Assembly (NCBI GenBank): GCA_038087875.1
Contig: CM075987.1
Coordinates: 16,866,001 to 16,930,000, forward strand
Reading direction: 5' to 3'
Length of the DNA: 64,000 nt
DNA from: Malacoraja senta
Taxonomy: Eukaryota
How positions within the stretch are numbered: position 1 is the first letter of the stretch; the number at the start of each line of letters is the position of its first letter. The translations under genes were made by a program, and so were the position numbers. Positions 1 to 64,000 of this stretch are shown here, piece after piece. The notes beneath the pieces were generated by a model that saw nothing but the letters and a program-made list of their open reading frames with translations, ran no database searches and was not told where the DNA came from.

Positions 1-398
1 CAATTAACTCTATGTAGTCTATGCCCACTTTGAACAGAATGTAGGTGGAGGAACGTCACCCGCACAATCATCATGTGTGCCTTCGTTTCTCTCGCACTCA
101 GCGTTGTTACACAACCATCTATGTTCTCTTCAATTTTTCTGCAATTTAAATGTATTTCTCACCTTACATTGACCTGTGGCATTCACTCCTTTTCACTACA
201 GATGCTGTCTGACTACTAACAATTTCCAGCATTTTCTACTGTTATTACAGATCTCCAGCATCTGCAATTATTTGCTTTTCTAAAGACAGGGTTACTTGTA
301 TGAAGCCAGATAATATTAACCTTTGAACTGCTGAAAATAATTTATTAAACATGCAAAAGGCGGAAGATTTTTAAAAGTCATTTACAATTTTCCTGCAG

Positions 399-588
399 AG
401 ATGTGAGATGTGGAAAGCTTCAATGCAATGGTAAAGGCATATCACCAGCAATTGGTGGAAGAACCGAAAATGTTGTGTCCCAGTTCTCCAATAAAGGCCG
501 GAATATCGAGTGTTATGGAACATATTTCACAGGTGATGCTGAAGGCATTGATCTGGTGGCAGATGGCACTCCCTGCGGTTTGGGAAAG
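399..588 (+). CDS. ADAM-family gene exon: C-terminal part of the cysteine-rich domain
   Basis: Acceptor ttttcctgcAG (397-398) and donor AAG|GTaatt (589). The 190 nt read DVRCGKLQCNGKGISPAIGG...ECYGTYFTGDAEGIDLVADGTPCGLGK, with the CGKLQC and GTxCGxGK motifs of ADAM cysteine-rich domains. Resembles ADAM12/15/19/33; the paralog cannot be resolved by eye. Confidence 0.95.
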
Positions 589-784
589 GTAATTCTCCTC
601 AAGGCATAAAAACACCGTATTTGCGGACATTGCAAATTGTGTCTGATTTGGTCTCAGACCCAGATTTCCCAGTTCTCAGTCCGTAGCTTCATAGGTTAAT
701 GCAAGGTGCATGATCAGGTGCTGATCTGAGTACTTATTAAATGTGGTGAGGCTTCCTTCCTCAATCACACCGTCAGCATGAAAA

Positions 785-1090
785 TGGTGCCCCGGTTTCC
801 TCCCATATCCAAAAGAGAAGCGGTTAATTGGGCTCAGTAAATTGCCCAGTCTGGAGGGGCTGGATGTGAAAGACAATAACATAGAATGAGTGTGAATGGG
901 CGATCGATGGTCTCTCGACTGAGTGGGCTGAATGGCCTCTTTCCATGCCGTATCTTTCATTTATACATTCCTTCAAAATCAGAACTGGCAAGAGTGATCC
1001 AGCTTTAATCCAGTGCAGTCTGTGCGGAGTTTGCATATTTTCCCTGTGGCTTTCCCAAAATCATGTCAGTTTGTAGGTAATTGAACTGTA
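785..1090 (+). mobile_element. Two degraded V-SINE fragments
   Basis: ggtgccccggtttcctcccatatccaaaaga...gggctgaatggcctctttccatgccgtatct, and tgtgcggagtttgcatattttccctgtg. Confidence 0.7.
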
Positions 1091-1092
1091 AG

Positions 1093-1382
1093 AGGTGGCA
1101 CAGTGGCACAGCGATAAAGTTGCTGCCTTACGGGTTCGATCCTGACTATGGGTGTTGTCTGTATGGAGTTTGTACTTTCTCCTTGTGACCGCGTGGGTTT
1201 TCTCTGGGTGCTCCGGTTTCCTTCAACACTCCAGAGACGTACAGGTTTGTAGGTTAATTGGCTTCAGTAAATTGTAAATTGTTCCTAGTGTGTAGGATAG
1301 TGCGAGTGTACGGAGTGATCGCTGGTCAGCGCAGACTCGGTGGGCCGAAGGGCCTGTTTCCATGCTGTATCTTTAAAGTAAA
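1093..1382 (+). mobile_element. HE1-like V-SINE (tRNA-derived head, V-domain, CR1-type 3' tail)
   Basis: ggcacagtggcacagcg (A-box-like), gggttcgatcc (B-box), V-domain gtatggagtttgtac...gggtgctccggtttcc, and tail gggccgaagggcctgtttccatgctgtatct. Confidence 0.9.
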
Positions 1383-1717
1383 GAGATTTGTCTGACATGA
1401 TTTTTGTGAGTCTGCCTATTTGTTTTGTTTTCTATGTACCCTGTTACCACTTCCTTACTGTAAACCTGCAGCATTTTCCCTGCTACTAATTTCATGCTAA
1501 CTGCATCATAGTTCCATTTATATGTTTTGTCTTATTATTGTTAAATAGGAAGGATACATTTGCTACTTTCCAATCTGGGGAACAGTTATAGAATCTTTGC
1601 AATCTGCTCCCTCTGCTCCTCTTGATTTTCCTTCTCACCGTTGACTCAGTATTTGCTCCCCTGTCCAAATGGATTAACTCATACCTATCTGGATTGAGAT
1701 TTTTTAGCCACTCTTTG

Positions 1718-1903
1718 TTAGAGTTTAGAGATACTGTGTGAAAACAGGCCCTTTGACCAACTGAGTCCATGCCAACCATCGATCACCCGCACACTAGTTC
1801 TATGTAAGCCCACTTTTGTGTCCTACACACTAGGGGGAATTTACAGAAGTAAATTAACAGGCATACCTGCATTTCTTTGGAATGGGGAAAGCCATTTAGA
1901 ATG
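1718..1903 (-). mobile_element. V-SINE 3' part
   Basis: Reverse complement of the 3' half of the 1093-1382 SINE, with a (CTAAA)-like tail. Confidence 0.75.
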
Positions 1904-2316
1904 GAGACAATAGACAATAGGTGCAGGAGTAGACCATTTGGCCCTTCGAGGCAGCACCGCCATTCAATGTGATCATGGCTGATCATCCCCAATCAGTACC
2001 CCGTTCCTGCCTTCTCCCCGTATCCCCTGACTCCGCTATTTTTAAGAGCCCTATCTAGCTCTTACTTGAAAGCATCCAGAGAACCTGCCTCCACCGCCCT
2101 CTGAGGCAGAGAATTCCACAGACTCACCACTCTCTGTGAGAAAAAGTGTTTCCTCATCTCCGTTCTAAATGGCTTACTCCTTATTCTTAAAATGATGAGG
2201 AAGTACTTTTTCACACAGAGAGTTGTGAGTCTGTGGAATTCTCTGCCTTACAGGGCGGTGGAGGCCGGTTCTCTGGATACTTTCAAGAGAGAGCTAGGGG
2301 CTCTTAAAGATAGCGG
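1904..2316. mobile_element. Two CR1 3' fragments in inverted orientation
   Basis: 1904-2190 is a minus-strand CR1 3' end. 2193-2316 is a plus-strand copy of the same FFTQRVVSLWNSLP region. Confidence 0.85.
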
Positions 2317-2669
2317 AGGGGGGAGAGAGAGATGGGGGGGAGAGAGGGGGGAGGGAGAGAGGGGGGGAGACTGTGCATTCCTTCTATCTCTTCTGCTCAT
2401 GATATTATTCACCTCTATAAGCTCAAACCCTCAGCTTACGACTCAGGAATCTGTATATTTAGACTAAGTTCACAATCCTGTCCTAATCAATCGTCTTAGT
2501 TACTTTAAAAAACTCAATTAAATTCATGATTCACGATCTTGCATGCTCAAAACTATGCTGACAAACCTTAAACAACCCATGTCCTTCAAAATGCATGTAT
2601 TAGAAATCTAACGAAATATGGCATAATTCTCACAGTATATACTATACAAATAAGTAACTATGGCTACCT

Positions 2670-3590
2670 GATTTTGATAACTACCTTTGCTATCTACAAC
2701 ACTACCCACTTTAGTGTTATCTGCAAACTTACTGATCTTGCATTCTACATTCTTGTCCACATTGTTGATATAAACCATAATCAGCCATGGGCCCAGCACC
2801 GATTCCTGAGGCACACCACGAGTCGCAGCCTCAGGTCCAAAGAACAACCTTCCACTATCACCCTCTGCATGCTTCCATGAAGCCAATTCTCTATCCAATC
2901 GGTTACCTCACCCTGGATCCCATGTGATATAACCTTTTAAAGCAGACACTTGGACAAGTACATGGATTGGAAAGGTTTAGAAGGATATGGGCCAGATTTG
3001 GACATAGGCTTAAGGTGAGGGTTGAAAGATTTAATAGGAACCTGAAAGGCAACATTTTTATACAAAGGTTGGGGGATGTATAGAACAAGCTGCCTGAGGC
3101 GGTAGTTGAGGCAGGTACTATCACAATGTTTAAAAGGTCTTATGTGATAGGAGCAGAATTAGGCCATTCGGCCCATTAAGTCTGCTCCGCCATTCAATCG
3201 TGGCTGATCTGTCTCTCCTAACCCCATTCTCATGCCTTCTCCCCATAAACCCTGACCTACCTGTGCTAATCAAGAATCTATCTATCTCTGCCTTAAAAAT
3301 ACCCAGTGACTTGGCCTCCACAGCCTTCTGTGGCAAAGAATTCCACAGATTCACCACCCTTTGATTAAAGAAAGTCCTTCTCATCTCCTTCCTAATGGGA
3401 CGTCCTTTAATTCTGAGGCTATGATCTCTAGTCCTCGACTCTCCCACTAGTGGAAACATCCTCCACATCCAGTGATAGTTGGGCGAAAGGGCCTGTTTCC
3501 ACACTGTATGACCCCTGACATCCTTCCTTTAATGGGGTGACCTAAACTGCACACAATACTGCAAATGCAGCCGATCAAAAATACTATAAA
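2670..3590. mobile_element. Cluster of degraded CR1 RT/3' fragments on both strands
   Basis: Minus-strand ORFs 2608-2898 (GVPQESVLGP, KFADNTK) and 3130-3504 (RTRDHSLRI, VNLWNSLP). Confidence 0.85.
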
Positions 3591-3757
3591 TGTATAGGAA
3601 GAAATGCAAATGCTTGTTTATATCGATGATAGACACAAAATGCTGGAGTAACTCAGCGGGACAGGCAGCACCTCAGGAGGGGAGGAATGGGATGATGTTT
3701 TGGGTTGAGACCCTTCGTCTGAAAAAATGTGCATACTCCAGCATTTTGTGTCTATCT
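3590..3757. mobile_element. Penelope-like pLTR fragment with partial inverted copy
   Basis: gatagacacaaaatgctggagta ... tactccagcattttgtgtctatc inverted pair. Same family as 7898-8131. Confidence 0.7.
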
Positions 3758-3868
3758 TCGAAAGTCCTCCAAAGCTGCATCATGATGTGTGTTGTGAATA
3801 GTCTGTCCAAGCAAACGTAAATAATGTTACTGTGTCTGTTAAAGTGATGAATTACTTTCATCCTTCAG

Positions 3869-3946
3869 GCGTGCTTCAACACCATTTGTCGTGGCGTGGC
3901 TGGTTTTGGTGTCTCCAAGTGTAACAAGCATTGCAATGGCCATGGG
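3869..3946 (+). CDS. ADAM-family gene exon: end of Cys-rich domain and start of EGF-like domain
   Basis: Acceptor ctttcatccttcAG and donor GGG|GTaaga. 78 nt, phase 0-0, reading ACFNTICRGVAGFGVSKCNKHCNGHG, in frame with the previous exon (GK|AC). Confidence 0.95.
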
Positions 3947-4219
3947 GTAAGAGCTAGGAAAGTTTATCCTTTCTGTATTTTTGTAAATATCTTTTAATTT
4001 AACCCAGCTAAGCATGAAGCATCACCTTTAAAATCATAGTCCTTCCAAAATGATCAGATTTGAATTTGTACAGTGCTAGACTTGCTACATAGAACAGCAC
4101 AGGAACAGGACCTTCATCCAAGATGTCTGTACTGACTATGATACCAATTCAAACTGCACATCTGTCGGCACATGGTCGACATCCCTCTCTTCCCTGCCCA
4201 TCTTACTTTAGAAATTGGT

Positions 4220-4860
4220 TTAGGTTTAGATTTATTATTGTCACCTGTACCGAGGTAAAGCTTTTTTTGCAGTGGAAAGACAATACATGATTACAAACAA
4301 GCCATCCACAGTTATACAACAGTTACATCATAAGGGAATAACGTTTAGTGCAAGGTACAGTCGGTAAAGTCTGATCATAGTCCAAGGGTCACCAATGAGG
4401 TAAATAGTAGTTCAGGACTGCTATCTAGCTGCGGTAGAATTATTCAGTTGCCTGATAACAGCTGGGAAGAAACTGTCCCTGAATCTGGAGGTGTGCGTTT
4501 TCACACTTTTACACTTTTTGCCCGATAAGAAAGCAGAGAAGAGGGAGTGGCCAGGGTGCGAATCGTCCTTGATGATGCGGCTGGCCTTGCTGAGGCAGAG
4601 TGAAGTATAAATGGAGTCAATGGAAGGGAGGTTGGTTTGTATGATGGCTGTGTCCACAATTTGCTACAATTTCTTGCGGTCTTGGATGGAGCTGTTCCCA
4701 AATCATGCTGTGATGCATCCTGATGAAATGCCTACGGCACATCTGTTGAAGTTGGTGAGAGTTGTTGGGGACATGCCAAACTTCCTAAGCCTTCTAAGGA
4801 AGTAGAGGCGTTGGTGTGCTTTCTTGGTCGTTGCTTCAATATGAGTGGTGCCCGAGAAGT
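4220..4860 (-). mobile_element. Rex1/Babar LINE 3' fragment
   Basis: ORFs read KKAHQRLYFLRRLRKFG, IIKDDSHPGHSLF and TSRFRDSFFPAVIRQLN. The 3' UTR ends gtgacaataataaatctaaac. Confidence 0.85.
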
Positions 4861-4989
4861 CCATCACTATCTTCATTGTCTTGCTGAAATTGAACGCCAT
4901 CATGCATGTTGTTCAAACTGGGAAAGGAAAGAGGCAGAAAATATTAAATCTGTAAGAGAAAACTGTAGTTGTGTTATTTATACCAACCA

Positions 4990-5255
4990 TCGTCCCGGCG
5001 AGTTTGAAGCACCACGACAACATGTGATCCAAGATCTTGGAGGCCAAGCGCCAACGCCAAAAAATGCTCAACAGCAACAGCAACACACTCTCCAATCCAA
5101 CGGCCAGAGACAACTTCACCCGAGGAAGCTGTGGGAAGGTCTACCTAGCAGGGATGGACCAAGTCAGCCACACCAGGAGATGCAACCACTGGTGAAATAT
5201 TCCCCTCTCCAAGCCTCATCATCATCATCTCCCTCAGATGGACGGATGCCAAACA
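4990..5255 (+). mobile_element. RTE-clade LINE 3' end, degraded
   Basis: One frame reads KRQRQKML...CGKVYLAGMDQVSHTRRC, an RTE C-terminal zinc-knuckle-like motif, followed by a short 3' UTR ending gacggatgcc. Confidence 0.6.
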
Positions 5256-5617
5256 TAAATGTATAATCTAACAAACAGATCAACTTTTGCCAAGACCCCA
5301 TTCAATTCTTATTTCTGATTCTGATTCTTATTTTGGCTGGACAAAATAAGAATCATGAGTGGCAAATTGAATCCAAAGTGGCTGTGGCAGGATGTACACG
5401 TCTCCCTCCCATCAGACATTCCCTTTGTTTCCCTTGTGTTTTCCCAAATGCCCCTCTTCAGTATTTGGGAATGTGTCTTGCAGTTTGTGTGACAAAATAG
5501 ACAATAGGTGCAGGAGTAGGCCATTCAATGTGATCATGGCTGATCACCCCCAATCAGTACCCTGTTCCTGCCTTCTCCCCATATCCCTTGACTCCGCTAT
5601 CTTTAAGAGCTCTAACT

Positions 5618-5720
5618 AAAGGGCCTGTCCCACTTGGCAATTTCTTCGGCGACTGCCGGCATCATTGACTGACATATCAGGTCACCGAAAAATACGCGGC
5701 GTGATGTGGCTTGACGCAGC
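5618..5720 (+). mobile_element. End of a non-autonomous DNA transposon (PIF/Harbinger-like TIR)
   Basis: taaaGGGCCTGTCCCACTT terminus followed by CpG-rich sequence. The other end is not seen. Confidence 0.5.
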
Positions 5721-5721
5721 G

Positions 5722-7870
5722 TGTTGAAAGTTTAGAGTGGTAAAGAAGTCGTAATGGTGTGCTTGCCATCATTGGTTGAGGCATTGTGTATAAGAATCAG
5801 GAAGTCATGTTGCAGCTTTATAGGACTGTGGTCAGGCCGCATTTGGAATATTGCCTACAGTTGTGGTTGCCCCATTACAGGAAGGATATGGAGGCTTTGG
5901 AGAGGGTGCAGAGGAGGTTTACCAGAATACTGCCTGGATTAGAGGGTTGCAGGGTGAGGTTGGATAGACTTGGATTATTTTCTCTGAAGCGTCGGAGGTA
6001 ACGGGGAGACCCGACAGATTTGTATCAAATTATGAGAGACATAGATATAGTAGATGGTCAGAACATTTTTTCCAGGAAGAAAATCAAAGACTAGAAGACA
6101 TACCCTTTAGGTGAGAGGGGCTAAGATTAAAGGATATGTGCAGGCCAAGTTTTTTACAGAGGGAGGTTGGTGCCTGGAATGCGTTGCCAGCTGTGGTGAT
6201 GGAGATGGGTGTAACAGTGGGCTTTTAGAAAGGCATCTAGATGTGAAAGGATTGGAGTGTTATGGTCATGTGTAAGGAGATGAGATCAGTTGATCTTTGC
6301 ATTATGTTTGGTAGAGACATTGTGGGCCAAGGGTCTGATCCTGTGCTCGTGAGCCAAAGGGCCTGTTACTGAATATTTCAATTCTTTATGTTCAAACATT
6401 AAGGTGCCTAAGTTCTGTTAGTGTTTTGACAGAGATGTTTGTATCTCCTCTACCCCCAGGCACAGGCACAGAGCATTACAGATCAACCAAAGTTGTTTCC
6501 CTGTTTAAGAAACATAATATGGACAAATCAGGAAATAAGATATGGGTATAAATATAAGAAAGACACAAAATGCTGGAGTAACTCAGCGGGACAAGCAGCA
6601 TCTCTTGAGAGAAGGAATGGGTGGCGTTTCGGGTTGAGACCCTTCTTCAGACTGATGTGAGGGGAGTGGGCGGGACAAAGATAGAATGTAGTCGGAGAAC
6701 ATTCTTACTCATTTGGTATAAATATAGATGGGTCGGTTAGCAAGTTTGTAGATGAAGCTAAGATTGCTGGGGTCATGGACTGTGAGGAAGGCAGTCAAAG
6801 TATACATCGGGATATAGATCAGCGACCGAAATTGGCAGAGAAATGGCAGCTGGAGTTGAACCCAAGCAAGTGAGGCGTCGCACTTTGGTAGGTTGAATGC
6901 AAGGGGAAAATATACAATGAATGGCATGACTCTTAACAGCATTGCTGCACACAGAGATCTTAGGCTCCAAGTCCATAACACCCAGTTTTGGTCACCCCAT
7001 TAAAGGAAGGATGTGGAAGCTTTGGAGAAGGTGCAGAAACAGTTCATCAGAGTTAAGGGTATTAGCAACGGAGAGATTGGATAGACAGATTGTTTTCTCA
7101 CGAATGCCGGATGTTGCCTGGTAATCTGAGAGAAGTGTATAAAATTATGAGGGACATTGATGGGGTAGATAGTCATTACCTTTGTCCCCAGATGTAATAA
7201 TTAAATACTAGCGGGCATAGCTTTAAGGTGAGTGGGGAAAAGTTTGAAGATGTGCGGGGCAGGTATTTTATGTAGAGGTTGGTGAGTGCCTAGAACGCGT
7301 TGCTGGTAGTGGTGGTTGAGGCAGATGCGATAGTGGCATTTAGGAGATTCTCAGATGTGCACATGGTTATACAGTGAATGAAGATATATTGATTATGCAC
7401 AGGCAGGCAGTAGTTGGTCCTGGTTCAGAACAGACATTGTGGGCCAAAGAGCCTGTTCCTGTGCTGTACTCTTCTGTGTAAGCCAGTGAGCTTTACATTT
7501 TTGGAGAAGACTTTTGGGGATAGAATCTATTCGCATCTGGAAAAGCATAGACGTATTTAGGATTGTTAGCCTGGCAGCGTGTGGAAATGGCCACATCTTA
7601 CAAACTTGGTTGAGCATTTTGAGATGTTGAATGATGAAAGTAGGGCATTGGATGATGTCTGCATGGAGTTCAGCAAAGCCTTCAATATGGCCCCTCATGG
7701 TAGGCTGATCCAGAAGATTATGGCACATGGGTCCCATGGAGACTGAGATTGTATTCAAAAGTGCCTTGTCCATTTAAGTAGTGGAGGGATGGTATTCTGA
7801 CTGGAGGTCTGTGACCAGTGATATTCCCCAAGGATCGTTGCTGGGTCTTCTGTTGGTTGTGAAAATTACA
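5722..7870 (+). mobile_element. Successive old CR1 RT/3' fragments
   Basis: [15 protein letters not shown] and ERVQRRFTR motifs, several CR1 3' tails, many frameshifts. Confidence 0.85.
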
Positions 7871-7897
7871 CGGTCAAAGTCGTACTTGGTTTGATTA

Positions 7898-8131
7898 ATG
7901 TAGGAAGGAACAGCTGGCTTACACAGAAGATAGACGTAAAATGCTGGAGTAACTCAGTGGGACAGGCAGCATCCCTGGAGAGAAAGAATGGGTGAAATTT
8001 CAGATTGAGACCCTTCTTCAGACTCTGGACTTCAAAGTCTGAAGACGGATCTCGACCCGAAACGTCATTCATTCCTTCTCTCCAGAGATGCTGCCTGTCC
8101 CACTGAGTTACTCCAGCATTTTGTGTCTATT
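7898..8131. mobile_element. Penelope-like palindromic insertion (inverted pLTR pair) with 12-bp TSD and hammerhead core
   Basis: Inverted arms of about 90 bp span 7931-8129. TSD ttggtttgatta at 7886-7897 and 8132-8143. Core ctgaagac-ggatctcgaccc-gaaacgtc at about 8039-8066. Confidence 0.8.
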
Positions 8132-8507
8132 TTGGTTTGATTAGTATGTTTGTAGATGACACATTTGGCAATAATGCATAATGACGAAGGTAGTCAAAGA
8201 ATTCATCAGGATATAAATTGAAAATGGGGCAGATAATTGGCAAATGAGGTTTAATGCAACTTTGAGTGAACCAATCTAAGTGAAAGGTATTCAGTAAGAC
8301 CTGCACCCTTTGGCGTGTTGATGTGTAGAGGGATCTTGGGTGTGTTCAGCTCCCTGAAAGTGGCAACACAAATAGAAAGGGTGGTTCAAAAAAGACCTAT
8401 TGCATGCTTGCCTTCATCCATTGCGATGCTGAGGATAAAAGTGAGGAAGTCATATTGTATAGAACACAAATTAACACAACGGGTTGGGCATATCTGGAGG
8501 ACATGGA

Positions 8508-8543
8508 CAGGTGACGTTTCGGGTTGGGGCCCTTCTTCAGAGT
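8508..8543 (-). ncRNA. Minimal hammerhead-ribozyme core in a Penelope-like fragment
   Basis: Minus strand reads CUGAAGA-A-GGG-CCCCAA-CCC-GAAAC-GUC-ACC, i.e. CUGANGA, helix II, GAAA and an NUH triplet. Confidence 0.6.
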
Positions 8544-8631
8544 GCTGTAATATTGCATCTTATTTTGAATGTGATATACAGATGTATTGAATCTACAGCT
8601 TTAAATGATATCATCTTTATTGTTACATTAG

Positions 8632-8746
8632 GTATGTAACAATAATGACGCATGCCACTGTGACCCAGGCTGGGCACCCCCAAATTGCACCACCGCAGGA
8701 GAAGGTGGCAGTGTGGACAGTGCAACATGGTTTTCACAGCAGCCAG
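8632..8746 (+). CDS. ADAM-family gene exon: EGF-like domain
   Basis: Acceptor tttattgttacattAG and donor CAG|GTgagt. 115 nt, phase 0-1, reading [38 protein letters not shown], the typical ADAM VCN..CHC..GWAPPxC....GGSxDS signature. Confidence 0.96.
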
Positions 8747-10444
8747 GTGAGTGTCTGACAATGGCATTTTTGTCTGTAGAAAGACTATTGCTCTGCGCAA
8801 TCCCATTTGCAGCCTTTCCGACCTTAATTCAATGGAACGTGCAGAGCAGTGGCACAGCTGGTGGTGCTGCTGCCTCATAACTCCAGCAACACCTTCAGGC
8901 AGCGACTGACCTGAGATAGTGCAACATCGTGTTTCCAGAATCTCCATTTTATTTTAAAACATCATCAAGAGGATTGATGTGGACAGAGCAGTGGATGTTA
9001 TGGATGAACTTTAGCAAAGCCTTTGACATGGACCCACATGGAAAGCTTAGTCTGGTAGGTTAAATCACATAGATTCCAAGTGAGCTCATTGATTGGATTC
9101 AAAATTGCCTTGGAGGAAGGAGTGTTAAGGATAGTTGTGGAGAGTTGTGACGGATGGAGTGCCGCAGGAGTCACTGCTGGGTGCACTGCTGATTGTTAAT
9201 AAGTTAGTGATTTGGATAACAAATCTGCAGATGACTCCAACATTGTTATAGTGGACAGTGAGGAAGGATATAGAAACATAGAAAATAGGTGCAGGAGGCC
9301 ATTCGGCCCTTCAAGCCAGCACCGCCATTCATTGTGATCATGGCTGATCGTCCCCAATCAATAACCCGTGCCTGCCTTCTCCCCATATCCCTTGATTCCA
9401 CTACCCCTAGAGCTCAGATAGATATCTAGATTACAAGATATCTATGTTTACAAGATCTAGATCAGTTAGGAATGTGGGTCAAGGAATGGCAAATGAAATA
9501 TAACTCTGGCAAGTCTGAGTTGTCAAACCAGAGCAGGATTTAGACAATAGACAATAGGTGCAGGAGTAGGCCATTCGGCCCTTCGAGCCAGCACCGCCAT
9601 TCAATGTGATCATGGCTGATCATCCACAATCAGTATCCCGTTCCTGCCATCTCCCCATATCCCCTGACTACGCTATCTTTAAGAGCCCTATCTAGCTCTC
9701 TCTTGAAAGTATCCAGAGAAGAGGCTTTTTACACAGTAGATGGTGGAACTCTGAAGAGTGTTGCACAACACAGAGATCTGGGAGCATGGGTGCATTTCCC
9801 TGAACGTTGGACACTGTGGTTAAAAAAAGTGGTTTGGCACACTGGCCTTCATTGGGAAGGGTGTTGAGTACAAATGTTGGGATATTAGGATACATCAGTA
9901 CAAGTCGTTGGTGAGACCACACTTGGAGCACAGTGTGAAGTTCTGGTCGCCCAGCTACAGGGAGGATGTCATTAAGTTGGAAAAGGTGCAGAAAAGATTC
10001 ATCAGGATGTTACCTGGGCTTGCGAGCTTGAGTTATAGGGAGACATTGGATAGGCTTAGACTTTGTTCTTTGGAGCGTAAGAGGCTGATTGTTGACCTTA
10101 TTGAGGTGTACAAGACTATGAAGAGTATGGAATAAGTGCATGCTCATCAACCAGGGTAGAGGATTCTAAAACCCGAGGTCATGGGCTTAAGGGTTGAGGG
10201 AAGAGATTTAAGAGGGACCTCAGGCAACCTTTTTCATTCAGAGGGTAGTTACATCATGTTACAGCTGTATAAGTTGTTGGTGAGACCACACTAGGATCAC
10301 TGTGTGCTGTTCTGGTTGCCCATCTACAGGAAGGATATCATTATGTTGGAAAGGATGCAGAAGTGATTCACCAGGATAAGGTACAGAGAATTGTGAAATG
10401 CTGGCCAACCAGTACAGAGAGTTGGTAAATGCTCGTCAACGGAC

Positions 10445-11040
10445 ACGGATGATATCTTACGCGACTGCTTTGAGTCAGCTACTGGTCCGCATTCAGGGAT
10501 TCCGCGGCTAACCTGAATGAGTACGCCACTGCCATGACTGACGTCATCAGCAAGTGCGTGGAAGACTGTGTGCCGACGAAGTCAATCTGAGTGTTGCCCA
10601 ACTGGAAACCATGGATGAACCGCGAGGTACATTCACAGGTTAAGGCCAGGTCTGCTGCATACAAGTCAAACGATTCAGAGCTGTACAAGAAGGCCTGCTA
10701 TGATCTCCACAAAGCCATCAAGGATGCCAAGAGACATGAGTCCCAGTATAATCACTCGAACACACCGAGAATGTGGCACACTCTAAATACGATAACTGGC
10801 TACAAAGCAAGGTCAGGCAACATCATCGGTGATGGTGCGCCATCAAATAATAATGAGACGGAGTACAGGAAGGAGATTGAGAACCTCGAGTCCTGGTGTC
10901 GAGACAACAACCTTTCTCTCAATGTCAGTAAGACAAAGGAGATAATGATGGATTTCAGGAAGCGAAGTGGTACACATACCCCAGTTTGCATTGAGGACGC
11001 CAACGTAGAGATGGTTGAAAACTTCAAATTCCTAGCAGTC
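10445..11040 (+). mobile_element. Rex1/Babar LINE internal fragment (internally deleted)
   Basis: ORF 10591-11115 reads PNWKPWMN...NNETEYRKEIENLESWCRDNNLSLNVSKTKEIMMDFRK. Confidence 0.85.
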
Positions 11041-11399
11041 AAAAACTTCAAACGAATCAAGCCACCCGCAGTGTACAGATACAGGAAAAAGGGAATAATG
11101 TTTAGTGCAAGATAAAGTCCAATTAAAGATAGTTTGAGGGTCTCGATGAGGTAGATGATCATCTAAAATCAGTACCCCCTTCCTGCTTTTTCCCCATGTC
11201 CCTTGACTCCGTTAGCCCTAAGAGCTAAATCGAACTCTCTCTTGAGGTGCAGAGGTTTGTAAGAGTCATTGGAGACATGTCAAATGTCCACTTTCCTCTG
11301 GAGGTAGAGGTGTGGGTGGGTGTGCCCTCTTGGATGTCATTACAATGTGGTTTGGCCAAGACCGATTGTTGGTAATATTAAGGGCAAAGAACCATGACA

Positions 11400-11891
11400 C
11401 CTTCCGGAGGTGCCCTCCGGAGGATCCGCTGTGGCAGGCCCCTTCCGGAGGTGCTGATGATAAGCTGAGGCCGGACCCTCGCAGGCTGTAGCCCGAGCAT
11501 CGCGGGCGGGAGGTAGAGCCTTGCGAGTCGACGAAACCCCGCGGCCAACGGTGCCTGGGTGGGTGGAGCCCGCAGCTGGGGCCTGGCTCGGCGCCACGGA
11601 GGCATCCGGAGAGGGACCCTTCGGCGATAGTGGAGAGGTCGGAGCGGCAGTCGACCGACGGACGAGGACGGTCACGTGGAAGTGAAGACGCCGCTGCCGG
11701 GGGAATGAGCAAAGGTGAACCTGGCATGGGAAGACTGCCGTGAGGAGGGGGAGAACTAAGAGGGAGCTGGCACCAGGGTACTCTGTAACTTTGTAAGTGC
11801 CCTTTATGCGGGACTATTTGCATACTTTAGATATGCAAGCAAAGAATTTCACTGTGACTTGTCACGTGACAATAAAGTATTCAATTCAATT
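11400..11891 (+). mobile_element. CpG-rich non-autonomous retroelement with Rex1/Babar-like 3' tail, nested in a minus-strand Rex1 fragment
   Basis: 3' end aaagaatttcactgtgacttgtcacgtgacaataaagtattcaattcaatt resembles the Rex1 3' ends elsewhere in the window. Confidence 0.55.
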
Positions 11892-12593
11892 TCCACATCC
11901 ACACTATTGATGCTGATTGGGGTATGTTCTCCACCATGCCTCCTGACATTAAGGGAGAGGTTATCGTCCTGACACCATATTACTAAATTCTCTATCGCCT
12001 TCCTGTACTCTGTCTCATCATTGATAGTAATCTGGCTTCAGTTGGAGTTTTCAAGAGGGAGTTAGATTTAGCGCTTAAGGCTAAAGGAATCAAGGGATAT
12101 GGGGAAATAGCAGGAACGGGTTACTGATTTTAGATGATCAGGCATGATCATATTGAATGGCGGTGCTGACTCTGGGCTGGATGGCCTATTTTCTCTGTTT
12201 CTACCACAGTGGTGTCATCTGCAATCTTGCACATGGAGTTGCAGCCAACTTTGGCCGCACAGCCGTGAGTAGAGCAGGGGACTGAGAACGTATCCTTGTT
12301 GAAAATTCATGTTCATATTTACTGTGGAGGAGGTGTTGTCATCTATCTTTACTGATAGTGGTCTGTGGGTCAGACAGTCACCAACCTGGTGGCAGAGTGG
12401 GGGAGTTGCTGAGTCATAGGACCAGGTCGTTGGGAGATAAATTTGGATAGGATTATGGTGTTGACGGCAGGGATTACACATCTGACTATGAAAAACTTGC
12501 AACACTGAACATGCATTGATTGTGGATGTAGATTTTTTGTGACCTTGAGGTTGTTTGTTACTCCTTGCATTTTCATGTCCTTGCATTTCACAG

Positions 12594-12686
12594 CTGAAAA
12601 GTATGAACCTAAAACTCAAAAACCAACTGCTGTTATTGAGAATAATTTCATCTATCCTAAAGTAAGACCCACCAGTCCAGGATATG
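12594..12686 (+). CDS. Probable ADAM exon after the EGF domain (Pro/Thr-rich extension), symmetric phase 1-1
   Basis: Long polypyrimidine tract plus cAG acceptor and a perfect G|GTAAGT donor. 93 nt, open in the frame required by the EGF exon: (A)EKYEPKTQKPTAVIENNFIYPKVRPTSPGY. Sits in a non-repetitive island. Confidence 0.75.
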
Positions 12687-13015
12687 GTAAGTGAATTCTA
12701 TATGCTCCTTTCATTATCAGTAAGGAGGGTGAGGGAAGACCTGAAACAAGAGTATATAAAGTTATTGTTCATAAAGGCAAGAGATTGGATCCTGTTGACA
12801 TTCAAAGGGACCTGCATAACATTGGACTCAAGTAAATGAAAACTAACAATGTGGTGTGTTGGCCTTTATTGCAAGATGATCTGAATATAAAAGTGAAGAT
12901 GTCCCACTGCAATTATATAGGGTGAGGCTACACCTGGAATAAATGTACCGTTTTGATCTAAACCAAAATGATAGAAGGAATGCAGCAAAGATTCACCAGG
13001 CTGGTTGATAGAGTT

Positions 13016-13219
13016 TGTTTAGGAAGGAACTGCAGATGCTGGAAAATTGAAGTTAGACAAAAATGCTGGGGAAACTCAGCGGGTGAGGCAGCATCAATGG
13101 AGCGAAGGAAATAGGCAACGTTTTGGGTCGAAGAAGGGTTTCGACCCGAAACGTTGCCTATTTCCTTCGCTCCATAGATGCTGCCTCACCCGCTGAGTTT
13201 CTCCAGCATTTTTGTCTAC
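13016..13219. mobile_element. Penelope-like palindromic insertion with 15-bp TSD
   Basis: Near-perfect inverted arms span 13054-13218. TSD ctggttgatagagtt (13001-13015) and ctggttcatagagtt (13220-13234). Confidence 0.8.
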
Positions 13220-13779
13220 CTGGTTCATAGAGTTGTAGAGTTACCCAGCATGGAATTAGTTTCTTCAGACCAACTCGTCTGTGTTGATTAAGTGCCTTCC
13301 CCAGTTTGTCCCAATTGAACCATATCTTCCTAAACCTTTTCTATCCATGAAGCTGCCAAATGTCTGTTAAATATTTTAACTGTACCCACCTCTCCCACTT
13401 CCTCTGGCAGCTCAATCCCTCTGTAAGTAGAACCCTTTAAACCTTCCCCTTTAACCCTAAACCAATAGCCTCTAGCTTGAGATTTCCCTCCCCCGTGAAA
13501 GGTACCATGGCTATGTGCATGATATTAGAAACCTCCAACAAGAACGGCCCTCGCCTATCCAGTCTCTCCTTATATCTCAGATCCGACAATATCCTTGTGA
13601 AACTAATCTGCACTCTCTATAGCTTAATCACATCCTATAGCATTGTGACCAGTGCTGTACATAATACTCCGTGTGAATTCTGACCAACATCTTGTTTGGG
13701 GGAGGAGCGGGTGGAGGGCAGGATCCAATACTGAGTAAGGCAGGTGAGAGGCTGGGAAGTTGGTATGGAAGATAATGAA

Positions 13780-15370
13780 ATAAAGTTCATTGGACAGGAT
13801 AGGCAGGAACACAGCAGAGAGCGAGACAGGACACTTGGATTGAATTGCATTTATTTTAATACCAGAGGTCTGACAGGTAAAGCAGATAAATTCAGGATGT
13901 GGATAGGCACGTATGACTGGGATATTGTAGCCATTGCGGAAGGACTGAACTGGCAGCTTCATGTTCCAGGGTATACGTATTACAAGTGAGATAGAGTTGG
14001 GGATAAAAGAGGAGGGGGTGTTGCTTTATTGATTAAGGAGCATATCACGGCAGTAGTCCAACTGGTGAAGTGAGAAATAAATGGGATCACATTGTTGGGA
14101 GGGTATTATAATTAGAAGAACAAATATGCCAGGATATTACATGCAGCTGCAAGACCAATAAGGTTGTCATAGTAGGTGATTTTAACTTCCCCCCAAAAAG
14201 ACTGGGACTGTCTTAGTGCCAAGTATTTAGCTGGGGTTGGAACTTGTCAAATGTGTGCAGGAAAGTTTCCTCCTGAAGACAATATGTAGAGGGCCCTACA
14301 AGGGAGAGAGCAAAGCTTGATCTCTTAAAAAATCGGAAATAATAAGTTTCTGTAATCGAGCCTTATGGAACCAGCAACCTTTAAGCTAAAGTTCCGTTAG
14401 CATTAAGATAGTTATGGATAAAGACAGGGCAGGCCCACAAATTAAAATTCTGCATTGGGGAACAGCGCCAACTTTGATGGTATTGGTCATAGAGTCTTAC
14501 AGCATGGAAACAGGCCCTTCGGCCGAACTTGCCCACACCGGCCAACTCTAAATCTAAACTCGAAATGCGACCTCACCAATGTCTTATACAACTGCAACAT
14601 GACCTCCCAATTTCTGTACTCAATTTTCTGATTGATGAAGGCCAAAGTGATGAAAACCCAAACATCTCCAAGTTTGCGGATGACACAAAGCTGGGTGGCA
14701 GTGTGAGTTGCAATGAGGATGCTATGAGGCTGCAGGGTGACTTGGATAGGTTGGGTGAGTGGGCAGATGCATGGCAGATGCAGTATATTGCGGATAAATG
14801 TGAGGTTATCCACTTTAGTGGCAAGAACTGGAAGGCAGATTATTATCTGAATGGTGTCAGATTAGGAAAAGGGGAGGTGCAATGTGACCTGGGTGTGCTT
14901 GTACATCAGTCATTGAAAGTAAGCATTCAGGTACAGTTGAAGGTAGACAGGGCCCTAGTGAGACTGCACCTGGAGTTGTACAGGGCCCTGGTGAGACTGC
15001 ACCTGGAGTATTGTGTGCAGTTTTGGTCTCCTAATTTGAGGAAGGACATAATTGTTATTGAGGTAGTGCAGCGTAGATTCACCAGGTTAATTCCAGGGAT
15101 GGCGGGACCTACATATTATGAAAGAATGGGTCAACTGGGCTTGTATTTACTGGAATTTGTGAATCTGTGGAATTCTCTGCCACAGAAGGCAGTGGAGGTC
15201 AATTCACTGGATGTTTTCAAGAGATAGTTAGATTTAGCTCTTGGGACTAACGAAATCAAGGGATATGGAGAAAAAGTAGGAATGGGGTACTGATTTTGGA
15301 TGGTCAGCCATGATCATATTGAATGGCGGTGCTGGCTCAAATGGCCTACTCCTGCACCTATTTTCTATGT
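13780..15370 (+). mobile_element. CR1 endonuclease fragment followed by a CR1 RT C-terminal/3' fragment
   Basis: LNCIYFNTRGL..YDWDIVAIAE (APE domain). ORF 14529-15227 has ISKFADDTKLGG and [10 protein letters not shown]. Confidence 0.85.
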
Positions 15371-16709
15371 TGCTGTGACCACGCTATCTACCTGAGGTGC
15401 CACTTTCATCGACGGTGTACCTGCACTCCTCGATCCCTCTGCTCTGCAACATCCCCAGAGCTCTTCCATTCACTGTGTAGGTTGTGCCCATGTTATTGCT
15501 CCCAAAATGCAACACCTTTCTGATTCACCTCACATTTCTCTGTATTAAATTCCATCAACCATTCCTCACCTCACCTGGCAACAACCCACTAGACAGGAAC
15601 TTGCTCAAGTTGATTTGAGTAGGTTGTTTGTGGGCAAAAGAACGACCAGAAAATGGGATGGTTTTAAAAGTGTGATGACAAGAGGTCAGAGTTAAAGTGA
15701 AGGGCAAGGAAGGTGGGAGTAAGGAAGCCTCAATGACAAGAGAAATTAAGACTCTAGTCAGGATAAAAAGAAGGCATGGGACAGATGTAGGCAGCTGAGA
15801 TCAAGTATATCCCCGGAGGAGTTTAGGAACTGAGGAGCATACTTAACAAGGAAATAAGGAAGGCAAAAAGGGCGGCACAGTAACGCAGCGGAAGACTTGC
15901 TGCCTTACAGCGCCAGGGATCCGGGTTCTGACTAAGGGTGCTGTGTTTACGGAGTTTGTACTTCTCCCTGTGACCTCCCTTGTCAGTGTCCGCAGAATGA
16001 AATGATCCTGCACCTTCCGAATTATCGCCTGATATCGGTCTCTCTGGTCGAGCCTCTGCGCCAGGATTCGAGTCCCAGACCTGTCCGCCGCTTAGACTGG
16101 AAATGTCATAGGACATAATTGGTCATAAGTGATAGGCGTGGAATTAGGCCATTCGGCCCATCAAGTCCACTCTGCCATTCAATCATGGCTGATCCATCGC
16201 TCCCTCCGAACCCCATTCTCCTGCCTTCACCCCATAAACTCTGACACCTGTATTATTCAAGAATCTATCTATCTGTGCCTTAAAAATATCCACTGCCTTG
16301 GCCTCCACAGCCGTCTGTGGCAAATAATTCTTGGCCTCCACAGCCTTCTGTGGAAAAGGATTCCACAGATTCATCACCCCCTGACTAAAGAAATTTCTCT
16401 GCATCTCCTTCCTAAAAGAACGTCCTTTAATTCTGAGACTATGACCTCTAGTCCTAGACTTTCCCACTAGTGGAAACATCTTCACCACATCCACTCTATC
16501 CAAGCCTTTCACTATTCTCTATGTTTCAATGAGGTCACCCCTCATTCTTCTAAACTCCAGCGAGTACAGGGAATACAAGCCCTCTTGAAATAAATGCTAA
16601 CATTGAGTTTGCTTTCATTACTACCGATTCGACTTGCAGATTAACTTTTTGGGAACCCTGCACCAGCACTCCGAAGTCCCTTTGCTCCACAGATTTCTGG
16701 ATTCCCTCC

Positions 16710-18058
16710 CCATTTGTAATAAGGTGGATGAATTGAATGTGCAGTTAGTAGTTAAGGAATATGATATAGTTGGAATTACGGAGACATATCTCCAGGGTGA
16801 CCAAGTCTGGGAGCTAAACATGCAGGGGTATTCGATATTCAGGAAGGATAGACAGAAGGAAGAGGAGGTGGGGTGGCATTGCTGGTTAAAGAGGAGATGA
16901 ATGCAATAACAAGGAGAGACATTAGCTTGGATGCTGTAGAATCGTATGGGTAGAACTGCCAAATAGCCAAGGGCAGAAAACGGTTGTTGGAGTTGTATAC
17001 AGACCACTAAACAGCAGTAGGGAGGTTGGGGATAGCATCAAGCAGGAAATTAAGGATGCATGTAGCAAAGGTACAGCAGTTGTCATGGGTGACTTTAATC
17101 TACATATAGATTGGCCCAACCAAATTGGTAACAGCGCTGAGGAGGAGGATTCCAGGAAATGTATACGGGATGGGTTTTTAAACCAATATGTAGAGGAACC
17201 GACTAGAGGACAGGCCATCCTAGACTGGGTATTGTGTAATGAGGAAGGATTGGTTAGCGATCTTGTTGTGCAAAGCCCCTTGGGCAACAGTGACCATAAT
17301 ATGGTGGACTTCTGCATTAGAATGGAGAGTGACATGGTTAATTCAGAGACGAGGGTCCTGAGCTTAAAGAAAGACTTTGAAGGTATGAGACGGGAATTGG
17401 CTATGATAGACTGCCAAATTATACTTGACGGTGGAGATGCAATGGCAAAGATTTAAAGATCGCAAGGATCAAAAAATTGTTCATCCCTGTGTGGCGAAAA
17501 AATAAAACTGGGAAGGCGGCTCAACCGTGGCTAACGAGAGAAATCGAGGATAGCGTTAAATCCAAGGAAGAGGCATATAAATTGGCCAGAAGAAGTAGCA
17601 AACCAGAGGACTGGGAGAAATTTAGAACTCAACAGATGAGGACAATGGGGTTAATTAAGAGGGGGGAAATAGAGCATGAAAGAAAGCTAGCGGCGAATAT
17701 AAAAACTGACTGTAAAAGCTTCTTTAGATTTGTAAAAAGGAAAAGATTAGTGAAAACAAATGTAGATCCTTTATAGTCAGAAAAAGGTGAATTTATAATG
17801 GGAAACAAGGAAATGGAACAGTTAAACGAGTACTTTGTTTCTGTCTTCACAAAGGAAGACACAAACAATCTCCCAGAAATACTAGGGGACCGAGGATCTA
17901 GTGGGAGGGAGGAGCTGAAGGGAATCCACATTATTCAGAAAATGGTGTTAGGTAAACTGTTGAGACTGAAGGCAGATAAATCCCCAGGGTCTGATGGTCT
18001 GCATCCCAGAGTACTCAAGGGGGTGGCCCTAGAAATCGTGGATGCATTGGTGATTTTT
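16710..18058 (+). mobile_element. CR1 ORF2 5' half (APE endonuclease and linker), frameshifted
   Basis: YDIVGITET, MGDFN, PLGNSDHNMV and KSPGSDGLHPRVLK. Confidence 0.9.
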
Positions 18059-19489
18059 CTATCCTGGAAAAAAGGTTCTGACAGACTACCATTTCTATGC
18101 CTCTCATAACTTTACATACTTGTATCAGGTCTCCTTGCAACTTCCGCTGTTCCAGAAATACCACACTAAGTCTTGCCAACCTCTCCTTACAGCTAATTCC
18201 CACCTATCCAGGCATTATTCTAATAACCCTGCTCTGCACCCTTACCAGAGGCTTCATTGGCGATCAGATCTGCACACAATACTTCAAATGCGACTTAACT
18301 AAATGTGACTTAACTAAAGTCGCTGTTTCATGATTTCCTGACATACTGATCAATGAAATCAAGCGTACCGCATTCCCTCTTTACCACTCTATCTACTTGT
18401 GTTGTCACTTTCAGGAGTTATAGACTTGGACCCCAAGATTCCTCTGTGCATCAATGCTGTTGAGGGTCATACCGTTAATTGTACATTTTTCCCTTACGTT
18501 TGACCTGCCGAAGTGCAACACCTCAGACTTGCTCGGATTAAACGCCACCTATTTCTGCAGCTGACCGATGTATACCTTGACTACTTTCCTCACAGTACAT
18601 GACCCCAGCAATCTTGCTGTTATCTGCAAACATACTAACCAACTTCCAAGTCGTTTATATATATCACAAACAGCAGAGGTCCCAGCACACATCCCTGCAA
18701 AACTCCACTGGTCACCGACCTACAGCCTGAAGATTCTCCTTCCACCACAGCCCTCTATCAGTAAGCCAGTTCTGAATCCATACGATCAAGTCTCTGTTAA
18801 TCCCGTATCCTGATTGTATTGATCAATAGTATTGTCAGGTTTGATTGGGTAGCATGCAAAACAAAGCTTTTTGCTGCACCTTAGTACACATGACACTAAA
18901 GCTAAACTTTTAAAGTTATGTTACAGTGCAAGTTGTTACACTTGAAATATTGAGTTCAGTTTTAGTCACCTTGCTATAGGGTGCCATTAAGCTGGGAAGA
19001 ATGCAGAGGAGATTTACAACGTTATTGCCAGGACTTGAGGGCCTGAGCTTCAGGGAGAGGCTGGGCAGGCTAGGACTGTCTTCCTTGGAGCACAGGAGGC
19101 TGAGGGATGATCTTAGAGAGGTGTATAAGATCATGAAGGGAATAGATAGGGTGAATGCAGAGTTTTTATCTGAGGTTGAGGAGAGGAGGGGAAAGGTAAC
19201 ATTTTCACACAGGGTAGTGGGTATATGGTATGAGCTGCCAGATGTGGTAGTTGAGCCAATGACAATATCTAAAAGAGATTTGGACAGGTACATAGATAGG
19301 AGCTACATGCGGGACAATTGGACTAATTTAAATGTGGCATTTTGGACAAGCTGGGCCGAAGGGCCTGTTTGCATGCTATATGACTCTAGCATAAATAATT
19401 TCTACTCACTTAGATGAGGGTAGTTCCAAAATCATGAAGAAATTCAACACCATCCAAGACGAATGACCCCTCTGCAGGCCACCCCGAAA

Positions 19490-21920
19490 GGCAAATTCCT
19501 CAATAGTGTTCAGGAGAGTTTTCTTAAACAGTATGTAGAGGCCCCCACACGTGAGAGGGCAATGCTGGATATAGTATTGGGAAATTGGGAAGGGCAAGTT
19601 AATGAAGTGTGTGTGGAGGAGCCTTTTGGGACAAGTGACCACAGTTCGATTAGGTTTCAGATCGTTATGGATCGGGACGGAGAGGGTCCACATGTTAAAA
19701 TGCTCAACTGGGGTAAGGCCAACTTTGAGGGTATGAGAGAAGGTCTCGCTCAAGTTGACTGGAGCAGGTTATTCGAGGGGAAAGGAACATTGGCCAAGTG
19801 GGATGTTTTTAAAAGTGTTCTGAAGAGAGCTCAGGATGTGTACGTCCCCGTTAGAGTGAAGTGCAAAGCAGGCAAATGTAAGGAAGCTTGGCTGACGAGG
19901 GATATAGAGGCATTGGTTAAGAATAAAAAGGATTGAAGGGACAGGTATAGGCAGCTGGGATCGTGCATCCCTGGAGGAGTTTTGGGAACTAAGGAGCAAA
20001 CTAAAAAAGGAGATCAGAAGAACAAAAAGGGGCCAGGAGATAGGTCTGGTGGGTAGCATAAAAGAAAATCTCAATAGATTTTATAAATACATAAGGGGGA
20101 AAAGGGTAACTAGAGAGAGAATGGGACCTCTCAGGACTCAAAGCGGTCACCTCTGTGTGGAGCCACAGGAGATGGGCAAGGTCCTCAATGGGTATATCTC
20201 CTCTGTATTTACCGAAGAGAAAGACAGTATGATGGAGGAAATTGGAGCAGTCACTGGAAGTCAAGTCAAGTCACTTTTAATTCTATAGCACATTTAAAAA
20301 ACAACTCTCGCTTTACATTGGTGGAGGTACTAACGTTATACAACAGTGGTTCATAGATTAAGTACATACATAAATACATACATATAGCCCTCCCTCAGAG
20401 GACGTCAAGAAAGGCTTGAGAGTAAAGATGAGTTTTAAGTCTCGACTTAAAAGAGTTGATGGAGGGGGCAGTTCTGATGGAGGGATGCTGCTCCACAGTC
20501 TAGGAGCTGCAACTGCAAAGGCGCAGTCGCCCCTGAGCTTATGCCTAGACCGCGGGATATTCAGTAACCTCAAGTCGGCCTATCTGAGGAACCTGGAGGT
20601 GGTGTGGTGGGTAAGCAGACTTTTGATGTAGATGGGGGCAAGCCCGTTAAGGGCTTTGTAGACATAAAGAAGGATCTTGAAATTTATTCGGAACCGCACA
20701 GGGAGCCAGTGGAGAGAGGCCAGAATCGGGGTGATGTGGTCCCTTTTTCGGGTGCCTGTCAGGAGTCTCGCTGCGGCGTTTTGGACCAGTTGCAGGCGGG
20801 ACAGGGAAGATTGGCTGATGCCAGTGTAAAGGGAGTTGCAGTAATCGAGGCAGGAGGAGATAAATGTGTGGATGATCTTTTCGAGGTCATCAAACTGGAG
20901 GAATTGTTTTATTTTAGCTATCGTCCGAAGCTGGAAGAAGCTAGCTTTTACCACGGCATTGACTTGTTTGTCAAATTTCAATGCTGAGTCAAATATTACG
21001 CCAAGGTTTTTGACGTGAGGTTTGAGTAGTGGGGTAAGGCTTCCAAGGCTGCCTGCTATCATTTTGATTGAGTCCGAGGGGCCGAGAAGGATGACCTCAG
21101 ACTTACTCTCGTTTAGTTGGAGGAAGTTCTGGGCCATCCAACACTTTATATCCTCGATGCAGTGGATAAGGTTAAGTAGATTTCATCGGTTTTGGGCTTC
21201 AGGGGGAGATAGAGTTGTGTATCGTCTGCATAGCAATGGAAGGAAATGCCGTGCCTTTGAAAGACTTGGCCTAAGGGGAGCATATACAAGGAGAAGAGAA
21301 TGGGGCCAAGAATGGAACCTTGTGGAACCCCACAGCAGAGGCTAGCTGGGGAGGAGAAAGAGTTGCCTATGTTAGTAGAGAATCTCCTACCTTTGAGGCA
21401 GGAGATGAACCAGCTCAGGGCAGTGCCATCAATACCAACCCCGTATCGGAGACGGTCAATTAGGATGGTGTGGTCGGCAGTATCAAATGCGGCTCTGAGG
21501 TCGAGAAGGAGCAGGATTGCACAGTCGCCGGAGTCAACGGTGAGAAGTAGGTCATTATGTACCTTCAACAAGCAGACTCTGTGCTGTGGTGGGCCCTGCA
21601 GGAAGTGTCATGAGAGCAGTCAGGGTTACTGTCGAGGAAGTACTGAAGGTACTGTCGTGTATGAAGGTGGACAAATCTCCAGGGCCTGATCAGATATATC
21701 CGAGGACATTGCGGGAAACTAGAGAGGAAATTGCGGGAGCCCTGGTTGAAATTTATGAGTCATCCTTAAATACAGGTGCCAAAGGATTGGAGGGTGGCAA
21801 ATGTGCCTCTTTTCAAGAAGGGCTGCAGGGAAAGTGCTGGGAACTAGCCGGCGAGCTTAACATCTGTAGTTGGAAAGTCATTAGAGAATATACTGAGGGA
21901 TAGGATATACAGGCATTGGG
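19490..21920 (+). mobile_element. CR1 ORF2 fragment split by the L2 insertion
   Basis: ORFs 19463-19936 and 20049-20288 (..EEIGAVTGS) resume at 21601 ([22 protein letters not shown]). Confidence 0.9.
20262..21600 (-). mobile_element. L2 LINE, 5'-truncated, with TSD
   Basis: RT motifs [38 protein letters not shown] and LHWLPV. (GACTT)n tail. TSD ggaagt at 20256-20261 and 21601-21606. Confidence 0.93.
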
Positions 21921-21999
21921 ACATTGTTGGCCGGTGTGGGCAAGTTGGGCCGAAGGGCCTGTTTCCACACTGTATTAATCTATGACTCTAGGCTGCGGT

Positions 22000-22892
22000 T
22001 GTGCATTATCTTCAAATTATACTCGGCATCTTGCAAACTTTTCCCACGCATTTCTGCAGACGTTCTTAGAAACGTTCTTTCTTCCAACATTAGGTTATTT
22101 GGTGATCATGCTGCGCTCCATTCCATGGTCAACTCTCGAGCAAATGAAGCAGCCCGTGGCTGCATGCAGCAAGACCTAGACAGGCACAGTGGAATATCAC
22201 TGCATATCGCCTTCCCTTCTACACACACCATCCTGGAAATGTGACTTCATAATTGCTGTTACTTGATCAGCACTGGGTCTATATCCTGGAACTCACTCAG
22301 CAGCAGAAGGTTAGCAGGAGCAGTTGAAGAATATAGTTCACCCCACCTTTATAGACAAAAGACAATAGGTGCAGGAGTAGGCCATTTGGCCCTTTGAGCC
22401 AGCACCGCCATTCAATGTGATCATGGCTGATCATCCACAATCAGTAACCCGTTCCTGCCTTCTCCCCATATCCCCTGACTGCTATTTTTAAGAGCCCTAT
22501 CTAGCTCTCTCTTGAAAGCATCCAGAGAACCTGCCTCCACCGCCCACTGAGGCAGAGAATTCCACAGACTCACCACTCTCTGTGAGAAAAAGTGTTTCCT
22601 CGTGGCTTACTCCTTATTCTTAAACTGTGGCCCCTGATTCTGGACTCCCCCAACATCGGGAACATGTTTCCTGCCTCTAGCGTGTCCAAGCCCTTAACAA
22701 TCTTATATGTTTCAATGAGATCCCCTCTCATCCTTCTAAACTCCAGAGTGTACAAGCCCAGCTACTCCATTCTCTCAGCATATGACAGTCCCGCCATCCC
22801 GGGAATTAACCTTTGCAAGAGTAAATGGGGATGGGCAATAAATGCTGCCCTTGGAAACACCTTCTAAATCCTGAAAATGAATAATAAAATAA
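22000..22892 (+). mobile_element. Old CR1-group LINE 3' remnant interrupted by a young minus-strand CR1 3' piece (about 22350-22812)
   Basis: Tail gggatgggcaataaatgctg...tgaaaatgaataataaaataaa. The inner piece has the RRMRGDLIETYKI motif. Confidence 0.65.
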
Positions 22893-23445
22893 AGCCTGCA
22901 ATCATGACCAATCACAAGGTGGGAGAAGTGGGTGCAGTTACAATGTTTACATGGATAAGAAAGGTTTAGAGGGATAAAGACCAAAGCGGACAGATAAAGG
23001 TAGCTGAGGAAGATAGCTCAGTCGGCAATGCGAGTTGTGCCGATGGGCATGTTTCTATGCTGCATGAATCATTTGTACGCCAGCTGTAATTTCCTCCTCC
23101 AAATCAAGCACCATCATGGCCTGTGAAGTATTGGTATAGAAGTACTGCATAGAAGCCCCAGGACAGTAAGGCAACTCAATATTACCCTCTCAAGAGGAAA
23201 GGCTATTAAATTCTTCTCTCGTGAATGATACCTGTATCTATTTCTAGGAAATACAGCACCTTGTGTACCACGTACATTTGAGCAATGCCATTCCAGCATA
23301 AATGTGGACGTAATTAATTGCATTAAAATGTCATACAATCTGTGCCTGCTCCATCTGCATATTGTCAGTCAGATGGGTGTAGAATCTGTAGTTTGTCAAT
23401 AAGTGTTAGTGTAGTAATGTTTCAGGTGTTACTATTTCACTGCAG

Positions 23446-23505
23446 GTTTTAGAACCGGCACGACTACACCACAAATTTCGATAAAAGGCATGCATGAAGA
23501 ATCGG
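23446..23505 (+). CDS. Probable ADAM exon (Thr-rich), symmetric phase 1-1
   Basis: Acceptor actatttcactgcAG and donor G|GTaagg. 60 nt, open in frame: (G)FRTGTTTPQISIKGMHEES. Lies in a 1.4 kb non-repeat island. Confidence 0.65.
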
Positions 23506-24680
23506 GTAAGGAAACGCACCATAAAAACAGTTTCATAATTTCCAGGGAATTTCGATTTACAGTTTCCCATTGATCTGAGGGACGTTTTTGGCAGCAACAT
23601 TTCTAAAAAGTAACCATGATCTATTGTAATTAATTTCTGGTTGTTCAGATATCACTTTTCAAACCTTGAGTATTGAACGACACATTTCAAGATGCAAGCT
23701 CGGTGGATCCTGTGCTCATTACCTACACTGTTGTGTGCATCTGGAAGTCTTGCAATAAACCAGCTGCTGAAACAGGCAGTGTCCATCCCAGTGTGGAAAT
23801 GTTCCCAAACATAGCAATTCTTCATCAAGATGGCTGTTCATTTCAGTTTATGCTTCCAATGTTCGCAGAATGATGCTGATAATAGGACATTCTGACTTCT
23901 GTTTGTAGTTGCTATTGCACGTCACTTTTTCAATGCAGTGGGATGGAAGTTGAACCATACTCCAAGTACCCAGCTAATTTTGTGGCTTTATTTTTTGAAT
24001 GTTGCAAATGCTGGGTGGGCATATTTGGTTGTTAATGGTGGTAGGTGTTTCTGTTGTTGAAATAATTTCAGAGTTCTCTGTGTTAACCCTCAGTACTAAT
24101 GCCAGATGTTAGCCAGGCTTGTCATTTAGTGTAACAAAAGTATAAATAAGAAATCTGGAAAATATTCAGCATAAAAGCCAGGGTGTCAGGAGAGATAACA
24201 AATTAATATGTAGGGAAATTGACCCAACATCAGTCTGACAGCTCATCATTGTGAACCTCGTTGATCTTTAAGGGGCTCTATTTTCTCTCCAAAACTCTTT
24301 CCCCATTAATATACATAGACTCTCTTTGTATTATCTTCTATCTTATCTAGCAAAGATATCATATGCCTCTTTTTGTCCTCCTTTTGTGTACTCTTGCACC
24401 CTCCATACTACTCGAGGAGGATATTGAAAGCTGAACAGGTAAGAGGTTTAACTGGTAAGAAGGAAAATGTCAGGGCATGGGTTGGCATAGGAGACTGGGA
24501 TATTCTAGCCATATCAGAAACATGGCTGAGAGAAGGACTGGCAGCACAGTGCCCCAGGGTACAGATGGGTAGAGGTGCAGGTAAGAGGATGATGCCGGGT
24601 GGGGGAGGCTTCTTGATGAGGGAAAACATTACAACATTGCTTAGGGAATGATCAAATGTGGCTCTTTGGAGAGAAAATTG

Positions 24681-25520
24681 TAATAATAATAATAATAATA
24701 ATAAAAGCTTTATTTCAGACACAGGCCCATAGAACACATCACACAGTATAAGGAGATACAAAAATACATATAAAATTACATAATAGCCTATAAGATATAC
24801 AAGCTATTGCACCAATGCCGTCTTAGCCTAGAAGTGAATCTATAGCAGCTTTTCAGAGGGCTGACTAGGGCTTCAATTATGTGGTTCTCTGACTTATCCA
24901 GGCGACACATAAAACTAAACATCAGCTGTCTTAAGAGTGCCTCACAGGTTGGCACTCTAGTGGACACAAACAATTGACTGGCACTATGCCATCTAGGGAC
25001 ACGAAGTAGCAACCTCATTGCGTCATTGTATGCTACCTTGAGCCTCTGCATACTCTTTTTCTTATAATTAGACCACAATTGAGCAGTATATAACGGTGTG
25101 ATGTAGGTTCTGAACAGTGAACACTTCACAGAGTCAGAGCACATAGAAAACTTCCTTATAAGCATGTTAGCTTGAAGATAAATTTTACAGCGCTGTCGGT
25201 AGAGGTCTTTGTCATCCATCCAGTCATCGGATATGACATGCCCTAGGTATTTAATTTCCTCACACACAGCAAGAGGACTGTCTGACAAATAAAAGGTCGG
25301 AAAAGTTGATTTCCTGTCCTCAGCGCTTCTAACTATAATTATGTGGCTTTTCTTAGCGTTATACTTTATGTCATAATCAAGGCCATACTGAGAGCACACC
25401 TTCAGCATCTGCTGCAGCCCAACACTATATGGACAGAGCAGGACCAGGTCGTCTGCATACATAAGATGATTAACAATAGTGTTGCCCACAAGACAGCCAG
25501 TTTTTAACCTATTTAACTGA
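24681..25520 (-). mobile_element. RTE-X-like LINE, 5'-truncated, intact RT C-terminal ORF
   Basis: ORF 24788-25489 reads NHLMYADDLVLL, IKYLGHVISDD..DDKD and LFRTY.TPLY..QLW. (TTA)n tail at 24681-24703. Inserted in a CR1 endonuclease fragment. Confidence 0.8.
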
Positions 25521-26284
25521 GAATGAGAATGGACGAGTCAGGAGGAATTAGAGGTTGGAGTGTATGGAGACTGCTTAGAGTTGTAAGAATATTGGAGTCA
25601 TATTAATGGGATATTTTAACTTACCTAATATTGACCGGGTCTCGCATTATGCAAAGGGCTGGGATGGGGTGGAATTTGTTAAGAAATTTGTCAAGGAAAT
25701 TCCCTTGATCAATATATAAATATTGATTGGGGAAATATTGTAGGGAAGCTATTGGAGAGGATTCTCAAGGATAGGATTTAGTCCCATTTGGAAGAGATTG
25801 GATTAATTTGGGACAGTCAGCCTGGTACAAGGCAGTTCAAGTCTTACTAAACTGATCAAGTTTTTTGAGGAGGTGCGAACATGATCATAGAACAGTACAG
25901 CACAGGAACAGGCCCTTCGGCCCACAATATTTGTGCCAAACATGATACCTACTTATGATATCATATAATGATACCATTAACCTTTCCCTTGCTCACCATT
26001 ATAGCTATGCCCTCTAGTGTTGGGCATTTCCACTCTCTGACTGTCTACCCTAACTATGCATCTCCTCCATTAAGTTTCCTATCAACCTCAAGTTCCAAAG
26101 AAAACAATCAAATCTCTCCAACCTTTTCCTCTAGCTGCAACCCTCAAATGCAGGCAGCAGTCTAGTAAGCCTCCTCTACACCTCTCCAAAGCCACCACAT
26201 CCTTCTTGTAATGGGGCAACCAGAACTGCATGCAATACTCCAAATGTAGCTGAACCTCTCTCACAAAGGGAGCTGAGGGAATGC

Positions 26285-27200
26285 TCTGTGTTCTGTTGCA
26301 CAGAGACATGGCTCAGCCCCAGCTCCCCAGCCTCAGCCGTGCAGCCTGAAGGTTTCTCCATCCATTCTATGGACCGAACGCAAACATCTGGGAAAGGGAG
26401 AGGAGATGGCGTCTGCCTCATGGTCAACTCTTCGTGGTGCTCAGATATGGCAGTTCTGTCCAACTCCTGCTCTCCGCACCTGGAACATCTGGCGATGAAG
26501 TGCTGCTCCTTCTACCTCCCGAGAGAATTCACCTCCATCATCCTGACCGCGGTCTACATCCCACCCCAGGCAGACGTCCGTCTGGCACTGGAGGAGCTGC
26601 ACGCCTGCAAGCACCAGCCAGCATACCCCGAGGCGTTTACCACCATAGCCGGGGGCTTCAACAAAGCCAACCTGAAAAAATCACTCCCAAACTACCACCA
26701 ACATGTCTCCTACAAAACCAGAGGACTAAACACCCTTGACCACTGCTACACGACCATCAAGGATGCCTATCGCTCTGTCCCTCGCCCTCAATTCGGGAAA
26801 TCCAACCATTCAATGGTGCTGCTTCTTCCTGCATACAGGTAGCAACTCAAGAGCGCACCACCAGTGAGGATTGCACAGAGCTGTTCTGGGGAGGCAGAGT
26901 AACAACTACAGGTCCGCTTGGAGTCTGCAGACTGGGCAATGTTCAAGGACTCGGCAACAGACCTACAAAAACCTTCCGTGTAGTTCCTAACCAGAAGCCT
27001 TGGATTAACCAGGAGATCCGCATTCTTCTGAAGACCAGATCCTGGGCATTCAGGTCTGGTGACGCAGAGGTCTATAAGAAGTCCTGATACGACCTTGACA
27101 AGGCCATCAAAAAGGTCAAAAGGGACCTCCGCTCAAAGCTGGAGGATGAGACGTATGTTCGGCAACTGTGGCAGGACTTGAATGCCATCACCTCCGACAA
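26285..27200 (+). mobile_element. Rex1/Babar LINE APE-endonuclease fragment
   Basis: ORF 26288-26842 has TETWL, GDGVCLMVNSSWC, FYLPREF, AVYIPPQA and TLDHCY. Confidence 0.88.
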
Positions 27201-30200
27201 GGCCTCTTTTGGGGAAGGTGTGACCTGTACAGAAAGGACGGGTTGCACTTGAACCCAAGGGGGACCAATATCCTGGCGGGGAGATTTGCAAAGGCTACTG
27301 GGGAGACTTTAAACTAGAACGGTTGGGGGAAGGGACTCAAATAGAGAAAGTTGTAGAAAATGTGGGAGGCAGAGAAGGGAAGCACTCGGACCCAAAATGT
27401 AGGGGAGAAAGAAGAAAAAGAAAATAAACAGAGAATAAGTGATGGTGGGTTTCTTAAATGTGTATATTTTAATGCTAGGAGCATTGTAAGAAAGGTGGAT
27501 GAGCTTAGAGCCTGGATTGACACCTGGAAGTATGATGTTGTGGCAATCAGTGAAACGTGGTTGCAGGAGGGCTGTGATTGGAAACTAAATATTCCAGGAT
27601 TTCGTTGCTTCAGGGGTGATAGAATTGGAGGGGCAAGAGGTGGGGGTGTTGCATTGCTTGTCAAGGAAGATATTACAGCAGTGCTTTGGCAGGATAGATT
27701 AGAGGGCTCGTCTAGGGAGGCTATTTGGGTGGAACTGAGAAATGGGAAAGGTGTAGCAACACTTATAGGGGTGTAAATGTGGTTCAAAAGAAACTAATGG
27801 ACTATGGGTTAATAACTGGAAAAAAGCTAATTCTAAAATTTTGGAAGAAGGCTCCAATACCAACTATAAATATGTGGATTTCAAATATGTTTGAAACATT
27901 ACACCTAGAAGAGATAAGACTCCTCCTAGCAGGTAAACCAGATCACTTCCACCTGACGTGGTCTGCATTTATAGAATTATTACAAACATAGGGTGCAAAA
28001 GTACTTTAAAAAAAATTGAGGTCAGGTAAGGGGGGATGATAGTTGAAGAGTTGGTATGTCCCATTTACGTAATGCTCATAAAAATATTTGTTTCTCTCTT
28101 TTTCCTCTTTCTCTCTCTCTTTCTTTCCTAGGGTCTATTTCTTAACTCTTTTTCTTTTGTTTTTAATTTTGCTCTTATAGGGTCTTCGTCCTTTTTTGTT
28201 GTCACATTTCCTACACTTTCACTTTTTCCTTCACTTTCTTCTTTCTTTCAATCTTTTCCTTTTCTAGTGTAAAAAATAAATGGAGTACATTAATTGTAAG
28301 AAGATATAAATGACAAGTACTAATGTATGTGGTTGTAATGTAATGTACTTCTAATAAAATAAAAATTTAAAAAAAAACAAAAAAAAACACACTTATAGGG
28401 GTGTATTATAGACCGCCAAATGGGGAGCGAGAATTGGAAGAGCAAATATGTAAGGAGATAGCAGATATTAGTAGTAAGCACAAGGTAGTGATTGTGGGAG
28501 ATTTCAATTTTCCACACATAGACTGGGAAACACATTCTGTAAAAGGGCTGGATGGTTTGGAATTTGTAAAATGTGTGCAGGATAGTTTTTTGCAGCAATA
28601 CATAGAGGTACCTACTAGAGAAGGGGCAGTGCTGGACCTCCTGTTAGGAAATGAGACAGGGCAGGTGGCGGAGGTATGCGTTGGGGAGCACTTCGGGTCC
28701 AGTGATCACAATACCATTAGTTTCAATATAATTATGGAGAGGGTCAGAACTGGACCTAGGGTTGAGATTTTTGATTGGAGAAAGGCTAACTTTGAGGAGA
28801 TGCGAAAGGATTTAAAAGGAGTGAATTGGGACATGTTGTTTTATGGGAAGGATGTAGAAGAGAAATGGAGGACATTTAAAGGTGAAATTTTAAGAGTACA
28901 GAATCTTTATGTCCCTGTTCGGTTGAAAGGAAATAGTAAAAATTGGAAAGAGCCATGATTTTCACGGGAAATTGGACACTTGATTCGGAAAAAGAGAGAG
29001 ATCTACAATAATTATAGGCAGCATGGAGTAAATGAGGTGCTTGAGGAGTATAAAGAATGTAAAAAGAATATTAAGAAAGAAATTAGAAAAGCTAAAAGAA
29101 GGTATGAGGTTGCTTTGGCAAGTAAGGTGAAAGTAAATCGAAAGGGTTTCAACAGCTATATTAATAGCAAAAGGATAACAAGGAATAAAATTGGTCCATT
29201 AGAGAGTCAGAGTGGACAGCTATCTGCAGAGCCAAAAGAGATGGGGGAGATATTGAACAATTTCTTTTCTTCGGTATTCACCAAGGAGAAGGATATGGAA
29301 TTATGTGAGGTAAGGGAAACAAGCAGAGTAGCAATGGAAACTGAGATTCAAAGAACAGGAGGTGCGAACACTTTTGAAAAATATGAAAATGGATAAGTCT
29401 CCAGGTCCTGACAGGATATTCCCTAGGACATTGAGGGAAGTTAGTGTAGAAATAGCAGGGGCTATGACAGAAATATTTCAAATGTCATTAGAAACGGGAA
29501 TAGTGCCGGAGGATTGGCGTACTGCGCATGTTGTTCCGTTGTTTAAAAAGGGTTCTAAGAGTAAACCTAGCAATTATAGACCTGTTAGTTTGACGTCAGT
29601 GGTGGGCAAATTAATGGAAAGGATACTTAAAGATAATATATATAAGCATCTGGATAAGCAGGGTCTGATTAGGGACAGTCAACATGGATTTGTGCCTGGA
29701 AGGTCATGTTTGACTAATCTTGAACTTTTCGAAGAGGTTACTAGGGAAGTTGATGAGGGTAAAGCAGTGGATGTTGTCTATATGGACTTCAGTAAGGCCT
29801 TTGACAAGGTTCCTCATGGAAGGTTGGTTAAGAAGATTCAATTGTTGGGTATTAATGGTGGAGTAGCAAGATGGATTCAACAGTGGCTGAATGGGAGATG
29901 CCAGAGAGTAATGGTGGATGGCTGTTTGTCAGGTTGGACGCCGGTGACTAGTGGGGTGCCTCAGGGGTCTGTGTTGGGTCCACTGTTGTTTGTCATGTAC
30001 ATCAATGATCTGGATGATGGTGTGGAAAATTGGATTAGTAAGTATGCAGATGATACTAAGATAGGTGGTGTTGTGGATAATGAAGTAGATTTTCAAAGTC
30101 TACAGAGAGATTTAGGCCATTTGGAAGAGTGGGCTGAAAGATGGCAGATGGAGTTTAATGCTGATAAATGTGAGGTGCTACATCTCGGCAGGACAAATCA

Positions 30201-30880
30201 AAATAGGACGTACATGGTAAATGGTAGCGAATTGAGGAATGCAGTTGAACAGAGGGATCTAGGAATAACTGTGCATAGTTCCCTGAGGGTGGAATCTCAT
30301 GTAGATGGTAAAGAAAGCTTTTGGTGTGCTGGCCTTTATAAATCAGAGCATTGAATATAGAAGTTGGGATGTAATGTTAAAATTGTACAAGGCATTGGTG
30401 AGGCCAATTCTGGAGTATGGAGTACAATTTTGGTCGCCTAATTATAGGAAGGATGTCAACAAAATAGAGAGAGTACAGAGGAGATTTACTAGAATGTTGC
30501 CTGGGTTTCAGCAACTAAGTTACAGAGAAAGGTTGAACAAGTTAGGTCTTTATTCTTTGGAGCGCAGAAGGTTAAGAGGGGACTTGATAGAGGTCTTTAA
30601 AATTATGAGCGGGTTAGACAGAGTTGACGTGGATAAGCTTTTCCCATTGAGAGTAGGAAAGATTCAAACAAGGGGACATGACTTGAGAATTAAGGGACAG
30701 AAGTTTAGGGGTAACATTAGGGGGAACTTCTTTACTCAGAGAGTGGTAGCTGAGTGGAATGAGCGTCCAGTGGAAGTGGTGGAGGCAGGTTCGATTTTAT
30801 CCTTTAAAAATAGATTGGATGGGTATATGGACGGGAAAGGAATGCAGGGTTATGGTCTGAGTGCAGGTAGATGGGACTAG
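27200..30880 (+). mobile_element. Near full-length CR1 LINE (ORF1 esterase C-terminus plus ORF2 APE-RT), few disablements
   Basis: 27200-27317 reads FWGRCDLYRKDGLHLNPRGT (SGNH-esterase DxxH). ORF2 pieces are 27360-27775, 28401-28958, 28980-29396, 29362-30354 ([25 protein letters not shown]) and 30305-30880. Confidence 0.95.
27776..28388 (+). mobile_element. L1-clade LINE 3' fragment with poly(A) and 17-bp TSD, inserted in CR1 ORF2
   Basis: TSD acacttataggggtgta at 27759-27775 and 28389-28405. ORF end KKLILKFWK..IPTINMW..LEEIR..FHLTWSAFI resembles the fish L1 ORF2 C-terminus. T-rich 3' UTR, AATAAA and A-tail. Confidence 0.88.
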
Positions 30881-30899
30881 GGGGAAGTAATAAATCTCG

Positions 30900-32245
30900 T
30901 TATGCTTCCCCTTTACCTAATCTGACGCCATTCAGATAATAATCTGCCTTCCTGTTCTTGCCACCAAAGTGGATAACCTAACATTTATCCACATTATACT
31001 GCATCTGGCATGCATCTGCCCACACCCAACCTATCCAAGTTACCCTGCATCTTCATAGCATCCTCTTCACAATTCACACTGCCACCCCGCTTTGTGTCAT
31101 CTGCAAATTTGCTAATGTTACTTTTAATCCCTTCATCTAAAATAAAATCATTAATGTATATTGTGGCACCCCACTAGTCACTGCCTGCCCTTCTGAAAGG
31201 GACCCGTTAATCCCTACTCTTTGTTTCCTGTCTGCCAACCAATTTTCTATCCATGTCAATACCCTACTCCCAATACCATGCGCTCTAATTTTGCCCACTA
31301 ATCTCCTATGGTAGATTTGCCTTATCAAGGGCATTTTGAAAGTCCAGATACACCATACCCACTGGCTCTCCCTTATCCATTCTACTTGTTGCAACCTCAA
31401 AAAATTCCAGAAGATTAGTCAAGCATAATTTTCCCTTTGTAAATCCATGCTGACTTGGAGCGATCCTGTTACTGCTATCCAAATGTGCTGCTATGACATC
31501 TTTAATAATCGACTCAAGCATCTTCCCCACTACCAATGTAAGGCTAACCCATTTTCTCTCTCCCTCCTTTCTTAAAAAGTGGAGTTGCTTTAGCTACCCT
31601 CCAGTCCACAGGAACTGATCCAGAGTCTATAGAACATTGGAAAATGATCACCAATGCATCCATGATTTCTAGGGCCACCTCCTTGAGTACTCTGGGATGT
31701 GGACCATCACGCCTTGGGGATTTATCTGCCTTCAGTCCCAACAGTTTACCTAACACCATTTCCTGACTAATGTGGATTCCCTTCAGTTCCTTCCTCCCAC
31801 TAGATCCTCGGTCCCCTAGTATTTCTGGGAGTCCGTTTGTGTCTTCTTTAGTGAAGACAGAACCAAAGCACTTGTTTAACTGTTCTGCCATTTCCTTGTT
31901 TCCCATTATAAATTCACCTTTTTCTGACTGTAAGGGACCTACATTTGCCTTCACTAATTTTTTCCTCTTCACATATCTCAAGAAGCTTTTACATTTTTGA
32001 TATTCCCCGCAAGTTTTCTTTCATGCTCAATTGACAATAGATGCAGGAGTATGCCATTCGGCCCTTCGAGACAGCACCGCCTGTAACTGTCACTCTCCAT
32101 CTTAATGCAGAATTCCACCATATTATGGTCACCGTTGCCCAAGGGGCTTTGTACAATAAGATTGCTAACTAACCCGTTAACAACTAACTGCACGTACAAT
32201 TCATCCACCTTATTACAAATGCTCCTCGCATTAAGGCACAAAGCT
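30900..32245 (-). mobile_element. CR1 ORF2 fragment with internal deletions
   Basis: ORFs 31137-31400, 31306-31536 (SQHGF), 31544-31981 and 31978-32241. Confidence 0.88.
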
Positions 32246-32425
32246 TTTCTCCCATTTGCCTTTTGCTTCTGCTCTCGTTTTACAGCCCTCTGTCTCCTTG
32301 CATTGGTTCAATAGACAATAGGTGCAGGAGTAGGCCATTCGGCTCTTCGAGCCAGCACTGCCATTCAATGTGATCATGGCTGATCATCCCCAATCAGTAC
32401 CCCATTCCTGCCTTCTCCCCATATC

Positions 32426-34800
32426 TCATAAGCTCATACGGTTCACCATCCCTTCTCCGATACCTCGCCCCCGCTTCCTCCGAGTAATCACCTTCCGTAA
32501 TCTAAAATCCATCGACCCTCACCATCTCTCTGACCTGTTCTCCACCACTCTCCCCCTGGACTCAACCCACATCTCACCTGATGATCTCACAAACCATCTC
32601 AATTCCACCTTGTCTACCTCCCTTAACACTCTGGCTCCCCTCAAAACAAGAACCGCAACTTTTAATAAATCTTCACCCTGGTACACACCTGCACTTCGTA
32701 AGCTGAAACAGATTGGTCGCCGACTTGAACGACTCATAAAGAAATCACCTCTCACAGTCCACCATGAAGCTTACAAACTCCACCTCACTGCCTATAAAGA
32801 TGCCCTCACTGCCACTAAATCTGCATACCTCTCCTCCATATTCACTGACCCCTGCCTAAACCACAGAACCCTCTTCTCCACAGTCTGCAACCTCCTCAAG
32901 CCTCGAGCCAACACTCTCCCTACCTCCACTCCGGATCTCTGCAACTCATTCCTCCACTTTTTTGCTGATAAAATCAGCACCATCTATCAATCCCTATCCC
33001 CTGTACCCGACTCCCCAGCATCTACTCCACCACCTACCAAGGCCCCTCCTTTCAACATCTCCGCTGATCTCCATACCCCTCCCCCTCACTGCTTCCTCTC
33101 CCAGTTTGACCCGGTCACCCCTACTGAAATCTCCAAACTCATCAGCTCTTCCAAACCCACTACCTGCTCCCTTGACCCTCTCCCCATTCCCCTGCTGAAG
33201 TCCTGCCTCCCTGCTCTCTGCCCCTACCTCACTAATCTTTTCAACTCCTCATTGTCCCAAGGAATTGTCCCCTCTGCTTTCAAAACTGCTGCTGTCACAC
33301 CAATCTTAAAGAAACCTGGTCTTGATCCCTCCTCTCTCATTAACTACCGCCCTATCTCAAACCTCCCCTTTCTTTCAAAAACCCTGGAGCGTATCGTCGC
33401 ATCACAACTTCATTCCCACCTCCTCGCATATAACCTATTCGAACCCCTCCAATCTGGCTTTCGCCCCCTCCATAGCACAGAAACTGCTCTCCTCAAAGTC
33501 CTCAATGACCTCCTTACCTCTGCTGACACTGGCTCCCTCAATATCCTCATCCTCCTCGACCTGAGTGCAGCCTTCGATACCGTCAACCACAACATTCTGC
33601 TCACCAGACTTAGGGACCTTGGCATTGAAGGTTCTGCACTCAGCTGGCTCCGTTCCTACCTTTCCAACCGATCCCACTTCATCTCTCTCCATAACCACAC
33701 CTCTGCCACAGCCACTGTCACTCAAGTTGTTCCCCAAGGCTCCGTTCTTGGTCCCCTCCTCTTCATCATCTAAATCCTCCCCCTTGGTCATATACTCCGT
33801 CACTTCAACCTGGACTTCCACTGCTATGCTGATGACACCCAGATCCATCTCAGCACCAAGTCCCCCCACCACCCCCCTCTCTCCCATATCAACTCCTGCC
33901 TATCAGCCATCAAATCTTGGATGCAACTCAACTTCCTTAAATTAAACAGTAGCAAAACAGAATTTCTCCTCATTGGCTCCAAATCAACACTAACTAAAAT
34001 TAACAACCCCACTCTCACTATTGACGGCACCACTGTCTCCCCATCTCCTCAGGCCCGCAACCTTGGCGTGATCTTTGATTCAACCCTCTCCCTTGAGCCT
34101 CACATCCGCCATGTTGTCAAAACATCATTTTTTCACCTCCGCAACATTGCCAAAATCAGATCCTCTCTCACACCCCCCGCTGCTGAAAGACTCATCCATG
34201 CCTTCATCTCCTCCCGACTGGACTACTGTAACTCTCTTCTTTTCGGAATCAATTCCAGCAGCATCAACCGACTCCAACTGGTTCAAAATGCAGCCGCTCG
34301 ACTCATTACCCACACCAAATCCTGGCACCACATCACCCCAGTTCTCAAAGAACTTCACTGGCTTCCCATTTCCCACCGGATCACCTACAAAATCCTGGTC
34401 CTCACCTACAAAGCCCTTAACAACCTGGCCCCCCCTTATCTCATTGACCTCCTCTCCCCCTACCAACCCTCACGGTCCCTCAGATCCACATCAGCCGGTC
34501 TCCTCTCCACTCCAAAAGCAAACCTCTGCACTTTTGGAGGCAGAGCCTTCTCCAGCGCAACTCCCAGGCTCTGGAATTCCCTCCCACAACCGGTCCGAAA
34601 TTCTGAGTCCCTCACCATCTTCCAGTCTCGCCTCAAGACCCATCTCTTCACCTCTGCATACCCTTAGTCCCATGTTCCCCTCCCCTTTGTCTTACTGCTC
34701 TATTTTGTTTTGTTTATTCCCGACTCTCAATTGTAAAGCGACTTTGAGTCCTGAAAAGCGCTATATAAATAAAATCTATTATTATTATTATTATTATTAT
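32426..34800 (+). mobile_element. Young L2 LINE, 5'-truncated, about 2.4 kb
   Basis: One reading frame of about 745 codons broken only by TAA at 33771-33773. Motifs [34 protein letters not shown] and CYADDTQ. L2 3' end gtaaagcgactttgag..gaaaagcgctatataaat plus (TAT)n. Probable TSD atatc. Confidence 0.95.
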
Positions 34801-35272
34801 ATCCCCTGACTGCTATTTTTAAGAGCCCTATCTAGCTCTTTCTTGAAAGCATCCAGAGAACCTGCCTCCACCGCCCTTTGAGGCAGAGAATTCCACAGAC
34901 TCACAACTCTCTGTGAGAAAAAGTGTTTCCTCGTCCCCGTTCTAAATGGCTTACTCCTTATTCTTAAACTGTGGCCCCTGGTTCTGGACTCCCCCAACAT
35001 CTGGAACGTGTTTCCTGCCTCTAGCGTGTCCAAACCCTTAACAATCTTATATGTTTCAATGAGATCCCCTCTCATCCTTCTAAACTCCAGAGTGTACAAG
35101 CACAGCTGCTCCATTCTCTCAGCATATGACAGTCCCGCCATCCCGGGAATTAACCTTGTAAACCTATGTTGCACTCCCTCAATAGCAAGAATGTCCTTCC
35201 TCAAATTAAGGGACCAAAACTGCACACAATACTCCAGGTGTGGTCTCACTAGGGCCTTGTACAACTGCAGAA
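34801..35272 (-). mobile_element. CR1 3' fragment; its tail lies at 32310-32425, on the other side of the L2
   Basis: ORF 34797-35351 has [15 protein letters not shown]. The sequence ccttctccccatatc|ccctgac rejoins across the L2. Confidence 0.9.
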
Positions 35273-35394
35273 AGAATCCTATCAAACCCCCCTGCCCTAT
35301 TAGATTACACATGACCTTTCCTACACTCTCTTTCCAGTTAACTGCACGCATACGCTTCCACGTTATTGACCCCAGCCCCCCACTATTTAGTCCA

Positions 35395-36250
35395 CCATCA
35401 TGAAGTGCTTTGAGAAACAGGTTATGGAACCCAGTCTACCAAGCTACCTTGAACCCACTGCAGTTCTACCTCCACAACAGGTCCACGGCTGATACCTGAC
35501 CCTGCACTCATCCCTGGTACACCTGGATAAGAGAGACACCTGCGTCAGACTTCTATTCATAGACTACTCTGCTTCAGTTAGCCCATCCAAACTCATCACC
35601 AAACTCATGGATCTCTACAACTGAATCAACAGGCCACAATCAGTGAGGATAGGTGACAAATCATCCTCGACAATAATCCTCAACATGGGTGCTCCGCAAG
35701 GCTGCATTCTCAGCCCCCTTCTTTACTCCTTGCATACCCACGATTGTGCAGCCAAGTTCAAATCCAACTCAATGTACAAATTTGCAGACGACATCACCGT
35801 AGTGGGCCGAATATCAAACAATGACGAGATGGAGTACAGGAAAGAGATTGAGAACCTCCTTCCTGTACTCCATCTCGTCATTAGAACCATAGAATCATAG
35901 TGTCACGGCAACAACCTCTCCCTCAATGTCAACAAGATTGTAATTGACTCAGGAAGCGAAGTGGCACACATACCTGGTATACATTGATGGCGCCGAAGGA
36001 GAGATGGTTGAATGCTTCAATGTCTTAGAAATAAATAACAGCAATGTTTTCTGGATCTGGAGTCCCTCGGACTATCTTTAATCGGATTTTACTGGAATTT
36101 ATCTTGCACTGAACACTATTCCCTTTATCCTGTATCTATGTACTGGCACCGGCTTGATTGCAATCATGTATAGACTTTCCACTGACTAGTTAGCAACAAA
36201 AAACCTTTTCCCAGTACCTCGGTACACGTGACAATAAACTAAACTTAACT
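35395..36250 (+). mobile_element. Rex1/Babar RT and 3' fragment
   Basis: GAPQGCILSPLLYSL.THDC and KFADD. Tail gtgacaataaactaaact. Confidence 0.85.
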
Positions 36251-36789
36251 ATACAAAGCTGTGCAGGCTATCCCTAATTACCTCATTCCCTCCAAATGGA
36301 AGGAAATTCTATCTCAAAGAATTCTCACCAATAGTTTCCCTGCCACTGACGTGAGGCTCACCGGCCTGTAGTTCCCTGGGTTCTCTCTATTTGCTTTCTT
36401 AAACAAAGGAACAACATTGGCCACTCTTCAGTCCTCCAGGACCTCACCTGTGGCTAGAGAAAAAATACAGATCCTCGTCAAGGCTCCCACAATCTCCTCT
36501 TTTGCCTCCCTCAATAACCTGTCATAGATCCCATTAGTTCCTGGGGACTTCTCCACCTTAATGTTCTTCAAGAACCTCAGCATCATCTCCTCAATCCCAA
36601 GCTGCCCTTCCATATGTGTATGCCTCAAAGATAGACACAAAATGCTATCTCTGTGGGACAGGCAGCATCAGTCTGAAGCTCAGCCCAAAACCACCCATTC
36701 CTTCTCTCCAGAGATGCTGCCTGTCCCACTGAGTTACTCCAGTATTTTCTTCCTTTTCTTCCTTCCTGCACAGGTAGGAATTGCACTTC

Positions 36790-36940
36790 CTGCAAAAATT
36801 TCTAAACACCTGTTTTCGCATTTTTATTATGGGGTATGGTGTATAGATTGATGATAAAAAAAAATGTCCATTTTAGAATAAGGCTGTAACGTAACAAAAT
36901 GTGGAAAAGGTGATGGTCTGAATACTTTCTGAATGCACTG
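36790..36940 (+). mobile_element. Solo Tc1 right terminal inverted repeat
   Basis: Matches 55400-55552 and ends gaatactttctgaatgcactg followed by TA. Confidence 0.85.
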
Positions 36941-37129
36941 TATAGATCAGCAACAGAAATGGGTGGAGATTTGGCAGATGGAATTTATACTGTGAAAATG
37001 TGAGGTGTTGCATTTTGGGATGTCAAATGTAAGGGGAAAATATACAATTAATAGCATGACATAACAGTATTGATGTACAGAAGGATATTGGGGTTCAATC
37101 CAATCACTACCCTGGAGGACTCCAAGCTA

Positions 37130-38730
37130 AAAAGCAGGACCTCCAGGGTAGTGATCTCTGGATTGCTTCTAGTTCCATGTGCTAGTGTGATTATGAACAG
37201 GGAGATAGGGGAGATGAATGTGTGGCTGAGGAGTTGATGCAGGGTGCAGCGATTCGGAATTCTGGACCATTGGGATCTCTTCTGGGCAAGTTTAGTTTAG
37301 TTTATTATTGTCACGTGTACCGAGGTACAGTGAAAAGCTTTTGTTGCGTGCTATCCAGTCAGCAGAAAGACAATACATGATTACAATCGAGCCATTTACG
37401 TGGATAGGTATGTGCGACCAGGACGTTGTAGCCGTGACAGAAACCCGGTTAGGAAAGAGATAAGACTGGCAGCTTAATGTTCCAGGGTACAGATGCGCAA
37501 GAAGAGATAGGGGGGGGGGTAAAGATAATGGGATGTTGCTTTATTGATTAAGGAGGATGTCACAGAGATGACATTACTAATGGTTCGTCAAGTGAGGCTA
37601 TATGGGTGGAGCTGAGAAATAAGATAGTGATGATCACCTTGTTGGGAGTGTACTACCGGCCCCTCTGTTCCACAGGAACTAGAAGAGCAAATCAAGTTGT
37701 CACAGTAGGGGATTTTAACTTTCCCAATACTGACTGGGAATGTCATAGTGCAAAAGGTTTAGATGTGGCAGAATTTGTCAAATGTGTTCAGCAAAGTTTC
37801 CTCTAGCAATAGGTTGCGGATCCTACACGGGAAAGGGCGACGCTTGATCTAGTCTTTGGAAATTTGGAGGGTCAAGTGGATGAAGTGTTCGCGGTTGCGC
37901 CTTTCGGGACCAGCGACCACTGTTCTATTACGCTTAAGAGTTATGGATAGAGACTCAAGGGATATGGGGAAAATCATGGAATATGGGGGAAAAAGCCAGA
38001 ACGGGGTACTGATTTTGGATGATCAGCCATGATCATATTGAATGCCGGTGCTGGCTCGAAGGGCCGAATGGCCTACTCCTGCACCTATTTTCTATGTTTC
38101 TAAAGCGGGCACATTCTAAATTGTGGCAAGGCCAACAAAGTTTAGACAGGAACTCGCTGAAGTTGATTGATTATAGATGTTAGGAGATCAGTTTACAATT
38201 ATATAAAACATTGGTGAGGCCACATTTAGAGTATTGTGTTCAGTTTTGGTCACCATGTTATTTGAAAGATGTCTAGCTGGAATGAGTGCGGAGAAGATTT
38301 ACAAGGATGTTGCCAGGACTCGACGGACTGATCTTTCGGGAGAGGTTGAGCAGGCTAGGACTTTATTTCTTGGAACACAAAAGGATGAAGGGTGAGTACA
38401 AAATTATGAGAGAAACAGACCAGGTAAGGGAATTTGCCCAGAGTAAGGGAATCGAGAATCAGAGGACATAGGTTAAAGTTGAGTGGGGAAAGATTTAATA
38501 GGAACCTGAGAGATGTCTTTTTATACAAAGGGTTGTGGGTATATGGAACAAGCTGTCACCGGAGGTAGTTGAGGTAGGTACTTACATTTAAGAGACAATT
38601 GGACAGATACATGGATAGGACAGGTTTAGAGGGTTATGGGCCAAGCGCGGACAGGTGGGACATGAGTAGATGGAGCATGTGGGACAGCATGGGCAAGTTG
38701 GGTCAAAGGGCCTATTTCCACACTGTATGA
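37130..38730 (+). mobile_element. Degraded CR1 fragments (ORF1 esterase, endonuclease, 3' end) with small nested inserts
   Basis: SRVVISGLL..EMNVWLRS (ORF1), LGVYYRP, GDFNFP and RRFTRMLPG. Confidence 0.8.
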
Positions 38731-39273
38731 CTATGACTCTCTGTGACTCTCAGTGTTTAATAACATGATGGCTGTTGGGAAGTAGCGGCTTCGAAACCTG
38801 GACATTATAGTTTCCAGTCCCCTTTTTGATACCTTTTTTCCTGATGACAGGAGTGAATTGAGAGCGTGGCCAGGGTGGTGTGAGTCTCTGATGATGCTAG
38901 CTGCCTTTTTGAGGTAGTAATTCCTGTAGATCCCTTTAATGGTGGTGATGTCAGCACCCGTGATGGACCGGGCAGTGTTCACCACCTTTTGCAAACCTCT
39001 TCATTCCCGGGCGTTTAGTGGACGAACCAGGCCGTGCTGTAATAGTAAGATTAAACGAGAACTTACCTAAGTTTGAAGTTTGATCTTTATTTTATGAGGA
39101 GTTACATAGGTGATTACGTGAAGAACCCCGCCAGTGCGCCTGCGCGTCAATCTTCAAAGCAGCGGTGTGAAATCACAAAAAACAACAACCGAAGTAATAT
39201 AGTCTCATAATAAAACGAGTAATACAAGAACTTCCATCTGACCTTTATGATAGAGGGTAGGGTCGTGGCGGGC

Positions 39274-39386
39274 ACGTAATCACCTACGTAACTCCTCATA
39301 AAATAAAGATCAAACTTCAAACTTAGGTAAGTTCTCGTTTAATCTTACTATTTTACTTCGGAGTCACGTGAGTGACTACGTGAAGA
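39274..39386. repeat. DIRS internal complementary region (ICR), copy 1
   Basis: 39274-39352 is the reverse complement of terminus 39041-39120. It is fused at ...cttacta-tttt-acttcggagtcacg... to the reverse complement of terminus 43790-43825. Confidence 0.93.
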
Positions 39387-39556
39387 TTTTAAAGCTTTGT
39401 GATTTCATGCCGTGGATCAATCCCGGCTTCTCACTGCATTGATTGACTCGGAACGAGAAATAATCAATCATGCATTCATAATAACATTTGTACCACAAAT
39501 GCAGTAATTCATTTCAATAATGAAATTAATCAGATCCCCTTTAAACCAGAGGAATT

Positions 39557-40500
39557 TACACAGAACTTAAAATAGTTTCTGCAAACAATCCCGCATTAAC
39601 AATAGGCCGATGGTAAAAATGTTGAAACATCAACTCATTGGACCAGACGTCTTTTGCCCTGGCCGCCGCCGATTCTGCTGCCCTAGTCGAGTGAGACGTA
39701 AAAACATAAGTGTTAATACCAGCAGCTGTTAAGACTTCTTTTATCCATCTGGAAATAGTCTGTATTGAAACTGTATTGTGGTTTCTTGTGTGTGATCAAC
39801 AACCCAGTTTCCGTATTTCTCAAATTCTTTGTGACCTCAATGTATTGTAACAAATATGTCTTAACACAGAGACAAGGATCATTTGGATATGCTGCTAGCA
39901 TAATTTTAAATCCTGTCACACCTGGCCTAATTTGCTTTAGTAGGTCATAGATATAGAATGTAACCTTGTCTTCAGTTACTTCCATACTGTCTATTTGTAA
40001 TTTTCCAAGTGTTTGCACTTGTTGTGCTGTCACTCATGCCATAAGCATGAATACTTTCATACTGAGCTTGGCCAAAGGTAAAGACACACTTGGTGACCAT
40101 TCACGAAGTAGTTTCAGAACCACACTTACATCCCAGATTGTCATGTACCTAGGTTTCGGTGGTTTGGAATTAAAGATTCCTTTCATTAGTCTGGAAACAA
40201 TTGGGTGTGACCCAATTGGGTTTCTTTCTGAATCTAGAACCAAATATGAGGACAATGCACTTTTGGCTGAATTAATTGCACTACAACTCAGACCTTCATC
40301 ATAATAAAGTTTTGACAGAAATTCTAAACATTTGAAATATCTGCAGTACTATATTGCACATTCTTTTGTACACAGAACTCTTCCCATTTCTTAATATAAG
40401 AAAGGTACTGTTTTTGAGTGCTCTTCCTCCAGGCTGCCGTAAGCATGTCCACAGTACGCTCAGACAGTCCCCGCCCCAGAAAAGGCCTTCTTAAAACCTG
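39557..40500 (-). pseudogene. DIRS tyrosine recombinase (disrupted)
   Basis: GSHPIVSRLMKGIFN.KPP.PRY..IWDV, CLCV..LLQYIE.T, SHSTRAA and FQHFYHRPI, with frameshifts and stops. Confidence 0.9.
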
Positions 40501-40898
40501 CAAATCAACAAATCCAAACGATCATATAATGGATGTTGTTCCCCTGTTACAGGGTGCAGCAATAAATTACCCCTTTTTGGGACTTTCATCAACATTTGTG
40601 TTAATTCTAATATCAACAGATACCATGGCTGTGTAGGCCAATCTGGTACTACCAATACCCCTGAAGCAGCATCTTGCCTGATTTTAAGCAAACATTGGCT
40701 TATGAGGCAGAAAAGTGGAAATATATATGAAAACATACCACCCCAATGTAGCGAGAAAACATCAATCGCCACTGCTCCTGGATCTGATTCCCATGAGACA
40801 TATCTCGATAGCTGATGATTCAGTCTAGATGCAAACAAGTCAATGTCGGGCATTCCAAATCTGATTATTATATCATTGAATACCTCTCGATTCAACAT
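40491..40898 (-). pseudogene. DIRS DNA N6-adenine-methyltransferase-like domain
   Basis: PDIDLFASRLNHQL..YVSW..DPGA.AIDVF..W...YIFPLF..VVPDWPTQPWY. Confidence 0.85.
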
Positions 40899-43800
40899 CC
40901 ATTCTTATTATCATGGAACTTTCGTGACCTGGTGTCTGCTATCGTGTTCATTCTACCTGGTAGATAGATAGCTGAAATCCAAATGTTCTTTTCAATACAC
41001 CCAGTCCAAAGTTGATTAGCCATTTTGTCACATGACCCCGACTTGATTCCACATATATCATTAATATAGGCAACTGCTGTTGTTTATCAATTTGAACTTG
41101 AACATGCCTTTTAGTTGTGTTAGAACAATAAGCTTGGAGTCCATAGAAACATCCTAAAAATCCAAATAGTTAACTCCCCATGTCTGCAGTAACAATGACT
41201 CTTCCTGATTCCATCTGCCTCCGCAGCTAGATGCTAAGTCAGTTGCACCCGATCCTAGTGCACTGGCATCAGTGTGTAATATCATGGAAGGTTGTTCAAT
41301 CAGCACTTTGCTGGAACTGCTTGAGACATGTAGAATCCACCACTGCAGATCAGAAACAGCATTTGTTGTCAGTTGCATGGTTCTATCAAAATGACCAACA
41401 TGCATTCTCAGTGCCTGTTCTTTAACTCTCTGCAGCTGTTGATAATGTAATGGTCCATATTGGACTGCTGGGAATGCTGCTACTAATTTTCCCCAGTACT
41501 CGAGCCACCTGTCTGATTGAGGGTTTTTGCTCGTTTTACAGATTACTGCAATCTTTAATCAACTCCACCCTTTTTTCACTGGGCAAAGTAATTTTCATTT
41601 GGACTGAATCAATTGTGAACCCCAAATAATCAATCGAGGTACATGGTGTTAACCTTGATTTCTTTGGATGAATTAGAAACCCCAAACTTTCAAAAGTTGA
41701 TTTCACAACTGCAACAGATGCTTCTGTTGACTGTTTTGTCCTTCCTATAATCAGGACATCGTCCAAGTATGCCATTAGTACATGCCCCTGGCTTCTCAGC
41801 AACCCCAGAATTGGTTTTAACAATTTTGTGAATATTCTGGGAGCGGACGTTAACCCATTAGGCAAAGCTTTGAACTGCCATAACTAGTTCATCCATGTAA
41901 ATCTATAGTTGCCATATGACATGCTTCTGAAATAAGTTGTTTGGCAGTCACAAATGTCTCCCTTTTAAAATGTTTAAATTAAACAAAAGGATTCAGACTT
42001 GTCAAGTCTAGAATAATCCTACATCCTCCATCCTTTTTTGATCGAGGGAATATATTTGACCCAAATTGGTGAATTTGGTAGACTGATTCTTCAATAACAC
42101 CTTTTATATATAGGGTTTTGATCGCAGCTTGAACCTCCATTACTTCGCAAAGTGGAAAGTTCTGCTAGGAGCATGCTGGACAGGCAAATCATAATTTGGA
42201 TTGAATTCAATTCAAAATCCTTGTATTTTATTCAGAATTGCCACATCTGAAGTAATCTTCTTCCAATGTTTATAGAAGAGACGTAATCTACCTCCAACTT
42301 TTGGACTTAATCCAGTTAGTATGTTCCCATGAGAACCAGGTCCACCTACCTCTTGAGTCATTTGAGTATTCTGAGATCCCTGGATTCTCCCGGAAGCACC
42401 ACCACTGGTTCTTACTCCCACTGCAGGCCGCCAGCTACGTCCCTGCGTTGATGAGCGACTTGGTCCTGGTCCAGGATCCGTATGACGTCTGAAAGGATAC
42501 TTCCTCTTTACAGACTTTGCAACCATTGATGTTTTTATCAATCCTGTTTTCGCTTCATCTTCCAACTCTTTAATACATCTCCCGAGATCCTCTCCAAAAA
42601 GTAAGTTGGGTAATTGTATATTACTTGGTTTGCAGAGTGCTGCGAATTTCGGATTCATAGTAGGCCGTATAGCACCTTCCTCAGATAATTGATCTCGAAG
42701 TGGGTGCTGCATAGCAACCCCAATGCTTCCTGATGCAACTTCGTCATTTCTTGGCTGTTATCTGCTATTCTGGTAAAAGCAGTTATTACAGAACCCAGCA
42801 GCTTTAATATTCTCTGCAACTGATTCCAGATAATTTGGTTCACTGCTGCTGCTTTCAGCAACCCACAGTTACTTGGGGTCTCCTGCTTTCTTGCAATCTC
42901 ATCCATCTCTTGCTGTTCAGCTGATGGTAAACCAAGTAATTTATTAAGGAGGCCAGTTCTTCTCCTAATGGCTCTCCTGACACTGACGGGGCAACGAATC
43001 CTACTGCCAGGGGTGGAACATCTGGCAGCTGCCGTTCATCGCCTTGTACAGCCTCACCGTCAGAGTCGGGGTCTGAAATCTCATGACCCGTAGCACGCTC
43101 CTCATCCCTGAGGGTGCATTCCATCAGCCCTGTGCCAGGTGCTGTTGAGCTGCTTCCAGCAGCTTGGATTTCAGTACACTCCTTCCTGAGTGAACTTTGC
43201 TCCAACAGCCTATGTAAAAGGCTTTCTATTTGGGCAATACGCTCGAAAGCAGTATCTAGCCCTGTACCAGGAGCTGTTGAGCAGCTTCCAGCAGCTTGGA
43301 TTTCAGTACACCTCCCTGAGTGAAATTTGCTCCAACAGCCTATGTAAAAGGCTTTCTATTTGGGCAATACGCTCGAAAGCAGTATCTAGCCCTGGAGCTA
43401 CTTCCATTGCCTGGGACTCCCTCCGTGGGCCGTTGGGATTTAAACTTCGTCTTTTGCCCGATAGGCGCTGACTGTGTTTTCACCAGCCCCAGGTCCACAG
43501 TCGCTATGCTCACCGCTGGCGACTGTACCGGGGATAAAAGGCGGTTGGTCACTAACTCCCGACTTTCCCGACTTTCTGTCGCTGTGTCGCTCGCCTCTTC
43601 TCCCTGTCCGTTTTTTCCCATGGCGTCTGTGGAAAAAATCCCCATAGACCCACAGTAAACGGACCTGGAAAACATGACAAAAGTTTCTATTTACCTTGTA
43701 GTTGAAAAACTACAAACCACTGGAGGAGCTCTGCTCCTCACGTCCGTTTGCGTCAAGGCGTCTGACGTAATGACGCGCACTGGCGGGGTTCTTCACGTAG

Positions 43801-44418
43801 TCACCTACGTGACTCCGAAGTAAAACAAGTCCATATGCTCTCTATCATATGCCCGTAGAAGTATTTGTCGACATACCAAATCTCCTCAATCGTCTAAGGA
43901 AGTAGAAGCGTTAACAGGATGAGAGCATTTATGATCCCACCTCTGCCCCTCCTCGAGCAGCATTGGCCAACCAGTTCAAATTACTATTACTTCTATCAAG
44001 ATGTCACAGTCCAAAGCCCAGAGCTGCATAAGATTAATCTGCAGGAGTATTATATTAGCTTCACCAGTCATGCTGTTTTCAATGGGGTAAGATTGAGAGG
44101 AAGTACAACAACTGACAAAGTCACAAAGTTTGGACCATTAAGAGACTGCCACCGTGGGGATCTTGAACAAAACACAAAGTGCTGGAAGATGTTGGGTCAG
44201 GCGGCATCTGCAGAGGGAATGGACAGACGACGATTCAGGTTAGGACCCTTCTTCACACGAAAGGGTCTGTCCACTTCCCAGCATCCACAGATGCTGCCAA
44301 TTCAAAAACCACAAAGAAGAGAAAAACAATTCAATGCACAAAAGTTGTTGGGTGAGCTTTGATTTATATATTTGATTTGGAATATGTTAGCTTTTATTTT
44401 GGTATTGAAACAAAGTAG

Positions 44419-44439
44419 CTGCCACAGAACTTAAAGAAG
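44419..44439 (+). CDS. Candidate phase 1-1 microexon (21 nt, or 24 nt from 44416)
   Basis: NAGNAG acceptor aAGtAG after a T-rich tract, and a strong AAG|GTaagc donor. Reads (A)ATELKE in the required frame. Confidence 0.35.
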
Positions 44440-44454
44440 GTAAGCTGTGAAATT

Positions 44455-44989
44455 TTAATTTTTAACTAATTTTTTAGTATTCAGTATCACCACTAGAACC
44501 AGTCAGTACCTGTAGTTCTTTCCCCATGATCGCTGACGGTGGTGACCATCTTATTGTACCGCCGCAGTCCTTCAGATTCCTCCTGGGAACCATGACATTG
44601 TTTCAAGCTTTAACACTGTAATAATGAAGGAATGGTACCATGTTCAAGTGGGAAAATGCACACTTTGGTTCTATGCACCTAGAGACTTTTGTTCTTGTTG
44701 GCAGTAGCCATGGGTCGAGAAGCATAAGTAACTGCAGCCTGCGCTTGCTGTTAATGCCAGTGGATGGAATGAATTTTTCGATTGTGGAATATGTTCTAAT
44801 CAAACAAGCTATTTTGTCTTGAATGGTGCTTAGCTTCTTGAACGTTGTTGCAACTGCATTGGTCCAATCAGACATTCTGTCACATTCCTGAAATCTTGTG
44901 TGTATGGTAGAATGGCTTGGGCCTGCCTCTGGGCAACAGCATTTATATACTGGACCAGTTCTGCTCAATGGTGCAGATGGTGACACTAT
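44455..44989 (-). mobile_element. Old CR1-group LINE 3' remnant (target of the Gypsy insertion)
   Basis: Reads ATTFKKLSTIQDKIACLI on the minus strand, with an A-rich tail at about 44455-44476. Confidence 0.6.
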
Positions 44990-45273
44990 TGTAAAGAGGA
45001 GTCATAACACACTGTGTCTTTACTACTGTTTATTCATGATACACATACTTTACTGCCCTAGCTGTTCGTGGTCTGTCACCGGAACCAGAGAGAGAGCACT
45101 GGGTGGGAAGGTTGTAATTATACTAGTGATGTGGGGAGTGGTTAGTAGTGGTGAGGTCACTATGTTAAAGGTACATGCACATGTCATCTACATCCTTCCC
45201 CTTGGAAATAAAAAGCAATACCGTAGTGACAGGGCGACCACGTCTCATACGCTACGAGCAGGTGAGCAAACAG

Positions 45274-47545
45274 TTAAGCAAAATCACCATAACGGACAGG
45301 CGGCGTGACCACCCACCCGGGCCGGGTACGCAGCTCGCCATCTCCCCCCTCTGCAGGTGGAACATGAGTAGGAGCAGGCGCGGGTGAGAGAACCGGGGAA
45401 TCGGGAGGAGAAAGAGAAAACGGAGACGAAGCAGGAGCAGTAGCGGGAAGACGGGCAAGCGAGGGAGGACTGGCTGGAGGGGCAGGCAACGTGGCAGACA
45501 GTGGGGGGGAAAAGGGGTCTGCAGGCGGCGGTGGGGGCTCGTTAACAAGCCGCAGATGTTGGCAGGACCGGCGGTAAATAGTACCGTCATGGTCGACTAG
45601 ATAGGACCGCGGCGAACCAGCAGTACCGACGACGATGGCAAGCCTGGGGTGACCGGAGGGGGTCTGCATCCGGACGACTTGGCCAGGGAACAGAGGCGGG
45701 AGGGGACGGCAGGACTTGTCGTGGGAGCGCTTTTGGATTTCTTGTTTGAGGGCACTGCGCTCTTGGACAGCAACGGGCTGGAGAACAGAGGGAACGAGGG
45801 ACCGCTGGGTTACCGGGATCGGAGGTCTCGTAGTGCGAGACATCAGCCGTTGTGCTGGGGAGCCCAAGGCAGTGTCGCGGGAAATGTTTTGAAGGTTGAG
45901 GAGGGCCAGGTAAAAGTCAGAATGGGACAGTCTGCAATGTTCCAGCAAGTCCTTAGCACTGCGGACAGCGCGCTTTGCCAAGCCGTTGCTTTGAGGGTAC
46001 TCTGGCCTGCTGGTATAGTGTCGGAAGTTCCAGCTGGCAGCGAAACTCCGAAATTCAGCACTCGAGAACTGGCTGCCGTTGTCCGATTGAAGACTTGCCG
46101 GGGTGCCAAAGGTTCCGAAGTGGCGGCGCAGCCTCCCGATAACGGCCGAAGAGGTGAGGGAGTGCAGCTGGTCAACCTCGAACCAGCTGGAGTACGAGTC
46201 CACAAGTACCAGGAAATGCTTGCCACGCCACTCAAAAATGTCAGCGGCGACGGTCATCCAGGGCAGCTCGGGGGCAGGCTGTTGCAGAAGCAGCTGCCGT
46301 TGCTGATGGGGAGCAAGGCTATTGCAGACAGAGCAAGCGGAGACCCTCTCCCGGATGTCTTGGGCCATGCTGGGCCAGTAGAACAAACTCTGGGCCTGAG
46401 GCAGGGTGGCCTCGGCCCCAGGATGATCGCGGTGGGCGGTCTGAAAGTATTGGTCCCGCAGGGCAGCAGGCACAATGACCTTGTGTCCCTTCACGACCAC
46501 GCCGTCGTGCATCACGAGCTCGTCACGGACCAGGAAGTAGGGCACGACTCCAGGCGGCAAGGATGAACGACGGTCTGGCCAGCCCTGCCTGATGACGTCG
46601 GCAAGCTGCTGCAGGACAGGATCCTTGGCAGTGTTGCTGACCAGGGACTGCATCTGCTGGGAAGGCACAATGTTGACGTTAAGCACCATCGGGTCAGACG
46701 ATTCATATGGATGGCGATCGGTGGACGTTAGCGGTGCGCGGGACAGCGTGTCGGCCACGAACATGTCCTTGCCCTTGCGATATACAATTTTGAACGTAAA
46801 ACGCTGGAGCTGCAGCATCATGCGCTGCAAACGGGACGAGGCAACGTGGATCGGCTTGTTGAGGATAGAGACCAGCGGCTGATGGTCGGTCTCGATCGTG
46901 AAGCTGTTGCCCAGAATATAGTCCTTGAACTTGGAGCAGGCAAACACCACAGCAAGCAGCTCCTTCTCTATCTGAGCATAGCGCCGCTCGGCAGGGGTCA
47001 TGGTGCGGGACGCGTAGGAAACAGGCAGCTGTAGGCCATCGTGGAGCTGCAGGCAAGCAGCACCAAGACCGAACTTGGAGGCGTCGCAGGTAAGAACAAT
47101 GGGACGCTGCAGATCGAAGAATTGGAGAGTGGGGGTACTGGCCAGCCTGGACTTCAGAACGTCAAAAGCTTTCTGGTGATGCGGGAACCAGGCCCAGGCA
47201 GTGTCCTTCTTGATCAACTCCCTCAGGGGCGCGCTCAGCTCGCTGAGGTCGGGGATGAACTTCCCCAAGTAATTAACCATGCCCAGGAAACGCTGCAGGC
47301 TGGGCACGTCGGTGGGCGAAGACATCCCGGAGACCGCAGCCGTCTTCTGCGGGTCAGGCTTCAACCCCGATGCGGTAAAGACGTGGCCCACATAGGTGAC
47401 CTCCGGGACGTAGAAACGGCACTTCTTTGCGTTTAGTTTGAGGTTGATTTCACGGGCCCGGTCCAGGACTTGACGGAGGTGGAGATCGTGCTCAGCAACG
47501 TCCTTACCGTAGACCAGGATGTCGTCGACGATGATGGCACATGGC
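45274..47545 (-). CDS. Gypsy pol remnant: RT C-half, RNase H, integrase
   Basis: CAIIVDDILVYG upstream of the 705-aa ORF. CDAS and YAQIEKELLA (RNase H), H..DH..C..C zinc finger, and integrase core AADIF/SDNG/PQSNGLAKRAV (E replaced by K). Confidence 0.92.
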
Positions 47546-47816
47546 AGTTAGTGGGGATGTCGCACATTGCGGTAAAATTAGCCATAAGACATACCGGGTC
47601 CCGAGCATCTTCACCTGCACCATAGACAAACGACTCAGCCCGTTCCAGGGCATCGGGACCAGCCAGGTTGAGAAGCAGAGAAGCCCGTGTAGCAGGGGTG
47701 GCAGCAGGATGGGCGATAGTGACGTAGTGTTGGAAGTCACGTCTAAAGACACCCCACCGATGGGCAATGTCCGAGTCGAAAACCAGCATATCGGGTTTAC
47801 GGCAAGAAGTAGCCAT
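47546..47816 (-). pseudogene. Gypsy gag N-terminus, truncated by a deletion into RT
   Basis: MATSCRKPDMLVFDSDIAHRWGVFRRDF...LLLNLAGPDALE joined directly to RT sequence near 47545. Confidence 0.8.
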
Positions 47817-48429
47817 GGCACGGGAGATAAAAAAACACAATGGGGAAACGGGTCAAAGGAAAGAAAACCCGGTAAACTGGAGGCGCAAAGGTACGATGCT
47901 GACACCATGTAAAGAGGATTCATAACACACTGTAGCCATGGGTCGAGAAGCATAAGTAACTGCAGCCTGCGCTTGCTGTTAATGCCAGTGGATGGAATGA
48001 ATTTTTCGATTGTGGAATATGTTCTAATCAAACAAGCTATTTTGTCTTGAATGGTGCTTAGCTTCTTGAACGTTGTTGCAACTGCATTGGTCCAATCAGA
48101 CATTCTGTCACATTCCTGAAATCTTGTGTGTATGGTAGAATGGCTTGGGCCTGCCTCTGGGCAACAGCATTTATATACTGGACCAGTTCTGCTCAATGGT
48201 GCAGATGGTGACACTATTGTAAAGAGGAGTCATAACACACTGTGTCTTTACTACTGTTTATTCATGATACACATACTTTACTACCCTAGCTGTTCGTGGT
48301 CTGTCACCGGAACCAGAGAGAGAGCACTGGGTGGGAAGGTTGTAATTATACTAGTGATGTGGGGAGTGGTTAGTAGTGGTGAGGTCACTATGTTAAAGGT
48401 ACATGCACATGTCATCTACAACTATCCCT

Positions 48430-49066
48430 TCTTGGAAACTGTCATTGCTTGACACTTCCGTGTTGCAAATTTGGGACAAGATGTTAAATTTGGGACAAGA
48501 TGTCTCACGAGTCTGCGGTCATTGGCGGCGAAACGGGAAGAATCTACCGCTCCTGGGCCGCCGTAGACCGCGCACTCGGTCAAACGCACAATTCCGGGGC
48601 CGTGCGGCGTTGTTCCCAACACCGCACGGTGCTAAAATAAAACCAACACTTCAAAAATATGTCCCTACCGCACAGCCTCCGCCAGTGAGGCACGAGTGCG
48701 GCACGGCCGCCGCCACAGCCACCACTACAGCGCCACGATCAGGACGGCCGCCGCCACAGCCGCCGCTAGTGAGTCACGTGTGCGGTACGGCCGCCGCCAC
48801 AGCCACCGCTACAGCGCCGTGATCAGGACGGCCGCCGCCACAGCCCCGCAGATCCAAAATGACGTCATCGCAGTCGGCCCGCCTGTTTTTTTACTTACCG
48901 CAAGCACGTGGGACCAGCCGTTTTTAAATCACTCGGCCCCCGTGCAGCATCCGTGCGGCGCTCCCATGGCATAGGCTCGGCGCTCTCGCCGTTGCCGTGC
49001 GGTCCACTCTACAAGCGAAGCCGCGCTTCACCGCCGATGACCGCAACACCGTAAGACAGAGCCTTA
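48430..49066. mobile_element. CpG-rich element with internal tandem repeats, probably a non-autonomous DNA transposon
   Basis: aaatttgggacaagatgt occurs twice (about 48467-48503), and an 84-bp unit occurs twice (about 48685-48846). The end gtaagacagagccttaa loosely resembles the TIR at 5618. Confidence 0.45.
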
Positions 49067-49689
49067 ACAGTTGTACAAGTCATTGGTGAGACTGCACATG
49101 TAGAATTGTGTGCAATTCAGATTGCTATACTATAGCAAAGATGTGATTAAGCTAGAGAAGGTGTAGAAAGGATTCACAGGAATGTTGCTTGGACTGGAGG
49201 ACTTGAGTATGAGGAGAGACTGCATAGGCTGAGACTGCTTTCCTTGAAGTGGAAACAGAGGGGTGAGCTGATAGTGATTTATAAAACATGAATGCCATAG
49301 ATAAGTAGATAGTCACAGTATCTTTCCCAGGATAGGTAGTCTAGAACTACAGATCACAAGTTTAAGGTGAGGAGAAAGAATTACATGGAAACATAGAAAA
49401 TAGGTGCAGGAGGAGGCCATTTGGCCCTTCGAGCCAGCACCGCCATTCATTGTGATCATGGCTGATTATCCACAATTAGTAACCCGTGCCTGCCTTCTCC
49501 CCATATCCCTTTATTCTGCTAGCCTATAGAGCTCTATCTAACTCTCTTTTAAATTCATCCAGTGCATTGGCCTCCACTGCCCTCTGTGGCAGCGAATTCC
49601 ACAAATTCACAACTCTCTGGGTGAAAAAGTTTTTTCTCATTTCAGTTTTAAATGACCTCCCCTTTATTCTTAGACTGCGGCCCCTGATT

Positions 49690-50910
49690 TGAATGAATGA
49701 ATAAGTTTATTGGCCAAGTATATTCACATACAAGGAATTTGCCTTGGTGCTCCGCCCACAGGTGACAACATGACATACAGTGACAGTTAGGAATGACACA
49801 TAAAACATTAAACAGTAATAATAAAACATTATCGATTAAACACATGAATTAAATAAATTACCTGAGCATAAGGAGGCTACAGATTTTTGGTTATTGAATA
49901 GAGCTACTACTCGTGGATAAAAGCTGTTTTTATGTCTGGCTGTGGCAGCTTTGACAGCCTGGAGTCGCCTTCCAGAGGGAAATGATTCAAAGAGTTTGTG
50001 GCCAGGGTGAGAGGGGTCAGAGATGATGGTACACGCTCACTTCCTGGCCCTTGCAGTGTACAGTTCGTCAGTGGAGGGAAGGTTGCAGCAAATAACCTTC
50101 TCAGCTGATCGGACGATTCGCTGCAGCCTCCGGATGTCGTGCTTGGTGGCTGAGCCAAACCAGACCATGATGGAGAAGGTGGACAGACTCTACGATGGCC
50201 GTATAGAATTGGACCATCATTGCCTGTGGAAGATTGAGCTTCCTCAGCTGCCGCAGGTAGTACATCCTATGTTGTGCCTTTTTGACTGTGGAGTCAATGG
50301 TAGCCCCGCATTTAAGGTCCTTGGAGATGATGGTTCCAAGGAACTTAAAAGACTCCACAGATTGTGGTGTTGTTGATGGTGAGTGGGGTGAGGGGAGGGG
50401 GAGCTCTCCTAAAGTCTACAATCAATTCCACTGTCTTAAGAGCATTGAGCTCTAGGTTGTTGCGACGGCACCAGGACGCCAGCTGTGGCACTTCCTGTCT
50501 GTAGGCAGATTCCTCCCCATCCTGGATCAGTCCAATCAGGGTTGTGTCGTCTGTAAACGTGAGAAGCTTTGCAGAGGAGTCTGTGGAGATGCAGTCATTG
50601 GTGTAAAGAGAGTAGAGGGGAGGGTATGCAGCCTTGCGGTGCTCCTATGTTGAGGGTCCGAAATGTGCTTTCCCAGCCTCACATGCTGCTTCCTGTCTGT
50701 CAGGAAGCTGGTGATCCACCGACAGAGGGGTTCAGGCACAGTCAACTTGGAAAGTTTGGAGTGTAGTAACTCTGGCACAATGGTGTTGAATGTGAGCTAA
50801 AACCAACAAACAAAATCCTTGCATAGGTCCCCTGGTGGTCTAGGTGCTGGAGGATAAAGTGCAGGCCCAGATTGACTGCGTCATCCCACAGATCTATTGG
50901 CCTGATATGC
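49690..50910 (-). mobile_element. Rex1/Babar LINE RT and 3' fragment
   Basis: LCRWITSFLTDRKQHVRLG, ESFKFLGTIIS and KKAQHRMYYLRQLRK. Tail (ATTC)n at 49690-49700. Confidence 0.9.
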
Positions 50911-51244
50911 AAAGAAGTGATGTTGTGCAGCACGGAGGGTGTGTGTAGTGGACGTGGCCGCAATCTTTTGCAGTCAGGCTGTAATTGGGTGTTAAATGGT
51001 GATTGGAGAGGGGTGGATGGGTAATGGGTCCAGTCTTTTCAGACTGGAGTATTGCTTTAAGTAGGTGTGAAGTGGTGATTGGGGAGAAGTGGGTGTAGAA
51101 GGGATTTGCAGACTGGGATCTGGCTGTGTTGGTTGGGGAGGGGGGGGGGGGGGGTACCAGGGTTACGTTTCTGCTTGGTTCTGAACTCCCTCAACATTGG
51201 GAATTGGTAACATTTAGCCAATGAATGTAGTGCACCTGAAACTT

Positions 51245-52335
51245 TCAGAAAGCATTTGATAAGGTCCCACATAGGAGATTAGTGGGCAAAATTAGAGCAC
51301 ATGGTATTGGGGGTGGGGTGCTGACATGGATGGAAAATTGGTTGGCAGGCAGGAAACAACGGGTCCCTTTCAGAATGACAGGCTCGGTGCTGGGACTGCA
51401 GCTATTTACAATATATATGCATGATTTAGATGATGGGATTAAAAGTAACATTAGCAAATTTGCAGATGACACAAGGCTGGATGGCAGTGTGAACTGTGAG
51501 GAGGATGCTATGAGGATGCAGGGTGACTTGGACAGTCTGGGTGAGTGGGCAGATGCAGTTTATAATGTGGATAAATGTGAGGTTATCCACTTTGTGGCAA
51601 AAACAGGAAGGCAGATTATTATCTAAATGGTGGCAAGTTGGGAAAGGGGGAAGTATAATGGGTCCTTGTTCATCAGTCACTGAAAGTAAGCATGCAGGTA
51701 CAGCAGGCAGTGAAGAAAGTGAATGGCATGTTAGCCTTCATAGCAAGAGGAGTTGACTATAGGAGCAAAGAAGTCCTTCTGCATTTGTATAGGGCCCCAG
51801 TGAGACCACACCTGGAGTATTGTGTGCAGTTTTGGTCTCCAAATTTGAGAAAGGACATCCTTGCAGCGTAAGTTCACGAGGTTAATTCCAGAGATGGCGG
51901 GGCTGTCAAATGTTGATAGAATGGAGCGGCTGGGCTTGAATTTGGAAGAATGAGTGGGGATCTTATTGAAACATATAAGATTATTAAGGGTTTGGACACG
52001 CTAGAGGCAGGAAACATGTTCCTGATGTTGGGAAAGTCCAGAACCAGGGGCCACAGTTTAAGAATAAGGGGTAAGCCATTTAGAACGGAGATGAGGAAAC
52101 ACTTTTTCTCACAGAGAGTGGTGAGTCTGTGGAATTCTCTGCCTCAGAGGGCAGTGGAGGCCGGTTCTCTGGATACTTTCAAGAGAGAGTTAGATAGAGC
52201 TCGTAAAGATAGCGGAGTCAAGGGATATGGGGAGAAGGCAGAAACGGGGTACTGATTGGGGATGATCATCCATGATCACATTGAATGGCGGTGCTGGCTC
52301 GAAGGGCCAAATGGCCTACTGCACCTATTGTCTAT
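51245..52335 (+). mobile_element. CR1 RT/3' fragment
   Basis: ORFs 51282-51626 (KFADD) and 51950-52255, with a complete CR1 3' tail. Confidence 0.9.
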
Positions 52336-52554
52336 TGCCTAACTGGCCTGTCCAGTCCTTTTATAATTTTACATAAGATATCCTCTCATCCTTCTAAATT
52401 CCAGTGAATACAAGCCCTGTCTTTCCAATCTTTCCTCATATGTCCCGCCATCCTGGGGATTAACCTCGTGAACCTACACTACAGTGCCTCAATAGCAGAC
52501 CCCTTCACTTTTTCCACCTTTTTTTACGTTACAGCCGTACTCTAAAATGGATTT

Positions 52555-53670
52555 ACTCTAATATGACAGTCCCGCCATCCAGGAAATTAACCTTGTAAAC
52601 CTATGCTACACTCCCTCAATAGCAAGAATGTCCTTCCTGAAATTAGGGGACCCAAACTGCACACAATACTCCAGGTGTGGTCTCACTAGGGCTCTGTACA
52701 ACTGCAGAAGGACCTCTTTGCTCCTAAACTCAACTCCTCTTGTTATGAAGGCCAACATGCCATTCGTTTTCTTCACTGCCTGCTGTACCCGCATGCTTCA
52801 TTGACTGATGAACAAGGACCCCCAGATCCCGTTGTACTTCCCCTTTTCCCAATTTGCCACCATTTAGATAATAATCTGCCTTCCTGTTTTTGCTACCAAA
52901 GTGGATAATCTCACATTTATCCACATTAGACTGCATCTGTCATGCATCTGCCCACTCACCCAACCTGTCCAAGTCACCCTGCATTCTCATAGCATCCTCC
53001 TCACAGTTCACACTGCCACCCAGCTTTGTGTCATCTCCAAATTTGCTAATGTTACTTTGAATCCCTTCATCTAAATCATTGATGTATATTGTAAATAGCT
53101 GCAGTCCCAGCACCGAGCCTTGCAGTACCCCACTAGTCACTGCCTGCCATTCTGAAAGGAACCTGTTAATCCCCATTCTTTGTTTCCTGTCTGCCAACCA
53201 CTTCTCTATCCATGTCAGCACACTACCCCCAATACCATGTGCCCTTATTTTGCCCACTAATCTCCTATGTGGGACCTTATCAACTGCTTTCTGAAAGGTA
53301 CACTATATCCACTGGCTCTCCCTTGACCATTTTCCTGGTTACATCCTCAAAAGAATCCAGAAGATTAGTCAAGCTTGATTTCCCCTTCGTAAATCCATGT
53401 TGACTCGGACCGATCCTGTTAATATTATCCAAATGTGTCGCTATTTCATCTTTTATATTTGACTCCAGCATCTTCCCCACCACCGATGTCAGGCTAACTG
53501 GTCTATAATTCCCTGTTTTCTCTCTCCTGCCTTTCTTAAAAAGTGGGATAACATTAGCTACCCTCCAATCCACAGGAACTGATCCTGATACTATAGAACA
53601 TTGGAAAATTATCACCAATGCATCCACAATTTCTAGAGCCACTTCCTTAAGTACCCTGGGATGCAGACCA
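52555..53670 (-). mobile_element. CR1 RT fragment within the Tc1 left arm
   Basis: ORFs 52606-52794, 52940-53257 and 53280-53642 (NYRPVSLTS, SQHGF). Confidence 0.9.
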
Positions 53671-54117
53671 TTGATTATCCTTGAGATGTTTCTACAACTT
53701 GATTGGAGTCCACCAGTGGTAAATCAAATCGATTGTACATGATTTGGAAATGCACACGCCTGTCTATATAAGGTCCCACAGTTGACAGTGCATGTCAGAG
53801 TAAAAACCAAGCCATGAAGACAAAGGAATTGTCCGTAGACATCCGAGACAGGATTGTGTCAAGACATATCTGGGGAAGGGTATAAAACGATTTCTGCAGC
53901 ATTACAGGTCCCGAAGAGCACAGTGGCCTCCGTCATTCTTAAATGAAAGAACTTTGAAACTACCAGGACTCTTCATAGAGCTGTACGTCCGGCCAAACTG
54001 AGCAATCGGGGGAGAAGGGCCTTGGTCAGGGAGGTGACCAAGAACCCGATGGTCAGAGCTGACAGCTCCAGAGTTAATCTGTGGAGATGGGAGAAACTTC
54101 CGGAAGGACAACTATAT

Positions 54118-54644
54118 AACCATATAACCATATAACAATTACAGCACGGAAACAGGCCATCTCGACCCTTCTAGTCCGTGCCGAACACGTATTCTCCCCT
54201 AGTCCCATATACCTGCTCTCAGACCATAACCCTCCATTCCTTTCCCGTCCATATAACTATCCAATTTATTTTTAAATGATAAAAACGAACCTGCCTCCAC
54301 CACCTTCACTGGAAGCTCATTCCACACAGCCACCACTCTCTGAGTAAAGAAGTTCCCCCTCATGTTACCCCTAAACTTCTGTCCCTTAATTCTCAAGTCA
54401 TGTCCCCTTGTTTGAATCTTCCCTACTCTCAGTGGGAAAAGCTTATCCACGTCAACTCTGTCTATCCCTCTCATCATTTTAAAGACCTCTATCAAGTCCC
54501 CCCTTAACCTTCTGCGCTCCGAAGAATAAAGACCTAACTTGTTCAACCTTTCTCTGTAACTTAGTTGCTGAAACCCAGGCAACATTCTAGTAAATCTCCT
54601 CTGTACTCTCTCTATTTTGTTGACATCCTTCCTATAATTAGGCG
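54118..54644 (-). mobile_element. Young 5'-truncated CR1 with 8-bp TSD inside the Tc1 transposase
   Basis: TSD aactatat at 54110-54117 and 54645-54652. (GTTATATG)n tail. Protein nearly identical to 30305-30880. Confidence 0.93.
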
Positions 54645-56022
54645 AACTATATCTGCAGCACTCCACCAATCAGGCCTTTATGGTAGAATGGCCAGACGGA
54701 AGCCACTCCTCAGTAAAAGGCACATGACAGCCCGCTTGGAGTTTGCCAAAAGTCACCTAAACAAGATTCTCTGGTCTGATGAAACCAAGATTGAACTCTT
54801 TGGCCTGAATGCCAAGCGTCACGTCTGGAGGAAACCAGGCATCGCTCATCACCTGGCCAATACCATACCTACGGTGCATAAGCATGGTGGTGGCAGCATC
54901 ATGCTGTGGGGATGTTTTTCAGCAGCAGGAAATGGGAAACTAGTCAGGATCGAGGGAAAGATGAACGGAGCAAAGTACAGAGAGATCCTTGATGAAAACC
55001 TGCTCCAGAGCGTTCTGGACCTCAGACTGGGGCGGAGGTTCACCTTCCAACAGGACAACGACCGTAAGCACACAGCCAAGACAACACCGGAGTGGCTTCG
55101 TGACAAGTCTGTGAATGTCCTTGATTGGCCCAGCCAGAGCCCTGACTTGAACGAGATCGAATATCTCTGGAGAGACCTGAAAATAGCTGTTCATCGACGT
55201 TCCCCATCCGACAGAGCTTGAGAGGATCTGCAGAGAAGAATGGGAGAAATTACCCAAATACAGGTGTGCCAAGCTTGTAGCATCATACCCAAGAAGACTT
55301 GAGGCTGTAATCGCTGCCAAAGGTGTCTCAACAGAGTAAAGGGTCTGAATACTTTTGTAAATGTGATATTTCAGTAATTTATTTTTAATTACTTTACAAA
55401 ATTTTCTAAACACCTGTTTTCGCTTTTTTATTATGGGGTATTGTCTATAGATCGAACACATAAAAAAAAAATTTAATCCATTTTAAAATAAGGCTGTAAC
55501 GTAACAAAATGTGGAAAAAGTGAAGGGGTCTGAATACTTTCTGAATGCACTGTAGGTCAAATGAAGGCAAATGGAATAGTATATGCAGTGAACCATTATA
55601 ACAGACCCTAGTAGGGGGGATGGTGTCCATTATTGCCAATTGTCCACTCTAACCGATTAAGACATTATCATTGTATGCCGTTGAAACAAAGAACTGCAGA
55701 TGATTGTTAATACACAAAAGAGACATAAAGTGCTGGAGTAACTCAGCGAGCCAGGCAGCATCACTCGAGAATATGGATAGGTAACATCGGAACTTTTCTT
55801 CAGATTGATTCAGTCTGCTGAGTTACACCAGCACTTTGTGTCGTTTCACCTTAAAACTAGGCGCTGATACAATGCAGCAGCGAACTCTTCCTCACTGGTT
55901 CATGTGGCTGTTTTTGTGGCTCACATTGTAGCCCCTGAGGCTTTCTTCAAGCCTCTGCCAATGATAAGACACGCTCGGTCACTGTGGGACTCTCTCCCCT
56001 CTCACCTGCTACCACTTCCAAG

Positions 56023-56146
56023 GTGGAGTATGTTGGCGACTACGGGGAGAAGGAAGGAGGGGGGGGGGGAGTGGACAGAGCGACGGGAGAACGAGGAGAT
56101 GACTCTGACAGGAAACAGCAGCAGGTGCGAGGGAGGAAGCCCCACG
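56023..56146 (+). other. Candidate exon in a unique GC-rich island (gene assignment unknown)
   Basis: Pyrimidine tract ctctctcccctctcacctgctaccacttccaAG and donor ACG|GTgagt. The 124 nt are open in two frames. Confidence 0.3.
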
Positions 56147-56359
56147 GTGAGTGACTGAGCGCATCCTGTCGGTGGCGGCTGTCCGAAGAAAGTGCTGACC
56201 CAAGAGGCTATAACGTAAGGCACAAAAACACCCGTGTCACTGGACCATGTGGTGGGTGAAGGGCTCGCTGGTGCACATTACAGGTCGGGGGTGGAGTCTG
56301 AAGTCGTGACTTTGAATGGAAGTGGAGATGGTGCGAACCGGGGGTGCATCGACAGGTTC

Positions 56360-59300
56360 ATAAGTTTATGTTCATAAGTGATAGGAGCAGAATTAGGCCA
56401 TTTGGCCCATCAGGTCCACTCCACCATTCAATTATGACATCTATTTTTCCCTCTCAACCCCATTCTCCTGCCTTCTCTTCCGGCCTGTAACCCCTGGCAC
56501 CCTTAGTAATCATGAATTTGCCAATCGCCACCTTTAAAAATATCTATTGACGACCTCCGCAGCCTTCTGGGGCAATGAATTCCACAGATTCACCACCCGC
56601 TGAATAAAGACATACCTCCTCTTTTATTCTCAGGCTTTGGCCTCTGGTCCTAGACTCCCACTGGTGGAAACATCCTCTGCACATCCACTGTCCAGGCCTT
56701 TCACTATTCAATGTTTCAATGAGGTTCCCCCTCATCCTTCTAAACTCCAGCCAGTACAGGGCCAGTGCCGTCAAACGCTCGTCATATTTTAACCCTATAA
56801 GTTCTGAATGGAATGTATGCAATTCGACAGCGATCCGCATGGTAGGTTGCTCTGACAGATTCGATCTCATGGGATCTAAGGAGAGATAGCAAATTGGCTT
56901 CATGGAAAGAAGCAGAGGGTGATGGTGGAAGGTTGCTTTTCAGACTGGAGGCCTGTGACTAGTGGTGTGCCTCAGGGTTCGGTGCTGAGCCCGTTACTGT
57001 TTGCCTTCTATATCATTGATTTGGATGTAAACATACAGTACAAGACATGATTAGTAAGTTTGCAAGTGACACAAAAGTGGGTGGTATTGTAAATAGTGAA
57101 GATGTTTGTCAAAAATTGCAGCAGGATGTTGATCGATTGGGCAGTTGGGCTAAGGAATGACTGTGCAATGTTATAGGTGTCAATGGAATTTTAAGTTTGC
57201 ACAAAAGATTTATGTGAATGTTGCCAGGACTCGAGGGCCTCAGCTACAGGGCGAGGTTGAGCAGGCGAGGACGTTATTCCATGGAGCACAGGAGGATGAG
57301 GGGTACAAAATCATAAGAGGAATAGATCGGGAAACAGTCTCTTGCCCAGAGTAAAGGAACCGAGAGCCAGAAGGCAGTTTATGGTAAGGGGGGGAAAGAT
57401 TTCATAGGAACTTGAGCGGTAACTATTTTACACAAAGAGTGGTGGGTGTATGGAACCAGTTGCCAGAGGAGGCAGGTACTATCGCAATGTTTAAAAAGCA
57501 TTTAGACAGGTACATGGATAGGAAAGGTTTAGAGGATATGGCCCAAAAGCAGGCTGGTGGGACTTGTGTAGATGGGGCATATTGGTCGGTGTGGGCAAGT
57601 TGGGCCGAAGGGCCTGATTCCACGCTGTTTGAAACTATGAATAATATACTGTTTGACCTGGTGTCAGTGAGTCCGTTAATGGAGATCGTGTGCTTCTATA
57701 AAGCACTGTTAATGATGCCTTCCATCATTTCTGCTGATGATTGAGTGTTGAACGATAGGACACACAAATATTCCATGTGGGTAGCTTACAACCCAACTGA
57801 ATGTACATATGTTGGTACCATCGTCCCCTCCCGTTTTTTCCCCTGTGCCCAACCCCATTTCTCCCACTATCTTCCCCTTCCCCCAATCCCATTTCATCTA
57901 TATCCATTCCTCTGTCTTCCTGTGACTAGTGGTGTACCTCAGGGATCAGTGCTGGGCCCATTGCTATTTATAGTTTATATCGACGACTTGAATATGTACA
58001 AGGCATGATTAGTATGTTTGCAGATGATACTAAAATAGGTAATATCGTAGACTATGTGGATTGTTATAAAAAGTCACAGAAGGACCTTGATCAGTTGGAA
58101 AAAAGGTTTTGACTGTATACCCTATCTATGTCTCTATCATATCTCCTCTCAACCTCTGATGATCCAGAAAAAACAATCCAAGTCTATCCTGTAGCTGACA
58201 CTCTAATCCAGGCAGCATTTTGTAAGCCTCCTCTGCACCCACTCCAAAGCCTCCACATCTTTCCTGTAAAGGGATGACCAGAACTGCGCGCAATACTCCA
58301 AATGCACCTAAACAAAAGTCCTATAGAGCTGAATCATGACTTCCAGCCTTTCTTTTACTCAATGCCTCTAGCAATGAAGGCAAGCATACCATATGCCTTC
58401 TTTATCACTGTGATCTACTCTACTTGTGTTGCCACCTTCAGTGAGCTATGAATTTAGACTCCAAGAACCTTCTGCACATCAATGCTGTTCAGGGACTTGC
58501 CATTAACTGTATACTCTCCTCTTACATCCAATCTCCCAAAGTGCAGCACCTCACACTCGCTTGGGTTAAACTCCATCTGCTATTCCTCCGCCTTCCTACA
58601 ATACGATAAAACTTTATTCATCACCGGAGGGAAAATTTGTCTGCCGCCAGTCACGACACACAACAAAGGTACACAAATTCTTGAAATTAAAAGTGAAAAC
58701 AAAAAGAAAAAGAGACAAGCGACTTGTCTGGCTGCCGTGAGCATTGCGCCTTCACCGGAACAAATGAACAAACAAACAAACGAGCGCAGGCTTATCCCCT
58801 GGGCAGAGGATTCTAAAACTACAGTGACACCCCCTCCCCCCACACCGGGTTCCCCTTTGTTCTCCCACCGTCCCTCACAGCGGTCACCCTGTGCCAGGTC
58901 CCCATTGTTCTTCACGGTGGTCCCCCCACGCCAGGTCCCCATTGTCTTCCCCTTCCCCCCTCACTCTCATCGACCGCGAGGCCCCACTGCCACCACCACT
59001 GAGGCTCCTTTGGCCCAGACAGGCCTCATCGCCCGGCTTCACCACAGCCTTCCTCACTGTCTGCAACTCCGCTCATTTTGGTGTTGTCAGCAAACTTCCC
59101 AACCCATCTACATTTACTTCCAGGTCATTTATGTTTATCACAACAGCAGAGGTCTGAGAACAGATCCCTACAGAACTCCATTGGTCACTGATCTCCAGGC
59201 AGAATATCTACCTTGCACTACAACCCTCGCTTGTATGAACAAGCCAGTTCTGAATCCATACAACCAACTATTTGAAATCTGTCAGCGTATTGAGTATAGA

Positions 59301-60650
59301 GGGTGGGACGTTACGTTACAATTGTATAATATGTTAGTGGAGCCACAATTAGAGTATTATGAATAGCCTTCTTCACCCTGCTATAAGAAGGATGTCATTA
59401 CACTTGAAAGGAGATTTGCCAGGATTCAAGGGCCTGAGGTACAGGGAGTGGTTGGGCAAGCTTGGAGGTTATACCTTGGAACACTAGAGGCTGAGGGGTG
59501 ATCTTAGAGAAGTATATAAAATCAAGAAGGCAATAAATAGGGTGAATGGGTAAGAGAATCAAGTACCAGAGGTCGTAGGTTTAAGATGAGAGGGGAAGAT
59601 TTAATAGGAACCTGAGGGGCAACTTATTCACTCAGAGTATGGTGCATATATGGAACAGGCTTCTAGAGGAAGTTGAAGCTGGTCCCATCAGAGCATTTAT
59701 AAGACACTTGGACAGGTACATGGATAGAAAAGATTTAGAGTGATATGTGGCAATTGTGGCTAAATGGGACAAGCTGTGTGGAGCATATTGGTGAGCATGG
59801 ATGAGTTGGGCCAAATAACCTGTTACTGTTATGTATGATTCTATAACTCTGGCTTCACATTTCACTCTTCTGTTCTCTTTACAATAGACAGTAGACAATA
59901 GGTGCAGGAGTAGGCCATTCACTGTGATCATGGCTGATCATCCACAATCAGTTCCTGTGGATGATCACCCCGTTCCTGCCTTCTCCCCATCTTTCCTGCC
60001 TGACTCCACTATCTTTAAGAGCTCTATCTAACTCTCTTGAAAGCATCCAGAGAATCGGCCTCCACTGCCTTCTGAGGCAGAGAATTCCATAGATTCACAA
60101 CTCTCTAGGAGAAAAAGTTTTACCTCATCTCCGTTCTAAATGGCTAACCCCTTATTCTTAAACTGTGGCCCCTGCTCCTATACTCAACTCCTCTTTTATG
60201 AAGGCCAACATGCCATTAGCTTTCTTCACTGCATGCTTACTTTCAGTGACTGATATACAAGGACACCCAGATCTCGTTGTACTTTTCAAAACTTGACACC
60301 ATTCAGATGATAATCTTCCTTCCTGTTCTTGCCACCAAAGTGAATAACCTGACATTTATCCCCATTAAACTACATCTGCCATGCATCTGCCCACTACCCA
60401 ACCTGTCCCAAGTCACCCTGCATCTTCATAGCATCCTCCTCACAGTTCACACTGCCACCCAGCTTTGTGTTATCTGCATATTTGCTAGTTACTTTTAATC
60501 CCTTCATCTAATCATTAATGTACAGTCTATTGTAAATAACTGCGGTCCCAGCACCGAGCCTTGCGGTACCCCACTAGTCACTGCCTGTCATTCTGAAAGG
60601 GACCCGTTAATCCCTACTCTTTGTTTCCATGTGTTCTAATTTTGCCCACC
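56360..60650. mobile_element. Mosaic of degraded CR1 fragments on both strands, with a CpG-rich SINE-like insert (about 58598-59040, minus)
   Basis: [17 protein letters not shown] and multiple CR1 3' tails. The insert ends cagacaaattttccctccggtgatgaataaagttttatcgtatt on the minus strand. Confidence 0.75.
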
Positions 60651-63600
60651 AATAGTAAGATTAAACGAGAACTTACCAGTTTGAAGTTTGATCTTTATTT
60701 TATGAGGAGTTACGATGAGCGATTACGTGAAGAAGTCCTGCCAGTCCGCATGCACGTCAATCTTCAAAGCAGCGGTGTGAAATCACAGATAACAGTAATT
60801 GAAGTAACATAGTAAGATTATAGAACTAGACCTACCAGATGACCTTAATGATATGAGGGCCGGGAGCGGTGGGCACGTAATCGCTCATCGTAACTCCTCG
60901 TAAAATAAAGATCAAACCTCAAACTGGTAAGTTCTCGTTTAATCTTACTATTTTACTTCGGAGTCACGTGAGTGATTCCGTGAAGATTTCAAAGCTCTGT
61001 GATTTCATGCCGTAGATACGAATCCAGGCGTCTCACACTGCATCAGTTGGCTCAGTACGAGTGAATAATGAGCAATGCAATGAAACATGGTACGGATTAA
61101 CATGTTGGTGCTTTAATTCACAAAGAAAACCCAATAGCGACCCCTCTCTCCCAGAGGGAAGCTACGAAACAGAACTTAAAATGGAATGGGCGAATACCCC
61201 GGGTTCGGTAAGTGGTTTGTTATAAATCCTCTGAAAAGTAAGTTCATTTGACCATCCTGCGGCCGCGAGGATATGGTCTAGAGGGCACGTCCATTGCCCT
61301 TGCTGCTGACGTTGATGCCGCCCTGGTGGAGTGAGATTTAAAATTGTCCATGTTTACTCCTACACAAACCAGAACTTGTTTCAGCCACCTTGAAATGGTC
61401 TGAACCGACACTTTCATATGCGGCTTTTTGTGGCTAATAAATAATGCTACTTCCGAACCTCTGAGACTCTTGGTGACAATGATATAATATTGCAAGTGTG
61501 ACACTATACACAGTCGTAAATCCGTGGGGTATGCCGAAAAAAATAAGCTTGAACCCCTACACCCCTGGTCTGCTCTGCTTAATTAAATCCTAAATATAAA
61601 ACGTAATGTCATTCCCAGATGATACCATCCTGTCCAGTCGCAGCTTCTGCAACGTCTGGACCCGTTGCGCTGAAACCAGCGCCATGAGCATGACCACCTT
61701 AAGGGTAATTTTTGCAAAGACAGGGATGTGGCTGGAGCCCTCTGGCGAAGCAGCGCGAGTACCACACTCACATCCCAGATTTCAGAGTACCTAGGCCTAG
61801 GGGGGTTGGAATTAAACATACCCTTCATAAACCGGGTTGCTAAAGGGTGAGACCCAACAGAATGTTGTTCCGACCCCAGCCATAAGTATGATGACAGGGC
61901 ACTCTTGGCACTATTGATGGCACTTTAGCTCAACCCTTCATCAAAGTACAGCTGTGACAGAAATTCTAGCACATCTGAGATGCATGCCGTGTGATAGGTA
62001 ATGTTCCCCCGTAAACAGAACACCTCCCATTTCCTGAGATGAGAGATGTACTGCTTTTTGGTACTATCCCTCCAGGCCGCTGTTATCACATCCACGGTAC
62101 GATCGGATAGTCCAAGACCCAGGTATGGCCTCCTCAGAATCTGCAAATTAACAGATTAATACGGTCATATAACGGATGTTGATCCACAGTTACATGGTGC
62201 ACCAGCAGATCCCTACATTTTGAGACAGCCATTAGGGGCTGTGTTATTATCTGCAAAACGAGGGGCTGTGTAGGCCAGTCGGGTACCACCAAAATTCCTG
62301 AGGCGGAGTCCTGCTTGATCTTGAGCAAGCACCGACTGATGAGGCAAAATGGGGGAAATGCATATAAAAACACTCCGCCCCAGTGTAGCGAGAATGCATC
62401 TACCGCTACTGCCCCTGTGTCTGGTTCCCATGAAACATACTTCGGTAACTGGTGATTAAGTCTGGATGCAAATAAATCAATATCTGGCATCCCATATCGC
62501 ACAACAATATCATTAAATACATCATGATTCAACATCCATTCTGTGTTGTCATTGAATTTGCATGACCTGGTGTCTGCCACCATGTTGAATCTACCTGATA
62601 GGTAGATGGCTGACACCCAAATGTTCCTTGTAATACACCAGTGCCAAATAAGATTAGCCAATCTGTCACAAATTCCGACTTGATTCCACCCATGTGATTA
62701 ACATACGCCACTGCCGTGGTGTTGTCAATCTGAAGTTGAACATGCAAGTGACGCTTAGTAGTACAATAAGCCTTAAGCCCATAAAATGCTCCCAATAGCT
62801 CTAAATAGTTAATCCCATGTGAGTGAAGAATAAATGCCTCATGCAGATTCCATCTCCCTCCACAGCTGGAGATGGTATCAGTAGCACCCCCACCTAAGGC
62901 ACTAACATCAGTCTGCAAAACAACTGAAGGTTCCTAAACGAGAAGTTTGCTGGAGCAGCTTGAGATGTTTCTTATCCACCACTGCACTTCAGCAATAGCT
63001 TCAGCTGGTAATTGCATGGGCCTGTCGAAATGGCCTGCATGTTTCCTGAGTGCCTGTACCTTTGCACATTGCAAATTTTGGTAATGCAAAGGTCCATACT
63101 GTGCAGCTGGAAAGGAAGACACTAATTTGCCAATCAAGCTGGCCACATGTCTAATTGAAGGTTGTTGCTCCTCCGTGAGCTTGTTACAACAGCCTTCAAT
63201 TAAATCTAATCTCTTGCACCTGGGCAGAGTCACTGACATGTGAGTTGAGTTAATAATCAAGTGCTCTAACTGGTATCAATTTGGATTTAGCTGGGTGAAT
63301 GAGAAACCCCAATCGCTCAAACATGAGTTTAACAGCTGAAACAGATAATTCAGCTGCTTCCCGAGTCTTTCCTATGATTAAGATATCATCCAAATAAGCC
63401 ATTACAATATGACCCTGAACCCAGAGTAGCCCCAGTACTGGTTTTAACAGTTTTGTGAATAATCTAGGGCCCGAGGTTAGCCCATTCGGCAGTGCTTTAA
63501 ATTGCCATAATTGCCTCATCCAGCTAAACTTCAAATATCTCTGGTGACCCCTATGAACAGGCACTGAGTAATATGCATCCTTCAGTTGTATGCATGCCTT

Positions 63601-64000
63601 ATAACATCCTCTGGAAACCAATTGCTTGGCAGTAATAAATGTCTCCATTTTGAAATGTTTGTACTGCACAAACGGATTAAGACTAGTCAAGTCAAGGATG
63701 ATTCGACACCCACCATCCTTCTTTCGCTTAGGAAAAATATTAGATACGAATTGGTGAGGTTGATAAACCGTCTTCTCAATTATCCCTTTTTTATATAAGT
63801 TTTCAATTTCAGCTTGAACCTCCAAATTCTCTTTTTGTGAGAAAATGAGTGCCCGACTTGGTGTATGCTGTGTGGGTGGAGGCAAATTGGGAAGGAATTC
63901 AATTCGAAACCCTTGTATACTGTGCAGTACAAACGAATCTGATGTTATCCCACACCATTCCTGCAGAAACAAGTATAATCTTCCCCCAACTTGAAGGTGA
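60651..64000 (-). mobile_element. Second DIRS1-type element (related subfamily), running off the window end
   Basis: Same terminus aatagtaagattaaacgagaacttacc. ICR at 60874-60986, YR HSTRAAS (61244-61504), MT IDLFAS/YAFPPF (62134-62560), RNase H (62529-62918) and RT YLDD (63250-63972). Confidence 0.95.

Follow-up and report, generated by a model that had tools for sequence, protein, structure and literature searches.

ADAM biology assumes a compact ectodomain close to the membrane, and how far the protease or adhesive head stands from it is believed to influence which substrates are chosen. The window analyzed here, a stretch of 64,000 nucleotides from the skate Malacoraja senta, holds exons of an ADAM gene; within the window two small exons, and no exon for a transmembrane (TM) helix, follow the EGF-like domain. 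What do these small exons encode, and how does the protein end? A sequence-only reading had taken them for either the stalk of a sheddase, tunable by exon skipping, or the tail of a secreted form. According to our analysis, they are very probably constitutive-looking exons of a membrane-anchored ADAM that was found only in cartilaginous fishes and carries a stalk encoded by six exons.

Exons of the ADAM gene in the window

The gene lies on the forward strand and contributes the following features:

399..589, forward strand: ADAM cysteine-rich-domain exon, entered in phase 2 and ending in phase 0
3869..3946, forward strand: end of the cysteine-rich domain and first half of the EGF-like domain, phase 0-0 (ACFNTICRGVAGFGVSKCNKHCNGHG)
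8632..8746, forward strand: second half of the EGF-like domain and spacer residues 1-19, ending in phase 1
12594..12686, forward strand: stalk exon 1 of 6, 93 nt, phase 1-1 (AEKYEPKTQKPTAVIENNFIYPKVRPTSPGY)
23446..23505, forward strand: stalk exon 2 of 6, 60 nt, phase 1-1 (GFRTGTTTPQISIKGMHEES)
23506..64000, forward strand: first 40.5 kb of a 62.6-kb intron, full of transposable-element remains

Of the ADAM domains, the window contains only the end of ADAM_CR and the EGF exons; identity to the ortholog models P0006 and P0008 is 100% and 93%. Exon 399..589, translated as DVRCGKLQCNGKG...GTPCGLGK, matches the models named 'ADAM19-like' of Leucoraja and Amblyraja with 100% identity. Taken alone, this exon scores under the Pfam gathering score for ADAM_CR (E 0.0046), and 8632..8746 under the cut-off for EGF_2 (E 0.0036). 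We used five orthologous protein models as tblastn queries onto the window. They matched 3869..3946 (E 8e-14 to 6e-10), 12593-12688 (Leucoraja 1.2e-14, Pristiophorus 8.8e-6, Narcine 3.8e-4) and the segment starting at 23445 and ending at 23531 or 23504 (Leucoraja 2.4e-7, Pristiophorus 0.003). Since both small exons are matched by ortholog models, they are not chance frames. Their borders, with a slash between intron and exon, are ttcacag/CTGAAAAG...GGATATG/gtaagt for 12594..12686 and cactgcag/GTTTTAG...GAATCGG/gtaagg for 23446..23505, and those of the preceding exon 8632..8746 are ag/GTATGT...CAGCCAG/gtgagt. The sizes, splice sites, phases and peptides first read for the two small exons were thus reproduced exactly from sequence and translation, and their place as coding exons continuing the ADAM frame is borne out by tblastn and by the junction described below. 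The label 'Pro/Thr-rich' fits them only moderately (their 51 residues include 6 Pro, 7 Thr and 3 Ser). Past 23505, tblastn gave no match in the window for the downstream parts of the orthologs, in agreement with the earlier statement that it holds no TM exon; open reading frames for reverse transcriptase, integrase and Tc1-type transposase occur in 23506..64000.

An intron-less contig of 3285 nt from a close relative (run X1) bridges the first junction that the sequence-only reading had listed for checking. Its adjoining positions 1021-1115 and 1116-1228 map to window 12591-12685 and 8631-8743, which corresponds to junction 8746^12594 with a 3-letter ambiguity (CAG), and with 113 and 95 letters on either side. 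The contig may be a spliced transcript, the RNA nature of run X1 being a guess, and could in principle come from a processed retrocopy in DNA. Among the matches listed for X1, none fell on 23446-23505 or 3869-3946, and junctions 12686^23446 and 3946^8632 were unseen there; the basis for placing 23446-23505 in transcripts is four predicted protein models. Runs X8 and X9 had no matches to the window, and run X10 (probably DNA) had repeat matches.

Stalk module and membrane anchor

Predicted ADAM proteins from skates, rays, a sawshark and a chimaera contain the peptides of both small exons. The peptide of 12594-12686 aligned in 6/6 ortholog models and that of 23446-23505 in four of the five that reach this point (Leucoraja, Mobula, Pristiophorus and Callorhinchus), the Narcine model being without it. 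The Leucoraja, Narcine, Pristiophorus and Callorhinchus models share the same stalk, which runs into ...VSCAHTGTPIWLM and a hydrophobic helix. The Mobula model joins its third stalk exon in frame to the TM exon; this model is a 354-residue fragment whose ends are unrelated. In Amblyraja model P0005, the peptide of the 93-nt exon is followed by a divergent tail of 12 residues, VFHLYPQGLYIF, with which the model ends; this tail is absent from every window frame when up to 4 mismatches are allowed.

Four further stalk exons and the TM exon lie downstream in the skate genome:

C11:16952118-186, same contig and strand as the window exons: stalk exon 3 of 6 (window coordinate 86118)
C11:16958601-681, same contig and strand: stalk exon 4 of 6
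C11:16968569-613, same contig and strand: stalk exon 5 of 6
C11:16983391-474, same contig and strand: stalk exon 6 of 6
C11:16997064-16997220, same contig and strand: TM exon

Stalk exon 3 lies 22 kb beyond the end of the window and the TM exon 67 kb beyond it, so that the latter could not be seen within the window. The small exons do not, then, replace a missing TM exon; and because this exon exists, the tail of a secreted form is not the main reading. The frame joined from the EGF exon to the TM exon spans 704 nt and 234 codons with zero stops, and a single TM helix, encoded outside the window, follows the ectodomain. Pfam analysis of orthologs P0006 and P0008 found Reprolysin (7.5e-53), Disintegrin (4.2e-19), ADAM_CR (3.4e-26) and then EGF_2 (1.2e-3), which is the domain order of an ADAM. 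The cytoplasmic tail has about 45 residues without proline-rich motifs, and the ortholog tail sequences show no PxxP motif. A search of the 11.5 kb that follow the TM exon did not reveal the exon coding for the protein's last residues (FIESAS in Leucoraja).

The stalk module consists of six exons of 93, 60, 69, 81, 45 and 84 nt (432 nt in total), scattered across about 122 kb of transposon-filled introns. They encode most of the spacer of 166 residues between the last EGF cysteine and the TM helix, to which the end of the EGF exon also contributes. The symmetry first noticed in two exons extends to all six, which are phase 1-1, so any one of them can be skipped with the frame kept; skipping would yield in-frame length variants. 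Exon-skipped forms are represented by two predicted models only, those of Narcine and Mobula.

The stalk is basic (Lys+Arg 13.9%), with Ser+Thr at 23.5% and Pro at 8.4% (32% for the three together), and contains zero tandem repeats and zero N-glycosylation sequons. No Pfam family matched it, and the ESM Atlas returned no usable match. AlphaFold2 modelled residues 406-435 of the Leucoraja protein as a helix (block pLDDT 64-90); this prediction, made from a six-sequence alignment, is poor overall (mean pLDDT 35.7, below 50 even in the disintegrin domain) and thus uninformative on stalk disorder. The stalk would be a largely unstructured, Ser/Thr-rich and basic spacer, probably O-glycosylated, and may hold the disintegrin, Cys-rich and EGF modules well away from the membrane. 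A comparable layout is known from LDLR and VLDLR, whose O-linked sugar domain is a Ser/Thr-rich stalk from skippable exons. Thrombomodulin/CD93-type proteins have a mucin-like stalk after EGF repeats (compare PMC6852297). Both groups share with the skate gene the series of EGF module(s), Ser/Thr-rich spacer, TM helix and short tail, as well as frame-neutral exons that permit length variants. They are nevertheless unrelated proteins, the skate stalk is built from six mini-exons, and classical mucin domains are richer in Ser, Thr and Pro; mucin-like stalks also tend to carry tandem repeats.

Lineage and relatives of the long-stalked gene

The stalk appears to be lineage-restricted, as had been proposed, and this is supported by the clade being seen only in cartilaginous-fish models. 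A word-based search with the stalk alone retrieved, besides the query itself, just the Leucoraja model (2 proteins in all); as it missed known orthologs, it is weak evidence of lineage restriction. Between Leucoraja and the sawshark, stalk exons 1 to 6 are identical at 17/31, 13/20, 19/23, 20/27, 10/15 and 11/28 residues, and the disintegrin and Cys-rich part at 168/194. In the chimaera, identity falls to 6/27 and 6/15 in the fourth and fifth stalk exons. No paper on the long-stalked ADAM or on this chondrichthyan clade was found in the literature; the passages of PMC4550289 that concern the elephant shark cover only Adam9 and Adam9-like.

The NCBI pipeline names the gene 'ADAM19-like' or 'ADAM12-like', and its best non-chondrichthyan matches are of ADAM12/ADAM15 type (40-44% identity). 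With this meltrin group, the orthologs share the order of pro, reprolysin, disintegrin, ADAM_CR and EGF domains. In meltrin-type ADAM12/15/19/33, however, the TM helix lies within about 20 residues of the EGF domain, against 166 in the skate gene. Meltrin-type ADAMs also have a long proline-rich cytoplasmic tail with SH3-binding motifs (see also PMC4380453), a feature that the long-stalked clade lacks. Proteins named ADAM12/15 have spacers of 12-21 and tails of 134-236 residues (82/85 measurable), whereas the long-stalked clade has spacers of 86-163 and tails of 42-79 (5/8 models measurable), or 137-163 and 42-58 in full models. In a quick tree made of ADAM12/15-named proteins and chondrichthyan paralogs only, the long-stalked clade is separate, long-branched and outside the ADAM12/15-named group.

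Its sister clade in this tree (SH-aLRT 100) is a chondrichthyan expansion of 'ADAM12-like' paralogs, which cluster about 0.5 Mb away on the same contig (C11:17.46-17.77 Mb). Like the long-stalked gene, the paralogs have short tails (32-72 residues) and enlarged spacers (23-182), and 9/29 of their models are without a TM helix by a hydrophobicity test. They differ in that HExxH is kept and that their stalks are Thr-rich tandem repeats of about 16-22 residues each. Smith-Waterman comparisons with 200 shuffles gave no signal between the two kinds of stalk: in 1/32 comparisons, 5 or fewer of the 200 shuffles reached the score, so that the likeness is one of composition only. For the nearest paralog, a search of 26 kb after its EGF exon did not locate the exons of its stalk.

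Zinc motif and competing readings

The glutamate of HExxH is established as catalytic in metzincins. In the Malacoraja senta genome, the zinc motif HGIGHNLGIEHD reads HGIGH, with Gly at this position; compared with the consensus HExxHxxGxxHD, the site (LAHGIGHNLGIEHD) lacks the catalytic glutamate of ADAM12/ADAM15-type proteins. All five other elasmobranch models covering the site also carry HGIGH (Amblyraja, Narcine, Pristiophorus, Scyliorhinus and Chiloscyllium), while the Callorhinchus ortholog carries HEIGH. Like ADAM12/ADAM15-type proteins, ortholog models show a furin-type RxKR site ahead of the catalytic domain. Since HGxxH replaces HExxH, the elasmobranch copies are most likely non-proteolytic, adhesion or receptor-type ADAMs, as judged from their sequence. 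Other non-catalytic ADAMs (ADAM11/22/23, ADAM7 and others) have likewise retained the ectodomain and lost this glutamate, implying an adhesion or receptor role. The skate gene shares both features with ADAM11/22/23 and ADAM7. These are not close to it by sequence, none being among the best 120 matches, and to our knowledge this type has no long stalk. In some species, ADAM15 has undergone a comparable change from Glu to Gln (PMC4550289).

The motif also bears on the 'sheddase' of the sequence-only reading, which is doubtful. That the stalk sets the distance of an active sheddase, its length being tuned by regulated exon skipping, would fit the six phase 1-1 exons, the Narcine model without the 60-nt exon, the in-frame jump of the Mobula model and the HEIGH of the chimaera, from which the ancestral protein may have been active. 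We nonetheless regard it as highly improbable, because Gly stands for the catalytic Glu in the skate genome and the five other elasmobranch models, and because both skipped forms are automatic predictions, one of them a fragment. A purely secreted form is not supported. Soluble splice forms are known for ADAM12, ADAM9 and ADAM28, and the TM-less models among the 'ADAM12-like' paralogs suggest that they may be common in this family. The small exons could then belong mainly to a secreted isoform, its transcripts ending before the membrane anchor, as the unrelated tail of Amblyraja P0005 might indicate. This is very unlikely, however: that tail is encoded nowhere in the window, four models continue through four more stalk exons into the TM helix, and in the skate genome the stalk and TM exons all lie on one strand, undamaged and with matching phases. 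Truncated models are moreover expected with introns of up to 62 kb.

Less easily dismissed, but still unlikely, is that part of the stalk forms a small folded or interaction module, with a role like the one that the membrane-proximal and CANDIS segments have in ADAM17. The parts that come into question are stalk exons 4 and 5 together with the juxtamembrane Cys motif. Islands of alternating hydrophobic residues are conserved from skate to chimaera (TRLVIKGG / PRVIFKGT and VQVKFGNG / RAFKFANR), the juxtamembrane (V/T)CAHTGTPIWLM is nearly invariant among orthologs, and the Ser+Thr+Pro content is just moderate; these stretches make it possible that the stalk is partly folded rather than mucin-like. 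On the other hand, there is no Pfam match, no Atlas lead and no confident structure, and chimaera identity in the two exons is low. Our main reading remains that the six-exon stalk is the spacer of a membrane-anchored ADAM, whose elasmobranch form most likely acts as an adhesion or receptor-type protein and not as a sheddase. A broader and rather doubtful proposal is that of a chondrichthyan ADAM subfamily with an evolvable stalk, made of symmetric mini-exons in one branch and of Thr-rich tandem repeats in its sister; the gene of the window, as the pseudoprotease member, would serve as a long-tether disintegrin/Cys-rich receptor, its reach set by regulated in-frame skipping, with the juxtamembrane Cys motif and the hydrophobic islands as a new interaction element.

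The long-stalked ADAM is a genuine variant, of moderate interest, within a protein family already known. Chondrichthyan ADAMs offer a natural series of stalk lengths (about 25 to 180 residues), and in one member the loss of the catalytic glutamate postdates the split between chimaeras and elasmobranchs, which together make them a comparative system for the role of stalk length and for the conversion of a protease to a receptor. Automatic skate and shark models truncate the gene, as expected from its introns of up to 62 kb and from mini-exons of 45-93 nt, and the exact exon coordinates given here allow repair of these models.

Exons of the ADAM gene and its membrane anchor

A genome search placed the window (G000:C11:16866001-16930000, contig C11 of the skate's own genome, G000) within a large ADAM gene on the + strand, with five coding exons inside it. 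Sequence and translation confirmed what the sequence-only reading had observed: the 93-nt and 60-nt exons have canonical splice sites, phases 1-1 and peptides identical to those it reported. That reading had found no convincing transmembrane (TM) exon in the window, and tblastn with ortholog models indeed matched both small exons and nothing further downstream. The rest of the gene was located by searching the same genome with the Leucoraja model, and the downstream exons lie on the same contig and strand.

Exons of the ADAM gene (plain numbers, window positions; C11, contig positions)
399-589, +, ADAM exon, end of the Cys-rich domain
3869-3946, +, ADAM exon, EGF-like module, first half
8632-8746, +, EGF-like module, second half, phase 1 at exon end
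12594-12686, +, stalk exon 1, 93 nt, phase 1-1, canonical splice sites
23446-23505, +, stalk exon 2, 60 nt, phase 1-1, canonical splice sites
C11:16952118-186, +, stalk exon 3, 69 nt, peptide AVVKSGSSSRKKNAKTTTASPGR
C11:16958601-681, +, stalk exon 4, 81 nt, peptide AGPYGTRLVIKGGVIPSRRAPASGPVQ
C11:16968569-613, +, stalk exon 5, 45 nt, peptide VKFGNGKSFSSVSKL
C11:16983391-474, +, stalk exon 6, 84 nt, peptide VPAGSRSDQDEDTRKAASTDIMVSCAHT
C11:16997064-220, +, TM exon, 157 nt, peptide starts GTPIWLMIFLVLILILLLVAFGLLTYYLRKETDN

The intron 3' of 23505 spans 62.6 kb, and the TM exon lies 67 kb past the window end. When joined, the frame from the EGF exon to the TM exon runs for 234 codons without a stop. 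The small exons had been read either as a stalk or as the tail of a secreted ADAM form; the latter is made unlikely by the TM exon, present downstream and in frame with the stalk exons. The symmetric stalk holds, with all six exons in phase 1-1 and 166 residues between the last EGF cysteine and the TM helix in the window's own genome.

The introns within the window consist largely of transposon debris: reverse transcriptases of LINE type, a pol frame from an LTR element and a transposase of Tc1 type. The pol remnant, an open frame of 757 residues within the 62.6-kb intron, falls on the GC-rich stretch between 46 and 48 kb.

Transposon remnants (window positions)
45274-47547, with 47504-48229, -, LTR-retrotransposon pol remnant (reverse-transcriptase, RNase H, integrase zinc-binding and integrase core domains)
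29332-30354 (+), 32334-34667 (+), 24788-25537 (-), 54565-55221 (+), LINE-type reverse-transcriptase frames and a Tc1/mariner-type transposase frame (HTH_Tnp_Tc3_2 + DDE_3)

Conservation, splicing and composition of the stalk

The Cys-rich exon, used as a query, matched five proteins (Leucoraja, Amblyraja, Narcine, Mobula, and Pristiophorus), and a second search found the Callorhinchus ortholog. The 93-nt exon peptide is present in all six models; the 60-nt exon peptide occurs in four of the five that reach its position and is missing from Narcine. In X1, a sequencing run of 12 million letters from a close relative, whose RNA nature is a guess, neighbouring positions 1021-1115 and 1116-1228 of a 3285-nt contig match window 12591-12685 and 8631-8743. 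Because these pieces are adjacent, the intron is missing precisely at the junction 8746^12594, apart from the ambiguity of a CAG common to both sides; the other junctions were not among the matches listed.

With symmetric exons, skipping in the stalk would keep the frame, and two automatic models resemble such forms: Narcine lacks the 60-nt exon, and Mobula joins stalk exon 3 to the TM exon. The Amblyraja model stops early with a foreign tail, which is not encoded anywhere in the window. All three forms are gene-model predictions made over very long introns rather than observed products.

Ser+Thr make up 23.5% of the 166-residue stalk and Pro 8.4%, with Lys+Arg at 13.9% versus Asp+Glu at 7.2%; N-x-S/T sequons are absent. 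The stalk has no match among Pfam families, an Atlas search with it gave no lead, and the AlphaFold model is confident for the TM helix only and otherwise uninformative. The Leucoraja and sawshark models share 168/194 residues in the disintegrin and Cys-rich part, versus 10/15-20/27 in most stalk exons, and stalk identity is lower still toward the chimaera. The ortholog alignment shows conserved islands in the stalk, ENNF(I/L)YPK, GTTTPQ, KTTTA-PGRAGP, and V-KFGN, and another adjoining the membrane, (V/T)CAHTGTPIWLM.

Relatives of the long-stalked gene

Spacers and tails were measured in proteins among the matches listed by one homology search.

EGF-to-TM spacer and cytoplasmic tail lengths
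ADAM12/15-named proteins: measurable 82/85; spacer 12-21 residues; tail 134-236 residues
Clade of the window gene: measurable 5/8; spacer 86-163 residues; tail 42-79 residues
Chondrichthyan "ADAM12-like" paralogs: measurable 15/29; spacer 23-182 residues; tail 32-72 residues

The premise that the TM helix normally follows closely behind the EGF domain is borne out by the ADAM12/15-named spacers. By the same test, a TM is missing from 9 of the 29 paralog models. Paralog stalks differ in being Thr-rich tandem repeats of about 16-22 residues each, with no detectable similarity to the stalk of the window gene, whose protein has a short tail that is not proline-rich and carries a conserved SERSNLSENNP(S/T)V motif. 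In other species the paralog repeat stalks vary greatly in length; at least four repeats, each about 19 residues long, occur in a Mustelus model.

A quick maximum-likelihood tree, built from 44 rows and containing no ADAM19, 33, 8, 9 or 28 sequences, recovers the window gene's clade on a long stem with SH-aLRT 100; it has six rows, the chimaera among them. The expanded paralogs (24 rows, support 100) form its sister group, and the ADAM12/15-named group is separate from both. Several paralogs cluster at G000:C11:17466000-17772000 on both strands, 0.5-0.9 Mb downstream and outside the window. Among proteins P0040-P0125, teleost "ADAM12" and "ADAM15" (source names) mix in one clade, such as Labeo "ADAM12" with Danio "ADAM15", and a sawshark protein named "ADAM15" falls with shark ADAM12. 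As source names intermix, automatic ADAM12/15 names are unreliable for orthology.

A full-text literature search found no account of this clade or of any long-stalked ADAM. In PMC4550289, elephant shark is sampled for Adam9 and Adam9-like only, and a Glu-to-Gln change in ADAM15 is described in some species. The skate gene is a variant of a known ADAM family, already represented by automatic gene models that are often truncated and have gone unremarked.

Catalytic site and prodomain

The zinc-motif exon of the window's genome reads LAHGIGHNLGIEHD.

Catalytic-site exon
G000:C11:16817205-16817405 (locus L025), 49 kb upstream, outside the window, reads HGIGHNLGIEHD

The same Glu-to-Gly change is found in the Amblyraja, Narcine, Pristiophorus, Scyliorhinus, and Chiloscyllium models, while the Callorhinchus (chimaera) ortholog keeps HEIGH. 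With Gly in six elasmobranchs, including the window's genome, and Glu in the chimaera, the loss postdates the holocephalan-elasmobranch split. In metzincins, the zinc-motif glutamate is the general base; since it is replaced by Gly, the elasmobranch protein is most likely not a protease. The idea that the stalk tunes a sheddase's distance from the membrane is weakened accordingly. The earlier interpretation was half right: the stalk and its symmetric exons stand, while the secreted form and, probably, the sheddase do not. Loss of the glutamate suggests instead that the protein serves in adhesion or as a receptor. The prodomain cysteine-switch region reads C-S-S-G/C-S-L-R in the ortholog models P0006, P0005 (Amblyraja), and P0009, and C-G-V in paralogs (e.g., RCGV in P0012). 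A furin-type RxKR site ahead of the catalytic domain is kept in P0006, P0005, and P0009.
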